IMG/VR virus record: IMGVR_UViG_3300033076_000601 | Span: 1 to 61,434 of that record | From: a virus | Lineage: Duplodnaviria; Caudoviricetes | Reading direction: 5' to 3' (one strand) | Length of the DNA stretch: 61,434 nt | In this document: positions 1 to 61,434 of the stretch, one piece after another | Position numbering within the stretch: position 1 is the stretch's first letter | Layout: each line of letters opens with the position of its first letter | The notes under the pieces: generated by a model | What the model was told of the DNA's origin: nothing | Database searches by the model: none | What the model saw: the letters and a program-made list of their open reading frames with translations, nothing else | Translations under genes and position numbers: made by a program

Positions 1-81
1 GGTCTTTTTTAATTGCGTTATGTATTTGATTCATCTCATGATGATATAAACCATAACCCCCGTCTGTTAAAAGTCTTACTC

Positions 82-867
82 TCATAAGTTCTTGGTTTTT
101 AATACTTTAATGTAGCTCTCAGCATAGTCATTAGCCACCTTCAACCAACGCTCAATCGTTGCGATGTCGTCATCAGTCAGGGTGACTTTCACAATCGTCG
201 CTCTCATGTTGTCATCCAAGTCATCCATGTAATGTAAGCTTGGCTCGTCCCATTCACCCAACAATTCCTCTGGTGTGTTGCACAGCATATACGCTACCTC
301 ACCATCACGCCAATCAAGCCCGGTCATCTGACGTAGCATCCACAAGTATGCCTTAACCTGCCAGTCATACCCTGACTCCTTGACCTTCTTAGCGGCCTTC
401 TCCTCAGTCTTTGGGAATGTCTTCTTGGTGTAGGATGACTTTATGTCAAGCACCTTAAGTCGCTCAGCGTCAACTACATCAGGATGTCCATGCATCATTG
501 GTGTGTCGAGATAAGCATACTTGTCACCGTCAACAGCCTTCTTGTAGTTAGTAAAGAAGATACGATTATACAACTCAATCGCCTCGTCCTCAACAGCATT
601 ACCCTTGTCGGTCTCTTTGCTCCAGAATTGATCTTTGTACTGGTATATCTTCTCATCAATGATCTCCTCGATCAACGTCTTAGCACCCTGACTCAGATCA
701 GGCTTGGTATCACGCTTGGCAACTAACTCATCGCGCTTCTTGGCCTGGGCCTCAGTCAATTGAATCTTAGCTAATAGACCATCAAGTGTTGCTTGCTGTA
801 ATGGTGTTAATCCTGGTGAGCCACTATTGAATAGTGGTGCACACTTACTTGCCCGTAACTTCAGCAT
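82..867 (-). CDS. YqaJ/lambda-exonuclease-like PD-(D/E)xK nuclease
   Basis: RASK N-terminus, KGNAVEDEAI, GHPD...LDIKSS and YDWQVKAYLW match the YqaJ pattern. Confidence 0.75.
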   Translation of the reverse strand: MLKLRASKCAPLFNSGSPGLTPLQQATLDGLLAKIQLTEAQAKKRDELVAKRDTKPDLSQGAKTLIEEIIDEKIYQYKDQFWSKETDKGNAVEDEAIELYNRIFFTNYKKAVDGDKYAYLDTPMMHGHPDVVDAERLKVLDIKSSYTKKTFPKTEEKAAKKVKESGYDWQVKAYLWMLRQMTGLDWRDGEVAYMLCNTPEELLGEWDEPSLHYMDDLDDNMRATIVKVTLTDDDIATIERWLKVANDYAESYIKVLKTKNL

Positions 868-1324
868 GTTGCTCTGGTGTTAAGCTGAAGTCAGCGATTA
901 ATTTCTCAGCCGTTGTCTTGCCGTCAGCGATAGCCTGCAATGCCTTAGCAAAGCGCTCCGGTGTAATGGTTGGCTTCTCTTTCTTTGGTAACGGACGTGT
1001 GCTGAAACGCAACGCATCAGTCATTCCTTGTGGACTCTTGACTTTCTCAACACCCAAGACAATCTGCTTACCAAGGTAGTCGTTGAAATCAAATGACCCA
1101 AAGAATGTCTCAAGCCTCTTGAAGTTAGTTCGGTTGGCTACCATGCTCTTCTGAAACTCAGCAAGCTTGACAAATACCTTGTCCTCCTTACCCATCTCAC
1201 CGACCATCACGTCCTGATAAATTCTCTCGATTGTTACTACCCTCGGCTCATACTTGCCGTTTACTTCTAAGTCCCAACTCCCTAGGTACTTATTGTCTTT
1301 CATTAAATTTCTCCAGTGCGACAT
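845..1324 (-). CDS. Conserved phage protein, putative ssDNA-binding/annealing partner of the exonuclease
   Basis: HW..YLGSWDL...VTI...ANRTN..L...FG...GKQIVL pattern; adjacent to the exonuclease; function inferred. Confidence 0.45.
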   Translation of the reverse strand: MSHWRNLMKDNKYLGSWDLEVNGKYEPRVVTIERIYQDVMVGEMGKEDKVFVKLAEFQKSMVANRTNFKRLETFFGSFDFNDYLGKQIVLGVEKVKSPQGMTDALRFSTRPLPKKEKPTITPERFAKALQAIADGKTTAEKLIADFSLTPEQHAEVTGK

Positions 1325-1332
1325 ATTGTTAA

Positions 1333-1668
1333 TTAAATTTGAACAAAACTAATATATTTCTTTTTGAATTGCAAGTAATTTGCAATAATTTTTTTCCGTT
1401 TGTCAAGATTATATCTTGACTTACGAACCTCATCAACTAGATGATCCATCATTACCCTATAAGCACCAGGCTTGAAGCCATGGCGCTCAAAGATATCGTA
1501 TTGGTCTTGGCTTACTTCTGTGAAGTTAGACAAGTTCGCATTATAGATACGAAAGGCTCCGTCATGGAGCCTCTCTATCTTTACACCCATGTCAATGAAG
1601 TACTCGCCTTCACTTGTTAACCATGGTGTGTGTTGCTCAGTTATATCACTCCACGCCTTCATATACAA
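1333..1668 (-). CDS. Hypothetical protein
   Basis: ORF in tightly packed minus-strand operon. Confidence 0.6.
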   Translation of the reverse strand: MYMKAWSDITEQHTPWLTSEGEYFIDMGVKIERLHDGAFRIYNANLSNFTEVSQDQYDIFERHGFKPGAYRVMMDHLVDEVRKSRYNLDKRKKIIANYLQFKKKYISFVQI

Positions 1669-2122
1669 TTATTGTGTATTCTTCCTCAAATTCTACTGGC
1701 TCGTCATTTAGATACTTAAACCAAATGACATAGCCTGTCTTTGTTCTTGCTACATACGCGATGTAGACGTGGTCAGCTTCGCTTGACCGGTGGAAGTGAT
1801 TGAAAAGTGGAGCGTCAATATCTTTTCGGTTGACGTTCAACGTGTGCATCTTTGCTCCGTTGTACTCAAGTGTATTGAGCGCAATGTTTAGAGCTGTGTT
1901 CATGTCAGATGCAGTGGTGTAAAAGTTACCATCACTCAACACCTCATAGTCAGACCGGTCTGGCTTCCACTGGGCACTAATAGCTGATGCAAAAGTCATC
2001 ATGCCTAACATAAACATTGCGACTACCATAGGGATTCCGATGGAAGCCCGAAGGATGTCATTTTTGATTCGTGTAACAAGGCCCATCCCGAGCATTGTTG
2101 CGATAAAAAGGATTGCATACAT
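1646..2122 (-). CDS. Hypothetical membrane protein (two N-terminal hydrophobic segments)
   Basis: Hydrophobic N-terminus; A-rich upstream sequence. Confidence 0.6.
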   Translation of the reverse strand: MYAILFIATMLGMGLVTRIKNDILRASIGIPMVVAMFMLGMMTFASAISAQWKPDRSDYEVLSDGNFYTTASDMNTALNIALNTLEYNGAKMHTLNVNRKDIDAPLFNHFHRSSEADHVYIAYVARTKTGYVIWFKYLNDEPVEFEEEYTIIVYEGVE

Positions 2123-2123
2123 A

Positions 2124-2312
2124 TTAATTTGGATTTATTTTGTTAATATTCATTTGAACTACAGCTTGCTTTATGTCTATTATATTTTGATCACTGACAA
2201 TAGACCCAAGCGTTAGTGCAGTCATTGGATTGGTTGCGAATAACTTTAGTGACTTGCCGTTGTCATAGGTCACGATGTACCGCTTTAAGGTTGGCGACAT
2301 AGATGATTTCAT
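2124..2312 (-). CDS. Hypothetical protein
   Basis: ORF in operon. Confidence 0.5.
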   Translation of the reverse strand: MKSSMSPTLKRYIVTYDNGKSLKLFATNPMTALTLGSIVSDQNIIDIKQAVVQMNINKINPN

Positions 2313-2421
2313 GTTCAGGTATTTTAGATTTTTTAACTGCCTCTTGAACGCTGTCTGCCTCTATCGTTACACCTGAGCAGAGGATTGAACTCAGGCGATA
2401 GCAGATATGGAATTTACTCAT
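2263..2421 (-). CDS. Small hypothetical protein (52 aa, MSKFHICYRL...), below ORF-track cutoff
   Basis: Translated by hand; ATGA overlap with upstream ORF. Confidence 0.5.
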   Translation of the reverse strand: MSKFHICYRLSSILCSGVTIEADSVQEAVKKSKIPEHEIIYVANLKAVHRDL

Positions 2422-2543
2422 AGCTTTATACTTATACCGTGTAACAAAAAATGGATGAGCAACTCCCTATCATCCAAACTTAGGGATACTGACAGACCGA
2501 TAGTCCTACCGGCCGGCCAACTTTCAGTGAATCTGATTGTCAT
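2418..2543 (-). CDS. Small hypothetical protein (41 aa, MTIRFTESW...ELLIHFLLHGISIKL)
   Basis: Translated by hand; fills the gap; resembles 7633..7761. Confidence 0.5.
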   Translation of the reverse strand: MTIRFTESWPAGRTIGLSVSLSLDDRELLIHFLLHGISIKL

Positions 2544-2727
2544 AGCTTTCATAGTAATATGCCTCACTGATGAAATCCTCGAAGTCCCGGAGCTGTCCTT
2601 TGCTCAGCCTAGACTTCATCTCCTCAGCGGTTGATAAATTGTTCTGCTCAATCTGTTGAGCGATTGCTTCATAGTAGTCAGCCATGGACTCATAGCCGAC
2701 GTACTCTAAGTCATGTTTAGTTATCAT
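2524..2727 (-). CDS. Hypothetical protein, similar to 2717..2944
   Basis: Shares DL.....E..YE.I.......Q pattern with neighbour. Confidence 0.6.
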   Translation of the reverse strand: MITKHDLEYVGYESMADYYEAIAQQIEQNNLSTAEEMKSRLSKGQLRDFEDFISEAYYYESYDNQIH

Positions 2728-2944
2728 AGTAATTGATTATTTGTTGGAACTCTTTTAATTTACTGTCAGGCATGTCGTCGTAGAATAACGTCTCGCGTAG
2801 CCAATCAATGTACTCGACCTGACGTCTCTCAGATAGGCCTTTGTATAGCTCTTTGCTTTGTTTGTGTTGGCCGTTTAGCTTGGACTCTAAGATGTATTCA
2901 TACAACTCCTCCCATGTTAAAAAGTCTAAGTCTTGTGGTCTCAT
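2717..2944 (-). CDS. Hypothetical protein
   Basis: ORF in operon. Confidence 0.6.
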   Translation of the reverse strand: MRPQDLDFLTWEELYEYILESKLNGQHKQSKELYKGLSERRQVEYIDWLRETLFYDDMPDSKLKEFQQIINYYDN

Positions 2945-3186
2945 AATGTATAATAAATTTGTTCAATTGCCTCTATTTGTTCTTTGGTTAACCTTACATA
3001 AGACTGAATAATCTTATCAATCTTTTCAATAAGCTCATCCTCATGTATTGTTGTTTTGTATTTTTCTTTATTTGGATTTGTAGCAACTATGCCATCGTTG
3101 TATAACCACTCTGCAACCTGTTTCTTGTCGTATGTAGAGAGATTATCATAAACTTCTTCTACATCTACATATACACTTACTGTCAT
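2941..3186 (-). CDS. Hypothetical protein
   Basis: ORF preceded by the AAATCAGAATAA junction motif. Confidence 0.6.
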   Translation of the reverse strand: MTVSVYVDVEEVYDNLSTYDKKQVAEWLYNDGIVATNPNKEKYKTTIHEDELIEKIDKIIQSYVRLTKEQIEAIEQIYYTL

Positions 3187-3197
3187 ATTATTCTGAT

Positions 3198-3380
3198 TTA
3201 AAGGTTATTAATTACGTTTAACCAATACTCGTCACGAACAGCCTTGGGCCTTTTGTCTTTTACCTGCTCATCAATAAAGATGATTGTGAACTCAAGACCC
3301 AGGTTGCCGTAACGACTAGCTCTATCTTTACTCGCAAACTTTTTGCGAATCTTAAATGCCATTGCTTCAGGGCTTATCAT
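3198..3380 (-). CDS. Small protein, divergent member of the TPKEKA...YW..VKQE family
   Basis: SPEAMA...IIFIDE...YWLNV pattern. Confidence 0.5.
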   Translation of the reverse strand: MISPEAMAFKIRKKFASKDRASRYGNLGLEFTIIFIDEQVKDKRPKAVRDEYWLNVINNL

Positions 3381-3564
3381 GAGAGATATTTATTGAGTAA
3401 TGTTCATCAAATTCAAATTGGTCTGCATTGTTTGACCACCAACCACGTTGAAATGTCCTAAAATGTTGTTGTTTCTCAACATCTCTCATCTCGTTGTAAA
3501 GCTCAGAAGGAATATCAATCCCTTGTTGCTTTAACTTTCTTACAAATAAATCTAGTGCTGTCAT
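3367..3564 (-). CDS. Small protein, divergent member of the TAVEW...AKEME family
   Basis: MTALD...EMRDVEKQQ pattern. Confidence 0.5.
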   Translation of the reverse strand: MTALDLFVRKLKQQGIDIPSELYNEMRDVEKQQHFRTFQRGWWSNNADQFEFDEHYSINISHDKP

Positions 3565-3575
3565 AGCGTCATGTT

Positions 3576-3839
3576 TTAAAGGTTCTCAATTGCTTCTTGA
3601 TAGTCGTCGAAGAATGTCTCCTCGCCGTCCTCAAAGTCTGTTACTAAATACTCTACGTCATGCCCAAAGCATGAACAGATTGATATGCCGTTCTCTAAAT
3701 AGATGTACACATAGCCGCTATTCTCATTGAAGCCGATGTCCTCAATCTCTTCGCGGTGTGCGTTCTCTCTATAAGCCTTTAATACTAACTCGAGGCTTCT
3801 GATGTCTGATGTTCCTAGTTTATTGATTAGTTCTTTCAT
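3576..3839 (-). CDS. Hypothetical acidic protein
   Basis: ORF in operon (GFNENSGYVYI). Confidence 0.6.
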   Translation of the reverse strand: MKELINKLGTSDIRSLELVLKAYRENAHREEIEDIGFNENSGYVYIYLENGISICSCFGHDVEYLVTDFEDGEETFFDDYQEAIENL

Positions 3840-4101
3840 GTGGATAGATATTTAAAAAGTGAAACAATTGCACTAGCTCAGACTCGCTTTTGGCTTCCTT
3901 GAGCGGAGTGCGGAATTTAAGATACCAATAGGTACCAAAGTTGCCCCATGTCATTTTATCGGTGAACTGGGACTCTAAATACATGCGGAATTTCTCGCGA
4001 GGCAGACCGACTAATTGTCGGACAGTTGAGTTTGAATTCCATCTGCTTGAATGAATTGCGTCATTTAATAGCTGACGATAACGTGTTTTGATTTTTTGCA
4101 T
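3820..4101 (-). CDS. Degenerate, probably inactive HNH-like protein, paralog of 55720..56349
   Basis: YLESQF..KMTWGNFG.YWYLKFRTPL...FHFLNIYP aligns with YISSKF..GMSFENYG.WHLDHIIPL...NHYTNIQP; DH replaced and C-terminal N..K.N missing. Confidence 0.6.
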   Translation of the reverse strand: MQKIKTRYRQLLNDAIHSSRWNSNSTVRQLVGLPREKFRMYLESQFTDKMTWGNFGTYWYLKFRTPLKEAKSESELVQLFHFLNIYPHERTNQ

Positions 4102-4169
4102 AGTGTAACTTTTAATGCGATAAAAGTACTACTATTTTTTTTGATTAATTGGTTTTTTGGCAGAAAAGC

Positions 4170-4495
4170 ATGACGAAACCTGTTAATATATGACGAAATT
4201 ATTAACAATATGACGGAAATATGACGAAATTATTTTCTGTATCCCTTACTGCTATTGACTTTATGACGAAATGACGACTTTTAGTCTTATTTATTAGAAA
4301 TAAAAAAAAGAGTATAACTTATAAGTTATACTATTTATATATATAATATATTTCTCTAGTATAGGGTTGAATTTTCGTCATATTGTCATAAACATATATA
4401 GAATAAGGGTTGTAGCGTTTTTCGGTCATTTTATTTTGTCATAAATCATTAGATTTCGTCATAAACGTAGTATTTACAATGGTTGTAGCGTCATA
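4170..4495. repeat. Putative replication origin: ATGACGAAA iterons, central palindrome, AT-rich core, inverted iterons
   Basis: Direct copies at 4170, 4190, 4210, 4221, 4263, 4271; perfect 22-bp palindrome 4311-4332; inverted or degenerate copies at 4373, 4383, 4421, 4434, 4454, 4488. Confidence 0.65.
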
Positions 4496-4618
4496 TGCCG
4501 TATTCTTTGATAAAATATGCTACTAGTTGGCGTAAGGTCAATCGGTTGGTATATTGACTGCATTGAGTGGCGTAGAAGCCATCGATGATTGTGACATTGC
4601 CATCAGCAAGCCATTCTT

Positions 4619-4882
4619 TCATTCTGCACAAAGTTCCCATGTCTGTAAATTTTTAAAGTCGTATTGAGATTTTAAAGTCTGAACAATAAACCGAGCGAGC
4701 TTCTTATTGGTCTTCTCGTTTGATAGGTCGTTGTCTCCAATTGACCGTACGACGTCTCTTGGGTGCATCTGGAGAACGCGGTTGCAAAACTTTACGTCCT
4801 GGCCTAAGTGATAACGTTTGTTGCGGTAGATTAATGTCCAATAGTGGGCAAACCCGTAGTGTTGTGTGATTACGATTTTCAT
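4619..4882 (-). CDS. Hypothetical protein
   Basis: ORF in early cluster. Confidence 0.6.
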   Translation of the reverse strand: MKIVITQHYGFAHYWTLIYRNKRYHLGQDVKFCNRVLQMHPRDVVRSIGDNDLSNEKTNKKLARFIVQTLKSQYDFKNLQTWELCAE

Positions 4883-5052
4883 ATTATATCAATTAAATTA
4901 AGTTCAACAATGTGTAGTGCATCGGTATCAGGACATCGCACAATGTACTTGTTTGATGTCCTGGCTACCTGACCAACCAATTTGTAATTCCCGGTAAGTA
5001 CTGACTGCATTCCGTCAATCAGTATTGTTGGTTTGTTATCTAATTTCATGAT

Positions 5053-5253
5053 TTATAGATTTATTTCAGGTATTTCTTGGTACATATTAATTTTAGAAGA
5101 TGGGAATTCCCATGTTAATGCTCTGAATAAAGTAAGGTTGTCGTAATCATCTAGACCATCTTTAACACTCATTATATCTTCTTTATTTAATGTTGTTACA
5201 ATGTAGCAGTGTTTTTCTTTACCTGATACTGTGTTTATTTTAAATACATTCAT
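5053..5253 (-). CDS. Hypothetical protein
   Basis: ORF in early cluster. Confidence 0.55.
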   Translation of the reverse strand: MNVFKINTVSGKEKHCYIVTTLNKEDIMSVKDGLDDYDNLTLFRALTWEFPSSKINMYQEIPEINL

Positions 5254-5259
5254 GATTTC

Positions 5260-5541
5260 TTAGTTTTCGTATTCGTTACCTTCGGCGTCGTAGTATACGT
5301 CGTCGTCTAATTCTTCCCATTCGGTGTAGTAGTATTGTTCGTCGTTGTAAAAGAACTCAAGTAAGTCCTCGTCGTTTGTTATGTCTTTAGAGTAATTGCC
5401 ATTGCAATCTTCCCAATCAAGTGTCCTGAGGTGCTTAATTAAGTCTTCTCGTTCAGCGAAGTAAAGCTCGCCATCACCAAATACATACCCTTCGTTGATG
5501 CCTTTACCGGTAGCATCACACCTTCTTGCAAATTTTTTCAT
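5260..5541 (-). CDS. Hypothetical acidic protein (RRCD.TG.G.NEGY...YYTEW)
   Basis: ORF with ATGA overlap. Confidence 0.6.
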   Translation of the reverse strand: MKKFARRCDATGKGINEGYVFGDGELYFAEREDLIKHLRTLDWEDCNGNYSKDITNDEDLLEFFYNDEQYYYTEWEELDDDVYYDAEGNEYEN

Positions 5542-5750
5542 AGCTTTTGAATTAGTTTGTTTAAGTCATTGGTTTCAAGTGCAAAGAATTTAAAGCCATC
5601 AACATGCTCGCTGTAGCCAAGCTCTAGTAACTTGTCGTGTTCTTTAGTTTGTTTAAATGCCTCCCATATATTGATTGGCATTTGGTAGAACGTTTCGAAC
5701 GCATCTACAAAGATTAGTATAGGTTCCATGATTTCTAAGTTTAATACCAT
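5538..5750 (-). CDS. Hypothetical protein
   Basis: ORF in early cluster. Confidence 0.5.
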   Translation of the reverse strand: MVLNLEIMEPILIFVDAFETFYQMPINIWEAFKQTKEHDKLLELGYSEHVDGFKFFALETNDLNKLIQKL

Positions 5751-5884
5751 ACCTCATCGAGCGAATACCCGAAGCGACGTATGGCGAAGTTGATATAATT
5801 GTCTAGATGTTTCTTGTCGCTGAACTCGCGTCTAATCACAACGACCTTGCCGGCGCGATTAAAGAATTGAAGTGTTGCATTCAT
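5741..5884 (-). CDS. Small hypothetical protein (likely start MNATLQ at 5884)
   Basis: TAATG coupling to upstream ORF; track start 5968 is probably too long. Confidence 0.5.
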   Translation of the reverse strand: MNATLQFFNRAGKVVVIRREFSDKKHLDNYINFAIRRFGYSLDEVWY

Positions 5885-6006
5885 TAGATTGACATTCCTG
5901 ATGTTTGACCTACTACTACTTTGTATAAGGCGAATGCGATTGCAATGCCTACTGAACTTGCCATGCATATTTGGATGGCCTTTGCTAAAATGATTAGTGC
6001 TTTCAT
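5884..6006 (-). CDS. Small single-TM membrane protein (40 aa) directly downstream of the hammerhead
   Basis: Translated by hand: MKALIILAKAIQICMASSVGIAIAFALYKVVVGQTSGMSI; A-rich leader. Confidence 0.55.
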   Translation of the reverse strand: MKALIILAKAIQICMASSVGIAIAFALYKVVVGQTSGMSI

Positions 6007-6023
6007 GATTGTTTGTGTTAATT

Positions 6024-6090
6024 GGTTAAGACATGAGTGAGCTCGTGAACTCGCTCATGTTTCGACTATTGAAGTGCTCATCAGTTAACC
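6024..6090 (-). ncRNA. Type I hammerhead ribozyme
   Basis: Minus strand GGUUAA-CUGAUGA-G(C)ACU-UCAAU-AGUC-GAAAC-AUGAG...CUCAU-GUC-UUAACC: complete core, stems I-III; predicted cut between 6030 and 6029. Confidence 0.85.
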
Positions 6091-6284
6091 TTCTGTGGGT
6101 GCAATCTCCAAAAGTCGTTTGCACTTACAATGGTCTCATTGTAAGTAACCACCCAACCATTGTTGGTGTACTCGGTGCGATGCAATTTGTAGCGGATGTC
6201 CTGACGTCCGTTGTTGCCTTTCAATTGGTCAACTACCACCAACGTCCCGTTGATGATAGCTTTGAATGTTTGTAGTGTTGTCAT
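6081..6284 (-). CDS. Hypothetical early protein
   Basis: ORF whose UGA stop lies inside the hammerhead core. Confidence 0.6.
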   Translation of the reverse strand: MTTLQTFKAIINGTLVVVDQLKGNNGRQDIRYKLHRTEYTNNGWVVTYNETIVSANDFWRLHPQKVN

Positions 6285-6424
6285 TGTTTTGGGTGTGTTA
6301 ATTGGTTAGCGAATAAGCCAAAGTTGGCTATTGTTTGTTTTGAAATGTTGGTTCTACCTTTCATGATTTCGTAAGCAACCATTGCATCTATCAATGATTG
6401 CTTCATGTTGATTCTTTCGTGCAT
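6281..6424 (-). CDS. Small early protein (47 aa, MHERINMKQ...)
   Basis: Translated by hand; TAATG and ATGA coupling on both sides. Confidence 0.5.
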   Translation of the reverse strand: MHERINMKQSLIDAMVAYEIMKGRTNISKQTIANFGLFANQLTHPKQ

Positions 6425-6534
6425 TATCTGTATCTAAAAGGGATTAATAATTTGCGTGTCTTGATTAGTACACCTTCTTGAAAGAAGCCGATGATTTCAT
6501 AACGGCCTTCGATTCTAATTACTCTAGTTTCCAT
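6424..6534 (-). CDS. Small early protein (36 aa, METRVIRIEG...), first ORF after the long leader
   Basis: Translated by hand; A-rich upstream sequence. Confidence 0.5.
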   Translation of the reverse strand: METRVIRIEGRYEIIGFFQEGVLIKTRKLLIPFRYR

Positions 6535-6551
6535 AATTGTTTGTTTTTGGT

Positions 6552-6601
6552 TAGTGGTGCAGTGAGTATCGCTCTCATTAATTAGTCATTCTAACTGCAC
6601 C
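6552..6601 (-). ncRNA. Mini tRNA-like element lacking an anticodon arm
   Basis: GGUGCAG/CUGCACC 7-bp acceptor-like stem, UUAG/CUAA hairpin, UGAG-AGCGAUA-CUCA T-arm-like hairpin, 3' ACUA. Confidence 0.45.
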
Positions 6602-6784
6602 TAATGTTTTCTAGCCACGTTAAACTGCTAGACCTCTTTTATTCCCTACACACATGCCATTTAGCGTGTGGTTTTGACGTTGACCACCTGAGTAGTGTAT
6701 CAATCGCCCCGACTTCGCGGAGTCTTTATACTTACCGCATCGGACTCGTGTGACCTACCGAGTTAGTTTATTGTCTTACATGAT

Positions 6785-6795
6785 GTCAAAGAACG
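6785..6795 (-). promoter_or_regulatory. boxA-like antitermination signal
   Basis: CGTTCTTTGAC on the minus strand inside the untranslated leader; resembles rrn/lambda boxA. Confidence 0.5.
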
Positions 6796-7082
6796 TTAGC
6801 TTAGAGCTTGTTAGCAGACCTACCTTTGAACCACTTAGCCCCGGTGAACTCCCCGAAGGGCACTTAGCTAAGCTTTATCGTTTCGGTCACCTTTAGCAAC
6901 ATGGCTCGTCGCTTGTACGTCTAAAGGCTTGCTGTTTATTCGACACTAGCTTGGAATTTATTACCACCGCCTTACCCTACTTATTACTTTCACCTTGTCA
7001 CATTGCAGAGGACTAAGCATTGGTCAGTGGTCACCGATATATAGTGCCTTATTTCAATTGTTATTAGCTCGTTTGCTTGATA

Positions 7083-7114
7083 CAAATATATGGCAACAAT
7101 TCGGATTGTGCAAA
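7083..7114 (-). promoter_or_regulatory. Bacteroidota sigma-A type early promoter
   Basis: TTTG (7114-7111), 20-nt spacer, TATATTTG (7090-7083). Confidence 0.75.
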
Positions 7115-7379
7115 CTTTTTAAACATTATTTTCACTTTTTATGCTAATTTATATTCATTCTAAATAAGGACATGTTTGATTTGCTTTGTAAGTTGTTGAA
7201 AAACAAGTAGTTACAAAACATGCGTTTCCAGGAACACGATAAATTATTTGGTATTTATTTTTGTAGGTAGGTGCAACCTCCTCCTTTCAGGCGCGCAACC
7301 AACACGCGCAAACGTAACGGCAGGCCGGCCGATTGATTGGTTAAATGGACGGCGCGCCGGTCGGTCTGAATGTCGTTCT

Positions 7380-7407
7380 ATTTAACATAATGCTAATTAT
7401 ATGACAT
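7380..7407 (-). other. dif-like XerC/XerD recombination site
   Basis: Minus strand ATGTCATATAA-TTAGCA-TTATGTTAAAT; XerD arm identical to canonical dif; 11-6-11 architecture. Confidence 0.7.
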
Positions 7408-7620
7408 GCCTAGCGCGCGACATGACAAACGGCAGCGCGCTCTGTAGCCCGTCTGTATTGGTATTGACGACAAACGGACATGCCTACCAAAAAGCCAAAA
7501 AATCCGGCCGAAAAGTTCGAAAAGTAGACCCCCCGGGGTAAAATCAGATCGGTTTTCCTTTCGGCCCGGCTCGCGTCAGATGGGGGTATTACCCAATACT
7601 TCTATACATCTAAAAATTAG

Positions 7621-7628
7621 TATATTTG
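7621..7628 (+). promoter_or_regulatory. TAnnTTTG (-7) promoter at the start of the late strand
   Basis: TATATTTG followed after 4 nt by ATG. Confidence 0.6.
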
Positions 7629-7632
7629 CACT

Positions 7633-7761
7633 ATGATCATAACCTTCTACCCAACGCTCGGACTATCGCTTGGTATTGAATATTTACCAGCAGAGGACGA
7701 GATGCGTCCGGAGTTGATCTTACATTTGTTAATTTTTAAAATATCTATATTATGGCAATAA
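7633..7761 (+). CDS. Small hypothetical protein (42 aa), probably leaderless
   Basis: Translated by hand: MIITFYPTLGLSLGIEY...ELILHLLIFKISILWQ. Confidence 0.5.
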   Translation: MIITFYPTLGLSLGIEYLPAEDEMRPELILHLLIFKISILWQ

Positions 7762-8807
7762 TGCGCACAAACCGACTCACGTCGAAAACTACTACACCTC
7801 CTAGTAAGTCTAAAAGTTTTACACCAGCATCACAGTTAGAAGCTCAGGATGCTGCTTATAAGAAGTATAAGGAGCAAGATCTTCCTCTTTACGAAAAGAG
7901 AATGCAGAGATACAACGAAGAGATTAAATCTCCACCTAGAGATTACACTTCTCTTGGCGGTAAGAAAAATGTTAAATATTTAGAAAAAGCTGAAGTATCT
8001 GCATATAATAAAATGAGATTGAGTAGTGACCCTACAGCTATTGAATTTGGAACTGTTGGAGTTGGTAAGTCTTACTCTAAAAAGGCAGGTGATAAAGATT
8101 TTATGATTGCAACTGAGCACACCACTAGCAACCCAATAAAACCAACTGCGCCTACTAAGGCTAATCCGGCTGATTGGTCTAATGTTGAGTTAAACAAGAT
8201 GGATACTAAGAAGTCAGTTGTAAAAACTAAGCCTGGTAAATTAAAAGAACTTAAGAGTCAAGAAGCGCGCCCTGGTTTTGATGCTCCTGGTGTTGAGACA
8301 AAAACTGTTTCTAAAACTAGAGCGGCCATGACTGGTGGTGGTGATAAACTTGTCAGATCAAAGAATCCAAAAGGTAATTTAGGTGCTGCTCGTGTGACTA
8401 CTGAGTCTAATAAGGGCAAGCTTGGTTACAACCGTCAAGAGAAATTATTCAAGGCTTATGCTGGCACATCTGTTTTAGATGAGAGTCATATTGGAAAATC
8501 TGCTAATGAAATTAGGGATTACAAAAAAGAGATGAAATCTCAACGAAGTGCTTACCGTAAGGAGGGTAATGTTGAGGGTGTTGCTGCTACCGGTATGGAG
8601 ATCAAGCAAGCGCGTCAAGCTGAGCGTTTTGTTAAGGGCAAGCAGACTCACTTTAATGATGAGAATTACAGAAAGACTACTGGCAATGCAGGTCGTATTG
8701 CTCCTGACTATAAAAAATCAGCTGAAAACGCTGCCAATCGCAACACAATGCAGTCAAAACTAGCTGCTGTGGCTGCTAGGGGTAAGAATAATACAAGTTT
8801 GTACTAA
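7752..8807 (+). CDS. Basic Lys/Ala-rich protein, possible internal virion or DNA-associated protein
   Basis: Long ORF, basic low-complexity composition, followed by a terminator. Confidence 0.6.
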   Translation: MAIMRTNRLTSKTTTPPSKSKSFTPASQLEAQDAAYKKYKEQDLPLYEKRMQRYNEEIKSPPRDYTSLGGKKNVKYLEKAEVSAYNKMRLSSDPTAIEFGTVGVGKSYSKKAGDKDFMIATEHTTSNPIKPTAPTKANPADWSNVELNKMDTKKSVVKTKPGKLKELKSQEARPGFDAPGVETKTVSKTRAAMTGGGDKLVRSKNPKGNLGAARVTTESNKGKLGYNRQEKLFKAYAGTSVLDESHIGKSANEIRDYKKEMKSQRSAYRKEGNVEGVAATGMEIKQARQAERFVKGKQTHFNDENYRKTTGNAGRIAPDYKKSAENAANRNTMQSKLAAVAARGKNNTSLY

Positions 8808-8810
8808 TAT

Positions 8811-8836
8811 AAGCCCTCCAAGTGAGGGCTTTTTTT
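8811..8836 (+). terminator. Intrinsic terminator
   Basis: AAGCCCTC-caagt-GAGGGCTT plus T tract. Confidence 0.8.
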
Positions 8837-9037
8837 ATGATATACGAGCCGAAAAATAGGATAGATGTCACCACTCCTAAGGGAGACGGGGTGATTTGGT
8901 TGGTTACTGACTACGGTCATGAGACTGACACGATATATACTATCATTTTAAACGATAGTGGTGAGATGTGGCAGTTTACTCATAAGGATATAAGGGTAAA
9001 AAGTAACATAACATTCTCTAGATTGCCAAAAAAGTAG
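8837..9037 (+). CDS. Hypothetical protein (SH3-like: VTTPKG.G...DYG...GEMW)
   Basis: ATG at 8837 right after the terminator. Confidence 0.55.
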   Translation: MIYEPKNRIDVTTPKGDGVIWLVTDYGHETDTIYTIILNDSGEMWQFTHKDIRVKSNITFSRLPKK

Positions 9038-9062
9038 TATTTTTGGCAATAAATCTAATAAA

Positions 9063-10631
9063 ATGGTAATAAAACATGTACATTTAGGCGATGAAGGTCG
9101 CAAAAAGCTCATTAAAGGCATCAAAACGATCGCTGGAGCAGTAAAAAGCACATTAGGTGCGCGAGGACGCACTGTGTTGATTGAATCAGAGAACCATGTC
9201 GGTGGTATTACTGTCACAAAGGATGGTGTAACGGTCGCAAAGTCAATTAATCTTTATGATCCGGTTGAGAATTTGGCTGTTATGATGATGCGTCAGGCCG
9301 CTGAGAAGACGGCTACTGTTGCTGGTGATGGCACAACCACTTCAATTGTCATAGCAGAGGCTATTGTGGATGCGGCATCCGATGTAATCACATCGGAAAC
9401 CAACGTAACCGAGGTGATCCGAGAGATCAATGACATCGCATCTGACGTTGTGAACCACTTAACGAAACGAGCTAAGAAGTTATCTGGTAAGAAGCTTAAG
9501 GACGTTGCGTCTATTAGTGCGAACAATGACACTACTATTGGCAATATGATTGCTGACGCGTTTAGCGAGGTTAAGATGGTGTCTGTTGAGAATAGTAAGG
9601 ACCATAACACATATGTTGAGGTGATTAAGGGTATTAAGGCTGACAGGGGTTGGACTAGTCGTCACTTTATCACTGACTACAAGCGTCAAGAGTGTGTTCT
9701 AGAGAACCCATATGTATTGATCACTGATCAGGAGATAAACAACTTGCTTAATATTGAGAAGGTATTACAGCATATTGTTGCGCAGAATAAGTCATTGCTT
9801 ATTATTGGCGAGATGACGCCAGCGGCTTTAAACACGTTGAACATTAACGTTGCTCAGGGTAAGATCAAGGCATGTAATATTTTGCCTCCAAACTTTGGAT
9901 ACCGTCAGAAAGATTTATTAGAAGACCTAGCGGTAGCTTTGGACGGTACATACTTCAGTGAGGACACTGGTGATGACTTGTCGTTGATTGACGTTGCTCA
10001 CTTAGGTCGTTGTGCTAAGGTGATTGTTGGCAAGGATAATACTATTTTTATGCCATATGCTAGTTCTCAAGATAATATAGACTCGCGCATTGCTGACATA
10101 AACGATACTATATTTGACGGTATTACTAAAGAGGAAATGGACTTTCGCAGGGAGCGAGTAGCCAATCTATCTGGTGGTGTTGCTGTTATCTATGTAGGTG
10201 CTTTGAGTGACATTGAGCAGAAGGAGAAACGCGATCGTATTGACGATGCTGTGTGTGCGGTTGAGGCTGCTTTAGAGGAGGGAATTCTTCCAGGCGGAGG
10301 TGTTGCTTTGTTTGAATATGCTAAAAACAACTTACGCGGCAAGATTGGTGCTGCTGAGAGAATTATGTTCAAAGCTATAACAGCTCCGATGTGGCAAATA
10401 CTTATAAACGCTGGTAAGGATGCTCAACAGATCATGGACAGTATCTTGCCATTCCCTAATGAGGGTTATGACGTGAAGGGTGAGCAGTATGGTGACATGA
10501 TTAAGCTTGGTATTATTGACCCGGCTAAGGTTACAAAGAACGCTCTATTGAATGCTGTGTCTGTAGCCACAACTATTATGAGCACAAACGCAATTATTAC
10601 AAATATCAGAGCAGATGAAAGTATTAAATAA
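9063..10631 (+). CDS. groEL: Chaperonin GroEL (phage-encoded)
   Basis: TKDGVTVAK, AGDGTTT, EEGILPGGG and GIIDPAKV motifs; no GGM tail; TATTTTTG promoter at 9038. Confidence 0.97.
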   Translation: MVIKHVHLGDEGRKKLIKGIKTIAGAVKSTLGARGRTVLIESENHVGGITVTKDGVTVAKSINLYDPVENLAVMMMRQAAEKTATVAGDGTTTSIVIAEAIVDAASDVITSETNVTEVIREINDIASDVVNHLTKRAKKLSGKKLKDVASISANNDTTIGNMIADAFSEVKMVSVENSKDHNTYVEVIKGIKADRGWTSRHFITDYKRQECVLENPYVLITDQEINNLLNIEKVLQHIVAQNKSLLIIGEMTPAALNTLNINVAQGKIKACNILPPNFGYRQKDLLEDLAVALDGTYFSEDTGDDLSLIDVAHLGRCAKVIVGKDNTIFMPYASSQDNIDSRIADINDTIFDGITKEEMDFRRERVANLSGGVAVIYVGALSDIEQKEKRDRIDDAVCAVEAALEEGILPGGGVALFEYAKNNLRGKIGAAERIMFKAITAPMWQILINAGKDAQQIMDSILPFPNEGYDVKGEQYGDMIKLGIIDPAKVTKNALLNAVSVATTIMSTNAIITNIRADESIK

Positions 10632-10872
10632 ATATTTGATAGTAAGAAAAGTTGCCGAGCAGAAGCAGACCAAGAGTGGTTTGCTTCTAACCGGTGAGGA
10701 TGCAAATGACATGCGCTATCATAAAGCCGTTACCCACTCTGTAGGAGACAGTATCATTGGAATAAACCCAGGTGATACTGTACTATATGACAAAGTTCAA
10801 AGCCATGAGATAGTGCTAGACAATGAGCGCTATACTATAATTCAGGAGAAGGACGTTGTTTGCGTTCTTTAA
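10615..10872 (+). CDS. groES: Co-chaperonin GroES
   Basis: QTKSGLLL mobile loop, VG..I.PGD.VLY, I.EKDV; adjacent to groEL. Confidence 0.9.
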   Translation: MKVLNKYLIVRKVAEQKQTKSGLLLTGEDANDMRYHKAVTHSVGDSIIGINPGDTVLYDKVQSHEIVLDNERYTIIQEKDVVCVL

Positions 10873-11335
10873 TTCTTCTGTTAAAATCAACAATCGCAAT
10901 AGCTAAGGTCTTCTGGTGAAACGGTGCGTTATCACGGAAGGCCTTATTGCGTCTTTTAGATGTGGGTATTGGCTCTCTTCCGTCTAGCTTTTTATAAATT
11001 GACGTAATCATTTTCTTGGCTTTAAATGATACTTCATACATTTGGCCTTGGTTGTATGTCTTTTGTCTCCATTCACTAATCCAGCCTTCTTTAAGTAACC
11101 TATTAAAACGCTGGCTATCCCATGTCATAAAGTTTTTATACTCGTCAAAGTCTGTCTTTGTGAACAGTCTATTGCCGTGTAAGAACAGTAGCATTTCAAG
11201 ATCTGATAATCCGATCCCATAGTTTACTTGGGCCCAACGTCTAACGATTGCCCATTCTGTCAGCCAGTCGTACTGCAGAGGTCTACGAACCACTTTTTGG
11301 TCATAGATAAATAGTCTTCTTACTTTTTTTTTCAT
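10835..11335 (-). CDS. Putative winged-helix DNA-binding regulator
   Basis: LSDLEMLLFL...FNRLLKEGWI...YEVS.KA pattern; only credible minus-strand gene in the late block. Confidence 0.55.
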   Translation of the reverse strand: MKKKVRRLFIYDQKVVRRPLQYDWLTEWAIVRRWAQVNYGIGLSDLEMLLFLHGNRLFTKTDFDEYKNFMTWDSQRFNRLLKEGWISEWRQKTYNQGQMYEVSFKAKKMITSIYKKLDGREPIPTSKRRNKAFRDNAPFHQKTLAIAIVDFNRRIKERKQRPSPEL

Positions 11336-11356
11336 TACATTTGTAGGACAAAGATA
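11336..11356. promoter_or_regulatory. Face-to-face pair of TAnnTTTG promoters
   Basis: TACATTTG (+, 11336-11343) and TATCTTTG (-, 11356-11349). Confidence 0.55.
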
Positions 11357-11362
11357 TCAATA

Positions 11363-11533
11363 ATGGGACTATATAGCAACATTCACGCAAAAAGAGAGCG
11401 AATTAAAGAAGGCTCTGGCGAGAAAATGCGCAAACCTGGCCAGAAAGGAGCTCCTACAGCTCAAGCTTTCAAAGAGGCCGCTAAAACAGCAAAAGATGGC
11501 AAAGGATCCAAGACTAGAAAAAGCGGGCGTTAG
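11363..11533 (+). CDS. Small basic phage protein (MGLYSNIHAKR...GAPT..AF, 56 aa)
   Basis: Translated by hand; recalled as a recurrent phage peptide type. Confidence 0.6.
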   Translation: MGLYSNIHAKRERIKEGSGEKMRKPGQKGAPTAQAFKEAAKTAKDGKGSKTRKSGR

Positions 11534-11777
11534 TGGTTACAATCAGCCTAAGCGTACTCCTAATCACCCGACTAAGAGTCACGTCGTCGTTGCAAAAGAA
11601 GGCAGCGAGGTTAAGTTGATTCGTTTTGGACAGCAAAATGTTAAAGGATCTCCAAGAAAAAGTGGAGAGTCTGATTCTGATAGAAAAAGAAGAGAAAGCT
11701 TTAAAGCTAGACATGCAAAAAATATTGCTAAAGGAAAAATGTCGGCCGCTTGGTGGAGTTCTACCGTGAAGTGGTAG
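11496..11777 (+). CDS. Small basic conserved phage protein (KSHVV.AK...IRFGQ...SFKARH)
   Basis: Motif typical of aquatic phage hypothetical proteins. Confidence 0.65.
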   Translation: MAKDPRLEKAGVSGYNQPKRTPNHPTKSHVVVAKEGSEVKLIRFGQQNVKGSPRKSGESDSDRKRRESFKARHAKNIAKGKMSAAWWSSTVKW

Positions 11778-11805
11778 AGTGGTTGATTATATTGAAAGGT
11801 AAAAA

Positions 11806-12018
11806 ATGATCATCCTTAAGCGTCATAAGGGTTTTGGTGATACTGTAGCAGCAGTAGCATCTGCTATTGGCATTGAAAAGACTGAAAATTGTGGATGTGA
11901 TAAGCGTCAAGAGGCGTGGAATAATCCTGATCTATTAATAAATAAACTGTTCTATGGGACAAAGCAAGACATCGAAGTATTACGCGAGCCATCCGAAGGC
12001 AGCGGAGAAGAGGCGTGA
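11806..12018 (+). CDS. Small protein (G.GDTV...CGC.KRQE type)
   Basis: Recurrent phage motif. Confidence 0.55.
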   Translation: MIILKRHKGFGDTVAAVASAIGIEKTENCGCDKRQEAWNNPDLLINKLFYGTKQDIEVLREPSEGSGEEA

Positions 12019-12214
12019 ATATCAGCGCGAGTTGAACTCTACTGAGGAGCGCAAGAAATATCGGGCTGACCACACAAAAGCTCGCCGGCAAGCCGGTATT
12101 GATGGTAAAGGTGGGCCTGATATGAGTTCCACAAAAAGTGGTAAATTTGTAAAAGAAAACCCAAGTACCAACCGGGCGCGCAATGGAGCGAACGGTCGGT
12201 CAGTAAAAAAATAA
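11954..12214 (+). CDS. Small basic protein, degenerate HNH-like (D.S....NRARN)
   Basis: ORF with remnant motif. Confidence 0.45.
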   Translation: MGQSKTSKYYASHPKAAEKRREYQRELNSTEERKKYRADHTKARRQAGIDGKGGPDMSSTKSGKFVKENPSTNRARNGANGRSVKK

Positions 12215-12217
12215 GAC

Positions 12218-12484
12218 ATGGCATATCAAAAATTACAGGCAGAGAGAGCTGCCCTTGTTACTCCTAGCAACACAGTTGACATCCCATATGTTGGTGGAGA
12301 CACATATACAAATAAGTGGCCTTGCGTGCTTTATATTGGAGGAGCTGGAAACATTCGAGTGTTAACTGCAGGCGGTGATGATGTTGTTTTTACAGGTGTT
12401 TTAGCCGGCACATTTCTACCTGTTCAGGTTGTTAGGGTTTTTAGCACTAACACTACAGCAACTAATATTGTAGCTCTTTGGTAA
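12218..12484 (+). CDS. Small structural protein (spike base or decoration type)
   Basis: LYIGGAGN...GTFLPVQVVRV..T.TTAT.IVAL pattern. Confidence 0.6.
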   Translation: MAYQKLQAERAALVTPSNTVDIPYVGGDTYTNKWPCVLYIGGAGNIRVLTAGGDDVVFTGVLAGTFLPVQVVRVFSTNTTATNIVALW

Positions 12485-12485
12485 T

Positions 12486-13340
12486 ATGATAGGTATATCT
12501 ATATCAAATAGTGTAGGTACTAACTATAGTTCTGGCGGTTCTGGCCCTTTGGATCCAGATGCTGCTGCTTTTTTATCAGCCACGGCAATTACGGATCCAA
12601 CTATAAAAACTGCTATTAATAACCTTGTTATTGATTTAAAATCTTATAGTTTATGGTCTAAAATGAAAGCTATTTATCCGTTTGTTGGTGGAACAGCTAC
12701 AACTCATAAATTTAATTTAAAAAATCCGCTTGACACAAATGCGGCTTTTAGATTAACATTTAGCGGTGGTTGGACTCATTCAAGCACAGGTGCTACACCG
12801 AATGGTGTAAATGCTTACGCGAATACATTTTTAATACCGTCTGTTGAATTAAATTACGCTTCATTAGCTTATTATTCTAGAACAAATACAGCTGAAAACG
12901 GAAATAATGATTTAAATGGTATAGTTATGGGTGTTAGAGCTGATAATGTAACTGCAAACAATTCTTTTTCCTTAAAAGTTAAATCAAACCCTACAAATTA
13001 TATTGATTTTTTCTATAGTAGAACTGGATCGATAGCTAATGTTTTAGCTAGATTTATTAATTCAGATGGTAGAGGTTTATTTTCTGGTAGCTTAGATACT
13101 TTAGGGTCAAAAATTTATAAAAATGGAGTGAATTTAACAACTTCTAATTTCTCATATACTAGAAATACTCCGAATTTATCTGTTTATATAGGCGCATTAA
13201 ATAATAAAGGTGTTGGCGGTGAATATAGTTTAAAAGAAAGCGCATTTGCTTCCATTTCAGATACTTTTAATGATACAGAAACGGCTAATCTATATACAGC
13301 TGTACAAGCATTTCAAACAACATTAGGTAGACAAGTATAA
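12486..13340 (+). CDS. Tail fibre or spike-associated protein with LamG/ConA-like C-terminal region
   Basis: DPDA.AF...LK...LW.KM.AIYPFVGG N-terminal module; beta-rich remainder. Confidence 0.55.
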   Translation: MIGISISNSVGTNYSSGGSGPLDPDAAAFLSATAITDPTIKTAINNLVIDLKSYSLWSKMKAIYPFVGGTATTHKFNLKNPLDTNAAFRLTFSGGWTHSSTGATPNGVNAYANTFLIPSVELNYASLAYYSRTNTAENGNNDLNGIVMGVRADNVTANNSFSLKVKSNPTNYIDFFYSRTGSIANVLARFINSDGRGLFSGSLDTLGSKIYKNGVNLTTSNFSYTRNTPNLSVYIGALNNKGVGGEYSLKESAFASISDTFNDTETANLYTAVQAFQTTLGRQV

Positions 13341-13588
13341 TGAAACTATCAGATATTACAATAGAGAATATTAATACTCTTGTAGGATTGCTTACAATAG
13401 ATCAAAAAGATCAGTTATTAGGTGTGTGGTATGCTCCTGATAGTTATTATAATCCTATTCAGGATGTAAATGACAATTGGGTTATATCAGTAGAAGAAAT
13501 TTCAAATACTACAAATCCTGATACTTTATGGGTTAAAGATCTTGATTTAATCATTTACGAACCTAAAGTTATTACAGATCAATTATAA
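13340..13588 (+). CDS. Small partner of preceding fibre protein
   Basis: Coupled ORF (YNPIQD.NDNWVIS.EE). Confidence 0.55.
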   Translation: MKLSDITIENINTLVGLLTIDQKDQLLGVWYAPDSYYNPIQDVNDNWVISVEEISNTTNPDTLWVKDLDLIIYEPKVITDQL

Positions 13589-13917
13589 TGACAGGCCAAT
13601 TTACGAGTCAGGGAACATTATCTACATCAGGGACGATTATACATACGGCCCCTGATAATAATGTATCTGAGCTTCGTTATATGCGTTTTAATAATCCTTT
13701 GGCATATACATTAACTGTATCAAAGTATACATCGTCTACAGCCTCTACTACTCAAGTATATTCAGTCAATCTATCGGCCGGTGATACTATCACTGATTCA
13801 TTTCCTTATTTCTTAAACGAAGGCGACTACATTACAGTTACGTCTAGTATTTCTGGAACAACATTTATAGCTGAGGGTGAAGATATGCCTAACATAAATG
13901 TTGTAAGATGCAAGTAG
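13588..13917 (+). CDS. Small structural protein
   Basis: Beta-rich ORF in the tail cluster. Confidence 0.55.
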   Translation: MTGQFTSQGTLSTSGTIIHTAPDNNVSELRYMRFNNPLAYTLTVSKYTSSTASTTQVYSVNLSAGDTITDSFPYFLNEGDYITVTSSISGTTFIAEGEDMPNINVVRCK

Positions 13918-15689
13918 TTGACGCTAATGGTAATATGTTTGGCTATGATCATTTAGAGATTATAGGCGCAGATGGAAAACCTAAAACTACAGGTGGTGGT
14001 GGAGGACCATATGTTCCATATACAGGTGCAACCGGAAATGTTGACTTAGGTGAATACGAATTAAAGGCTGGTCAGGTAGAATTTGATCAGACACCTACAG
14101 GTACAGCAGGAGTTGCTGTGATGAGATGGAATGATCAGGATGGAACTGCTGATCTTGGTTTAAAGGGTGGAAATGTTACTCTTCAGATTGGCCAAGAGCA
14201 GTTAACTCGTGTAGTAAATAAGACAGGAAGCAATTTACTTGAGGCAAATTATCAAGCAGTTAGAATCAGCGGTGCTCAAGGTAATAGATTAAAGGTTGAT
14301 TTAGCTCAGGCTAATAATGATGCTAATAGTGCTGATACACTTGGTATTGTTACTGAGACTATATTAAACAATCAAGAGGGATTTATTACTACTAGTGGAT
14401 TAGTAAGAAATATAGACACAACAGGATCTATACAGGGTGAGACTTGGCTAGATGGTGATATGTTGTATTTAAGTGGCACTATAGCTGGACAGATAACAAA
14501 TATTAAACCTACTGCTCCTATCCATACAGTAATTATGGGTTATGTTGTAAGGGCTCATGCTACTCAAGGTCAAATATATGTCAAGGTAGATAATGGTTAT
14601 GAGTTGGATGAGCTTCATAATGTGGCAATTACATCGGTAGCTAACAATGACATATTGCAATATGATTCTGCTACATCTCTTTGGAAAAATGAATCATTAT
14701 CAAGTGCAGGTGTTCAGCCAACTATAACTCTTACTACAACAGGATCTAGTGGTCCTGCTACATTAGTTGGATCCACATTAAATATTCCAGAATATGGAGG
14801 GAGTAGTAGCGTATCTCCTATCGATATTCAATTGTTCACATCAAGTGGTGTATGGACTAAACCAGCAGGAGCCAAGGTAGTTGAAATACATCTTGTAGGA
14901 GCTGGTGGGGGTGGAGGATCAGGAAGAAGAGGCGCTACTCTTACTGCAAGATATGGAGGTGGTGCAGGATCATCTGGATGTTTAAATGCTGTCCGATTAA
15001 ACGCATCTAGTCTGAGTGCAACTGAAAATATATGGATAGGTGTTGGAGGAAATGGGGCATCTGGAGCAACAGTAAATGATACTAATGGCAATGCAGGATC
15101 AGCAGGAAGCGCATCTTTTTTTGGTGGATCTGGAACAGTTGCGTCTTCTAAAATATGCACTAATAATAGTGTAGGTGGGGCTGGTGGTACAAATATAGCA
15201 TCAAGTAGTAGTAGTTCCTTTCCTAGTTATTTATTTGGAATGAATGTTAGTTCTCTTGGTTATGCTTCTGGAACTGTTGGTTCAGGAAATTTTGGTGGAG
15301 CAAATGATAATTTTCAGGTTAGAGCATTGCAATCTGGAAATATTGGGGGTGGAATTAATACTACAGATATTAGATCAAATGGCAGAGGTATTAATACTAC
15401 AGGTCCGCAGAGTGGTCAAGTCATAAATTCTAGGAGCGGTGGTAGCGCAGCTGGTGCATCTGGGGTAGTTGGTTTTCTTATAACTAATAATCCTAATAAT
15501 TTTTACATTGCACTTGGTGGAACAGGTGGAGCACCTGGTGATACATTGGGAACTATTGTTGGTGGTGTTGGTGGTGATGGTGGCCCAGGTGCTGGTGGTG
15601 GCGGAGGTGGAGCTTCTACAAATGGTGCTAATTCAGGCGCAGGAGGTAGAGGCGGTGACGGATTTTGTATGGTAATAACATATTTCTAA
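13908..15689 (+). CDS. Tail fibre protein with glycine-rich C-terminal domain
   Basis: VPYTGAT.NVDLG, ELDELHNV.I...L.YD....W.N repeat, W.KP.GA..V....GAGGGGGSG Gly-rich domain. Confidence 0.75.
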   Translation: MQVVDANGNMFGYDHLEIIGADGKPKTTGGGGGPYVPYTGATGNVDLGEYELKAGQVEFDQTPTGTAGVAVMRWNDQDGTADLGLKGGNVTLQIGQEQLTRVVNKTGSNLLEANYQAVRISGAQGNRLKVDLAQANNDANSADTLGIVTETILNNQEGFITTSGLVRNIDTTGSIQGETWLDGDMLYLSGTIAGQITNIKPTAPIHTVIMGYVVRAHATQGQIYVKVDNGYELDELHNVAITSVANNDILQYDSATSLWKNESLSSAGVQPTITLTTTGSSGPATLVGSTLNIPEYGGSSSVSPIDIQLFTSSGVWTKPAGAKVVEIHLVGAGGGGGSGRRGATLTARYGGGAGSSGCLNAVRLNASSLSATENIWIGVGGNGASGATVNDTNGNAGSAGSASFFGGSGTVASSKICTNNSVGGAGGTNIASSSSSSFPSYLFGMNVSSLGYASGTVGSGNFGGANDNFQVRALQSGNIGGGINTTDIRSNGRGINTTGPQSGQVINSRSGGSAAGASGVVGFLITNNPNNFYIALGGTGGAPGDTLGTIVGGVGGDGGPGAGGGGGGASTNGANSGAGGRGGDGFCMVITYF

Positions 15690-15883
15690 TGAATAAAAGA
15701 TATGCCCTTATTGAAGATGGTGTTGTAGTTAATATTATTGCTGCAACGGAAGACCCATCATACATGACTGATTTGCTTTGTATTGAAGTAGATGATACGG
15801 TTCAAATTGGTTATCTTTATGATGGAATAAATTTTATAGAAAATGAGAACAGCGATTATAATAATTTCGATACTATTAGTTAG
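15689..15883 (+). CDS. Small tail-fibre assembly-like protein
   Basis: YALIEDGVVVNII...IGY.YDG..F; coupled to the fibre gene (start adjusted to ATG 15689). Confidence 0.55.
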   Translation: MNKRYALIEDGVVVNIIAATEDPSYMTDLLCIEVDDTVQIGYLYDGINFIENENSDYNNFDTIS

Positions 15884-16274
15884 TTGCAGCCCAATAAAAC
15901 GTTTTACTCGTTTAGTTGAGAAGTATCCATATCTATTAACTCAGGATACATTGATCATGCATGATACTATTAATTTGTATATACCAGAAGTACATACTGA
16001 TACAGTAGTAACATTGAGAGAGCTTGTTGATACAATAACTTTAACTAAAGATAGAGTTACTGTAAAGACTTGGTATGTGCCTAAAGAAAAAAAAGTATAC
16101 ATACAAGGCAAGTGCGATCCTATATACGTTACTAAAATTGTAGAGCGAAAAGTTCCGGTTAAGTACTATGAGAAGTATCCTTGGTGGAAGAAGCTCTTAA
16201 ACAACCTATTGGCTATTTTTATTATCTTTGCCATAGTCTATACAGGCTATAGATTATACAAGAAGTTATTATGA
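15843..16274 (+). CDS. Putative unimolecular spanin
   Basis: N-terminal lipobox (LLVSC), beta-rich middle, C-terminal TM helix; next to holin and lysin. Confidence 0.65.
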   Translation: MRTAIIIISILLVSCSPIKRFTRLVEKYPYLLTQDTLIMHDTINLYIPEVHTDTVVTLRELVDTITLTKDRVTVKTWYVPKEKKVYIQGKCDPIYVTKIVERKVPVKYYEKYPWWKKLLNNLLAIFIIFAIVYTGYRLYKKLL

Positions 16275-16696
16275 AAACAAAAGCAATAATCGTTTTGTCA
16301 GCATTATTTACGGTAATTACACCAGCTGTACCTTTGATCTTGGTATCGTTGATGGCCATTTTTGTAGATGCCTGTTTTGGTATCTGGAGATCAGTTAAAA
16401 AGAATGGCTGGATATCTTTTCAAAGTCGTAAACTTATAGCAACTATACAAAAGTCGTTCCTTTATTCAGGGGCGATTTTGTTTTTTTACTTGGTGGAGAA
16501 ATATATTGCTGGAGATATTATAGCGCATTTTATTTCTGTAGAATTAATCATCACAAAAGCTATTGCATTCTTTTGTGTATTCACAGAAGTTAAGTCTATA
16601 AACGAGAATTATAAAGATGTTACGGGTGTTGATTTATTGACATTATTTAAAAACTTCATGACTGGATTAAAGAAAGAAAGTGACAAATGGAGATAA
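16271..16696 (+). CDS. Holin
   Basis: Multiple TM helices, E.KSI.EN motif, immediately upstream of endolysin. Confidence 0.75.
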   Translation: MKTKAIIVLSALFTVITPAVPLILVSLMAIFVDACFGIWRSVKKNGWISFQSRKLIATIQKSFLYSGAILFFYLVEKYIAGDIIAHFISVELIITKAIAFFCVFTEVKSINENYKDVTGVDLLTLFKNFMTGLKKESDKWR

Positions 16697-17256
16697 TCGA
16701 AAAATACATTAAGTTCATCAAAAAATGGGAAGGTGGTCTATCAAGAGATAAATCCGACTCTGCTTCTTCATTTCCTTGTCCTACATCTTATCAGGGTAAA
16801 ACGGGGTGGCACACCAATGTAGGTATTACTTACGCTGCTTGGGTCCAGTTTTTTGGAAAAGATGATGACGGTGATTTTTACTTAATGCCTTCTGATAAAT
16901 GGTTCAAAATATTTAAGAAGGGTTATTGGGATGCTGTAAGGGGAGATTCTTATAAGTCACAAAACATTGCTGTATTTGTGACAGGTATGGCTTGGGGTTC
17001 TGGATCTAAACAAGCCATAACATCTCTTCAACGAGCTATAAATAACTGCGGATTAAAAATTGAAATTGATGGGGCTATTGGTCCATTAACTATTGGAGCA
17101 GCAAATACCATTGAACCAACAAAGTTATTTGATGCTTTAGTAGAAGAGCGCGAGCGTTTTTTTAGAGCAATCGCTCAACCGGGAAGTAAAAATGCTAAAT
17201 TCTTAAAGGGATGGTTAAATAGATTGGCTGACTATAAGAAAACATTTAGACCTTAA
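16687..17256 (+). CDS. Endolysin, GH108-like with C-terminal peptidoglycan-binding domain
   Basis: WEGG, TN.GIT, YW, LQ...DG.IGP.T, FLKGWLNR. Confidence 0.85.
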   Translation: MEIIEKYIKFIKKWEGGLSRDKSDSASSFPCPTSYQGKTGWHTNVGITYAAWVQFFGKDDDGDFYLMPSDKWFKIFKKGYWDAVRGDSYKSQNIAVFVTGMAWGSGSKQAITSLQRAINNCGLKIEIDGAIGPLTIGAANTIEPTKLFDALVEERERFFRAIAQPGSKNAKFLKGWLNRLADYKKTFRP

Positions 17257-17278
17257 TTATTTTTGTTAACTTTGCTAC

Positions 17279-17416
17279 ATGAAGAAAAATAAATCTGAGT
17301 CTACATCAATGGTAAAGATTAAAGTCAGTCGCCCGGGCGTTCATGCAAAATGCAAAACGTCTAAACTGAAGTCTTCTAAGAATTACAAAAAGTCATATAA
17401 AGGTCAAGGACGATGA
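17279..17416 (+). CDS. Small basic protein (45 aa, RPGVHAK...YKGQGR), probably leaderless
   Basis: Translated by hand; TAACTTTG at 17267-17274; ATGA overlap with next gene. Confidence 0.6.
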   Translation: MKKNKSESTSMVKIKVSRPGVHAKCKTSKLKSSKNYKKSYKGQGR

Positions 17417-17814
17417 AAGTACAAAATTATGTTACAGCTACTCCAAATACAGATTGCAAAGTATTTGGTTTAAATGAAAACGGAGATTCAGTTAATTTTA
17501 CCGTACCTTCTTTATTGGCTTTAAATCAAGCTCCTAGTGTCAATGCAGCAAATGCATTGACCCTAGCAACCCTAACAAATGTAAATACATACTTTACTGG
17601 AACTGCTGGCGCGTCTTTTGCAATAACTCTTCCGGCATCAAATTCAAACCTTAACGGTGTTAAATATGTTGTGATGTCAACAGCTAACAGGCCATCAACA
17701 ACTTGGACTTCTTCAGGAGCTTCAATTGTGGGTGCTCCTTCTTCATTAACATCAAATACGCCAGTGTGCCTACAATATAGCCACGCTGACACAACATGGT
17801 ATATTTCAATCTAA
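17413..17814 (+). CDS. Small structural or fibre-like protein
   Basis: ITLPA...G..Y and C-terminal L.Y....W pattern. Confidence 0.55.
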   Translation: MKVQNYVTATPNTDCKVFGLNENGDSVNFTVPSLLALNQAPSVNAANALTLATLTNVNTYFTGTAGASFAITLPASNSNLNGVKYVVMSTANRPSTTWTSSGASIVGAPSSLTSNTPVCLQYSHADTTWYISI

Positions 17815-17818
17815 TCAT

Positions 17819-18058
17819 ATGTCAAAAAAAATCAAAAAAGAAGAGCTCGACGCATTGGTGAATGCAAATCGAGTTTACAGAGACTTAAAGTTTAATCTAG
17901 CAGACATCGAGATGAGCCTACGTCGTTTAAACGATCAAAAGGCTATTACAATGGATCAACTTGACGAGGCTGCAATGGGCTTATCAAAAGAGCAGCAAAG
18001 CATCTACGACAAGTATGGCGATGTCAGTGTAAATCTACAAACAGGTGAGTATAATTAG
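17819..18058 (+). CDS. Conserved coiled-coil phage protein (KYG.V.VNL.TGE)
   Basis: Motif. Confidence 0.6.
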   Translation: MSKKIKKEELDALVNANRVYRDLKFNLADIEMSLRRLNDQKAITMDQLDEAAMGLSKEQQSIYDKYGDVSVNLQTGEYN

Positions 18059-18266
18059 AAAAATTTCCATTGGTCCTGACTACATGAAGTGCATGCACTA
18101 CATGGTAGGTCAGACTGTCCTAGATAAAACATGGGAGATTAACACTATTCGAAAAGAAGATGATGGGTCAATCTGTGTATGGATTATTAAGGATGGTGAG
18201 ATTATTAAATGGAAATCCTTTTCTAATACAATGCCTATTGCAATAGAATACAAAATAGATTACTAG
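18045..18266 (+). CDS. Conserved phage protein (IRKISIG.DY...MHY.VGQ)
   Basis: Motif; coupled ORF. Confidence 0.6.
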   Translation: MSIIRKISIGPDYMKCMHYMVGQTVLDKTWEINTIRKEDDGSICVWIIKDGEIIKWKSFSNTMPIAIEYKIDY

Positions 18267-18823
18267 TGAAATCACCATACTGCTTCATCATTAAACCAGT
18301 TGGTCAGAGGCGGTACGATAACATAAAGAAATTCGGAGATACCGATTTCTATATCAGTTCCTCTCAAGAAGACCATAAAACATCTAACCGCCACGCTGAG
18401 GTGGTTGCAGTTCCTATTTACTATAATGGTCCTGTAAAAGCTGGTGACATAGTCCTTGTGCATCACAATGTCTTTAAATTTTATTATGACATGAAGGGCC
18501 GTCAGAAAAGCAGTTGGAATTATATCATGGACGATCTTTTTCTAGCTGAATTAGATCAGGTTTACATGTTTAAAAGGGATGATAAGTGGAATGCTGTCGA
18601 TCCCTTTATTTTTATCAGGCCCATTCCTAGCGAAGACAAAATTATCAGTACTTTAGGTGCATTTGAGGAAATGTGGGGTGAAGTTGTGTATAAGACATCT
18701 ACACTGACAAATGTAAGTGTTGGAGACATAGTATCATTTACGCCGGATAGTGAATATGAGTTTAGGGTGGATGATGAAGTACTTTACCGAATGTATAACA
18801 AGAACATATGTCTAAAAAAGTAG
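18266..18823 (+). CDS. Tandem GroES-like protein
   Basis: Two units of FI.P...(A/G)EVV...V..GDIV, the GroES beta-barrel pattern. Confidence 0.55.
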   Translation: MKSPYCFIIKPVGQRRYDNIKKFGDTDFYISSSQEDHKTSNRHAEVVAVPIYYNGPVKAGDIVLVHHNVFKFYYDMKGRQKSSWNYIMDDLFLAELDQVYMFKRDDKWNAVDPFIFIRPIPSEDKIISTLGAFEEMWGEVVYKTSTLTNVSVGDIVSFTPDSEYEFRVDDEVLYRMYNKNICLKK

Positions 18824-19089
18824 AGATTATTGAGGCTGCTAAGGAAGCTATTAATGAGTTGATCAAGGTTCTTAAATCACCTATTATCACTCATGCTGAG
18901 GATGATATATCTGCTGATAAGATGAAAAACGCAGCATCAGCTAAGCGCTTAGCATTTGAGGATGCTATGTTCATGCTTAATAAAATTGAGGAAGAAGAAA
19001 ATAGGGCTGCAGAAACACCCATTGCTGAGGTAACACTAGGTAAATCGGGTTTTGCTGAAGGCAGAGCAAAAGCAAAGAATGGAAAATAA
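18808..19089 (+). CDS. Putative terminase small subunit
   Basis: Helical protein directly upstream of TerL. Confidence 0.4.
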   Translation: MSKKVEIIEAAKEAINELIKVLKSPIITHAEDDISADKMKNAASAKRLAFEDAMFMLNKIEEEENRAAETPIAEVTLGKSGFAEGRAKAKNGK

Positions 19090-21298
19090 ATTATACTCAA
19101 TAGTAAACGATTACGTTAACAAGACTGCTATTACTACTAAAAATAGTAAGAGTTCTTGGGATTATGGGTATAATAAGGAGTATGATCTAATTGTAATATC
19201 TAAAGATGGGACTATCGGTGAGATATATGAGATTAATGGTCTAAAGATTGCCTTACCTTCTACTCCTAAAGTTGTGGAGAATAGGGACAATAAATGGCAA
19301 CCGATAGAATATCCTAATGAGCTTCAAAAGATTAAATCAATATTTGATTGGAACCGAAAAGACAATGCGTTTAAGTCTAAGTATGTCGACATGATAGAGA
19401 CTGAATTTGATAGGCGCGAGAATGGTTTTTGGTTCATTAATAATGGTAAGCCAACTTATATCACAGGTACACATTACATGTATCTTCAGTGGACAAAGAT
19501 TGACGTTGGTCTTCCAGACTTCCGTGAGTCAAACCGGATATTTTACATCTTTTGGGAGGCATGTAAGGCAGATAGCCGCGCGTTTGGTATGTGTTATTTA
19601 AAGAACCGTCGTTCAGGGTTCTCGTTTATGTCTTCTGCAGAGACATCAAATACTGGAACAATTGTAAGGGATGCGCGACTTGGCATATTGTCAAAGAAAG
19701 GTGCAGATGCTAAGAAAATGTTTACTGACAAGGTTGTTCCTATTGTAAGAAATTACCCCTTCTTTTTCAAGCCGATCCAGGATGGTATGGATAATCCGAA
19801 GACGGAATTAGCCTTCCGAGTTCCTGCGAGTAAGATTACGCGCAAGAATATGGATGAGGAGCGCGATGATGATATAGAAGGGTTGGACACTACCATCGAC
19901 TGGAAAAACACCGCAGATAACAGTTATGATGGTGAGAAGTTGCTTTTACTTGTACACGATGAGAGTGGTAAGTGGGAGAAGCCTGAAAACATCTTAAACA
20001 ACTGGCGAGTCACTAAGACATGTCTAAGACTAGGTAGTAAGATTATAGGTAAGTGTATGATGGGTTCTACATCAAATGCATTGAGCAAAGGTGGTGAGAA
20101 CTTTAAGAAGCTGTACTACGATAGTGATCCAAACAAGCGATCTGCCAACGGTCAAACTAAGTCAGGGTTATATTCTTTATTCATTCCTATGGAGTGGAAC
20201 ATGGAGGGCTTTATTGATGAATTTGGTTGGCCGGTGTTTGAGGATCCCAAGAACCCTATTATGGGTATTGATGGGGAGGAGATTACAATGGGTGTGGTAA
20301 CTTATTGGAATAATGAAGTTGCTGCAATGAAATCTGACTCAGATGCATTAAATGAATTTTACCGTCAGTTCCCAAGAACAGAGTCTCACGCATTCCGTGA
20401 TGAGAGTAATTCCTCTTTATTCAACTTGACAAAGATCTATCAGCAGATTGATTATAACGATGCAATGATTAAAGATCGAGTATTAACAACTGGTTATTTT
20501 CATTGGAAAAATGGAGAGAAGGATACTGAAGTTATTTGGACGCCTGATCCAAAGGGGAGGTTCTTAGTATCATGGATTCCAGATGCCAGGATGCGTAATA
20601 ATGTCATTAAAAAAGATGGTAGATTTTATCCTGGAAATAAAGATATTGGTGTGTTTGGTTGTGACCCTTATGACATTTCAGGTGTTGTAGGTGGAGGCGG
20701 ATCTGCCGGGGCATTACATGGTATTACTAATTTTCATATGGAAAATGCACCAACTAATCATTTCTTTTTAGAGTATATTGCTCGTCCTCAGACTGCTGAG
20801 ATATTCTTTGAGGATGTGTTAATGGCTTGCTTTTTCTATGGAATGCCTATACTTGTGGAAAATAATAAGCAGCGATTATTATACCACTTTAAGAACAGGG
20901 GGTATCGTCCATTCTCAATGAACAGACCTGATAAACATACGTCTAAATTATCGAAGACTGAGCTTGAGTTGGGTGGTATTCCAAACTCTTCAGAGGATGT
21001 AAAACACGCGCATGCTAATGCTATTAATACATACATCGAAGAGTATGTCGGAATTGATGCTGAGGGTAATTATCGAGAAAAAGACAGTATGGGGGATATG
21101 TACTTTACTAGGACACTAAATGATTGGGCTCGATTTGATATTAACAACAGGACTAAACATGATGCCTCGATTAGTTCTGGATTGGCATTAATGGCATCAA
21201 GAAGACACCTATTTATACCTCCTAAACAGGAATCTAAAATAAGTGTTAAATTTGTAAGATATAAGAATACTGGCATCAGAAGCGAAATCATTAAATAA
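19079..21298 (+). CDS. terL: Terminase large subunit
   Basis: KNRRSGFS (Walker A-like), LLVHDESGK (Walker B), GCDPYD nuclease, upstream of portal; start moved to ATG 19079. Confidence 0.9.
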   Translation: MENKLYSIVNDYVNKTAITTKNSKSSWDYGYNKEYDLIVISKDGTIGEIYEINGLKIALPSTPKVVENRDNKWQPIEYPNELQKIKSIFDWNRKDNAFKSKYVDMIETEFDRRENGFWFINNGKPTYITGTHYMYLQWTKIDVGLPDFRESNRIFYIFWEACKADSRAFGMCYLKNRRSGFSFMSSAETSNTGTIVRDARLGILSKKGADAKKMFTDKVVPIVRNYPFFFKPIQDGMDNPKTELAFRVPASKITRKNMDEERDDDIEGLDTTIDWKNTADNSYDGEKLLLLVHDESGKWEKPENILNNWRVTKTCLRLGSKIIGKCMMGSTSNALSKGGENFKKLYYDSDPNKRSANGQTKSGLYSLFIPMEWNMEGFIDEFGWPVFEDPKNPIMGIDGEEITMGVVTYWNNEVAAMKSDSDALNEFYRQFPRTESHAFRDESNSSLFNLTKIYQQIDYNDAMIKDRVLTTGYFHWKNGEKDTEVIWTPDPKGRFLVSWIPDARMRNNVIKKDGRFYPGNKDIGVFGCDPYDISGVVGGGGSAGALHGITNFHMENAPTNHFFLEYIARPQTAEIFFEDVLMACFFYGMPILVENNKQRLLYHFKNRGYRPFSMNRPDKHTSKLSKTELELGGIPNSSEDVKHAHANAINTYIEEYVGIDAEGNYREKDSMGDMYFTRTLNDWARFDINNRTKHDASISSGLALMASRRHLFIPPKQESKISVKFVRYKNTGIRSEIIK

Positions 21299-23721
21299 TG
21301 GATAAACCATCAGTAGTTATCTCTGCACTACCCTTTCCGGACCAAATGGCGCCAGACGAAGTCAAGGCGACATATAAATATGGATTGAAGGTAGCCAAAG
21401 CCATCGAGGGGGAGTGGTTTAAGAGAAAAGCAAATACAAGTAGATTCTACCAGCAATGGGGAGAGTTTCACCGTCTTAGATTGTATGCTCGTGGTGAGCA
21501 GCCTAGTCAAAAGTATAAAGATGAGTTAGCCATCAACGGTGATATATCAATGCTAAACCTTGATTGGACTCCTGTTCCAATTATACCAAAGTTTGTTGAT
21601 GTTGTTGTTAACGGAATGCTTGATAGGCCTTACACTATAAAGGCAGAGGCTCAAGATGTTATGTCTGCAGAGAAAAAGAATGTATTTCAGGACATGATTG
21701 AGGCCGATATGGTTGCTAAGGATTTCTTAATGATGACCAAGGAACAACTTGGAATTGATGCGTTTAATGTAAATCCAGATGAGCTGCCTGCAAATGACGA
21801 GGAATTGTCTTTGTATATGCAAATGAATTACAAACCATCAATTGAAATTGCTGAAGAAATAGCTATTAATACAATCCTTAAAATGAACAATTATGAGGAT
21901 TTATTAAGGCTTTATTATTATGACATGGCGACACTTGGGGTTGGTGTGTTAAAGCATAACTTCCAAGTAAATGATGGTTTGAATATTGAGTATGTAGATC
22001 CTGCCAATTGGATACATAGTTATACTGAAAAGAATGACTACTCTGATTGCTTCTACTTTGGTGAAGTAAAGCAAGTACACTATACTGAGCTTTTAAAGAT
22101 AAATCCTAATCTCACTGATGAGGAATTAACAGAAATTAAAAATGCTGGTTCTGCTTGGTATGATTATTTCCCAATTATTCGTAATTATCAAGACGACGCA
22201 TTTTTAAATGAGGTTGTAACGTTATTATATTTTAACTACAAGACTCATAAGAAATTTGTTTGGAAAAAGAAAATACTTGATAACGGAGGAGAACGTGTAA
22301 TACGCAAAGATGAGAATTTCAACCCACCACCAAATGAAATGTTTGAGGTTGTTGAGGCAGTTCGTGACGTTTGGTATGAAGGTGTATTAGTTGGAGGATC
22401 AAACATTCTTGTTCAATGGGAGATGATGCATAACATGGTTCGTCCTAAATCTGCTTCTCAGAAAGCCCTTCCAAATTATATTGCTTACGCTCCACGTTTT
22501 TATAAGGGAAATATTGAGTCATTGGTTCGTCGAATGATCCCATTTGCTGATCAAATCCAATTAACACACTTGAAGCTACAACAAGTAATGGCTCGTATCG
22601 TACCTGATGGTGTATTTATTGATGCTGACGGTATTAATGAAGTTGATCTTGGTACAGGTGCGGCATACAATCCAGAAGATGCGCTTAATCTATACTTCCA
22701 AACAGGTAGTGTGATTGGTCGTTCATATACTCAGGATGGTGAGTTTAACAATGCTCGTATTCCTATTCAAGAGCTTAATACAAATAGTGGTCAAGCTAAA
22801 ATGTCCGCCTTGATTGGAAATTACAACCATTATTTAAATATGATTCGGGATGTAACAGGTATAAACGAAGTTAGAGATGCTTCTACACCTCATCCAGACG
22901 CTTTAGTTGGAGTTCAGAAACTAGCTGCATTGAATTCAAACACAGCTACGCGCCACATTTTAGATGCAGGTATTATTACAACTAGAAGGGTTGCTGAATG
23001 TATATCAATTAGAGTTGCAGATATACTAGAGTATGCTGATTTTGCTGATGAGTTTGCTATGCAAATCGGTAAATATAATCTTGCAATTCTTGAGGATGTT
23101 AAGAATCTTTATCTACATGACTTTGGTATTTTTATTGAAGTTGCTCCGGATGAAGAAGAGAAAGCTCAACTAGAGGCAAATATCCAAGTTGCTTTGCAAC
23201 AACAGACAATTGATCTAGAGGATGCTATTGACATTCGAATGATTAATAATACCAAGCTTGCAAATGAGATGCTCAAGATGAAGCGTCGTAAGCGAATGGA
23301 GCAGAAGCAGAAAGAAAAAGAGATGGAGTTTCAAATGCAAATGCAGACAAACATTCAATCTTCTCAAGCGGCTGCTGAGGCAAAGGCACAAGTCATTCAA
23401 TTGGAAGGCCAAACTAAAGCTCAGATCAAACAGATGGAAGTTCAAGGTGACATTCAGAAAATGCAAGCTGAAGCAGAACTCAAGAAAGAGTTGATGGCTA
23501 TTGAATTCCAATACAACATGCAATTGAATGGAATGCAAATGCAGACATTAAAAGAGCGTGAGGCTGAGAAAGAAAAGGCAAAAGATAAGCGAGTCGACCT
23601 ACAGGCAACTCGTCAGTCTGAGCTAATCAATCAACGTCAAAATAACTTACCACCTCAAAATTTTGAGAGTACTGAGGATTCCCTAGATGGCTTTGATTTA
23701 GAAGCGTTCGGGCCTAAATAA
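21298..23721 (+). CDS. Portal protein
   Basis: Position after TerL, PIIPKFVD motif, long Q/E-rich C-terminal helical barrel. Confidence 0.85.
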   Translation: MDKPSVVISALPFPDQMAPDEVKATYKYGLKVAKAIEGEWFKRKANTSRFYQQWGEFHRLRLYARGEQPSQKYKDELAINGDISMLNLDWTPVPIIPKFVDVVVNGMLDRPYTIKAEAQDVMSAEKKNVFQDMIEADMVAKDFLMMTKEQLGIDAFNVNPDELPANDEELSLYMQMNYKPSIEIAEEIAINTILKMNNYEDLLRLYYYDMATLGVGVLKHNFQVNDGLNIEYVDPANWIHSYTEKNDYSDCFYFGEVKQVHYTELLKINPNLTDEELTEIKNAGSAWYDYFPIIRNYQDDAFLNEVVTLLYFNYKTHKKFVWKKKILDNGGERVIRKDENFNPPPNEMFEVVEAVRDVWYEGVLVGGSNILVQWEMMHNMVRPKSASQKALPNYIAYAPRFYKGNIESLVRRMIPFADQIQLTHLKLQQVMARIVPDGVFIDADGINEVDLGTGAAYNPEDALNLYFQTGSVIGRSYTQDGEFNNARIPIQELNTNSGQAKMSALIGNYNHYLNMIRDVTGINEVRDASTPHPDALVGVQKLAALNSNTATRHILDAGIITTRRVAECISIRVADILEYADFADEFAMQIGKYNLAILEDVKNLYLHDFGIFIEVAPDEEEKAQLEANIQVALQQQTIDLEDAIDIRMINNTKLANEMLKMKRRKRMEQKQKEKEMEFQMQMQTNIQSSQAAAEAKAQVIQLEGQTKAQIKQMEVQGDIQKMQAEAELKKELMAIEFQYNMQLNGMQMQTLKEREAEKEKAKDKRVDLQATRQSELINQRQNNLPPQNFESTEDSLDGFDLEAFGPK

Positions 23722-23754
23722 AATAATTACTAACTTTGTTGAAAATTAAATTAA

Positions 23755-24888
23755 ATGGAAGGTGAATTTAAAGTAAAAGTTGTAGATTTTGAAGAAAAGT
23801 CTATGGCTGAAAAAGAAGCTGAGCTTTTAGAGGGTTTGGAGACTCATAGTGATCCGGATGGTGTTGTTAAAATTGATTTATCACAAGAACCACCAGTAGG
23901 AGACTCACAACCTGCTAACGACTCGGAACCAATACAACCACAAGAGGTTGAATTAGATGATAATAAAGTTCTTTCATATCTTGGTAAAAGATGGAACAAA
24001 GAGATCACATCTTTGGATGAATTAGTTGAGCAGCGATCACAGGCTGAAGAACTACCTGAAGATGTATCTGCGTTCTTAAAATACAAAAGAGAAACAGGGC
24101 GTGGTATTGAAGACTTCATGAAATTGAATGTCGACTACAGCGCAATGGATGAAGATTCTCTACTTTATCAGTATTATAAAGAACAAAACCCAGAGCTAGA
24201 TGCAGATGAGGTTAAGTTCGAGCTTGAAACTAAGTTCTCATATGATGAGGATTTTGATGATGAAAAGCATATTAAGAAAGTAAAGTTAGAGCGTAAAAAA
24301 GAGCTGAATAAGGCTCGTGAGTTTTTTAATTCTCAAAAAGAACAGTACAAGGTGCCGCTTGAGTCAAGGGATGCCTTTGTTCCGCAAGAGGAGCGAGAAG
24401 CTTATGAATCTTATAAGCAATATAAACAAGCCGCAACTAGCGAGCAAGAGGAACAGTTGAAGCGGTCTAAGTATTTTGCTGACAAGACAACTGAATTGTT
24501 TTCAGATAAGTTTGAAGGTTTCAAATTTGCAATTGACGAAAATAAAGCAGTTACTTACAAACCAGCAGAAGCGAAGGCACTTCTTGAAGAGCAATCTTCA
24601 CTAAAGAACTTTGTAAATAAGTTCCTAAATGAAGATGGTTATCTAAAAGATGCTGAGTCTTTCCATCGAGCAATAGCGATTGCTTCGAATCCTGATAAGT
24701 TTGCAAAGTTCTTCTATGAGAAGGGAATGAGTGAAGCAGTTGATACAGTCTCTAAGGAGTCTAAAAATATCAATATGACACGTCAAGCCACTCAAGTAGC
24801 GAATAAAACTGAAGGGACATTCCAAGTAAGAGCTATGGACCCTAGTTTCGGTAATAGATTAGTTATTAAACAAAAACCTAAAAACTAG
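23755..24888 (+). CDS. Scaffolding protein (putative)
   Basis: Acidic helical protein between portal and capsid; TAACTTTG at 23731. Confidence 0.65.
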   Translation: MEGEFKVKVVDFEEKSMAEKEAELLEGLETHSDPDGVVKIDLSQEPPVGDSQPANDSEPIQPQEVELDDNKVLSYLGKRWNKEITSLDELVEQRSQAEELPEDVSAFLKYKRETGRGIEDFMKLNVDYSAMDEDSLLYQYYKEQNPELDADEVKFELETKFSYDEDFDDEKHIKKVKLERKKELNKAREFFNSQKEQYKVPLESRDAFVPQEEREAYESYKQYKQAATSEQEEQLKRSKYFADKTTELFSDKFEGFKFAIDENKAVTYKPAEAKALLEEQSSLKNFVNKFLNEDGYLKDAESFHRAIAIASNPDKFAKFFYEKGMSEAVDTVSKESKNINMTRQATQVANKTEGTFQVRAMDPSFGNRLVIKQKPKN

Positions 24889-24893
24889 AAAAA

Positions 24894-26318
24894 ATGGCTG
24901 GTACATTAGCAGCGTCACCAACTTTCGCGTTGACGCCAAGTTCTGTCAAGGCAGCTTTGCCTGACAACTACATTAAAGATTTCAACTTCTTGAGTCAGTA
25001 TCTTCCTGATACTTACGAGCAAGAATTTGAGCGTTATGGTAACCGTTCTATCGCATCTTTCTTGCGTATGGTCGGTGCTGAACTTCCTACTAACTCTGAC
25101 CTCATCAAATGGGCAGAGCAAGGTCGTCTTCACACTAAATACACTGGATTGACATTTAATACATTTGCATCAGGTGTACAAACATTTACATTAGCTTCTG
25201 GATCTTGTGTATTCCGTGTAGGTCAAACTGTATTTCTTTCTTCTGAAAGCATTTCTGCTGAATCTGCAAAAGCACTTATCACTGCTGTAACTTCTACTAC
25301 GTTTACAGTTGCTTACTATTCTACAGCTAATCCATTTACTACAGGAACGACTGTAACTGCATTTGTTTACGGTTCTGAATTCCGTAAAGGTGATGTAGGT
25401 ATGAGTGGTTCTTTAGAAGCACAAGACTTGTTCTTCGACAACAAACCAATTATCATCAAAGACAAATACTCTGTATCTGGTTCTGACATGGCTCAAATTG
25501 GTTGGGTTGAAGTAACAACTGAAAATGGTGCTACTGGTTACCTTTGGTATTTGAAGTCTGAGCACGAAACTCGTTTGCGTTTTGAGGATTACCTCGAAAT
25601 GGCAATGGTTGAAGGCGTTCCTGCTGCCGCTAGTTCTGCTGCATTAAGTACTTTATCTCCGTCTACTGGTTATATACCTGGTCAAATTCCTACACCTACA
25701 GGTACAACAGCTGCTGGTACTCAAGGTATGTTTGATGCTATCGAAAGCCGTGGTAACGTTTGGTCTGGTGGTAACCCATCTTCTTTGGGTGACTTCGATA
25801 CAATCGTTCAACGTCTTGACAAGCAAGGTGCTATCGCTGAGAACGTATTGTTCTTGAACCGTCAGTTCTCTTTTGACATCGACGATATGTTGGCTGCTCA
25901 AAACTCTTACGGTGCAGGTGGTACTTCTTACGGTTTGTTTGACAATAACGAAGACATGGCATTGAATCTTGGATTCACTGGCTTCCGTCGTGGTTATGAG
26001 TTCTACAAAACTGACTGGAAATACCTTAACGACGCTACCCTTCGTGGTGGTATCGTTGGTGGTGCTGTTAACGGTGTATTGGTTCCTGCAGGAACAATGA
26101 ATGTTTACGACCAAGTACTTGGTAAAAACGCTAAACGTCCATTCTTACACGTTCGTTACCGCGCTTCTGAAGCTGAAAATCGTCGTTACAAAACTTGGAT
26201 GACTGGTTCTGCCGGTGGTGCACAGACAAGTGACCTCGATGCTATGGAAGTACACTTCTTGTCTGAGCGTGCGCTTTGTACATTAGGTGCTAACAACTTC
26301 TTCATCTTCAAAGGATAA
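24894..26318 (+). CDS. Major capsid protein
   Basis: Position, size, strongly biased codon usage, WAEQGRLH motif, followed by terminator. Confidence 0.85.
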   Translation: MAGTLAASPTFALTPSSVKAALPDNYIKDFNFLSQYLPDTYEQEFERYGNRSIASFLRMVGAELPTNSDLIKWAEQGRLHTKYTGLTFNTFASGVQTFTLASGSCVFRVGQTVFLSSESISAESAKALITAVTSTTFTVAYYSTANPFTTGTTVTAFVYGSEFRKGDVGMSGSLEAQDLFFDNKPIIIKDKYSVSGSDMAQIGWVEVTTENGATGYLWYLKSEHETRLRFEDYLEMAMVEGVPAAASSAALSTLSPSTGYIPGQIPTPTGTTAAGTQGMFDAIESRGNVWSGGNPSSLGDFDTIVQRLDKQGAIAENVLFLNRQFSFDIDDMLAAQNSYGAGGTSYGLFDNNEDMALNLGFTGFRRGYEFYKTDWKYLNDATLRGGIVGGAVNGVLVPAGTMNVYDQVLGKNAKRPFLHVRYRASEAENRRYKTWMTGSAGGAQTSDLDAMEVHFLSERALCTLGANNFFIFKG

Positions 26319-26333
26319 GAATAGCGATAATAT

Positions 26334-26365
26334 GAGAGGGACATTACTGTCCCTCTCTATTTTTT
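26334..26365 (+). terminator. Intrinsic terminator after capsid gene
   Basis: GAGAGGGACA-ttac-TGTCCCTCTC plus T tract. Confidence 0.8.
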
Positions 26366-26385
26366 AATAATTTAAATTATATCAA

Positions 26386-27150
26386 ATGAAAAGAGTAAAA
26401 TTAGAACCAAAAGAACGTACTTATTTGCTTAACCTAGAGAATGCTCCGTTGAGCTACTTTATTGCACATAAAGACACACCTCGTAAACGTCTTCTTTATT
26501 ACGATGAAGAAAACAATACAAATCATCCACTTCGCTATGCGCGAAATTCAAATACACCATTTCAAGAAGAGCAAGACGCTAATGTGATTGTTGAGCCAAT
26601 TGTGTTTGAAGATGGTGTTTTGAAAGTTCCAAAAACAAACCCAGTATTACAAGAATTCTTACATTATCATCCTGGTAATGGTTCTGAATTCTATGAATTT
26701 GATCCAGAAAAAGATGCACAAGAAGATGTTGAATATCTATTCAATGAAATTGATGCTCTTATTCTTGCTCGTGATTTAGCTGATAAAGACTTTACAACTC
26801 TCGAAGCTGTTGCTAGATTGGTATTGCGTGGAGATGTAGATAAAATGAGTTCTGCTGAAATCAAAAGAGATATTATGATCTTTGCTAAAAGATACCCTCA
26901 AGATTTCATGGAGGCAGCAACTGACTCTTCATTAAAGATTAACAACTTTGCAGCTAGAGCGTTCTCTTCTGGATACTTTACATTCAGAAATAACAAAGAC
27001 ATTCACTTCAACTTGAAGGATAATAAGAAGCGTTTAATGACAGTTCCGTTTGGCCATGATCATATTCACGTTTTAGCTTCTTACTTACAATCTGATGAAG
27101 GCCTTGACCTATATAAATTCCTTGAAGAAAAGTTTTCAGGAAATGATTAA
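26386..27150 (+). CDS. Conserved protein downstream of major capsid
   Basis: LRYA.N..PF..EQ and IVFEDG.L.VP motifs. Confidence 0.65.
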   Translation: MKRVKLEPKERTYLLNLENAPLSYFIAHKDTPRKRLLYYDEENNTNHPLRYARNSNTPFQEEQDANVIVEPIVFEDGVLKVPKTNPVLQEFLHYHPGNGSEFYEFDPEKDAQEDVEYLFNEIDALILARDLADKDFTTLEAVARLVLRGDVDKMSSAEIKRDIMIFAKRYPQDFMEAATDSSLKINNFAARAFSSGYFTFRNNKDIHFNLKDNKKRLMTVPFGHDHIHVLASYLQSDEGLDLYKFLEEKFSGND

Positions 27151-27187
27151 CTTTGATTATTGTTTAACCCATTAATTTTTTATAAAA

Positions 27188-27472
27188 ATGGAAAAGTTTT
27201 TATCTATCCCAGTTACAGGCGCTGGAAATCAATTAGTATGTGCTAATAATGTTATTTTAGTAGAGGCTGGTGCAGACGCTGCTACCGCTACTACTACATT
27301 AATTAATTATGCAGGTGGTAAAGTTGTTACAATTACTCATGCTGCTCAAGTGGCATTTAGTATGCGTAACGCAATCCAGGCTGCAGTTGCTGCTGCTTTA
27401 CAAACATCTTGGACTAATGTTGTCTATGATGTGACAGTACCGCAAGCTGTTAGTGATATTGATATTGCTTAA
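27188..27472 (+). CDS. Small Ala/Thr-rich putative capsid decoration protein
   Basis: Own promoter (TAACTTTG 27148) and own terminator. Confidence 0.5.
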   Translation: MEKFLSIPVTGAGNQLVCANNVILVEAGADAATATTTLINYAGGKVVTITHAAQVAFSMRNAIQAAVAAALQTSWTNVVYDVTVPQAVSDIDIA

Positions 27473-27494
27473 TCTATAGCTAACTACTACTACT

Positions 27495-27525
27495 AAAAGG
27501 GCACTCATATAGAGTGCCTTTTTTT
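27495..27525 (+). terminator. Intrinsic terminator
   Basis: AAAAGGGCACTC-atata-GAGTGCCTTTT plus T tract. Confidence 0.8.
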
Positions 27526-27551
27526 ATTTATCTTTGTACAAAAGCAGTCAG

Positions 27552-28250
27552 ATGATCAATGACGTTCGAAATACCGTACTTTCTATAATCAGCAAGGAGA
27601 ACCGTGGCTTTATTACGCCATTTGAGTTTAATCTATTTGCTAAACAAGCTCAATTAGAAGTATTTGAGCAATATGTATACAATTATAGCAAGTCAATTAA
27701 TGAGCAGAATGCTAGAACTCATGGAGAAGGGTATACCGATATTCCAAGAAATATGGCTGAGGTTATTGATAAATTTTCTACCTACGCTTCTTTGGTTTAT
27801 AATCCATTAAATAATCATTTTGAAGTTCCGGATGATTATTTCTTCTTAACTCGTATTGATTACAACAACAATACAGAGATAGAGAAGGTTAAGACAAATA
27901 AATTACCTTACTTATTAAGTTCTAATCTAACAGCACCAACGGTTAAATATCCGGTGTATTTATTAGATCAGAATGGAATTATTGTATACCCTACATCTAT
28001 TACATCTAACGTTACTACTCAGTATTTAAGATATCCAAAAGATCCACAATGGACTTATAACGTATCACCTAATGGTGACCCATTATTTAATCCAAACTCT
28101 TCTACATATCAAGACTTTGAGTTGCCTTTAAATGATTTTGCTAACCTAGTTATAAAAATTCTTGAATATTCTGGTATTTCAATTAGAGAACAAGATGTTG
28201 TATCTGCGGCTAAATCAGAAGAAGTTCAAGACATCCAAACTAAACAATAA
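27552..28250 (+). CDS. Head-tail adaptor or ring protein
   Basis: NKE.RG.ITP.EFN.FA..AQ-like and Y.R.PK.P.W motifs; start moved to ATG 27552; TATCTTTG at 27529. Confidence 0.6.
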   Translation: MINDVRNTVLSIISKENRGFITPFEFNLFAKQAQLEVFEQYVYNYSKSINEQNARTHGEGYTDIPRNMAEVIDKFSTYASLVYNPLNNHFEVPDDYFFLTRIDYNNNTEIEKVKTNKLPYLLSSNLTAPTVKYPVYLLDQNGIIVYPTSITSNVTTQYLRYPKDPQWTYNVSPNGDPLFNPNSSTYQDFELPLNDFANLVIKILEYSGISIREQDVVSAAKSEEVQDIQTKQ

Positions 28251-29158
28251 TGGCATATATTACTAATTATCAGTATTATACCAATAATGGTAACACACCT
28301 GAAGATGCAAATTGGGGATCATATCAGTATGTAAGCTTGGCTGACATTGTCAATAACTTTATATTGATGTATGTTGGTAATGATAAACTAGTTAATAATG
28401 TTGATCGATATACTGTATTGTTCCACGCAAAGCGCGCTATTCAAGAGTTAAATTACGACGCGCTTAGAAATATTAAGGTTTTAGAATTTGAGTTAGGGGA
28501 TCAGCTAAAAATGGTATTACCACCTGACTATGTAAATTACGTCAGAATATCTATGTTAAAAGGTGGGATACTTTACCCACTTACTGAAGCTAGGCAAACA
28601 ATAACAGCTACTGCATACCTTCAAGATAATAATGGGGAGATTGTATTTGACTCAAATGGTGAGGTAGTGATTGGAGAGTCTAGACTTGATATATTACGTC
28701 AAGAAGATAGACTCTATACAGGTCCTGGACCATACAATGGATACTATGGCTGGTATTACGAAGGCAACTGGTATTTTGGTTATCGTATTGGACAGCGTTA
28801 TGGGGTGAATACGTCTGATGCAAATGTCAATCCAAAATTCTCAGTTAATAAAGCCGCTGGTGTAATTGACTTTACATCTGGTGTTAGAAACGCATGGATT
28901 GTACTTGAGTATATTTCGGATGGTATGGAAAATGGTGATGATTCTCTTATCACAATCAACAAACTTGCTGAGGAATATATTTACGCATATTTGAAATGGG
29001 CTCTTCTTAATAATAAAATTGGAGTTCAAGAGTATATTGTCAATAGGGTTAAAAAAGAAAAAACCTCCATGTTGAGAAATACAAAAATTAGATTAAGCAA
29101 CATGCATCCTGGCCGCTTGCTTATGGCTATGCGAGGTAAGGACAAATGGATTAAATAG
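28250..29158 (+). CDS. Tail ring or tubular protein
   Basis: LP.DYVNYV.IS and LEYISDG motifs; position. Confidence 0.6.
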   Translation: MAYITNYQYYTNNGNTPEDANWGSYQYVSLADIVNNFILMYVGNDKLVNNVDRYTVLFHAKRAIQELNYDALRNIKVLEFELGDQLKMVLPPDYVNYVRISMLKGGILYPLTEARQTITATAYLQDNNGEIVFDSNGEVVIGESRLDILRQEDRLYTGPGPYNGYYGWYYEGNWYFGYRIGQRYGVNTSDANVNPKFSVNKAAGVIDFTSGVRNAWIVLEYISDGMENGDDSLITINKLAEEYIYAYLKWALLNNKIGVQEYIVNRVKKEKTSMLRNTKIRLSNMHPGRLLMAMRGKDKWIK

Positions 29159-29160
29159 AT

Positions 29161-32100
29161 ATGGCTGAAATACTGAGAACTTTCATAGCAGGCCGAATGA
29201 ATAAGGACCTTGATGAAAGGTTACTTCCAGAGGGCGAATACCGTGATGCTGTAAACGTAACTATTGATACGTCAGAAGGATCAAACATTGGAGCAATTCA
29301 AAATGCTTATGGCAATGTTAAAATTGCTGATATAGGTGACATATTGAGTTCTTATCAAGTAAGTGAACCTACAAACGCCGTTGTGATAGGGGCTGTAAAT
29401 TTTGAACCACAGAACTTATTATATTGGTTTGTAAAGGCTGATGACTTTGAGGGTATTTTTGAGTATAATCAAATTACCAATACATCTGTTTTAGTGTTAG
29501 GTTGTCAAATACCTAATACAAATAATGTTTATTTAAACTTTGATAAAAACCATCTTATAACCGGTGTTAATTATGTTACCGATGGACAGGGTGGTGGTCT
29601 TTTAATTTGGAATGACAACCTAAATCCACCAAGAAAAATCAATATTAGCCGATGCAAAACATATGCTATAAACGATCCTAGAATTAATGATGACATCAAT
29701 CTAATTGTAGCTCCACCTCTTAATTCTCCTTTTATATCATTAAGTAATCAAACAACACCTAGTTCAAATCCAAATAACATAGAGGATAAATTTGTTTACT
29801 TTAGTTATAGATATAAATACTCAGATAACGAGTATTCTGCAATGTCACCTCTTTCTGCTGTTGCTTTTAATCCTAAGGCTTTGAATATTGATTCAGAAAC
29901 AGGTGATAATAAAGGAATGCTCAATGCCTTTAATCAGGTAAATATAACTTTTGAAACTGGCAATCAATTTGTAACAGAAATCCAATTATTGGTTTGGGAA
30001 TCTAGAACCTTGAATGTTAAAATAGTTGAGACATTAAATAAGCAAGAGCTTAATATTCCAGATAATTCGACGTATAGTTTTTTCTTTATGAATAATAAGA
30101 CCTATGCAGCTCTTCCGTCTGATCAGGTCACTAGATTATTTGATAATGTGCCATTAAAAGCATTATCTCAAGAAATTATAGGAAGTCGATTGATTATGGG
30201 TAATTATACTCAATTTAGGGATTTATTAACCGATATTGATTACACTGTTAAATATGTAGAAGAACCTGTCACATCAGCTCCTAAACAAACCTGGAGAAGT
30301 GATAGAGATTATGAAATAGGTATTGCATATTTAGATGATTATGGTAGAATGACTACTGTCCTTACTACTACAAATGATAACTCTAATAATAACCTATCTA
30401 ATTCTATTTATATTCCTGCCTCAAATTCTAGCACAGCAAATTCATTAATTGTAAGTATTAAGAATAAAGCTCCTGAATGGGCAACCGGATATAGGTTTTT
30501 TGTAAAGCAATCAAAAACTGAGTACTATAATATTTTCCCTGTCACCTATTTAGCATCTGGATCATATCGTTATTTCTTAATTAATGAGGCGGATAGAGAT
30601 AAGATTAAGGTAAATGGATATATTATATTTAAATCGTCTGGATCAGGTCCTACAAATTCAAACAAACAATTTAAAGTTCTTGAACTTGAGCAAAAGGCAG
30701 CCAATGCTATAAATAGTGGATCATTAGAAGGTCTTTATTTTAAAATCAAAGCAGATGCATCTGACACATTTATTAGCTCTACAAGTCAAATTGTGTATAA
30801 TTTTAATGGATCGGGTAGAGGGCCTAAAATCCCTGGATTTGGGTCTAATACTGTTGATCCTGTAACAAATAGAATTACTAATGCAAGTATTTCTAGCACA
30901 TTGGCTTATTATCATTTTAGTGGTGATAACACTATACCAAATACAGGGCCAAGTGTAAATTTGGTAAATATAAATTGTCAAACAGATGCAAGACTTACTG
31001 TATTAATAACGGCTGGAAATAAATATAAAACCACATTAACTATTGATCAGTCTTCTTTTAGTGCTGAGTCAAACATTACTACAGGTCCAATTACTATTAA
31101 CATTGCAACTGGTCAAACAGCTGATTTATATTTTCAACCCGGTTCTTATAATGCTGGTGATAGATTTATTTTCAATATAAGAGGTAAAGGTAATAAGTCT
31201 GGTACACCTTCTGCCAGGAATAATAATAACTATGGCCTACCTTTAAATATTAATTCATTTGGTATAAATCAATATGGTGGAGTAGCGTTACTTCAAGAAC
31301 CATCTGGTAGTGTAATATATCCTGGGGCACAAATATCAATTGCAATAGAATATGATTGCGCACCAGGGGATGGTTATCGATCTGTGACTAATACATTTGT
31401 ATCTCCTAATTATTACACTAATTTAGAGGAGTGGTTTTACGAATCAGGTGCTTATTCTACATTCGTTCAATATAAAGACCAAAATTCAACTAACAATATT
31501 GGATCAAGAGGCGTTACATTTAGAAATGGTTTGTTATACACAAATACAGGATCTCCTGTATCAAACTCAATAATTCAGACACCAAATGCTGTATCTGGTT
31601 CAAAATTATATATGTGCATACAGGGCTTTGGAAACGGCTCATTAACTGGCACTCAAAAGAATGAAATAAAGGCATCTTTAAAAGTTATTCAAACACCGTT
31701 AAGTAATAAATTATCGGCTGAAACAGTTCCTGTAAATGACGATGTAGATATCTACTATGAAATGAGTAGAACCTATCCAATTGTTAATGGAGCTCATATG
31801 GCCCTTTGGAATTACGACAAATGCGTGGCAAATGGAAGTAACGTGTTTTTAGTTCAAAATTCTAATTCACATCCACATTACTTTGAGGATGGTCAATCCG
31901 TATATGTAACCGCTGCAAATATACCTGCTGGTTATTACACGGTTGAAAGTGTGCCAGATAGGTATTCTATAGAAATTAACTATACTGCTGCAACAGCAAA
32001 TATACCTGGTGGTGTGTCAGATAACAATATCGATCAAAACCAAGTATTGCCACTTAATCCAGCAGTAATAAAACTAAATAATACTAATAATAAGAATTCA

Positions 32101-33090
32101 GATTACAATGCATATTGCTATGGTAATGGTGTGGAATCGAACCGAATATTAGACGGATTTAATGAACCATGGCTTAAGTATAGCCTTAGAGCTAGTGGTG
32201 TTATTGAAAACTATGAACAGCAAGTAAAAGATACATCACTAACATACAGTGGATTATATCGTTGGGACACATCAATTAATAGGCTTAACGAGTTTAATTT
32301 ATCTCAAGCTAACTTTAAAAATTTAGATAAAGGTTTTGGATCGGTTCAGAAATTATATGCCAGAACGACTGACTTGGTAGTATTACATCAAGATAAGATT
32401 ACATCTGTTCTTTATGGTAAAAACTTATTGGTTGACGCTGTTGGTGGCGGATCGGTAGCTTCGGTTCCAGAAGTACTTGGAACTCAGATTGCTTTACCTT
32501 ATGAGTTTGGTATATCCTCAAACCCTGAAAGTTTTGCAGTATGGAGCGATAGAATGTATTTTACTGACGCTAGAAGAGGTGTCGTTTTACAAGTACAAGG
32601 AGACGAGGTATTGCAAATATCTAGAATGGGTCTATCTGATTATTTTAGAGATATAATGCTAGATTCTTCTGGTTATGCAAAGCTAGGCGCTTATGATCCA
32701 TATAATCACACATATGTTATTGCATCTACCAATAGAAAAAACACACCTTGCGACATAACTATTAATCCAACAACAGATAGTTTTCAATATAACACAGCTG
32801 GTGGTCTTGAGTATTTATTTGCTTTGTCTGGAACTACAAGTTGGACTGTATCATTAATTAACAATGGATTTGGAACTAACTGGGTAGAAATTCCTCCTTA
32901 TTGTCAAAATGGTGTTGGATCTCAAGACATCTATGCAAGAATTCAAAACAATACCACTCTTACACAAAGAAGTGTTATTGTGAGGGTTTCATATTGCAGT
33001 ACATATATAGATTACACACTTATTCAAGGACGTGGACCAAGAACAGATTTTAATATTATAACGTTAGGTAAAGATGAGTTCAAAAACTAA
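29161..33090 (+). CDS. Tail stabilisation (muzzle-like) protein, N-terminal part, ending in a BACON-like domain
   Basis: F..G.MNKDLDERL.P.GEYRDA.N start, FDNVP.KA..QE...RL..GNY, GIS.NPESFA, YFTD..RG.V; C-terminal WTVS..W...G.G...N....R...Q. Confidence 0.7.
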   Translation: MAEILRTFIAGRMNKDLDERLLPEGEYRDAVNVTIDTSEGSNIGAIQNAYGNVKIADIGDILSSYQVSEPTNAVVIGAVNFEPQNLLYWFVKADDFEGIFEYNQITNTSVLVLGCQIPNTNNVYLNFDKNHLITGVNYVTDGQGGGLLIWNDNLNPPRKINISRCKTYAINDPRINDDINLIVAPPLNSPFISLSNQTTPSSNPNNIEDKFVYFSYRYKYSDNEYSAMSPLSAVAFNPKALNIDSETGDNKGMLNAFNQVNITFETGNQFVTEIQLLVWESRTLNVKIVETLNKQELNIPDNSTYSFFFMNNKTYAALPSDQVTRLFDNVPLKALSQEIIGSRLIMGNYTQFRDLLTDIDYTVKYVEEPVTSAPKQTWRSDRDYEIGIAYLDDYGRMTTVLTTTNDNSNNNLSNSIYIPASNSSTANSLIVSIKNKAPEWATGYRFFVKQSKTEYYNIFPVTYLASGSYRYFLINEADRDKIKVNGYIIFKSSGSGPTNSNKQFKVLELEQKAANAINSGSLEGLYFKIKADASDTFISSTSQIVYNFNGSGRGPKIPGFGSNTVDPVTNRITNASISSTLAYYHFSGDNTIPNTGPSVNLVNINCQTDARLTVLITAGNKYKTTLTIDQSSFSAESNITTGPITINIATGQTADLYFQPGSYNAGDRFIFNIRGKGNKSGTPSARNNNNYGLPLNINSFGINQYGGVALLQEPSGSVIYPGAQISIAIEYDCAPGDGYRSVTNTFVSPNYYTNLEEWFYESGAYSTFVQYKDQNSTNNIGSRGVTFRNGLLYTNTGSPVSNSIIQTPNAVSGSKLYMCIQGFGNGSLTGTQKNEIKASLKVIQTPLSNKLSAETVPVNDDVDIYYEMSRTYPIVNGAHMALWNYDKCVANGSNVFLVQNSNSHPHYFEDGQSVYVTAANIPAGYYTVESVPDRYSIEINYTAATANIPGGVSDNNIDQNQVLPLNPAVIKLNNTNNKNSDYNAYCYGNGVESNRILDGFNEPWLKYSLRASGVIENYEQQVKDTSLTYSGLYRWDTSINRLNEFNLSQANFKNLDKGFGSVQKLYARTTDLVVLHQDKITSVLYGKNLLVDAVGGGSVASVPEVLGTQIALPYEFGISSNPESFAVWSDRMYFTDARRGVVLQVQGDEVLQISRMGLSDYFRDIMLDSSGYAKLGAYDPYNHTYVIASTNRKNTPCDITINPTTDSFQYNTAGGLEYLFALSGTTSWTVSLINNGFGTNWVEIPPYCQNGVGSQDIYARIQNNTTLTQRSVIVRVSYCSTYIDYTLIQGRGPRTDFNIITLGKDEFKN

Positions 33091-35722
33091 ACAATCATTT
33101 AGCTATACAGGTAGCTCAACATATACAATTGATAATGTGGTATTAAGTGGTAGCGCTATTGCTCTATTTGATACATCTACTGGAGTTGGTGGCGTTGGGT
33201 ATGTTCCATATGATGGTGCTACCGTTACTGTAGTTGCTGGAGATGTTTTATCAGATTATCGTCAACTTGCGCCAACGTTAAATAATAAGTTGTATTACTT
33301 AGTTTCAGATACTGCATATACAGCGGCCGATAAAACAACTATACTTAGTTTAGCTACTGAAATTCCGGTAGTATACTCAGCAGGAGTATTCACAGGTACA
33401 TTTACATTTTTAAATCCAAACAACTACGAGTATGTGTATTTGTTATGGGATTATGAGGATAAGATGGATCTTGTGGCTTCTTATAAAGGTATAACAGAAA
33501 GTAGGTCTATTGTTATGGATTATGGTTCTAGGATTGGGCGTGCTGGTATTAATTTTAATACCATTGACCCTGATCAACCAACCAGATACCAGGTAGAGTG
33601 GAATGGAAATATTGTTATAGATACTAAATATGTAGGAGTTAACTCATTAGTTAATTATAACGCATTAATATCTGCAGGCATTCCTGAAGACGAAATAGGT
33701 CTTGTATTTCCATATGATGGGACTATTGACAATGGAGTTGGCTCTGTTGAATTTTATAAAAATCTAGAAATTGGAGAGGCTAAATTGATTGTTTCTTCTC
33801 CTTTTAGTGGGTCTACATGGATTGTAAATAAAATAAGTCCATATTTAACTAGAATGTATATTGATCAAGCGGAGGGTATTGAATCTGATGTGTGTGCTCA
33901 ATGTCCTACTTTTGAAATATGGCATAATGGCGTTGATAAATTACCTGATGTCGGAGATCAATTATTTTTAACAGACAGCGGTCAAGATCTCTATGTTGGT
34001 GATGAATATCTTCATTTAATAGACACAACAGATGCTTGTACTTCTGCTGTATATTATATATCAACTACTTTAACTGGAGAAGTTTTATCAAAAGAAAGTT
34101 GCACTTGTTCTGAATTTGCTGTTCCTTTTATTATTGCAGATCCTATAACTTCTACTACAAATACATCTGAAAGCATAACTATAGAAGTTATTAATAATCC
34201 AACTTCATGGGATTTACTTGCAAGTACGTTACCTGATCAAGCGGTTTTTTCAAATGGTGTAGTATATTTTGATAGTTGCCCTGCTGGTGTTTACTCAATA
34301 ACAGTTAGGGCTAACAATTGCCTTGGATCTAGCTCATCAGCTGTTATATCTATAACTGTGTCAGATCCAGGGAATATGAAGCCTTTCTTAATTGACATTG
34401 AGCAATTTAAAGAGTCAGGATCAGACGCTTGCTTGGTTATTCCAACATTTACATTGATGTATTTTGATGGAGATGGGTATATACCTAATTTAACCGACAC
34501 TGTGTTTTATGATTCGGAGGGTAAAAGGCCGTTTATGGGCGGTAAAAAATGGTATCAAATCAATGACTCTGATTACACTATACAAATAGATCAGGAGGGT
34601 ACAATTATTGGAAAATCAACATGCCCTGGTACCACTACAACTACTACAACTACAAGCACAACTACACTTCCTTCAGGAACTTATTTCACAGCCATATCTT
34701 GCGCAGATAATACCACAACTGTTGTTTTAAGAAATTCATTAGGCACAGCTATAACAACGGGCCTTGTAGTTAAGACGACAGATGGTAATTGCTGGAGAAT
34801 AACTGGATCAACAACAGCATCATTCCCATATTACAATGTAGTGACTCCTATTGTTACATATGCCGACTGTACCGCATGTACTGGAACTACTACTACCACA
34901 ACCACTAGTACTACCACAACTGCCACTCCTGTTACTGCATTTGAAATAGATATAACTGGCTTTACATCTGATTCACTAGCTTGTAGATCTACACCAACAT
35001 ATGTAAATTACTACAATACAGGCGGATCATTAGCAGTAAACGAATTTGTTTACATTGACTCGGGGGCAACGACATTATTTGATGGTGGTTTCTTATGGTA
35101 TTTAGTTAGAATATCAGGCATTCCTTACGCTTGTTTAATTGCAAACACAGGCCAAGTGTTAAAACTTTTAGCTTGTTCTGGCGTTACCACTACCACCACT
35201 ACTACAACAATACCTGTTTTTTATTATAATGGTACTAAATGTGTTGGAGGTGCATCTGTATTGATGAGGTATCAAGGTTTTAGTGCATTAAGTTTACCTA
35301 ATTATGTAAAAGACAGTAATGGGGATTGCATCACAATTACATCAACAGCATCTCCTGGAACTCAAAATGGAGATATATATTATACTTACAATAGTTGTTC
35401 TGAATGTGCTGCAACAACGACTACGACAACTACGACAACAACGACAACTACGACAACAACAACGACTACGACAACAACGACTACGGCAGCTCCTTTAACA
35501 ATGTTAACGCTGTCTTACTCTTCTTCACAATCAACAGTCTGTACTGTTTTTGATATTAATAATTATTATGTAAATGGGGCTATTGGTATTCCAGGAAATT
35601 ATATCTTTACGGACCCATTGGGCGCAGACCCAGCACCTGCTGGTTGGTACTTAAATTTAATTATTAATGTCGCATACGAATGGAATGGGTCTAATTGGAC
35701 CGGTGCGACTAAATCTTGCTAA
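33074..35722 (+). CDS. Cys-rich repeat virion protein with four poly-Thr (mucin-like) tracts
   Basis: Repeated Cys-containing modules separated by Thr runs of up to 24 residues. Confidence 0.7.
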   Translation: MSSKTKQSFSYTGSSTYTIDNVVLSGSAIALFDTSTGVGGVGYVPYDGATVTVVAGDVLSDYRQLAPTLNNKLYYLVSDTAYTAADKTTILSLATEIPVVYSAGVFTGTFTFLNPNNYEYVYLLWDYEDKMDLVASYKGITESRSIVMDYGSRIGRAGINFNTIDPDQPTRYQVEWNGNIVIDTKYVGVNSLVNYNALISAGIPEDEIGLVFPYDGTIDNGVGSVEFYKNLEIGEAKLIVSSPFSGSTWIVNKISPYLTRMYIDQAEGIESDVCAQCPTFEIWHNGVDKLPDVGDQLFLTDSGQDLYVGDEYLHLIDTTDACTSAVYYISTTLTGEVLSKESCTCSEFAVPFIIADPITSTTNTSESITIEVINNPTSWDLLASTLPDQAVFSNGVVYFDSCPAGVYSITVRANNCLGSSSSAVISITVSDPGNMKPFLIDIEQFKESGSDACLVIPTFTLMYFDGDGYIPNLTDTVFYDSEGKRPFMGGKKWYQINDSDYTIQIDQEGTIIGKSTCPGTTTTTTTTSTTTLPSGTYFTAISCADNTTTVVLRNSLGTAITTGLVVKTTDGNCWRITGSTTASFPYYNVVTPIVTYADCTACTGTTTTTTTSTTTTATPVTAFEIDITGFTSDSLACRSTPTYVNYYNTGGSLAVNEFVYIDSGATTLFDGGFLWYLVRISGIPYACLIANTGQVLKLLACSGVTTTTTTTTIPVFYYNGTKCVGGASVLMRYQGFSALSLPNYVKDSNGDCITITSTASPGTQNGDIYYTYNSCSECAATTTTTTTTTTTTTTTTTTTTTTTTAAPLTMLTLSYSSSQSTVCTVFDINNYYVNGAIGIPGNYIFTDPLGADPAPAGWYLNLIINVAYEWNGSNWTGATKSC
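35414..35485 (+). repeat. 24 consecutive Thr codons (mixed ACA/ACG/ACT)
   Basis: Read directly from the sequence. Confidence 0.95.
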
Positions 35723-36639
35723 TGAAGACATTAAGAATGTTGTCGGCGCAACCAGCGCTTGACTACTATGCTTGGCAAATTGAGGTGTGTATACACAACT
35801 TTGCGTCACTAGGTTATGAGAATATAGATATTGTTGCAGGATATCAGGATGAGATACCTGAGTCTTGGAATAAGCTATACCAAACATATTCCGATATAGC
35901 TCGTTTCTTTTTCTATAAAGATACGATGGGTGAGTGTAATTATCCACCTGCTATTCAGGCTCATCTGCTTCATAAACATTTTAAAAAACATCCTGATCTA
36001 ATAAATGATGCGTTCTTTTTTCATGACGCTGACTTCGTTTTTACTAAATATATGGATTTTACTCCATATCTTAATGATGATATATGGTACTTCTCAGACA
36101 CTATTTCATACATAGGTTATGATTATATCATGAGTAAAGGAGAAGAGGTCTTAAAAGCTATGTGTAATCAAGTCGGGATATCACGCAAATTAGTTGAGTT
36201 TTACAAAAACAAAAGTGGCGGCGCTCAAAAGCTGATGAAGAACTTAACAGCTAACTATTGGAAAAAAGTTGAACAGGATAGCAAAGCTTTATATAACCTT
36301 TTGACTGATATGCAACATATTAAGAAGGAAGGAGATCCAAATGGAATACAAGCATGGACAGCAAGTATGTGGGCCGAACTATGGAACGCTTGGTTTTTTG
36401 GCCATCATGTTGAGGTTCCAAAGGATTTTGATTTTGCCTGGGCTACTTGCCCGGTTAATCGATGGGATGAATTGTATTTTTTCCATAACGCTGGAGTCTT
36501 AAATTCAGGACAGGGAATGTTTCATAAGGCATCGTATATGGACAATCTTCCATTCAAAACAGACTTACAGTTAGACCCAAACAGATGCTCTTATAAGTAC
36601 TACGAGATGATTAAAAGCATGAAAAGCTGCTTGGTCTAA
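35716..36639 (+). CDS. GT-A glycosyltransferase resembling HPAT/SGT1 (GT95/GT96) protein O-glycosyltransferases
   Basis: YYAWQ, FFFHDADFVF (DxD), GGAQ.L, W.ASMWA.LW.AW and FFH occur in HPAT-like order. Confidence 0.6.
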   Translation: MLMKTLRMLSAQPALDYYAWQIEVCIHNFASLGYENIDIVAGYQDEIPESWNKLYQTYSDIARFFFYKDTMGECNYPPAIQAHLLHKHFKKHPDLINDAFFFHDADFVFTKYMDFTPYLNDDIWYFSDTISYIGYDYIMSKGEEVLKAMCNQVGISRKLVEFYKNKSGGAQKLMKNLTANYWKKVEQDSKALYNLLTDMQHIKKEGDPNGIQAWTASMWAELWNAWFFGHHVEVPKDFDFAWATCPVNRWDELYFFHNAGVLNSGQGMFHKASYMDNLPFKTDLQLDPNRCSYKYYEMIKSMKSCLV

Positions 36640-36657
36640 AATTAGTAACTTTGTTAT

Positions 36658-37437
36658 ATGATTATAGATACACTTACTTTTTCCAATAAGTCTCAAGGAT
36701 GGGCATCTAGGTGGAGTTACAGACCTGATTGGATGATTGGTCTTAATAGTAGCTTCTATTCTTTTAAGAATGGAAATCTATATCAGCACGATATTAATCA
36801 AACCCATACAGAGTTTTATGGTAATATAGATGGTTTTTCCGTTTCAACAATATTTAATGAATCACCTGTTGAAATAAAGATGTTTAAAACATTAGCTATT
36901 GATGGGTCAACAGGTTTAAATGTAACTGGATATACTGATTTAGATCAGGTTGAAATGTCTATAGATCAATTCAAAAAGAAAGAAGGTAAATTTTATGCTT
37001 ACCTTAGAAGGCCACAAAATGAGTTGGATTTAGAATTGATTTCTTCTCAAGGAATTGGATCTGTTGTATCTACTAACGTTAACACCATAGAAGTGAGTAA
37101 TTCATTTTCTAATGTAGATATCGGTGATAAAGTATACAAAGCAACATTTACTCCAGCTTCAAACCCTGAAGATATTGCAGATATTGGAAACATTAGTAAT
37201 GTTCTTGAAGTCGGAACAATTTCAGCTATTGGATCTAACTCTATAACAACATCATCTTCATTTATAAATACGCCAAATCCAGGTGATTATTTATTTATTG
37301 TAAAAGAATCATCAATAGAGTCTTACGGCGCTAGAGGATATTACCTTAACTTGACATTATCTTTATCCGGGTCTGAGGCTGCAAACAATCATGAGGTATT
37401 TGCAATCAAGAGTTCCGTATTCAAAAGTTTTCCTTAA
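36658..37437 (+). CDS. Tail stabilisation protein, detached C-terminal part
   Basis: TLTFS...GW.S.WSY.PD.M...NS.FYSFKNG.LY.H, K.FKT...G, F.KKEG.FY.Y, G.RGYY; TAACTTTG at 36646. Confidence 0.6.
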   Translation: MIIDTLTFSNKSQGWASRWSYRPDWMIGLNSSFYSFKNGNLYQHDINQTHTEFYGNIDGFSVSTIFNESPVEIKMFKTLAIDGSTGLNVTGYTDLDQVEMSIDQFKKKEGKFYAYLRRPQNELDLELISSQGIGSVVSTNVNTIEVSNSFSNVDIGDKVYKATFTPASNPEDIADIGNISNVLEVGTISAIGSNSITTSSSFINTPNPGDYLFIVKESSIESYGARGYYLNLTLSLSGSEAANNHEVFAIKSSVFKSFP

Positions 37438-37446
37438 ATTTGTTAC

Positions 37447-37854
37447 ATGGAAGTTAGGTATCTTGATGACCGTGATTACGATGTTTTGGCGTCATGGTGG
37501 AAAGATTGGAGATGGACACCTCCACCTAAAGATATGTTACCTCAAAACGGTAGAGGTGGGTTGATGATTACAAAAGACGGTGAAGATATTTGCGCCGGAT
37601 TCATATATTTCACCAACTCAGCTACAGCATGGGTTGAGTTTATAATATCTAACTTTCAATATAAAAACAAAGAGGAAAGAAAGGAAGCTATTTTACTTTT
37701 GATTCAAGCCCTTTCAGAAGTTGCGAAAGACAACAACTGTAAGTATATTTATACTTCGTTAAAGAACGAACAACTGATTAACCACTACGCAGCTTGTGGA
37801 TTTGAAAAAGGATCAACCGGCTGCACTGAAATGATAAAGATATGGCAGCAGTAA
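37447..37854 (+). CDS. GNAT-family acetyltransferase-like protein
   Basis: GNAT-like order ending L...Y...GF; position before internal proteins. Confidence 0.55.
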   Translation: MEVRYLDDRDYDVLASWWKDWRWTPPPKDMLPQNGRGGLMITKDGEDICAGFIYFTNSATAWVEFIISNFQYKNKEERKEAILLLIQALSEVAKDNNCKYIYTSLKNEQLINHYAACGFEKGSTGCTEMIKIWQQ

Positions 37855-38573
37855 CATCAACATTAGTAGCACTTGGGGGCGTTGGCCTTGGTGCTGCACA
37901 AGCCATTAAGGCTAATAAAGATATGAAAAAAGCATCAGCTGCAGCTGATCTTGCTAAAAATCAACTTAAACAAATCAAAGAGACAAATCCATTTAAAGCT
38001 GTTCAAACACCCATGCTTGGTTTTGAGTTAGCTCAACAGCAACAATCTCAGAGAGAATCTCAAATGGTAAATGCTCTTGAAGGTGCTGGAGCTGAAGGTA
38101 TTATCGGTGGCATTGGGCAGGTTGCTCAAGCAGGTAACGAGCAAGACTTGCAATTGGCAGCTCAAGCTAATCAAGCACAATATAGTAGAGACATGGCACA
38201 AGCCGAAGCTCAGATGGGTATTGAGGCTCGAAAGGCCGAGCGCGATTTCACGGTTGGATTAGGTGAAGTTCAAGAACAAAACTTAAGGAGAGCTGAAGCT
38301 GCATCAAAAAGAGACGCTGCGATTGCAGGTGCTTTTGGATCACTTGGTACAGCTGCTTTAGGCATTGATGAAATGATTGGTCTTTACCGTAAAGGTAAAA
38401 CAACTCCTAATACCAAGACGGGAGCTGGAGGTGGTGTAAATTGGGATTATTTATTTGGTGATAAACCAAATTATTTAAATTTACAACAGCCTAATAATAT
38501 TATTACAGGATCTAGTATAAACAATACTAACGCTGTATTAGGTAATCAAGGAAACCAAGTGCAACTACCATAA
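37842..38573 (+). CDS. Internal virion (ejection) protein
   Basis: Gly/Ala-rich hydrophobic N-terminus and Gln/Ala coiled coil. Confidence 0.6.
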   Translation: MAAVTSTLVALGGVGLGAAQAIKANKDMKKASAAADLAKNQLKQIKETNPFKAVQTPMLGFELAQQQQSQRESQMVNALEGAGAEGIIGGIGQVAQAGNEQDLQLAAQANQAQYSRDMAQAEAQMGIEARKAERDFTVGLGEVQEQNLRRAEAASKRDAAIAGAFGSLGTAALGIDEMIGLYRKGKTTPNTKTGAGGGVNWDYLFGDKPNYLNLQQPNNIITGSSINNTNAVLGNQGNQVQLP

Positions 38574-40060
38574 TGGCAACAAATCAAAACATATTCGGGT
38601 ATATGCCTGTCGATTCTATCGACTGGGCAAAGCAAATGAATAGCTTATCAGGCACTATATCTGGTATTGGAGAGCGTCGTGAAAAAGAGAAAGAGTATTT
38701 AGATCAGTTAAAGACTAATAACATAAAAACCATTCAAACGTCTGATGCTTTCTCTAGTCAGAACTTTGGACAGATGATGCTCGCTTCTTCTCAGGAAGGT
38801 GTTAGTATTATTAAGCAATGGAACGATGCTCTTAAAAGAGGTGAACTTGATCCAAAGCAATATAAGCAAAACATGAATAATCTCATGGAAAGCTGGGGTA
38901 CTTTAGGTAATAGTATTAAAAGCTTTGACGCTAAAAATGCAGATCTTCAGAAAAAACTTCAAGATGGAACTGCATCAAAGGCATCCGTTGAGGCTGCTCA
39001 ATATTTTGCTAGAATGGGAGATATTAAAAACATGAAAGTTTTTATTGACCCATCTAATGGTAATGTTAGCACAGGAAGACTAGATCCAAGTACAGGACAA
39101 GTTATACCTGACACTATTGACAGTGCAAAAACTACTGCAGATCCTAGCAATGCTGTCTTTGATAAAGTTAAATTAGATGAGGCTGTTAGTGATATTACAA
39201 AATTATGGAAGCCATATGTAATGGAGCAAGGTGTTAAAACTTTAACTGATTTAACAAAAAGACCTGGGTTTTCAAATAAATTAGCTGACGTTGTTGGGTC
39301 ATTGACTAGTAACGATAGAATGGTTCTTAGTATTCTAGGTGATAACACATCTGATGATTATCAGACATATTATACGGAGCAAGATAGACAGTCTTTATTA
39401 ATGGAAGCTATTCAAAAAGAGAATAAAGCTAGACAATATCAAGACCTTCCTGAACTTTCAGGAGAAGACCTTGACGCATTTGTTCAAGAATCTGAGAAGC
39501 TACTTATTCCAATGAAGAAGGATTCATCTGGTGTTTATCAACCTATGATATCTGATGAACAAAGAGAACGAGCTGAAAAAGCTATTATGGATACAATTTC
39601 TCTACAGCTTGAGTTTAAATCACTAGAGGATGAGCCTAAAGCTTCTGGCGGCGGTGGGGGATCTTCTACTGTAAAAAATGAAGACAAACCAGAGTACTAT
39701 AAAACAGCAGCTGACGTTAGAGAAGCTTGGGTTGATGGAGATGTTAATGCTTTGAGTAGCCTATCTGGAGGTAAATACTTATTTGAAAAGAAAGGTGAAA
39801 ATACATATCTTGTTATAAATGCATCAAATCCAAAAGATGTAAGGGGACCATTCTACAAACTTGATGATGTAGGCGGTTTCTTTGGTGTTAGCAATAGAGA
39901 TACATGGACTAAGAAAATGGGCAAAGCTAGATCAGCTGCAAATAATCAACAAACACAACAACCAAAAATGACACAAGATCAGTGGAATGCTAAATGGGCA
40001 ACTCTCAAAAAAGGTCAGACTATGGTAGGATTAGATGGTAAAACTTATACAAAGAAATAA
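38573..40060 (+). CDS. Internal virion (ejection) protein
   Basis: Position between small and giant internal proteins. Confidence 0.55.
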   Translation: MATNQNIFGYMPVDSIDWAKQMNSLSGTISGIGERREKEKEYLDQLKTNNIKTIQTSDAFSSQNFGQMMLASSQEGVSIIKQWNDALKRGELDPKQYKQNMNNLMESWGTLGNSIKSFDAKNADLQKKLQDGTASKASVEAAQYFARMGDIKNMKVFIDPSNGNVSTGRLDPSTGQVIPDTIDSAKTTADPSNAVFDKVKLDEAVSDITKLWKPYVMEQGVKTLTDLTKRPGFSNKLADVVGSLTSNDRMVLSILGDNTSDDYQTYYTEQDRQSLLMEAIQKENKARQYQDLPELSGEDLDAFVQESEKLLIPMKKDSSGVYQPMISDEQRERAEKAIMDTISLQLEFKSLEDEPKASGGGGGSSTVKNEDKPEYYKTAADVREAWVDGDVNALSSLSGGKYLFEKKGENTYLVINASNPKDVRGPFYKLDDVGGFFGVSNRDTWTKKMGKARSAANNQQTQQPKMTQDQWNAKWATLKKGQTMVGLDGKTYTKK

Positions 40061-40063
40061 TAA

Positions 40064-43000
40064 ATGGAAAACGAATGGACACCACCAAGTGATGCAGTAG
40101 AGGCAACTTCATCTTTTGTTCCTCCATCTGACGCAGTAAAAAAAAAAGATCTTACGGCATCTGGATCGGTAAAACCTTCATTGGCAAGATCATCGACCAC
40201 AACAACTATAAAGCCTACGGTATCTTCAGTTTCAAAAGGAAAAGCTGACGGTATATATTCTTTTCCTGGTGAAGATAATGCCATTTACAAAAAAGAGAAT
40301 GGGCAGTGGTTTAAGTCGTTTAAGGGTGAGTATAAGTACTATCCAATTACAAAAGGTGACGTCCAAAACCGAATTCAATCACTCGAGAAAAACGCTCAAT
40401 CTTTAGAAAATTATAGCTTTGAAAAACCAGAGCCAGAAATGCCCGAAGTTCCTAAAGAACTACAAGGAGATAGAAATACTATAGAATATTGGGATAAATT
40501 ACTAGCAGCTGGAAAAATAAATAAGAAGACTTATGACTATCACGCTGATAGAATTTCATCATCTGACTTAGAAAAGTCAGTTGTTAAATCTGCCGCTGTA
40601 AAACCTAAACCACTAACAGAGACGCAGAAAAAAGAGCAAGAGGCTTTTGATAAATCATTCGGTGTTGTTTCAGAGGCTGAGTATCAAAAAAGAAAGGCAG
40701 AATCTGACGTAATTGATGCTAAGGTAAGTCAAATTACTTCTGATCTAATAGATTATAGTGAAGGAGATGTAGTTCCAAAAGTACAAGAACTTATTAAAGA
40801 TTACCCATATTTGCAAGTATCTGAATCTGGTGCTGGGTATGATGAGCTTGAGATTAAAAACGTTATTACTGGAGAAAGTAAAAAAATAAATTTAGATAAC
40901 TGGACTTCAGATAGAGATAAAGAAGAGGCTAAAAGACTGCAAGGTTTTTTAGATATTCAGATGACATCGAAAGACTATGTAGAGCAATTTGACAAAGTAA
41001 ACAAACTTAAGGTTAAAATATCTACAGCCACACCTACTGAAAGAATAGAATTATCTCAAAAATTATTAGAGGAACAGGCTAAATTAACAGATTTAAAAAA
41101 CATTAGATATAATAAAGCAAAGTCTGATAAATATAAAGCTGCTGCTATCTATGACAAGAACGCAAAGGAAAATATTAAGACTGAATTTGCTAAGCTTCAA
41201 ATACAATCTATTGACTACGCTGAAAAAGCTAAAGACTATTCAGATTGGGCAAAAACTGTTAATGATGCTAAGTCAAAAGGTTTAATTACTCAAGAGCAAT
41301 ATGATTTAGAATATGCTCCTAAATTAGCTCAAGAAAAAAACATGCTCATTGAAGAAAAAAATAAAATCAATGAGAACTTTAGACAGACACAATTTGAAAG
41401 CACCTCTATAGATAATATTGCGGCTGATAACTTTGCTATTGAAGCAGAGAGAGGTAATATACTTACAGGTACGGCATTTTCTGCATTGCAGGGAGCTGAG
41501 AATTCTCTTAGATTTTTACTTGAGACAGGACCTTTTGAGCAAGGTGATTTCAAGGGATTACTTACAGAAGCTGCACCTGGATCCATTAGTGATGTATATA
41601 CATCATCTGAAGGTAGAAATGCTTTAGAACAAATTGTATTTGGATTAGCCAACTCAGGTGGATCAGCTTTAGTTGGTGCAGCTACAGGAGCTTCATGGTT
41701 AGGTCTATACGCCTCTTCATATGTAAATATGAAAGACCAGATGAGTACACCTGAATTTGCAGATGTGCCTGAATACCAAAAGATATTAATGTCTGGTGTT
41801 TATGGTAGTACTATTGGTCTTCTAGAAGCATATGGTGTTGGTAAATGGTTTCAAAAAACACCTGCCGGGAAGGGGCTTACTAATTGGATTTTAAAAAGAA
41901 CTATTGCAGAACTTGGTAAAGATGCAACAACAGAAGCAATTGAATTAGGTATAAAGAAAAATTTAAAAGCAGCTATAACAAATGGTCTTATTCAAGTAAC
42001 TGCATCTGGTCTTGTTGAAGGATCAACAGAGCTTGCTCAAGAGGCTGCCGATATGGTTTATAAGGATGTATTTAATAGACTAGCTGATAAAGAATACTTT
42101 GAAAATCCAGACTCGTGGGCTGGAGTTGCTGACAGATTAAGTCAGTCCTTTTTACTTGGTTTTGCTGGTGGTGCCGGAATGAATGCAATAAGCCAGACTA
42201 CTCAGATTGCAAAAAATGAACTTACTAAATCTCAGATTAATAACATTTCTCAATTGATTAATGATCCTGACTTATATGATACTTTCAAGCTTAATCTAAA
42301 AGACCAAATACTTTCTGGACAAATATCAAAAGATGAGGCTAAACGCCAAGTTGCAAAGATTAATGAACTAGAGGGTACCTTAAATAAAATACCAAGCAAG
42401 GTAGATAAATTTGAGGCGTTTAAGTTGATCACCGAGAGAGATGAATTACAAAAAGAAATTGCAGGGAAAGACCCTGCTCTTGTCGCAGCTCAAACAGAGC
42501 GCGTCAATGCTATCAATGATGAATTAAAACAATTAAGTTATGCCGTTCAAGAGCAAGCAACAAGTGAAGTACCTGTACAGCCAGGAGCCGCAGTTAGCGG
42601 AAAAGTGGAGGAAAGAAAACCCGAAACAGGACTTGAAGAAACTACCCAAGAAGGTGAAAAAGTAACTGCACAGATTAATGTAGCTCCTTTATTTGATACC
42701 AAAGTAACTAACGTTCAAGAAGCAGAAGCCATTAGACAGTCTGATATGTATAAAACATATAAAAATGACATGGTCAAAACTGCAGATACATTTGGAGTCA
42801 CTGTTGATGGTATTGATGATACTATTGGCGGATATCAAGGAACCTCAGAAGTTTCTACAGTAGTTAATGTAACCGGCGATTGGAATAATATAATTGAGTT
42901 TGCTGCAGTATATGGAGCAATGACTCCAGAAGTACAAGACTCAACTATTGCCGGTAGAACTGTAAAAGCAGGAACTACCGAACATAATACTGATCGATTA

Positions 43001-46000
43001 GATATTGGCATTGATAATCAAGAAGCAGCATTAAAAGCTGCAAACGATTCAGGATTTAGTGATGATGGATTTACTATATCTGGAGATAAAATAATGTTTT
43101 TTAGCGATTTAAAGGAGCCAATTGCTAATTTTGATGATAAATACGTTACATTTGTAAACAAATACATAGAATATGGAGGAAAAATTACCTCAGAAAGTAG
43201 ATATGCCGCTCAAACAGAATTCATCAACTCAGACAGAAGGGCAGAAATCCTTACAAAGATTGAAGGAGATGCAGTACAGCGAGCCGGACGGGAAGGCATT
43301 CGTGATGTCGTCAAAAGTGCAACGCCAAGAAACGAAGAATATAGAAACAGAAGAAGACGGTCTGAGAGCAGGAAACTTACGCCTCTTGAGGGCGCGCCAG
43401 CAGTTCCAGGCATTAACGGGCCGGACCCACAACTTGTTGCAGTCGCAGAAAAGTACGCAGCCGACAATGGCATCGAACTCAAAAGACAGTCAGAGTACGT
43501 CGAAGTAGACGAGCAAAGGGCCAAAAGAATAGCCGACGCTTACGAGCAGATGGCTGATAATCCTCAGGATCCAAAAGTAAAAGAAGCATACCAAGATCTT
43601 ATAAACCAAACAATTGCTCAGTATCAAGCGTTAGTTGACGCCGGGTATAAGTTTTGGTTTATGGACTTAAATATTCCAAGCAATGAAGAGTATGCAGCAA
43701 GCCCATACAATGCTCTAAGAGATTTAAGACAGAATAAGGAGATGGGTGTATTCCCAACTACTGATGGATACGGAGAAGGTGAAATAACACAAGAACAAAT
43801 TAATGCAAACCCACTACTAGCCGACACAGGTATTAAATGGCCTGTAGGTGGATTAGATGGAGAAATGAAACCAGTACTTGCAAATGACTTGTTCAGAGCA
43901 GTTCATGATGCGTTTGGTCATGGTCTCGAGGGGGCTGGGTTTAGAGCAAGAGGCGAGGAGAATGCATGGCAAGCTCACGTCAGATTGTTTACAGGACCTG
44001 CAGTCGGAGCTATTACTAGTGAGACTAGAGGCCAGAACTCTTGGTTAAATTATGGTCCTTTTGGAGAAACCAATAGAACAGCCAAAGTAGAAGACACTGT
44101 ATTTGCTGATCAGAAGATTGGCCTTATGCCTGAGTGGACTTGGTCTGAAGGTCGTGCAGGTGATATGACTTATCAAGATAATCTAGTAACTAATGACAAC
44201 ATCAATGATATAATTGATAGTCAAGATATAGAGACTAGACAAAAAATAGCTAAAAGTGCTAAGCTTGTAATGATGGCTATTCCTGAAGCAAAAATTTATC
44301 TTCATAATAATACAGCTGAATATGATGCAGCCGTAGGTGAGCAAACTAAAGGAAAAGAAAAAGGAAGATTTATTGGAACTGATATGGCTATCCATGTTAA
44401 TATGGAGGAAGCTACTTCTCACACACTATTACACGAAGCATTCCATTATGTTATTCTTAATAAAGGAATAGATGCAAAAGTACTTAATGATTGGACAAGA
44501 TCACTTAAATCTATTATCAAAGATGAAAAAGCAATTAAGCGTCTTGATGATTTGACTAAAAAATACTCTGCAGAAAACCAACCGGAGGAATACATTTCAG
44601 AATTAGGCGCTATTATGGGCGCAGCGAAAGGACAATTAAGTACAAGTGCGTTACAAAAATTTAAAGCACTAATCAATAAGATCGCAAAAGCAATTGGATT
44701 ACCACCAATATTTACAGCGGCATCTACAAGACAAGATGCGGTTGATTTCATTAATACTATAAGTAAGCAGTTGATTACTGGTGATCAGATCTTTGCTAAT
44801 GGATTCCAAACAAGGATTGTGCCAGCCGATTTGGCCCCTAAAAAGCAAGTAAAAGTATCTGAAGATCAAAAACTTACATTTGTTAAGCAGTCAGATATTA
44901 TAGATTTTAAAGCACTTGTTAATAACATTGTATCTAAAGATCAAAATGTTTGGTTTTGGGTTGCTGACCAACTTGGGCGTGGAATGTACTCAGATGCAGA
45001 AATAAATGGCGAACATTATTTAGATGCAGGTCCGTCATATGCATTAGATCCTGAAAATAGAAAGGAAGGTATTATATGGGCATCTGGTAAATCAAAAGCA
45101 GATTTACAAAAATCAATTAATGATAGTGATTATATATTTATTATAAGTGGATCACCGCAGATATCTAAATTATTTAATAAATCTGTATTTGATTTGTATG
45201 CTAAAAAGATAGGTGATTACAAATCTTTTAAAGATAAATTGTTAAAATTAGGAACAGTTAAAGCAATAAGAGATGTATTAGATGCGCATGATTCATGGGA
45301 TTCTATTATGGAAGACGCGTCAGTAGATAATCCAAAAACAAAAAAAATAGGTACAGGACGTAAAAAATTATTAGTTGCTTTAAATGAATCATTAAAAAAA
45401 CCTAATTCATCAACATATAAAGTACTTGAAAGTTTAAATGCCATAATTGATATTAACTCACTTAGAGATGGATTCTATTTAGAAAATAATTTCGAAATGG
45501 GAGATGTAATGCTTGTATTAAAACCAACTGGTGTTGGGGGTAAAGCAAATCATTCTACATATGAAAATAATATACTAGGTGAAGTTATTGGTGTTCCAGA
45601 TATTATTGTAAACTCATTTGATATTATGCCTGAAGATGTGCGTAATAAATATAAAAATAGCATAGAAAGATCACAACAACAACAAACGGTTGCTCCATAT
45701 GGTTCTGGAATTAAAAAAATTCAACAAGTACCAAACATCAAAAAACAAAAAGGATTTAGCAAGCAAGAGGCTATTAGAAAAGCCAAAGAAAAATATGTAC
45801 TATCTGTAAAGGAAAGAGGTAACACACCAGAACAGGGTGTCACTTCAGCGCTTGAGGACTTGAGAAAGTCAGAGTGGTATAATGAGGCTGATGACTTAAT
45901 GAGAGAAGAAGTTGAAAGAGAGCTTAAGAAATTCTTCGGTGAGAAAATGAAAGCAGCTCCTTCTATCAAAAAAGTAATGGCTATTAAGCCTACTAAGATT

Positions 46001-49000
46001 CAAGTTGAGGAAATGGCAGCACTCAAGTCACAAATTAGACTTGAAGCTAAAGCAGCTCGTGAAGCTAAGGGTGACCTGAATGCCAAAAGAAAAGCACTTG
46101 CAGCTGTCATCACCGGTATGGTGAGACAGGGCAAGATAACAGCCGTTCAGGCAAGAAGTATTATCAACAAGGTAAGTAGAGTGAACCTTGACAACCCTGT
46201 GATGGTTGATCGATTGATCAGCTATGCCGAGAGAGTGTTTGACAGAGCTGACTACCAAGAAACATTAAGCAAGGCAGCCAAGATCAGAAAGTCAATCAAA
46301 AAAGCCATGAAGTCAAAGGACCTACAGGCCGAGGTGGCTGGTGTAGCCAAGAGATTCTCTGGTGTTGATCCGTTTATGGTTGAGGATATTGATCAGTACA
46401 TTGAGACAGCTGAGAAAATGTTGAATGCCGTCAGACCTGTCAGAGAGACAGAGGTGCCGCTTCGACAAGCTACTGATATTTACGAGATTAACGAATATGC
46501 GACAGCTCAGATTGAACGTCAAGAGGCGAATAAAAAAGCTGAATTACTTGCGCTGAATAAGTATTTAGTAGACGCAGGCATCATTACTGACGACATGACT
46601 GCCAAGGAGATCCAAGAGATGATCGATATCATTGCAGCTGAGGAATATGAGGTTGAAGATGCTGCTAATAAATTAATTTTCTTAAAAAGCCGCTTTAATT
46701 TTATGGCTGGTATAATAGAAGAGATGATTGTGAATAACAGAGATGTGTTTACAGATGAGCCTCTTTACATAACTCAGAACGAAAAACAACTAATGAGTGA
46801 GGTTCTTAAGTTTGACATCGATAAGTTGTCAGTTAAGCAAGCCGCTCAAGTTCTCGAGGCGATGGATAACTTCATTAACAACGGAATTACTAGTGGCCTT
46901 GAAGCTGTGGTAAAAGGATATATTGGAAATGAGAACGCTAACAAACTAGCTGCATCTGGCCTTAAGTCAAGACCACTAAAAATGTATTGGAACAAAGCTG
47001 TTGGTCGTTTCTTTGGTGAGCAGTTCGTTTCATTGCCATTACTTATTGAGAGAATGTTCCCAGGTATGAAGAAGGGTCTTAAGCTTATGTCTGAGATGGG
47101 ACTTACTGATGTAATCAGAGGTGTATCCAAAGCTGACAGAGAGCACAAGATGATCGTAAAAGATTATACTGGTCAGGATTTTTCTAAAGGTAAAGGATTC
47201 ATGAAGGCTGAGAATGTATACGAGAGAGGTATGATTGCCTTCTTGAGTAGAAATTTAGCCGGAACCAAAACAGAAATGCGTAACGAATTCTTACGTCGCA
47301 TCAAGATGGTTGAGGAGTCTATCAATGCCCTGATGACTGGATCAGAGACAGAAAGAAAAATGGGTGAAGCTTATCAGAAAGTATATGACAAGCTGAAAGT
47401 TGATAGCCAGGATCTTGATGTTATTAAGGCCAATGCTGAGCAGATGAACCTTGATGCTGTTGATTGGATGACACAGCAATGGGCTGAAAAATATAGCGAC
47501 CTATCTGACATTAGTTTGTCTGTATACAACGCAATACTTGGTAGCGATACCAACTATACCCCGGATAGATATAAAGCGCTTGACGAGGCTGATATAGAGC
47601 TAGATGAGAATTTATTGCAGAAAGGCAGCGCGTTTATGGGTGGTCTTGAGTACACTGACAAGAATAAGTCAGGTGTATTGATCGAGACAACTAGACCAAA
47701 GGCATTGCCGAAAGGTCGTTTTGTTAGTCTTGACTTTGATGTCAATAATTTCTCTAGCCTAAAAGGCGCAATGATTGACATTGAGACAGCTCCAGCTATT
47801 CGCCAAGTTGATGGATTTATCAAGTCAGACGGATACAAGAAAATGATCAATGGTGACGATAGAAAAATTCTTACTCGTCGTATCAATAACTATATCATTT
47901 CTGTAAAAGGAAAGACTAGCTTCAATCGAGACAGCATGAGATCAGTTGAGCGATTAGCCAATTTCTTAGGTAGTCTTGGTGTTGGCAAGGCATTAGGGGG
48001 ACTAGACCAAACAATAAAACAGACAGCTCCGGTTATTATAAACACATTGATTAATGCCGGTCGTTTTGATGGTCTTAACTTTGAAATGAATGCAGCTATC
48101 AACCGATCAGGTATGCCGATTGCCAATCGTGGTATTGAGGCTATATCAGGTGTTGAATCTGTTGATGCGTTGATTGATAAGAAAGGAGCAACAGCTGCTG
48201 AGATAGCTAAAGGCATTGAGAAGGTTAGTCAGATTTACATGAAAGCCTTATTGTCTAAGCCAGACGTATGGGTTGCTCGATCTTCATTTATTTCTTACTA
48301 TAAGAATTATTTAAAGACAAAAGGAATATCAACTAACATTGACTGGAAAACACATGAGTGGAATCAGGATGCATTAAACTATGCTCAGATGATGGTTGAC
48401 CGTCAGCAAAACATTTCAGATGAGAAACTAGCTGGTTCATTTATGAGCTCTCCTGATCCTTGGAAAAGCGTGACTAGAAAAGTTATGCTTCCATTTGCTA
48501 CGTTTATCATCAACCAAAAGAACCGTATGCATAATGACTTTGTGGCTTTATTTGGTAGAGGTGCTGAGACTAGTATTGAGGATAGAAAAAGAGCAGCTCG
48601 TTCTTTGATTGGATTAAGTGCAGAGATGCTTGCATATCAAGCAATTGCTTATTTCATTAAGACTCAAATTTATGACAATTTAGCTTCTATGATCACTGGA
48701 GAAGATGATGAGGAAGAGAAAAAAGAACGTTCATTCTTTGGTATTAAAATGACTAATAAGCAATGGAACGCGACTAAGTTTCCTGTTAAGAGTTTAATCT
48801 CTGATATTGTATCTCCATTCCCATTATTTGATGACGCTGTAGTATTTGGCTTTGATGAGTTGATGAGTAATTTCCCAATGATATCTGATGAAGATATTAA
48901 GAAAGCTATACAGGATCAAAATGATGCAAGAGCACTTAAAGGTCAAGATCCAATGGATGCTGAGCAAGAAGCTAATCTAATTAAGAATCTTAAAGACAAG

Positions 49001-49558
49001 AACACATACGCTGTAACATTCCAAAATGAAAGCTTGGGTCGTCAGTATGGTGTCCCTGGAATTGCATTCGACACATATACTGAGCTAGCTGAGATGGCAC
49101 AACTTGCTTATACAGGTGAGTTTGAGGATGACATGGGATTCGGTCCAAAGAAAAAATACATCAGCAAGAAAGACCAAGAGCTTGTCAAGTGGACATTACT
49201 GCCAATGGTTCTATACTCAACAGGACTTGTACCTAAAGATGCTGGTGTTGTATCTAGAAAGGTAGTTAATACAGTCAAGAAGAGATCAATTAGCGAGACT
49301 AAGTTTAAGAACACTAACGAGCTAAAGACTGAACTTGGCCGTAAGCCAAAAGATTGGGAGGAAAGTTTGGTGATGAATACCACTAAGAAGGTACCTACAA
49401 TTGTGGAGGCCATTAAATTTGCCGAAAGATTTGGCGGCCTGACAGAAAGTCAAGGCAAAGAATACGCCAAACTAATAGAAGTTACCGGTGATTATGGTTA
49501 CCTAGACTTGAAGAGAATTCAAGACGGTGAAACGGCTGATCAGATATTAAAGAAGTAA
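40064..49558 (+). CDS. Giant (3164 aa) polyvalent-type internal virion protein with zincin-like HExxH domain
   Basis: TLLHEAFH...EEY, FRAVHDAFGH...GEENAW domain, hydrophobic segments, last gene of late strand. Confidence 0.7.
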   Translation: MENEWTPPSDAVEATSSFVPPSDAVKKKDLTASGSVKPSLARSSTTTTIKPTVSSVSKGKADGIYSFPGEDNAIYKKENGQWFKSFKGEYKYYPITKGDVQNRIQSLEKNAQSLENYSFEKPEPEMPEVPKELQGDRNTIEYWDKLLAAGKINKKTYDYHADRISSSDLEKSVVKSAAVKPKPLTETQKKEQEAFDKSFGVVSEAEYQKRKAESDVIDAKVSQITSDLIDYSEGDVVPKVQELIKDYPYLQVSESGAGYDELEIKNVITGESKKINLDNWTSDRDKEEAKRLQGFLDIQMTSKDYVEQFDKVNKLKVKISTATPTERIELSQKLLEEQAKLTDLKNIRYNKAKSDKYKAAAIYDKNAKENIKTEFAKLQIQSIDYAEKAKDYSDWAKTVNDAKSKGLITQEQYDLEYAPKLAQEKNMLIEEKNKINENFRQTQFESTSIDNIAADNFAIEAERGNILTGTAFSALQGAENSLRFLLETGPFEQGDFKGLLTEAAPGSISDVYTSSEGRNALEQIVFGLANSGGSALVGAATGASWLGLYASSYVNMKDQMSTPEFADVPEYQKILMSGVYGSTIGLLEAYGVGKWFQKTPAGKGLTNWILKRTIAELGKDATTEAIELGIKKNLKAAITNGLIQVTASGLVEGSTELAQEAADMVYKDVFNRLADKEYFENPDSWAGVADRLSQSFLLGFAGGAGMNAISQTTQIAKNELTKSQINNISQLINDPDLYDTFKLNLKDQILSGQISKDEAKRQVAKINELEGTLNKIPSKVDKFEAFKLITERDELQKEIAGKDPALVAAQTERVNAINDELKQLSYAVQEQATSEVPVQPGAAVSGKVEERKPETGLEETTQEGEKVTAQINVAPLFDTKVTNVQEAEAIRQSDMYKTYKNDMVKTADTFGVTVDGIDDTIGGYQGTSEVSTVVNVTGDWNNIIEFAAVYGAMTPEVQDSTIAGRTVKAGTTEHNTDRLDIGIDNQEAALKAANDSGFSDDGFTISGDKIMFFSDLKEPIANFDDKYVTFVNKYIEYGGKITSESRYAAQTEFINSDRRAEILTKIEGDAVQRAGREGIRDVVKSATPRNEEYRNRRRRSESRKLTPLEGAPAVPGINGPDPQLVAVAEKYAADNGIELKRQSEYVEVDEQRAKRIADAYEQMADNPQDPKVKEAYQDLINQTIAQYQALVDAGYKFWFMDLNIPSNEEYAASPYNALRDLRQNKEMGVFPTTDGYGEGEITQEQINANPLLADTGIKWPVGGLDGEMKPVLANDLFRAVHDAFGHGLEGAGFRARGEENAWQAHVRLFTGPAVGAITSETRGQNSWLNYGPFGETNRTAKVEDTVFADQKIGLMPEWTWSEGRAGDMTYQDNLVTNDNINDIIDSQDIETRQKIAKSAKLVMMAIPEAKIYLHNNTAEYDAAVGEQTKGKEKGRFIGTDMAIHVNMEEATSHTLLHEAFHYVILNKGIDAKVLNDWTRSLKSIIKDEKAIKRLDDLTKKYSAENQPEEYISELGAIMGAAKGQLSTSALQKFKALINKIAKAIGLPPIFTAASTRQDAVDFINTISKQLITGDQIFANGFQTRIVPADLAPKKQVKVSEDQKLTFVKQSDIIDFKALVNNIVSKDQNVWFWVADQLGRGMYSDAEINGEHYLDAGPSYALDPENRKEGIIWASGKSKADLQKSINDSDYIFIISGSPQISKLFNKSVFDLYAKKIGDYKSFKDKLLKLGTVKAIRDVLDAHDSWDSIMEDASVDNPKTKKIGTGRKKLLVALNESLKKPNSSTYKVLESLNAIIDINSLRDGFYLENNFEMGDVMLVLKPTGVGGKANHSTYENNILGEVIGVPDIIVNSFDIMPEDVRNKYKNSIERSQQQQTVAPYGSGIKKIQQVPNIKKQKGFSKQEAIRKAKEKYVLSVKERGNTPEQGVTSALEDLRKSEWYNEADDLMREEVERELKKFFGEKMKAAPSIKKVMAIKPTKIQVEEMAALKSQIRLEAKAAREAKGDLNAKRKALAAVITGMVRQGKITAVQARSIINKVSRVNLDNPVMVDRLISYAERVFDRADYQETLSKAAKIRKSIKKAMKSKDLQAEVAGVAKRFSGVDPFMVEDIDQYIETAEKMLNAVRPVRETEVPLRQATDIYEINEYATAQIERQEANKKAELLALNKYLVDAGIITDDMTAKEIQEMIDIIAAEEYEVEDAANKLIFLKSRFNFMAGIIEEMIVNNRDVFTDEPLYITQNEKQLMSEVLKFDIDKLSVKQAAQVLEAMDNFINNGITSGLEAVVKGYIGNENANKLAASGLKSRPLKMYWNKAVGRFFGEQFVSLPLLIERMFPGMKKGLKLMSEMGLTDVIRGVSKADREHKMIVKDYTGQDFSKGKGFMKAENVYERGMIAFLSRNLAGTKTEMRNEFLRRIKMVEESINALMTGSETERKMGEAYQKVYDKLKVDSQDLDVIKANAEQMNLDAVDWMTQQWAEKYSDLSDISLSVYNAILGSDTNYTPDRYKALDEADIELDENLLQKGSAFMGGLEYTDKNKSGVLIETTRPKALPKGRFVSLDFDVNNFSSLKGAMIDIETAPAIRQVDGFIKSDGYKKMINGDDRKILTRRINNYIISVKGKTSFNRDSMRSVERLANFLGSLGVGKALGGLDQTIKQTAPVIINTLINAGRFDGLNFEMNAAINRSGMPIANRGIEAISGVESVDALIDKKGATAAEIAKGIEKVSQIYMKALLSKPDVWVARSSFISYYKNYLKTKGISTNIDWKTHEWNQDALNYAQMMVDRQQNISDEKLAGSFMSSPDPWKSVTRKVMLPFATFIINQKNRMHNDFVALFGRGAETSIEDRKRAARSLIGLSAEMLAYQAIAYFIKTQIYDNLASMITGEDDEEEKKERSFFGIKMTNKQWNATKFPVKSLISDIVSPFPLFDDAVVFGFDELMSNFPMISDEDIKKAIQDQNDARALKGQDPMDAEQEANLIKNLKDKNTYAVTFQNESLGRQYGVPGIAFDTYTELAEMAQLAYTGEFEDDMGFGPKKKYISKKDQELVKWTLLPMVLYSTGLVPKDAGVVSRKVVNTVKKRSISETKFKNTNELKTELGRKPKDWEESLVMNTTKKVPTIVEAIKFAERFGGLTESQGKEYAKLIEVTGDYGYLDLKRIQDGETADQILKK
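42540..42665 (+). CDS. Nested +1-frame small basic protein MPFKSKQQVKYLYSQEPQLAEKWRKENPKQDLKKLPKKVKK
   Basis: Translated by hand; A-rich upstream; resembles recalled MPFKS..Q..YL....P..A.KW phage peptides. Confidence 0.55.
   Translation: MPFKSKQQVKYLYSQEPQLAEKWRKENPKQDLKKLPKKVKK

Positions 49559-61434: not shown

Follow-up and report, generated by a model that had tools for sequence, protein, structure and literature searches.

The window analysed here is a whole IMG/VR virus record (IMGVR_UViG_3300033076_000601; 61,434 bases, estimated complete) assigned to the Caudoviricetes. Its genes between 82 and 6534 all lie on the minus strand as a block of tightly packed small ORFs, and one junction within this block holds a candidate hammerhead ribozyme. 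The features of the junction, in the direction of transcription, are:

6081..6284, minus strand: upstream gene, encoding a 67-aa protein, conserved in 14 related contigs
6024..6090, minus strand: complete type I hammerhead of 67 nt, read from the sequence, with the predicted cut between C17 (6030) and U1.1 (6029)
6007..6029, minus strand: leader that the cut would leave on the downstream gene, 23 nt, A-rich and G-free in sequence
5884..6006, minus strand: downstream gene, encoding a 40-aa hydrophobic peptide, membrane-like and single-pass by a hydrophobic 19-mer test, conserved in relatives

The terminase is closest to that of an uncultured podovirus (69% identity), with phages of Flavobacterium, Cellulophaga, Tenacibaculum and Maribacter at ~44%; among named phages, blastn found nothing that matches a 1.1-kb region around the junction. 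Several other features of the window are recorded here as observations. The spacer of the minus-strand gene block at 4170–4490 is dense in direct and inverted repeats (core ATGACGAAA / TTTCGTCAT), which could be protein-binding sites or an origin-like region. A 3164-aa ORF (40064–49558, plus strand) ends the structural block, its sole PHROGs match being short and to a family of unknown function. Two unusually long Rfam tRNA matches lie on the minus strand at 52521–52603 and 52688–52810 (83 and 123 nt; 46.8 and 35 bits), and ARAGORN calls only the tRNA at 52521–52603, with its anticodon undetermined.

Read on the minus strand from 6090 to 6024, the element runs GGUUAA-CUGAUGA-G[C]ACU-UCAAU-AGUC-GAAA-(stem III hairpin)-GUC-UUAACC, the bulged nucleotide being bracketed. 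It divides into the following segments, numbered by the standard hammerhead nomenclature of the field:

6090-6085, minus strand: 5′ strand of stem I, GGUUAA, following an A at 6091 that is invariant in the family
6084-6078, minus strand: catalytic core C3–A9, CUGAUGA, of which 6083-6081 doubles as the UGA stop of the upstream ORF
6077-6064, minus strand: stem II region of 14 nt, comprising G10.1, the bulged C (6076), ACU, loop UCAAU, AGU and C11.1
6063-6060, minus strand: G12 A13 A14 A15.1 (GAAA)
6059-6032, minus strand: stem III hairpin, with 6 bp, a C/A mismatch, 4–5 bp and a loop
6031, minus strand: U16.1
6030, minus strand: C17, with predicted cleavage at 6030/6029
6029-6024, minus strand: 3′ strand of stem I, UUAACC, the 6 nt with which the predicted 3′ product begins

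All nucleotides of the conserved hammerhead core are present (C3 U4 G5 A6 N7 G8 A9, G12 A13 A14, A15.1–U16.1 and H17). Three helices surround them: stems II and III are closed by loops, and stem I (6 bp) is open. Stem II is built of 1 + 3 bp interrupted by a 1-nt bulge; in stem III, 7 bp (counting A15.1–U16.1) are followed by 4–5 more and a 6-nt hairpin loop. Unpaired A residues sit at 6091 and 6023, on the two sides of stem I. The initial annotation had described this anatomy, and each of its elements can be read directly from the minus strand: the type I core nucleotides (CUGAUGA, GAAA, U 6031 and C 6030), a 6-bp stem I, a bulged stem II, a long stem III, and a stop codon of ORF 6081..6284 that is the first UGA of CUGAUGA (U4-G5-A6). 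The A-rich leader that it placed before the peptide gene is likewise there, the ATG at 6006 lying 23 nt past the predicted cut, and 6007..6029 contains no Shine–Dalgarno (SD) motif. The 15-mer TAACCAATTAACACA, covering the stem I 3′ strand and the start of the leader (6014–6028), recurs exactly on the minus strand at 6294–6308, in the 3′ end of ORF 6281..6424 and just upstream of the start of the 67-aa gene. This copy may be left over from a second ribozyme/leader cassette.

Two other readings of the stem III hairpin were rejected. As a terminator it would have no U-tract downstream, and a terminator scan made no call there. The presence of the 3164-aa ORF had raised the idea of an N4-like hairpin promoter; PHROGs gave no RNA polymerase match, the terminase has its relatives among podophages of Flavobacterium and Cellulophaga, and the 6-nt-loop hairpin forms part of a covarying ribozyme stem.

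Descriptor scans of both window strands, loose settings included, return the candidate site as the single match. Chance expectation was gauged on 1,500 dinucleotide-preserving shuffles of the window, with descriptors defined by the minimum stems I/II/III. A loose descriptor (3/2/3) found a match in 265 of the 1,500 shuffles, a medium one (4/3/3) in 59 and one as strict as the candidate (6/4/6) in none. By rough extrapolation, chance could build such a motif around an existing hairpin about once per ~250,000 windows scanned, so the shuffle statistic alone is not decisive. These figures leave room for a chance resemblance built around an ordinary hairpin, such as a terminator or an RNase III site, a reading that Rfam at first sight also favours. 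At gathering thresholds the Rfam hammerhead models gave no match at the candidate site, and at E ≤ 10 it was reported neither in a 301-nt slice nor, for RF00163, over the whole genome. This silence weighs little and reflects the thresholds rather than the site, because canonical members of the family described below are themselves sub-threshold, at 19.9–29.5 bits against RF00163 (cut-off 34) and 24.9–28.6 bits against the RAGATH-1 hammerhead, RF03152 (cut-off 56.3). What settles the question of chance is comparative evidence from the family.

A first scan of IMG/VR used the pattern CTGATGAG..CGAAAC..GTCTTAACC, which combines the core with the beginning of stem III and the 3′ strand of the candidate's stem I. 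It returned at least 129 stretches, representing at least 115 distinct ribozymes. The stem I 5′ strand was left free by the pattern; among the matches listed it is complementary in all 115, being GGTTAA in 113 and a variant that allows G-U pairing in the other 2. Stem II is a 4-bp helix with a 5-nt U...U loop (a 13-nt region) in 96 of the 115 listed, formed by 26 different complementary strand pairs, and the candidate's loop UCAAU is common, being found in 10 of these 96. Inserting one C after G10.1 of the family's GACUUCAAUAGUC (found in L041 and L062, among others) gives the candidate's own stem II, whose region is 14 nt long instead of the usual 13. Four other members (L016, L022, L034 and L120) have a 1-nt bulge at the same place within different stem sequences.

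Covariation was assessed in alignment A2, which holds 104 of the 115 distinct ribozymes, the candidate type and 10 others with long inserts having been set aside. In it, 98.2% of cells pair, with 350 double-change cells as against 90 in shuffles (none of 500 shuffles reaches the observed value). Sliding the partner strand by 1–3 columns drops pairing to 20–42%, and the free positions in stems II and III show 4–6 pair types apiece. A second scan, in which the core and stem II frame were fixed and stem I was free, gave at least 127 stretches and at least 134 distinct matches. Among the matches listed, 132 of 134 are complete type I hammerheads, each with exactly 6 bp in stem I, whose sequences are many (GGTTAA 22, GGCTAA 9, GTCAAA 9 and others). 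The rows of alignment A3 were chosen for six stem I pairs, a number that 132 of the 134 unselected listed matches had anyway; in A3 stem I covaries at all six pairs. Taking both alignments, pairing is 98–100%, as against 20–42% in slid controls, and none of 500 shuffles equals the covariation seen. An unpaired A flanks stem I on both sides, at 99% each among the matches listed (for the A just before the 5′ strand, at −1, 99% of 123 occurrences; A at −7 in 133 of 134 distinct second-scan matches). Together with the U-NNN-U loop II of the family, which the candidate combines with the same flanking As, this pattern is an indirect, sequence-level sign of a putative tertiary contact between stem I and loop II, of the kind on which type I hammerheads depend at physiological Mg2+.

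A covariance model built from A2 (R1), with the candidate type left out, scores the candidate at 57 bits (E 2.6e-13), and one built from A3 (R2) scores it at 47.6 bits (E 4.9e-10), aligning it end to end from 6091 to 6023; both E-values are rough, owing to shortened calibration. In each search the candidate is the only match in the window. There is some circularity in R1, whose rows were gathered by a pattern taken from the candidate's core and stem I. The candidate cannot match the pattern that collected A3, since its stem II region is 14 nt long. It also fits the family layout, with small ORFs flanking it on the same strand and the next ATG 23 nt past the predicted cut. The Infernal check suggested in the initial annotation has thus split, failing with the Rfam hammerhead models and succeeding with family covariance models, and the type I identity that it was meant to check is upheld by the family's covariation and by models built without the candidate. 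By sequence comparison, the candidate is not a chance motif and belongs to a large, mostly unannotated phage family. With these E-values, more than 100 homologues with covarying stems, and neither a terminator call nor a following U-tract at stem III, the chance reading is refuted for practical purposes.

The family stands close to RF00163 (clan CL00010). The two share the core CUGAUGA, GAAA, A15.1–U16.1 and C17, a three-way junction, an open 6-bp stem I and a 4-bp stem II, and one family member (L039) aligns to RF00163 end to end at 29.5 bits. They differ in that the family falls below the 34-bit cut-off and has the U-NNN-U loop II and a stem I flanked at either end by an invariant unpaired A; the candidate, with its longer stem III and bulged C in stem II, gives no match at all. 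RAGATH-1 provides the family's best partial Rfam matches; its stem II (GACUU...) is similar, and its stem III is also long. Its upstream hairpin is missing from the alignments of family members examined, however, the scores are far below 56.3 bits, and the candidate type gives no match.

The fold of this particular copy is poor by family standards. Adopting the hammerhead fold costs it 3.8 kcal/mol relative to the free ensemble, as against a family median of 0.61 (rank 114 of 115 among the matches listed), a cost that stems from the extra C at 6076 beside G10.1–C11.1. In its minimum free energy (MFE) fold, core nucleotides pair with the 3′ strand of stem II. Given the bulged C in stem II, the modelled fold makes slower cleavage of this copy likely. 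RNA-labelled sequencing runs, a label that is mostly guessed, add some assembled material: four such runs yield assembled pieces from relatives only, and a 201-nt contig starts at 6036 rather than at the cleavage site, assembled contigs being sequences that carry no RNA ends. Aligned with window 6059–6092, contig record 3 of run X15 (an RNA-labelled metagenome), which comes from another phage and is a further family member, has the same ribozyme 5′ half minus the bulged C of 6076, and a different stem III.

The junction can be followed through close relatives. The 67-aa upstream protein is conserved in 14 related viral loci (63–90% identity); at the same junction the ribozyme is present in four of them (L002, L004, L005 and L006), disrupted in L003 and absent from nine (L007–L015). 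In L007–L013, which lack it, the two genes overlap as ATGA or stand ≤2 nt apart. In L004, L005 and L006 (two distinct sequences) the ribozyme is identical to that of the window at 67 of 67 positions, with flanking ORFs identical at 174–178 of 196 and 107–109 of 123–128 positions (84–91%). L002 departs from the window only inside stem III, where CAUGAG...CUCAUG has become CAUGGG..CCCAUG (one compensatory pair, A-U to G-C) and the inner hairpin has been swapped for a shorter one, giving CAUGGGC-UCCG-GCCCAUG overall. This pair and the replaced inner hairpin are the whole of the covariation seen at this locus itself. In L003, an unrelated, ORF-less insert of ~460 nt (412–875) replaces the 3′ two-thirds of the hammerhead, so that only the 5′ third is kept; the edges retain GGTTAACTGATGAGCAG on the 5′ side and GTAACCAATTAACAC on the 3′ side, before the peptide gene. 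The insert has no Rfam match at E ≤ 10, no tRNA and no ORF ≥50 aa, and its fold z is −1.73. In the complete genomes of two relatives, G007 and G008, no family member was found at E ≤ 0.01. With nine of the 14 related loci lacking the element, L003 disrupted and these two complete genomes without any, the element is dispensable.

Dispensability and a poor fold could together describe a copy in decay, in which the ribozyme, its weak and A-U-rich stem II upset by the bulged C, has become slow or inactive and the element persists as a neutral spacer or hairpin. The second-worst fold penalty of the 115 listed matches, the competing MFE fold, the nine relatives whose junction works without a ribozyme, the loss of two-thirds of it from L003, and the two complete relatives with none all favour such a reading. 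The bulged form has nevertheless been kept without change in three loci whose flanking ORFs diverge by ~10–15%, where ~6–7 changes would be expected in 67 nt at ~10% divergence, and L002 is also unchanged outside stem III. Bulges at the same place in four further members, each within a different stem sequence, likewise argue against decay, which we regard as rather unlikely.

The pattern of presence and absence bears on a further possibility, that ribozyme and leader form a selfish or modular linker at a recombination boundary, moving small early genes between phages, with cleavage secondary. The presence or absence of the element is clean at a single junction among close relatives, and the element is identical between genomes with differing flanks. 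L014 and L015 carry (at 3561–3638 in both) a divergent hammerhead whose stem I is GAUUAG/CUAAUC and whose N7 is C, with a branched stem III of two hairpins and the UAG stop of its upstream ORF inside stem I; although it sits at a gene junction different from the window's, it is followed by the same 23-nt leader and a homologue of the 40-aa membrane peptide gene. Complete genomes (~60–67 kb, n = 5) hold 1–4 family copies each, clustered within 1–2 kb, and the stem I/leader 15-mer recurs at 6294–6308 of the window. Set against this, no target-site duplication or transposase was seen, and the catalytic nucleotides are strictly conserved while all stems covary, which points to selection on the RNA fold and not merely to DNA homology. 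We hold a mobile cassette to be very unlikely as the main account.

The layout around family members is strikingly regular. We surveyed the 126 listed occurrences with enough flank, taking as upstream ORF any same-strand ORF ≥40 aa. Its stop falls at the UAA of stem I in 28 of these, at the UGA of the core in 25, in loop II in 7, 8–16 nt before C3 in 45 and farther upstream in 5, with no such ORF within reach in 16. The upstream ORF of the window ends at +1 relative to C3. With 53 of the 126 listed occurrences stopping at the stem I UAA or the core UGA, a stop in the catalytic core is a common family arrangement and not special to this locus. The arrangement fits either compaction or function.

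One function that it suggests, raised in the initial annotation, is gating by ribosomes: those terminating at the core UGA would keep stem I and the core unfolded, and the RNA would cut itself only when the upstream ORF is untranslated. The stop codon here is U4-G5-A6 itself. Among the matches listed, 60 of 110 upstream ORFs stop inside the ribozyme and 45 more stop 8–16 nt before C3. From stops at these positions a terminating ribosome would, given the usual size of its footprint, mostly cover stem I, and the weak fold of the candidate copy would be easy to outcompete. The same layout is, however, predicted by simple compaction of phage genes, and stop triplets exist in the conserved stem I and core for structural reasons. 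Gating is speculative and unlikely, and we keep to self-cleavage without it as the preferred reading.

On the downstream side, the next ATG-initiated ORF begins 18–24 nt past the predicted cut in 101 of the 126 listed occurrences. A second count, again among the matches listed, gave this spacing in 95 of 117 cases on the sense strand, as against 2 of 117 on the antisense strand and 5 of 117 at random positions. The leaders are G-poor and A-rich (of those listed, 76% have A at −3 and 83% have it at −12), and an SD-like 4-mer occurs in 8 of the 118 listed. The downstream proteins are small (median ~66 aa), and 15 of 103 listed have a membrane-like hydrophobic stretch.

Such leaders are compatible with Bacteroidota hosts, in which particular upstream nucleotide positions matter for initiation. 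Genes of this phylum go without SD sequences, and mRNA structure together with the nucleotides upstream tunes their initiation, according to the accessible portion of one report (PMC6847099). Bacterial genome contigs, in which most matches are due to chance, offer a weak hint towards the same host. There, 21 of 121 matches to a 16-base pattern, which is expected by chance in 596 Gb, are complete hammerheads; those in titled bacterial loci are from Bacteroidota in 6 of 12 cases, the remainder being scattered metagenome-assembled genomes of other phyla. A divergent, family-like hammerhead is also found in the cultured Flavobacterium phage vB_FspP_elemoF_6-3D (NC_055853.1, 16045–16102, minus strand; L147:1501–1558), between the minus-strand genes gp67 and gp65. 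It scores 32.7 bits with R1 and has a poor stem II. The plus-strand 35-aa CDS gp66 annotated over this copy is probably spurious, and short plus-strand ‘hypothetical’ ORFs called in spacers of this kind can be artefacts.

Phage hammerheads have been known since 2011, and their purpose is still called open in the available part of a later account (PMC6765202). As far as the accessible text of the 2011 work goes (Perreault et al. 2011, PMC3088659), hammerheads of phages and prophages flank genes and cleave ~2-kb polycistronic constructs in vitro, and the role proposed for them is to cut polycistronic RNA into gene-length mRNAs. The clustered examples in that text resemble the present family in being intergenic, co-directional with short genes and present several to a gene block, with the same proposed role; they come from prophages of Agrobacterium, Azorhizobium and Clostridium, among others, whereas the family here is found in uncultured phages. 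The same portion of the report describes HHphage of haloviruses HF1 and HF2, which lies 13 nt before a start codon and has a mapped 5′ end within 3 nt of its cleavage site (PMC3088659). HHphage thus shares a position a few nt upstream of an early gene start, and its transcript's 5′ end adjoins the cut. It differs in belonging to an archaeal virus, in having a core variant that needs high Mg2+ and in standing at the first ORF of the transcript, not between ORFs (PMC3088659, same portion). Hammerheads of eukaryotic RNA viruses offer a looser likeness: they too are type I, have a long helix III and stand immediately before a coding region, and there as here ribozyme-made 5′ ends might serve translation. 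The comparison is one of ideas only, cap-independent initiation there being likened to bacterial SD-less initiation here. We found no description of the fixed 18–24-nt spacing to the start codon, or of a link to SD-less phages, in the literature covered by our search, subscription papers and supplements being outside its scope.

We consider it probable, at roughly three chances in four, that the element is a genuine minus-strand type I hammerhead of the small-gene block, which cuts itself at 6030/6029 and uncouples the two cistrons. Once polycistronic RNA is made, stems I–III would fold around the CUGAUGA, GAAA and GUC core, and the RNA would cut itself after C17. Hammerhead cleavage leaves a 2′,3′-cyclic phosphate and a 5′-OH. 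Because of the type I topology, the ribozyme body and the upstream stop would stay on the 5′ product, so that the upstream piece would retain the 67-aa ORF with its stop codon and end in the complete, structured ribozyme bearing the cyclic phosphate. The downstream piece would begin with 5′-OH-UUAACC, as part of a 23-nt unstructured, A-rich, SD-less leader before the membrane peptide gene. The ribozyme would in this way separate the peptide gene from the 67-aa ORF both physically and translationally, in contrast to relatives with overlapping genes. We infer cleavage of this copy, the chemistry of its ends and any effects on mRNA stability and translation from these features. The self-processing of an early polycistron put forward in the initial annotation therefore agrees with the role already proposed for phage hammerheads in the accessible part of PMC3088659, while ‘early’ is a matter of gene order only.

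A broader reading extends to the family as a whole, which might be a device for uncoupling cistrons and starting translation in SD-ignoring (Bacteroidota-type) hosts. Type I topology would have been selected since the folded ribozyme stays on the upstream mRNA as a 3′ cap. A bare 5′-OH end ~22 nt before the AUG, with an unstructured, A-rich leader, would recruit the ribosome to the internal cistron, and the moment of the cut would be set by ribosomes that terminate within stem I or the core. Taken jointly, these parts make a decidedly unlikely whole.

The locus itself adds a member to a known kind of element, phage hammerheads with a proposed processing role already in print, and the regularities of the family are the more interesting by-product. 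The family has probably been missed by routine Rfam-based annotation, as it falls below Rfam thresholds. Its ribozyme bodies abut or contain the upstream stop, and their predicted cuts lie 18–24 nt before the next start, followed by SD-less leaders; so regular a layout makes the question of function testable. Close relatives provide natural on and off variants of the same junction, and the bulged form offers a naturally weakened version to compare. If the broader reading were true, phage hammerheads would have a defined job, as ribozyme-made translation start sites.

Follow-up and report, generated by a model that had tools for sequence, protein, structure and literature searches.

Exploitation of host Xer is established for plasmids and for small integrating (IMEX) viruses. 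The plasmid sites cer (of ColE1) and psi (of pSC101) resolve multimers into monomers with host Xer; both combine chromosome-like arms with a spacer unlike that of the chromosome, and both carry conserved DNA on the XerC-arm side, where about 180 bp of accessory sequence adjoin the XerC arm and bind accessory proteins. Among the IMEX elements, those of Vibrio include CTXphi, VGJphi and TLCphi, and in the case of CTXphi it is a host-like XerC-side half of the spacer that permits integration via XerC alone. Phage P1 performs site-specific recombination on its genome by means of its own Cre acting at lox(P). Further IMEX comparators are the enterogokushovirus EC6098, the proviruses of Bacteroidetes microviruses (BMV) and the PhiCjT23-like Flavobacterium phages (PMC7062461, PMC3091885, PMC9719478). 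In the full-text literature searched, which covers subscription journals thinly, dif mimics are described for ssDNA, filamentous and double-jelly-roll viruses and not for tailed phages.

The locus considered here resembles each of these systems in part. The window, by which we mean the whole stretch of 61,434 bp that was analysed, is an entire IMG/VR virus record, classed as linear and with a CheckV completeness of 100; no terminal repeat was found in its 61,434 bp. Like the IMEX viruses, the phage carries a host dif-like site and no recombinase; however, those are small ssDNA, filamentous or double-jelly-roll viruses and are found integrated between dif-like sites, whereas this is a 61-kb tailed phage whose XerD arm is practically invariant and for which our searches returned no integrated form. 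It resembles cer and psi in having a dif-type core site with chromosome-like arms on an extrachromosomal replicon, a spacer unlike the common bacterial ones and conserved XerC-side DNA, but the replicon is here a tailed phage genome in which no plasmid maintenance genes were recognised. Finally, P1 with its Cre/loxP and the plasmid prophages with Xer-like recombinases of their own (PMC8026635) offer a precedent for site-specific recombination by which a circular phage genome stays monomeric or is closed in the first place; there the recombinase is encoded by the phage, whereas here there is a site only, and its use would depend on host enzymes.

Read on the minus strand, positions 7380-7407 spell ATGTCATATAA-TTAGCA-TTATGTTAAAT, exactly as the initial annotation had quoted them. 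The predicted XerC-binding arm (7397..7407) fits the bacterial xTGTCxTATAA pattern, the 6-bp central region or spacer TTAGCA occupies 7391..7396, and the predicted XerD-binding arm (7380..7390), which matches published dif arms, is followed by an AGA extension (7377..7379). The XerD arm had been called perfect, and it is identical at all 11 positions to the dif arm of E. coli MG1655 (as listed by Kono et al. 2011, PMC3025954 supplementary file 2); the 6-bp spacer and the inner symmetry that had likewise been claimed are both there, the two 11-bp arms meeting the centre with the dyad ATAA/TTAT. The window contains the 28-mer in a single copy, and in 100 dinucleotide-preserving shuffles no match to it turned up at three or fewer mismatches. 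The composite TATAA-N6-TTATGTTAAAT occurs once at up to one mismatch, against 0.01 expected, while the XerD arm alone, with four occurrences in the window at up to one mismatch against 5.56 expected, is not enriched; the signal therefore resides in the whole site. The 28-bp site is real and does not owe its existence to chance, and judged by its sequence it is a dif core of the Bacteroidota, XerC/XerD type. At 7340-7349 part of the XerD arm recurs in inverted orientation; relatives do not keep this copy, and it was set aside as a chance occurrence. A short direct repeat, GACATGCCTA, lies at 7403-7412 and 7477-7486, its first copy taking in the outer XerC arm.

That the site corresponds to the chromosomal dif of Bacteroidota emerged from a search of a genome collection with the pattern TGTC-N-TATAA-N6-TTATGTTAAAT. 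At least 120 contigs matched it, and 72 of 80 titles among the matches listed name taxa of the Bacteroidota (Hymenobacter, Chitinophagales, Flavobacteriales, Bacteroidales and Sphingobacteriaceae among them), the remaining eight falling into other groups, three of them Moraxellaceae. The bacterial consensus among the matches listed is TTGTC[C/T]TATAA-TT[A/T]ATA-TTATGTTAAAT-AG. The exact TATAA-N6-TTATGTTAAAT was present in one copy each in five of five genomes, and a stricter motif was found in 51 of 301 genomes of the class Bacteroidia (49 of 299 if the unpublished genomes G171 and G093 are left aside), once in each, with the reversed control scoring in 0 of 301. The dif sites predicted for Bacteroidetes fall where the GC skew shifts (Kono et al. 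2011, PMC3025954), with offsets of 0.07 degrees in Robiginitalea biformata, 0.001 in Amoebophilus, 0.9 in Cytophaga hutchinsonii and 1.3 in Dyadobacter; the published sequences are TTGTTATATAATTTACATTATGTTAAAT for C. hutchinsonii and TTGTCCTATAATTTATATTATGTTAAAT for R. biformata. Published dif sites with the identical arm TTATGTTAAAT are those of Cytophaga, Dyadobacter, Robiginitalea, Chitinophaga and Amoebophilus, whereas Flavobacterium johnsoniae, F. psychrophilum and Gramella have TTATGTAAAAT instead (PMC3025954). Since the motif found once per genome corresponds to the published dif predictions, the phage site matches the chromosomal single-copy site, and the agreement extends over both arms, the spacing and the two following bases, AG.

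The comparison with Bacteroidota dif sites that the initial annotation had in mind thus comes out in its favor: the phage site has the same 11-6-11 layout, the same XerD arm, a XerC arm of the form xTGTxxTATAA and the same AG thereafter, and it is identical to the C. hutchinsonii dif at 24 of 28 positions. It departs from chromosomal dif in its spacer, TTAGCA against TTAATA or TTTATA, and in its location, which is a divergent promoter region of a complete 61-kb phage genome and not a bacterial replication terminus. The suggestion that the site could help to identify the host stands as a coarse pointer to Bacteroidota with the TTATGTTAAAT arm and goes no finer than that, though the arms give a weak hint of hosts like Cytophaga, Dyadobacter or Robiginitalea and away from the TTATGTAAAAT-type F. 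johnsoniae, F. psychrophilum and Gramella. The sequencing runs that hold the stretch or its relatives are labelled as freshwater, aquatic, estuary and wastewater metagenomes.

The gene content, as obtained from PHROG and Pfam scans of 36, 14 and 53 ORFs, is that of a tailed phage, with a terminase large subunit, portal, virion proteins, endolysin and holin, alongside GroEL, GroES, a primase-helicase, an SF2 helicase, two nucleases and an endonuclease VII. Judged by its terminase, the phage is related to the uncultured MW202828.1 (69% amino-acid identity), to the Flavobacterium 'elemo' podophages (about 44%) and to Cellulophaga, Tenacibaculum and Maribacter phages. The absence of a recognisable integrase, which the initial annotation had stated, held in every scan: no tyrosine or serine recombinase (PF00589, PF00239) matched in any of the six frames, while positive controls were detected, and no integrase appeared in the PHROG and Pfam scans of the 36, 14 and 53 ORFs. 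The same ORF scans recognised no partition, plasmid-maintenance or repressor gene or domain, and the window holds no DNA polymerase of family A or B. A tie between the site and the missing polymerase was considered and rejected, for four relatives that lack the site also lack family A, so that there is no correlation between the two. Several further features deserve mention in their own right. A second protein (18266-18823) matches a PHROG annotated as co-chaperonin GroES, in addition to the GroEL/GroES genes at 9063-10872; an ORF of 3,164 aa (40064-49558), with a small PHROG match and no Pfam match above threshold, closes the structural module; and ARAGORN reports a tRNA-like gene at 52520-52603 with a two-letter anticodon (tt), for which no amino-acid identity was called.

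The site is contained in a 1.3-kb region without long ORFs (6425..7751 according to the ORF lists), which separates small early genes transcribed leftward from a rightward operon composed of a 351-aa ORF, GroEL and GroES. Both GC and AT skew flip sign within this region, which forms the minimum of the cumulative GC skew and thus occupies an origin-like position, and GC-rich DNA flanks the site (about 7270-7600). Between 6300 and 7900, no Rfam family reached its threshold (a Thr_leader at 21.6 bits against a threshold of 55 was taken as chance), and blastn of the intergenic region against deposited phages gave no match. The promoter-like TATATTTG on the plus strand (7621..7628), just before the first rightward ORF with its ATG at 7633, fits TAnnTTTG, which we take to be the Bacteroidota -7 promoter motif. 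Directly upstream of it, and 80-210 nt from the XerC arm, there is a conserved non-coding block (7488..7617) with a column conservation of 0.62-0.93 across 44 non-redundant relatives. Its motifs read GGGTAAT, GGAAAACGAT, GGGGGGTCT and GGCTTTT in relatives with GroEL identities of 64-93%. RNAalifold found no consensus structure in 7488-7617, with an energy of about 0 on both strands, and the block is therefore not a structured RNA; it may represent control DNA upstream of the promoter or, alternatively, a Xer accessory sequence. As to the operon itself, its first large ORF (7752-8807, 351 aa) encodes a lysine-rich, low-complexity protein that belongs to no family and is hypervariable, its identity being 33-55% between relatives that share 84-93% in GroEL. 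Within the rightward operon, a single basic ORF of 166 aa (10835-11335) runs against the other genes; it matches no Pfam family and yields only unnamed viral clusters in the protein atlas, and the homologous position in MW202828.1 carries the depositors' annotation 'repressor protein'.

Lack of conservation in relatives would have spoken against the site, and we therefore looked for it in two samples. Among relatives fetched by the neighbouring 351-aa protein, all three with enough upstream DNA have the site, and in a fourth, with 672 nt upstream only, it was not seen. A larger sample of 74 viral loci was fetched by the phage GroEL protein, that is, independently of the motif, and the site was called at up to two mismatches over TATAA and the XerD arm. 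It was present in 52 loci, absent from five in which the upstream DNA extends over 2,700 nt or more, and 17 loci were too short upstream, so that 52 of the 57 decidable loci have it; this sample is redundant, the 52 sites amounting to 24 distinct 31-mers. Broken down by GroEL identity, the decidable loci with the site number 21 of 21 at 84% or more, 31 of 34 at 60-75% and 0 of 2 below 60%. The site invariably lies upstream of groEL, on the opposite strand and 1.2-2.6 kb away, in a constant place and orientation and in one copy per genome; between the site and the downstream gene there are about 345 to 865 nt, depending on the relative. With column conservation of 0.80, 0.93 and 1.00 across it, against about 0.55 on either side (44 non-redundant stretches of 628 nt), the site is the conservation peak of the intergenic region.

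The pattern of this conservation is instructive. Of the 52 sites, 51 have the exact XerD arm, and all 52 continue with AGA; the XerC arm keeps xTGTxxTATAA, with the inner TATAA present in 51 of 52 and the outer half variable; and the spacer is 6 bp long in all 52 but takes ten sequence forms (TTTGCA, TTAGCA, TTTACA, TATTAA and others). Arms and spacing that are kept around a spacer that is free to vary are what one would expect of a recombinase core site. The cultured lytic phages elemoF, phi40:1 and Panino, as well as MW202828.1, have no site, their best matches at two to three mismatches being at the level of chance, and the five uncultured relatives without it, one of them 99% complete, have no copy elsewhere on their contigs and no integrase in its stead. 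The site is thus dispensable for this type of phage, since relatives without it exist. In 1.5-kb flanks the XerC side is always the less similar one, which is due to the hypervariable 351-aa gene and not to exchange at the site. In one 61,010-nt viral contig of the GroEL sample (L326 and L332) the GroEL is split over both ends with the matched residues overlapping, an indication that a genome of about 61 kb was assembled as a circle.

Sites of the dif type are not confined to this family. At least 119 matches were found in viral contigs, forming about 40 sequence groups, and among the viral matches listed the family of the window is a group of 21, with another group counting 40. The members sampled from other groups proved to be tailed phages as well, two of them with a terminase 1-2 kb from the site, and no integrase was found near the site in the sampled 6-kb windows. 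The two unrelated groups in which the site lies just 1-2 kb from the terminase large subunit gene are represented by L052 and L055; such proximity would be compatible with Xer-mediated circularisation if pac were nearby. In yet another group (L011 at 1085-1126, also L048, L083, L099 and L110), an extra XerD arm, TTATGTTAAAT, precedes the XerC arm of the complete site by 2 nt, an arrangement that looks like a double or hybrid Xer site.

What sets the viral sites apart from the bacterial ones is the spacer. TTAATA or TTTATA is found in 3 of 119 viral versus 91 of 118 bacterial sites among the matches listed (Fisher p ~1e-36), the two sets having been chosen by one common pattern and the viral contigs being redundant (about 40 groups); in the 52 sites of the family neither spacer occurs. 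Among these listed matches, positions 1-3 of the spacer are T, T and A/T in bacteria and viruses alike, and the differences concentrate at positions 4 and 5, where bacteria have A in 109 of 118 and T in 111 of 118 sites while viruses are mixed at the former and have C in 65 of 119 at the latter; position 6 is A in 113 of 118 bacterial and in all 119 viral sites. The XerC-side half of the viral spacer is thus host-like. Chromosomes with spacers of the phage type are rare. One is G008, where TTGTCTTATAA-TTTGCA-TTATGTTAAAT-AG is the sole match in the genome and sits in a housekeeping context of mnmE, succinyl-CoA ligase and TPR genes; another is C. hutchinsonii, whose dif spacer is TTTACA (PMC3025954). 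The G008 site (L259, G008:C149, 5347-5376, between mnmE and the TPR gene) is identical at 28 of 28 positions to the sites of several phage relatives. In a Bacteroidota genome (G004), one and the same dif-like sequence with a single mismatch to the pattern occurs twice, at C1:964765-964786 and 972575-972596, in direct orientation and 7.8 kb apart, while the exact dif is on another contig; this pair could be the mark of a small Xer-dependent integrated element.

From the dif identity, the conservation and the spacer contrast, taken with the lack of a phage recombinase and of an integrated form in the data searched, we infer Xer binding and recombination at the phage site and the purpose they would serve. 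The phage probably borrows host XerC and XerD to recombine its own DNA. That the site is used on the phage's own DNA in the manner of plasmid cer and psi, rather than for lysogeny, is the interpretation we favor, if tentatively and at somewhat less than an even chance. The resolution of dimers, or a carrier or plasmid state, as raised by the initial annotation, is likewise plausible. According to this model, the site would be a functional copy of the dif of the host phylum, with host XerC and XerD binding the two arms; as the phage lacks a recombinase, any recombination at the site would need host enzymes. The partner would most likely be a second phage site, whether on a sister copy, in a multimer or in a terminal redundancy, and the reaction would turn multimers or catenanes of a circular replicating genome into monomers or else close the genome circle. 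Because the spacer differs from that of the usual host at positions 4-5, complete exchange with a chromosomal dif would be disfavoured, and the mismatch would thereby keep the phage from co-integrating with the chromosome while exchange between two phage sites would be unaffected. TTAGCA differs from the spacer of 91 of the 118 bacterial sites among the matches listed, a set that may not include the host's own dif, and a further supporting point is the 130-nt conserved block (7488-7617), which lies on the XerC-arm side like the accessory sequences of cer and psi, though it also overlaps the region upstream of the promoter.

Several observations weigh against use of the site on the phage's own DNA. 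A phage that packages concatemers has no obvious need for monomers, and genes for plasmid maintenance, partition or repression were not recognised. When the 350-nt flanks of 42 relatives were compared for pairs with at least 93% identity on one side and at most 75% on the other, no mosaic breakpoints were found at the site, and recombination between phages at the site has therefore left no visible trace among them. The absence of the site from the cultured lytic relatives, from MW202828.1 and from the 99%-complete relative also has to be accommodated, the host-like XerC-side half of the spacer is what CTX-type integration would need as well, and the spacer comparison itself draws, among the matches listed, on sets obtained with one pattern and on redundant viral contigs.

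Alternatively, the site might be bound without being recombined: XerD and XerC docked in the two-way early control region could serve in regulation, as a roadblock or in DNA architecture, or the site could titrate Xer away from the host chromosome. The missing trace of recombination would fit such a role, as would the location between divergent early operons, some 230 nt from the promoter-like motif. The XerD arm with its AGA is, moreover, under stricter retention in the phages, where all 52 family sites have AGA, than in bacteria, where AG follows the arm in 75 of 118 sites among the matches listed; this suggests that binding strength matters. However, the complete 11-6-11 core is preserved, with its 6-bp spacing, the inner TATAA and the invariant A at spacer position 6, none of which would be needed for binding by XerD only; the variable distance to the downstream gene and the single copy per genome likewise count against it. 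We consider binding without recombination to be quite unlikely.

The initial annotation had also envisaged integration at the host dif, and here the outcome was unfavorable. Lysogeny of the IMEX type, in which host Xer would integrate the 61-kb genome by an exchange between its site and the dif of the chromosome, has precedents in the reports on Bacteroidota ssDNA phages that lack an integrase and are flanked by dif-like sites (PMC3091885, PMC9719478) and on EC6098, for which Xer-dependent integration has been shown experimentally (PMC7062461). A phage without a recombinase but with a dif-like site would fit this lifestyle, its spacers are host-like on the XerC side (TT[A/T]) and different on the XerD side, and the rare chromosomes with phage-type spacers, namely G008 with TTTGCA and C. 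hutchinsonii with TTTACA, also count in its favor. Nevertheless, a search for related prophages at dif and for junctions, carried out on genomes and assembled contigs, found none. A homologue of the phage capsid was detected in 0 of 401 Bacteroidia genomes, a sample in which rare integration could be missed. Metagenomes contain more than 8,000 relatives of the capsid protein, and the longest contig bearing one among the 120 best clusters (78-100% identity) measures 67,947 nt, which is the size of a phage, and therefore none lies within a long bacterial contig. None of the 28 metagenome contigs that match the XerC-side flank and the site is a hybrid junction, all 28 being phage-like on the XerD side as well, and Logan contigs bridge the site in X24, X1, X5 and X6 (24 runs listed) and show no joint to a host. 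Loose contig ends at 7361 and 7376 were examined as a possible joint and discarded, since at these points, within the variable GC-rich flank, the relatives part from one another in sequence. In the genomes and metagenomes sampled, then, the phage is not seen integrated at a host dif or flanked by dif or hybrid sites, even though it shares with IMEX elements the lack of a recombinase of its own. In addition, no repressor-like gene was recognised, and the practically invariant XerD arm is at odds with the phage dif of EC6098, whose most variable parts are the spacer and the XerD arm (PMC7062461). Integration of this kind thus retains only a slim chance of being correct.

It is highly improbable that the likeness to a Xer site is incidental and that the motif is instead bound by a phage protein, for example as an origin or operator, for while other conserved motifs and short direct repeats occur in the same region and the cumulative GC skew has its origin-like minimum there, the site agrees with a bacterial site found once per chromosome over both arms, the spacing and two flanking bases, and a protein specific to one phage lineage would not explain a motif that recurs in about 40 unrelated viral sequence groups among the matches listed.

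Returning to the action of host Xer on the phage's own DNA, we note that conservation of the dif mimic extends over a clade with the very many metagenomic capsid relatives mentioned above, and that a similar site recurs in about 40 viral sequence groups among the matches listed, several of them tailed phages. If host enzymes do act on the site, Xer would have to be counted among the host factors of tailed phages, the site would provide a sequence clue to the host phylum, and it might open a way into dimer resolution in Bacteroidota, which was called unstudied in 2011 (PMC3091885). It is even possible, though on balance doubtful, that this large and abundant clade of virulent-looking tailed phages of freshwater Bacteroidota and dozens of other tailed-phage lineages use host Xer at a dif mimic as a regular step of genome processing, be it to resolve multimers or catenanes or to circularise, with a spacer kept unlike that of the host so that the phage would never co-integrate. 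Were this to be true, it would add to the life cycle of tailed phages a dependence on Xer for which there is no earlier description.

What the first reader, a model, noticed from the sequence alone, without database searches (positions are those of the whole stretch)
33074..36639. Candidate virion O-glycosylation system: mucin-like poly-Thr tail protein plus HPAT/SGT1-like glycosyltransferase
Seen: an 882-aa tail-region protein has four Thr tracts (near 34630, 34885, 35186 and a 24-mer at 35414), each starting just after a Cys. Mixed codons indicate selection on Thr rather than slippage alone. The overlapping next gene has a DxD motif (HDAD) and YYAWQ...GGAQ.L...W.ASMWA motifs in the order I recall for plant hydroxyproline arabinosyltransferases and peptidyl-serine galactosyltransferases (GT95/GT96), which glycosylate hydroxy-amino-acid-rich proteins. 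Inference: the phage glycosylates its own Thr linkers into stiff mucin-like stalks for protease resistance, adhesion or shielding. Phage virion glycosylation is known in some actinophages, but I do not know of this enzyme-substrate pairing being described.
Basis: partly seen in the sequence, partly recalled or inferred. Interest (0 to 1): 0.88.

Follow-up and report, generated by a model that had tools for sequence, protein, structure and literature searches.

The report
Phage sugar-transferase paired with poly-threonine proteins
A phage tail protein with four pure-threonine linkers is followed directly by an unannotated sugar-transferring enzyme whose relatives, in many unrelated phages, almost always sit beside particle proteins carrying threonine tails, so it probably sugar-coats them.

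Summary
ORF 33074-35722 (882 aa) has four Thr tracts of 12, 12, 8 and 24 residues, each 2-3 residues after a conserved Cys. The next gene probably starts at ATG 35722 in a TAATG overlap. It folds as a GT-A glycosyltransferase with a conserved DxD motif.

New evidence links the two genes.
- In 8 of 8 phage lineages examined that carry this enzyme family (phrog_4417), capsid, tail-tube or other proteins encoded in or beside the structural gene block have poly-Thr tails or linkers.
- Five phages with homologous tail-tube proteins, three of them also with homologous capsid proteins, but no enzyme lack these tails.
- In the window's own lineage the two genes are present or absent as one cassette: 36 loci have both, 4 have neither and none has the enzyme alone.
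- Synonymous codons in the tracts are scrambled while their length and Thr/Ser content are kept.

Membership in GT95/GT96 is not established. Pfam HPAT does not hit the window protein and gives only faint hits in relatives. No chemistry was tested. Half of the bacterial-genome homologues lack nearby poly-Thr, and most of those lie in RiPP-like peptide clusters.

An earlier follow-up in this scan reached the same reading on another genome (e1-5873153).

The parts
29161..33090 (+). Tail 'muzzle' protein, N-terminal part (1309 aa). It overlaps the start of the poly-Thr gene by 17 nt.
   Evidence: phrog_14478 virion structural protein, E 3.9e-190. In relatives L079, L082 and L083 the poly-Thr tracts lie near the end of one ORF of about 2190 aa. 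For L082 this ORF was shown to be the muzzle-N homologue fused in frame to the poly-Thr protein.
33074..35722 (+). 882-aa beads-on-a-string protein. A beta-rich N-terminal region is followed by small Cys-bounded modules joined by four Thr linkers. This is the proposed glycosylation substrate.
   Evidence: AF2 model: pLDDT 77.2, with the four tracts below 50 and the flanking modules mostly 70-90 or higher. phrog_21885 matches aa 446-516. Tracts and flanking Cys are conserved in 16 orthologues.
34631..34666 (+). Thr tract 1 (T8-S-T3)
34886..34921 (+). Thr tract 2 (T7-S-T4)
35186..35209 (+). Thr tract 3 (T8)
35414..35485 (+). Thr tract 4 (T24)
   Evidence: Among 69 orthologues there are 59 distinct DNA versions. 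In the 40 versions printed, every codon is ACN or a Ser codon and the length is 21-29.
35720..35724 (+). TAATG stop/start overlap that couples the poly-Thr gene to the GT gene
35722..36639 (+). Soluble GT-A-fold glycosyltransferase. It is 305 aa from ATG 35722; the ORF listing gives the TTG at 35716, 307 aa.
   Evidence: phrog_4417, E 3.6e-68, function unknown. No Pfam hit. AF2 pLDDT 94.8. Foldseek top 50 PDB matches are all glycosyltransferases, several of families I recall as GT-A. VIA-align: LgtC Z 14.5, glycogenin 14.1, WbbM 14.1, Skp1 alpha-galactosyltransferase 6mw8 14.1. No hydrophobic segment: maximum Kyte-Doolittle 19-mer score 0.76.
36022..36033 (+). HDAD (His103-Asp104-Ala105-Asp106), the DxD metal and nucleotide-sugar motif
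   Evidence: D104 and D106 are invariant in 36 close relatives. In 74 diverse representatives D106 is invariant and D104 is at least 90% conserved.
36658..37437 (+). 259-aa protein with the crAss muzzle C-terminal domain. In relatives without the cassette it follows the muzzle N-part directly.
   Evidence: PF25729 crAss_MUZ_C, E 2e-9. In L328, L352, L331 and L345 its homologue starts 272-302 nt after the muzzle-N homologue.

Best explanation
Genes 33074-35722 and 35722-36639 form a two-gene substrate and enzyme cassette inserted in the tail-tip ('muzzle') gene region of a complete 61-kb phage with crAss-like tail genes.

The enzyme is a soluble, cytoplasmic, metal-dependent (DxD) GT-A glycosyltransferase of the uncharacterised phrog_4417 family.

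Inferred mechanism: during virion assembly in the host cytoplasm the enzyme transfers sugar from a host nucleotide-sugar onto the hydroxyl groups of the poly-Thr (and some Ser) linkers of the upstream protein. This would turn disordered linkers into extended, hydrophilic, protease-resistant mucin-like spacers that hold small Cys-bounded beta modules away from the tail tip.

In Bacillota siphophages and prophages the same enzyme family would act on short poly-Thr tails at the C-termini of the major head and major tail proteins, so poly-Thr behaves as a portable acceptor tag.

Shown here: the fold, the conserved DxD, translational coupling, protein-level selection on the tracts, and co-occurrence across lineages.

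Inferred only: that the acceptor is Thr in the tracts, the donor sugar, retaining or inverting chemistry, and the biological benefit.
For: (1) Enzyme.
- The AF2 model has pLDDT 94.8 and pTM 0.91.
- Every one of the 50 listed Foldseek PDB matches is a glycosyltransferase, several of families I recall as GT-A.
- VIA-align against 48,161 chains puts LgtC, glycogenin, WbbM, the Skp1 alpha-galactosyltransferase 6mw8 and UGGT at Z 13.5-14.5 over 211-244 residues.
- The DxD motif is conserved.
- Relatives are fused to GT6, GT2, Gly_transf_sug, methyltransferase or radical-SAM domains (6 of 10 long forms scanned carried at least one of the three glycosyltransferase domain types).

(2) Substrate under selection.
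- 59 distinct DNA versions of the longest tract occur among 69 orthologues. In the 40 printed the tract is 21-29 codons long and made only of Thr or Ser codons.
- Tract positions and flanking Cys are conserved down to 38% identity.

(3) Linkage within the lineage.
- 80 of 80 IMG/VR loci fetched by the GT have a poly-Thr ORF upstream of the GT, directly adjacent in 77.
- Among 41 muzzle-anchored loci with at least 4.5 kb downstream, 36 have both genes, 4 have neither and 0 have the GT alone. One has a single 6-residue tract inside the muzzle protein and no GT.
- Loci without the pair keep muzzle-N followed directly by muzzle-C.

(4) Linkage across lineages.
- The GT lies in or beside the structural gene block (unannotated in MA9V-3), and poly-Thr tails or linkers occur on capsid, tail-tube or neighbouring proteins in 8 of 8 phage lineages examined. 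These are phiFL1A, 1706, iLp84, MA9V-3, Planchet, phiCTP1, vB-SscS-F1 and R3.3.
- Five phages with homologous tail-tube proteins (Javan47, Javan505, phiJL-1, ATCC8014 and SPP1; the Javan capsids resemble phiFL1A's and the Coetzeevirus capsids R3.3's) have no GT anywhere in the record. The whole-record search gave 0 of 5, and the positive control 5 of 5. None of the five has a poly-Thr tail.
- This includes a contrast inside one genus, Coetzeevirus: R3.3 has the GT and tails, phiJL-1 and ATCC8014 have neither.

(5) Bacterial genomes.
- 42 of 80 loci with a homologue have a poly-Thr(6 or more) ORF, and in 38 of those 42 it lies within 200 nt of the GT.
- The tailed proteins tested are major head (phrog_10) and major tail (phrog_88) proteins.
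- In 5 host genomes, 7 distinct ACNx7 sites were found in 4 genomes, and 5 of the 7 lie inside the 21-kb GT loci.
Against: - No glycan was observed. Everything rests on fold and gene neighbourhood.
- In the window's own lineage the two genes are adjacent, so joint gain and loss could reflect physical linkage alone.
- Of 80 bacterial-genome loci with a homologue, 38 have no poly-Thr(6 or more) ORF within the flanks. Of those, 25 are Bacteroidota two-domain forms in RiPP-like clusters. The other 13 are unexplained, and 6 of them are contigs under 10 kb.
- Poly-Thr is not exclusive to this enzyme. Of 118 IMG/VR stretches fetched by an ACNx10 pattern, 73 have an in-frame run of 8 or more Thr, and only 8 of those hold this GT within the stretch held.
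- The fold cannot name the acceptor. The same GT-A neighbours include sugar-, lipid- and protein-directed enzymes.
- The Pfam HPAT and GT8 models do not hit the protein.
Confidence: 0.7

Rival explanations
1. The glycosyltransferase acts on a non-protein target, such as host cell-envelope polysaccharide or teichoic acid (superinfection exclusion or receptor masking) or phage DNA. On this reading the poly-Thr tracts are plain unglycosylated flexible linkers, and the co-occurrence is hitch-hiking of neighbouring genes.
For: GT-A neighbours include polysaccharide- and teichoic-acid-directed enzymes (TarP 6h1j Z 10.0, KfiA, hyaluronan and cellulose synthases). In the window's lineage the two genes are adjacent, so linkage alone would explain. 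38 of 80 genome loci have the enzyme without poly-Thr.
Against: - The protein has no membrane segment.
- The gene sits inside or beside the structural gene block in every phage examined, not in lysogeny or nucleotide-metabolism modules.
- In Bacillota phages the Thr tails are on two or three different core proteins spread over several kb. Those tails are missing from homologous proteins of GT-less phages, which adjacency cannot explain.
- Most poly-Thr-free loci are RiPP-like peptide clusters, which again point to a peptide acceptor.
Confidence: 0.13
2. The enzyme glycosylates virion proteins, but at sites other than the Thr tracts, or it uses the tract only as a docking element.
For: The one experimentally studied phage system has no poly-Thr. 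Che8 capsid and tail-tube proteins end in ...NKTGS and ...YSDGS, so virion glycosylation does not need such tracts.
Against: The only feature that consistently tracks enzyme presence across unrelated proteins (capsid, tail tube, small head protein, muzzle appendage) is the Thr tract itself. Tract length and composition are conserved while DNA diverges.
Confidence: 0.1
3. The GT-like protein is catalytically inactive and serves as an assembly chaperone or structural component for Thr-rich proteins.
For: None direct. Its position between the tail-tube and tail-chaperone genes in some siphophages resembles that of assembly factors.
Against: The DxD motif and further residues (Q171, H257, K271, Y76, Y132) are invariant across 74 representatives of 30-44% identity, as expected for an active site. 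Fusions to further GT domains also fit an active enzyme.
Confidence: 0.04

Closest known systems
Mycobacteriophage virion glycosylation (Che8, Corndog, Myrna; Freeman et al. 2023, Cell Host Microbe). I saw only passages citing it in PMC12363180, PMC13445384 and PMC13313380. The paper itself is not held.
   Same: Phage-encoded glycosyltransferases modify the phage's own capsid proteins (as the citing passages say; tail proteins too, by my recall) inside the host cell.
   Different: - No detectable sequence relation. The family profile against Che8 gp108-110 gives E of at least 0.31, and blastp gives E of at least 2.4.
- Che8 capsid and tail-tube proteins have no poly-Thr.
- The Che8 GT genes lie at the far right end of the genome, not in the structural module.
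- tblastn with the window GT found no Mycobacterium phage among 75 records.
GT8-type retaining GT-A enzymes (LgtC 1g9r, glycogenin 3u2t/1zcu, WbbM C-domain 6u4b, GlyE 5gvv) and UGGT (I recall it as GT24).
   Same: Best structural matches: Z 12.9-14.5, 210-244 aligned residues, rmsd 3.4-4.3. DxD motif. By my recall, glycogenin and UGGT act on proteins, and GlyE acts on a serine-rich repeat adhesin in the cytoplasm.
   Different: Sequence identity is 8-11%. Pfam Glyco_transf_8 does not hit. No PDB relative was found by sequence or by profile. Retaining chemistry is not shown.
Plant hydroxyproline O-arabinosyltransferases (HPAT, Pfam PF23452; GT95 by recall) and peptidyl-serine galactosyltransferase (GT96 by recall).
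   Same: These enzymes glycosylate hydroxy-amino acids of repetitive proteins. The HPAT model has 307 positions, the size of this protein. There is a faint sequence link: 1 of 74 family representatives at E 1.3e-4, and 10% of the members of one neighbouring viral Atlas cluster.
   Different: No HPAT hit for the window protein, for its 35 close relatives, or for 5 Firmicute-phage records. There is no membrane anchor. The acceptor would be Thr, not Hyp or Ser. GT96 could not be tested.
Serine-rich-repeat adhesin glycosylation of Gram-positive bacteria, and eukaryotic mucin-type O-glycosylation (both from recalled general knowledge).
   Same: Dense O-glycosylation of long Ser/Thr tracts gives extended stalks that present terminal binding modules. 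In the bacterial case it happens in the cytoplasm.
   Different: Those systems use other initiating enzymes (GtfA/B and GT27 respectively, by recall). Here a single small GT-A is encoded next to its substrate in a virus, and the tracts are almost pure Thr.
Chlorovirus PBCV-1 A64R capsid glycosyltransferase (2p6w).
   Same: A virus-encoded GT-A enzyme that glycosylates the major capsid protein. It is a structural match at Z 11.4.
   Different: It comes from a eukaryotic giant virus and shares 10% identity over 191 residues. By recall it makes N-linked atypical glycans. No poly-Thr acceptor is involved.

Membership tests
GT-A fold glycosyltransferase superfamily | Single Rossmann-like alpha/beta/alpha nucleotide-sugar-binding domain | tested here: met
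   AF2 model pLDDT 94.8. All 50 listed Foldseek PDB matches are glycosyltransferases. VIA-align Z up to 14.5 over most of the chain.
GT-A fold glycosyltransferase superfamily | DxD metal-binding motif after a central beta-strand | tested here: met
   H103-D104-A105-D106 follows strand E99-102. D106 is invariant and D104 at least 90% conserved in 74 representatives.
CAZy GT8 / Pfam Glyco_transf_8 | Sequence match to the family model | tested here: not met
   No Pfam hit at E up to 0.1 for the protein. None among 36 relatives at E up to 10, or among 74 relatives at E up to 0.01.
CAZy GT8 / Pfam Glyco_transf_8 | Closest structural neighbours are GT8 enzymes | tested here: met
   LgtC Z 14.5, glycogenin 14.1 and 13.9, WbbM 14.1, 3tzt 12.9, GlyE 12.9.
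HPAT (Pfam PF23452; GT95 by recall) | Sequence match to the HPAT model above its cut-off (23.9 bits) | tested here: inconclusive
   No hit on the window genome or on 5 phage records at E up to 10, but the tool's controls rang nowhere. 0 of 36 close relatives hit. 1 of 74 diverse relatives hits at E 1.3e-4. 10% of one neighbouring Atlas cluster carries it. A profile-profile comparison was not possible.
HPAT (Pfam PF23452; GT95 by recall) | Type II membrane anchor and Golgi location (recalled) | tested here: not met
   No hydrophobic segment; maximum KD 19-mer score 0.76.
Peptidyl-serine alpha-galactosyltransferase (GT96, recalled) | Sequence or fold match to SGT1-type enzymes | not testable with these tools
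   No model or sequence of this family was available from any tool.
Actinophage virion glycosylation system (Che8 type) | Homology to Che8 gp108-110 glycosyltransferases | tested here: not met
   hmmsearch E of at least 0.31 and blastp E of at least 2.4.
Actinophage virion glycosylation system (Che8 type) | Virion proteins carry O-linked glycans that depend on the phage GT | not testable with these tools
   Needs mass spectrometry of virions.
phrog_4417 (phage protein family of unknown function) | Full-length match to the family profile | tested here: met
   E 3.6e-68, residues 7-303 on profile positions 2-292 of 293.

The most novel reading that the evidence does not exclude
phrog_4417 is a dedicated, widespread peptide and protein poly-Thr O-glycosyltransferase family. 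On this reading poly-Thr is a portable acceptor tag that marks which virion proteins get a glycan coat: capsid, tail tube and tail-tip appendages. The tag would be used in Bacillota siphophages and prophages (Enterococcus, Staphylococcus, Listeria, Lactobacillus, Lactococcus, Clostridium hosts) as well as in aquatic Bacteroidota phages. A sister branch would glycosylate RiPP peptides in Chitinophagaceae and Sphingobacteriaceae. The family may share ancestry with plant HPAT enzymes. That would make virion glycosylation a common, genomically predictable trait of phages rather than an actinophage peculiarity.
Probability: 0.5. Interest if true: 0.85.

Novelty: new variant of a known kind. Interest (0 to 1): 0.72.

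Why it matters
If correct, one unannotated family gets a function. The family has 955 representative clusters at E up to 1e-3 and no Pfam model. The function comes with a simple sequence rule for predicting which phage particle proteins are glycosylated: the ones with Thr tracts.

Particle glycans are reported to affect antibody recognition of mycobacteriophages (passages in PMC12363180 and PMC13445384). The same could therefore matter for therapeutic phages of Enterococcus and Staphylococcus, for dairy phages, and for cryo-EM maps in which such tails are invisible.

The pairing is also a compact enzyme-plus-tag system that could be tested and reused for glycoengineering in bacteria.

My six searches of the held paper library for such a pairing found no description of it. 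One search likewise found no paper that names both hydroxyproline O-arabinosyltransferase and bacteriophage. Subscription journals and supplements were not searchable.

Tried and rejected
- DNA-level search of 33074-36639 against the phage collection found no match. tblastn of the 882-aa protein also found none.
- Sequence searches of the PDB gave nothing meaningful. The single-protein search returned McbD, PAK2 and geminin at E of at least 0.03. The 74-sequence profile returned TAL-effector repeats at E 0.011, a spurious match over 30 residues.
- Foldseek on the whole 882-aa model gave only generic multi-Ig and adhesin ectodomains at TM of at most 0.12. I take from it only 'all-beta, modular'.
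- Pfam on the upstream structural ORFs added little. PHROGs named the terminase, the portal and several virion proteins.
- I considered a DNA-modifying or envelope-modifying role and ranked it low, for the reasons given under the rival explanations.
- I did not run complex prediction. Its own description says enzyme-substrate pairs are rarely worth a job.
- I did not use sequencing-run tools, because expression was not in question.
- Freeman et al. 2023 could not be read, so details of that system are second-hand or recalled.
- In some searches, two of the 80 returned loci (L029, L048) were left out because they had been fetched earlier under the GT query.
- analysed only 80 of the 118 pattern loci. 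One search repeated the analysis on all 118.
Full report
**What is in the window**

The window is a complete viral record of 61,434 bp; CheckV completeness is 100. On the + strand it carries a late operon:
- terminase (19052-21298) and portal (21298-23721);
- several 'virion structural protein' PHROGs, among them 24894-26318, 27534-28250 and 28250-29158;
- a 1309-aa protein of phrog_14478 (29161-33090);
- the 882-aa poly-Thr ORF (33074-35722) and the 307-aa ORF (35716-36639);
- a 259-aa protein with the Pfam crAss muzzle C-terminal domain (36658-37437);
- further downstream, a 3164-aa ORF.

Both genes of the finding therefore lie inside the tail part of the structural module of a phage with crAss-like tail genes.

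One search gives four tracts:
- aa 520-531, T8-S-T3;
- aa 605-616, T7-S-T4;
- aa 705-712, T8;
- aa 781-804, T24.

Each tract starts 2-3 residues after a Cys (517, 602, 701, 778).

With a Thr frequency of 0.067, about 6e-6 runs of 8 or more Thr are expected in the window's long ORFs. No other ORF has one.

The next gene's likely start is ATG 35722, which overlaps the stop as TAATG. Its HDAD, YYAWQ, GGAQ and W.ASMWA motifs are present and conserved.

**The tracts are selected as protein**

Sixteen orthologues of 38-79% identity keep all four tracts at the same alignment positions, with 13 invariant Cys residues bounding the small modules. Two exceptions qualify this: L031 ends before the fourth tract, and one orthologue (L044) has Thr/Ser/Pro linkers instead.

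Across the window and 68 related loci, the longest tract exists in 59 different DNA versions. In the 40 versions printed it is 21-29 codons long, mostly 24, and uses only ACN or Ser codons. Slippage would give length variation with uniform codons. The opposite is seen.

AF2 models the tracts as disordered (pLDDT below 50) between confident beta modules. The overall pLDDT is 77.2 and pTM is 0.36, as expected for beads on a string. Fold matches of the whole chain are generic.

**The substrate protein belongs to the tail tip**

In three more distant relatives (L079, L082, L083) the poly-Thr tracts lie near the end of one ORF of about 2190 aa. For L082, BLAST shows this ORF is the muzzle-N homologue fused in frame to the poly-Thr protein.

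In six relatives with a 43-47% identical muzzle-N protein (L328, L342, L343, L345, L352, L331), both the poly-Thr gene and the GT gene are missing. In four of them the muzzle-C homologue follows muzzle-N after 272-302 nt, and in L342 and L343 after about 950 nt.

Among the 41 muzzle-anchored loci that extend at least 4.5 kb downstream:
- 36 have both genes;
- 4 have neither;
- 1 (L331) has only a single 6-residue tract inside muzzle-N;
- none has the GT alone.

The pair therefore behaves as one insertable cassette.

**The enzyme**

No Pfam family matches. PHROGs places the protein in phrog_4417, function unknown, at E 3.6e-68.

With 35 relatives as the alignment, AF2 gives pLDDT 94.8. Foldseek against the PDB returns only glycosyltransferases among its 50 listed matches, for example WbbM, COLGALT1, UGGT, xyloside xylosyltransferase, the blood-group transferases, glycogenin and GlyE.

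VIA-align over 48,161 chains ranks the following highest:
- LgtC, Z 14.5;
- glycogenin, Z 14.1;
- WbbM, Z 14.1;
- the Skp1 alpha-galactosyltransferase 6mw8, Z 14.1;
- UGGT, Z 13.8.

BFVD gives two close uncharacterised phage proteins and then viral glycosyltransferases. There is no hydrophobic segment, so the enzyme is cytoplasmic.

In 74 representatives of 30-44% identity to the window protein, Y76, D106, Y132, G169, Q171, M218, F240, H257 and K271 are invariant.

The profile finds 955 representative clusters at E up to 1e-3. Many are 500-1000 aa long. Of ten long forms scanned, six carry further glycosyltransferase domains (GT6, GT2, Gly_transf_sug) and two carry methyltransferase or radical-SAM/SPASM domains. 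This fits multi-step glycan building.

**GT95/GT96**

The Atlas look-alike search lists a viral cluster in which 10% of members carry Pfam HPAT (PF23452), and another cluster with DUF7164.

HPAT does not hit the window protein, its 35 close relatives, the window genome or five Firmicute-phage records. In the last two searches the tool had no positive control. One of 74 diverse representatives hits HPAT at E 1.3e-4.

I read this as a faint hint of distant kinship, not membership. GT96 could not be tested.

**Linkage in unrelated phages**

tblastn finds the enzyme in 75 phage records, all below 60% identity. They are mostly Enterococcus, Lactobacillus, Staphylococcus, Lactococcus and Clostridium phages, plus one Chryseobacterium phage.

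I examined eight lineages. In seven of them the gene lies inside the annotated structural module; every neighbouring gene in the eighth (MA9V-3) is annotated hypothetical. In all eight, neighbouring proteins carry Thr tracts:

| Phage | Proteins with Thr tracts |
|---|---|
| phiFL1A | tail-tube C-terminal tail of 21 Thr/Ser; capsid-like gp45 |
| 1706 | capsid/protease and major structural protein both end in T9-10 HHD |
| iLp84 | capsid, tail tube and a 126-aa protein |
| MA9V-3 | internal 21-residue linker in the upstream gene |
| Planchet | tail tube and PLANC_26 |
| phiCTP1 | gp4, gp11, gp18 |
| Staphylococcus phage vB-SscS-F1 | protease/scaffold, tail tube, gp6 |
| R3.3 | capsid and tail tube |

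**Control**

The phiFL1A tail-tube core has homologues in 76 records. I checked five that lack the enzyme: Javan47, Javan505, phiJL-1, ATCC8014 and SPP1. A whole-record profile search found the enzyme in 0 of 5, against 5 of 5 in a positive control. None of the five has a poly-Thr tail on its capsid or tail tube.

R3.3, phiJL-1 and ATCC8014 are all Coetzeevirus, so the contrast holds within one genus. There the tails are on core proteins kilobases apart, so simple adjacency does not explain the pattern.

**Bacterial genomes, with results both ways**

Eighty loci were fetched from species-representative genomes.

*Loci with poly-Thr.* Forty-two have a poly-Thr(6 or more) ORF. In 38 of these the ORF is within 200 nt of the enzyme gene, and the tract is usually a C-terminal tail on proteins of about 400, 105 and 210 aa. 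The proteins tested are major head (phrog_10) and major tail (phrog_88) proteins.

A whole-genome ACNx7 scan of five such host genomes found seven distinct sites in four genomes. Five of the seven lie inside the 21-kb loci.

*Loci without poly-Thr.* Thirty-eight have none. Twenty-five of these are from Chitinophaga, Pedobacter, Sphingobacterium, Mucilaginibacter and relatives, and encode a two-domain form of about 585 aa. At least one neighbour in each is homologous to a gene of the L233 cluster. That cluster holds a C39-peptidase ABC exporter, a radical-SAM enzyme, a LanC-like protein and a GT1, which is a RiPP-like layout. The remaining 13 are unexplained, and six of them are contigs under 10 kb.

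Only 8 of those hold this enzyme, each time directly downstream of the Thr-rich ORF. Poly-Thr is therefore not exclusive to this family.

**Comparison with the known system**

Passages in PMC12363180, PMC13445384 and PMC13313380 cite Freeman et al. 2023 for Che8, Corndog and Myrna virion glycosylation by phage GTs. The paper itself is not held.

Che8 gp108-110 show no sequence relation to this family, lie far from the structural genes, and the Che8 capsid and tail-tube proteins lack poly-Thr. The present system is therefore a different enzyme family, a different acceptor and a different gene arrangement, with the same presumed outcome.

**Verdict**

The family label (GT95/96) is unproven, and glycosylation is still an inference.

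I put 0.7 on phage-encoded O-glycosylation of the Thr tracts. An earlier follow-up in this scan (e1-5873153) reached the same reading on another genome. I re-derived it here from my own calls and do not count that note as evidence.

Noticed in passing
L233:9995-11749 and flanks (Chitinophaga niastensis). 25 of the 38 poly-Thr-free genome loci have at least one homologous neighbour.: A two-domain homologue of the GT, about 585 aa with a Glyco_transf_7C hit in the C-terminal half. It sits in a RiPP-like cluster with a C39-peptidase ABC exporter, a radical-SAM enzyme, a LanC-like protein and a GT1. This could be a glycosylated-peptide pathway. No precursor peptide was looked for.
   Followed up: partly
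window 29161-37437: The muzzle protein appears split into an N part (1309 aa) and a C-domain protein (259 aa), with the poly-Thr and GT cassette between them. Relatives show all three states: no cassette (L328, L352), a separate poly-Thr gene (the window), or muzzle-N fused in frame to the poly-Thr protein (L082, 2190 aa).
   Followed up: yes
window 9063-10631 (+): A phage-encoded GroEL-type chaperonin: Pfam Cpn60_TCP1, E 5.8e-55.
   Followed up: no
window 37447-37854 (+): A 135-aa protein of phrog_17252 with a weak GNAT acetyltransferase signal (E 0.009). A 63% identical homologue is present in L352, which lacks the GT cassette, so it is not tied to the cassette.
   Followed up: partly
window 40064-49558 (+): A 3164-aa ORF with only a short phrog_3170 match and an SSTTTT near its N-terminus. 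Its position and size recall the giant virion proteins of crAss-like phages (a recalled comparison).
   Followed up: no
P0125, P0129, P0134, P0150, P0164, P0198, P0259: Long relatives fuse the GT domain to GT6, GT2, Gly_transf_sug, methyltransferase or radical-SAM/SPASM domains.
   Followed up: partly
G003:C10:14568-14593 (Enterococcus lactis genome behind L262): A further ACNx7 site on a different contig from the GT locus. Whether it lies in a second prophage with its own GT was not checked.
   Followed up: no
L215:3249-7973 and L216:7489-9918: MAG contigs labelled Rhodobacterales and Gammaproteobacteria carry very long multi-tract proteins, with 9-11 Thr tracts of up to 34 residues, directly upstream of a GT homologue. 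The L215 protein shares the phrog_21885 module with the window protein.
   Followed up: partly
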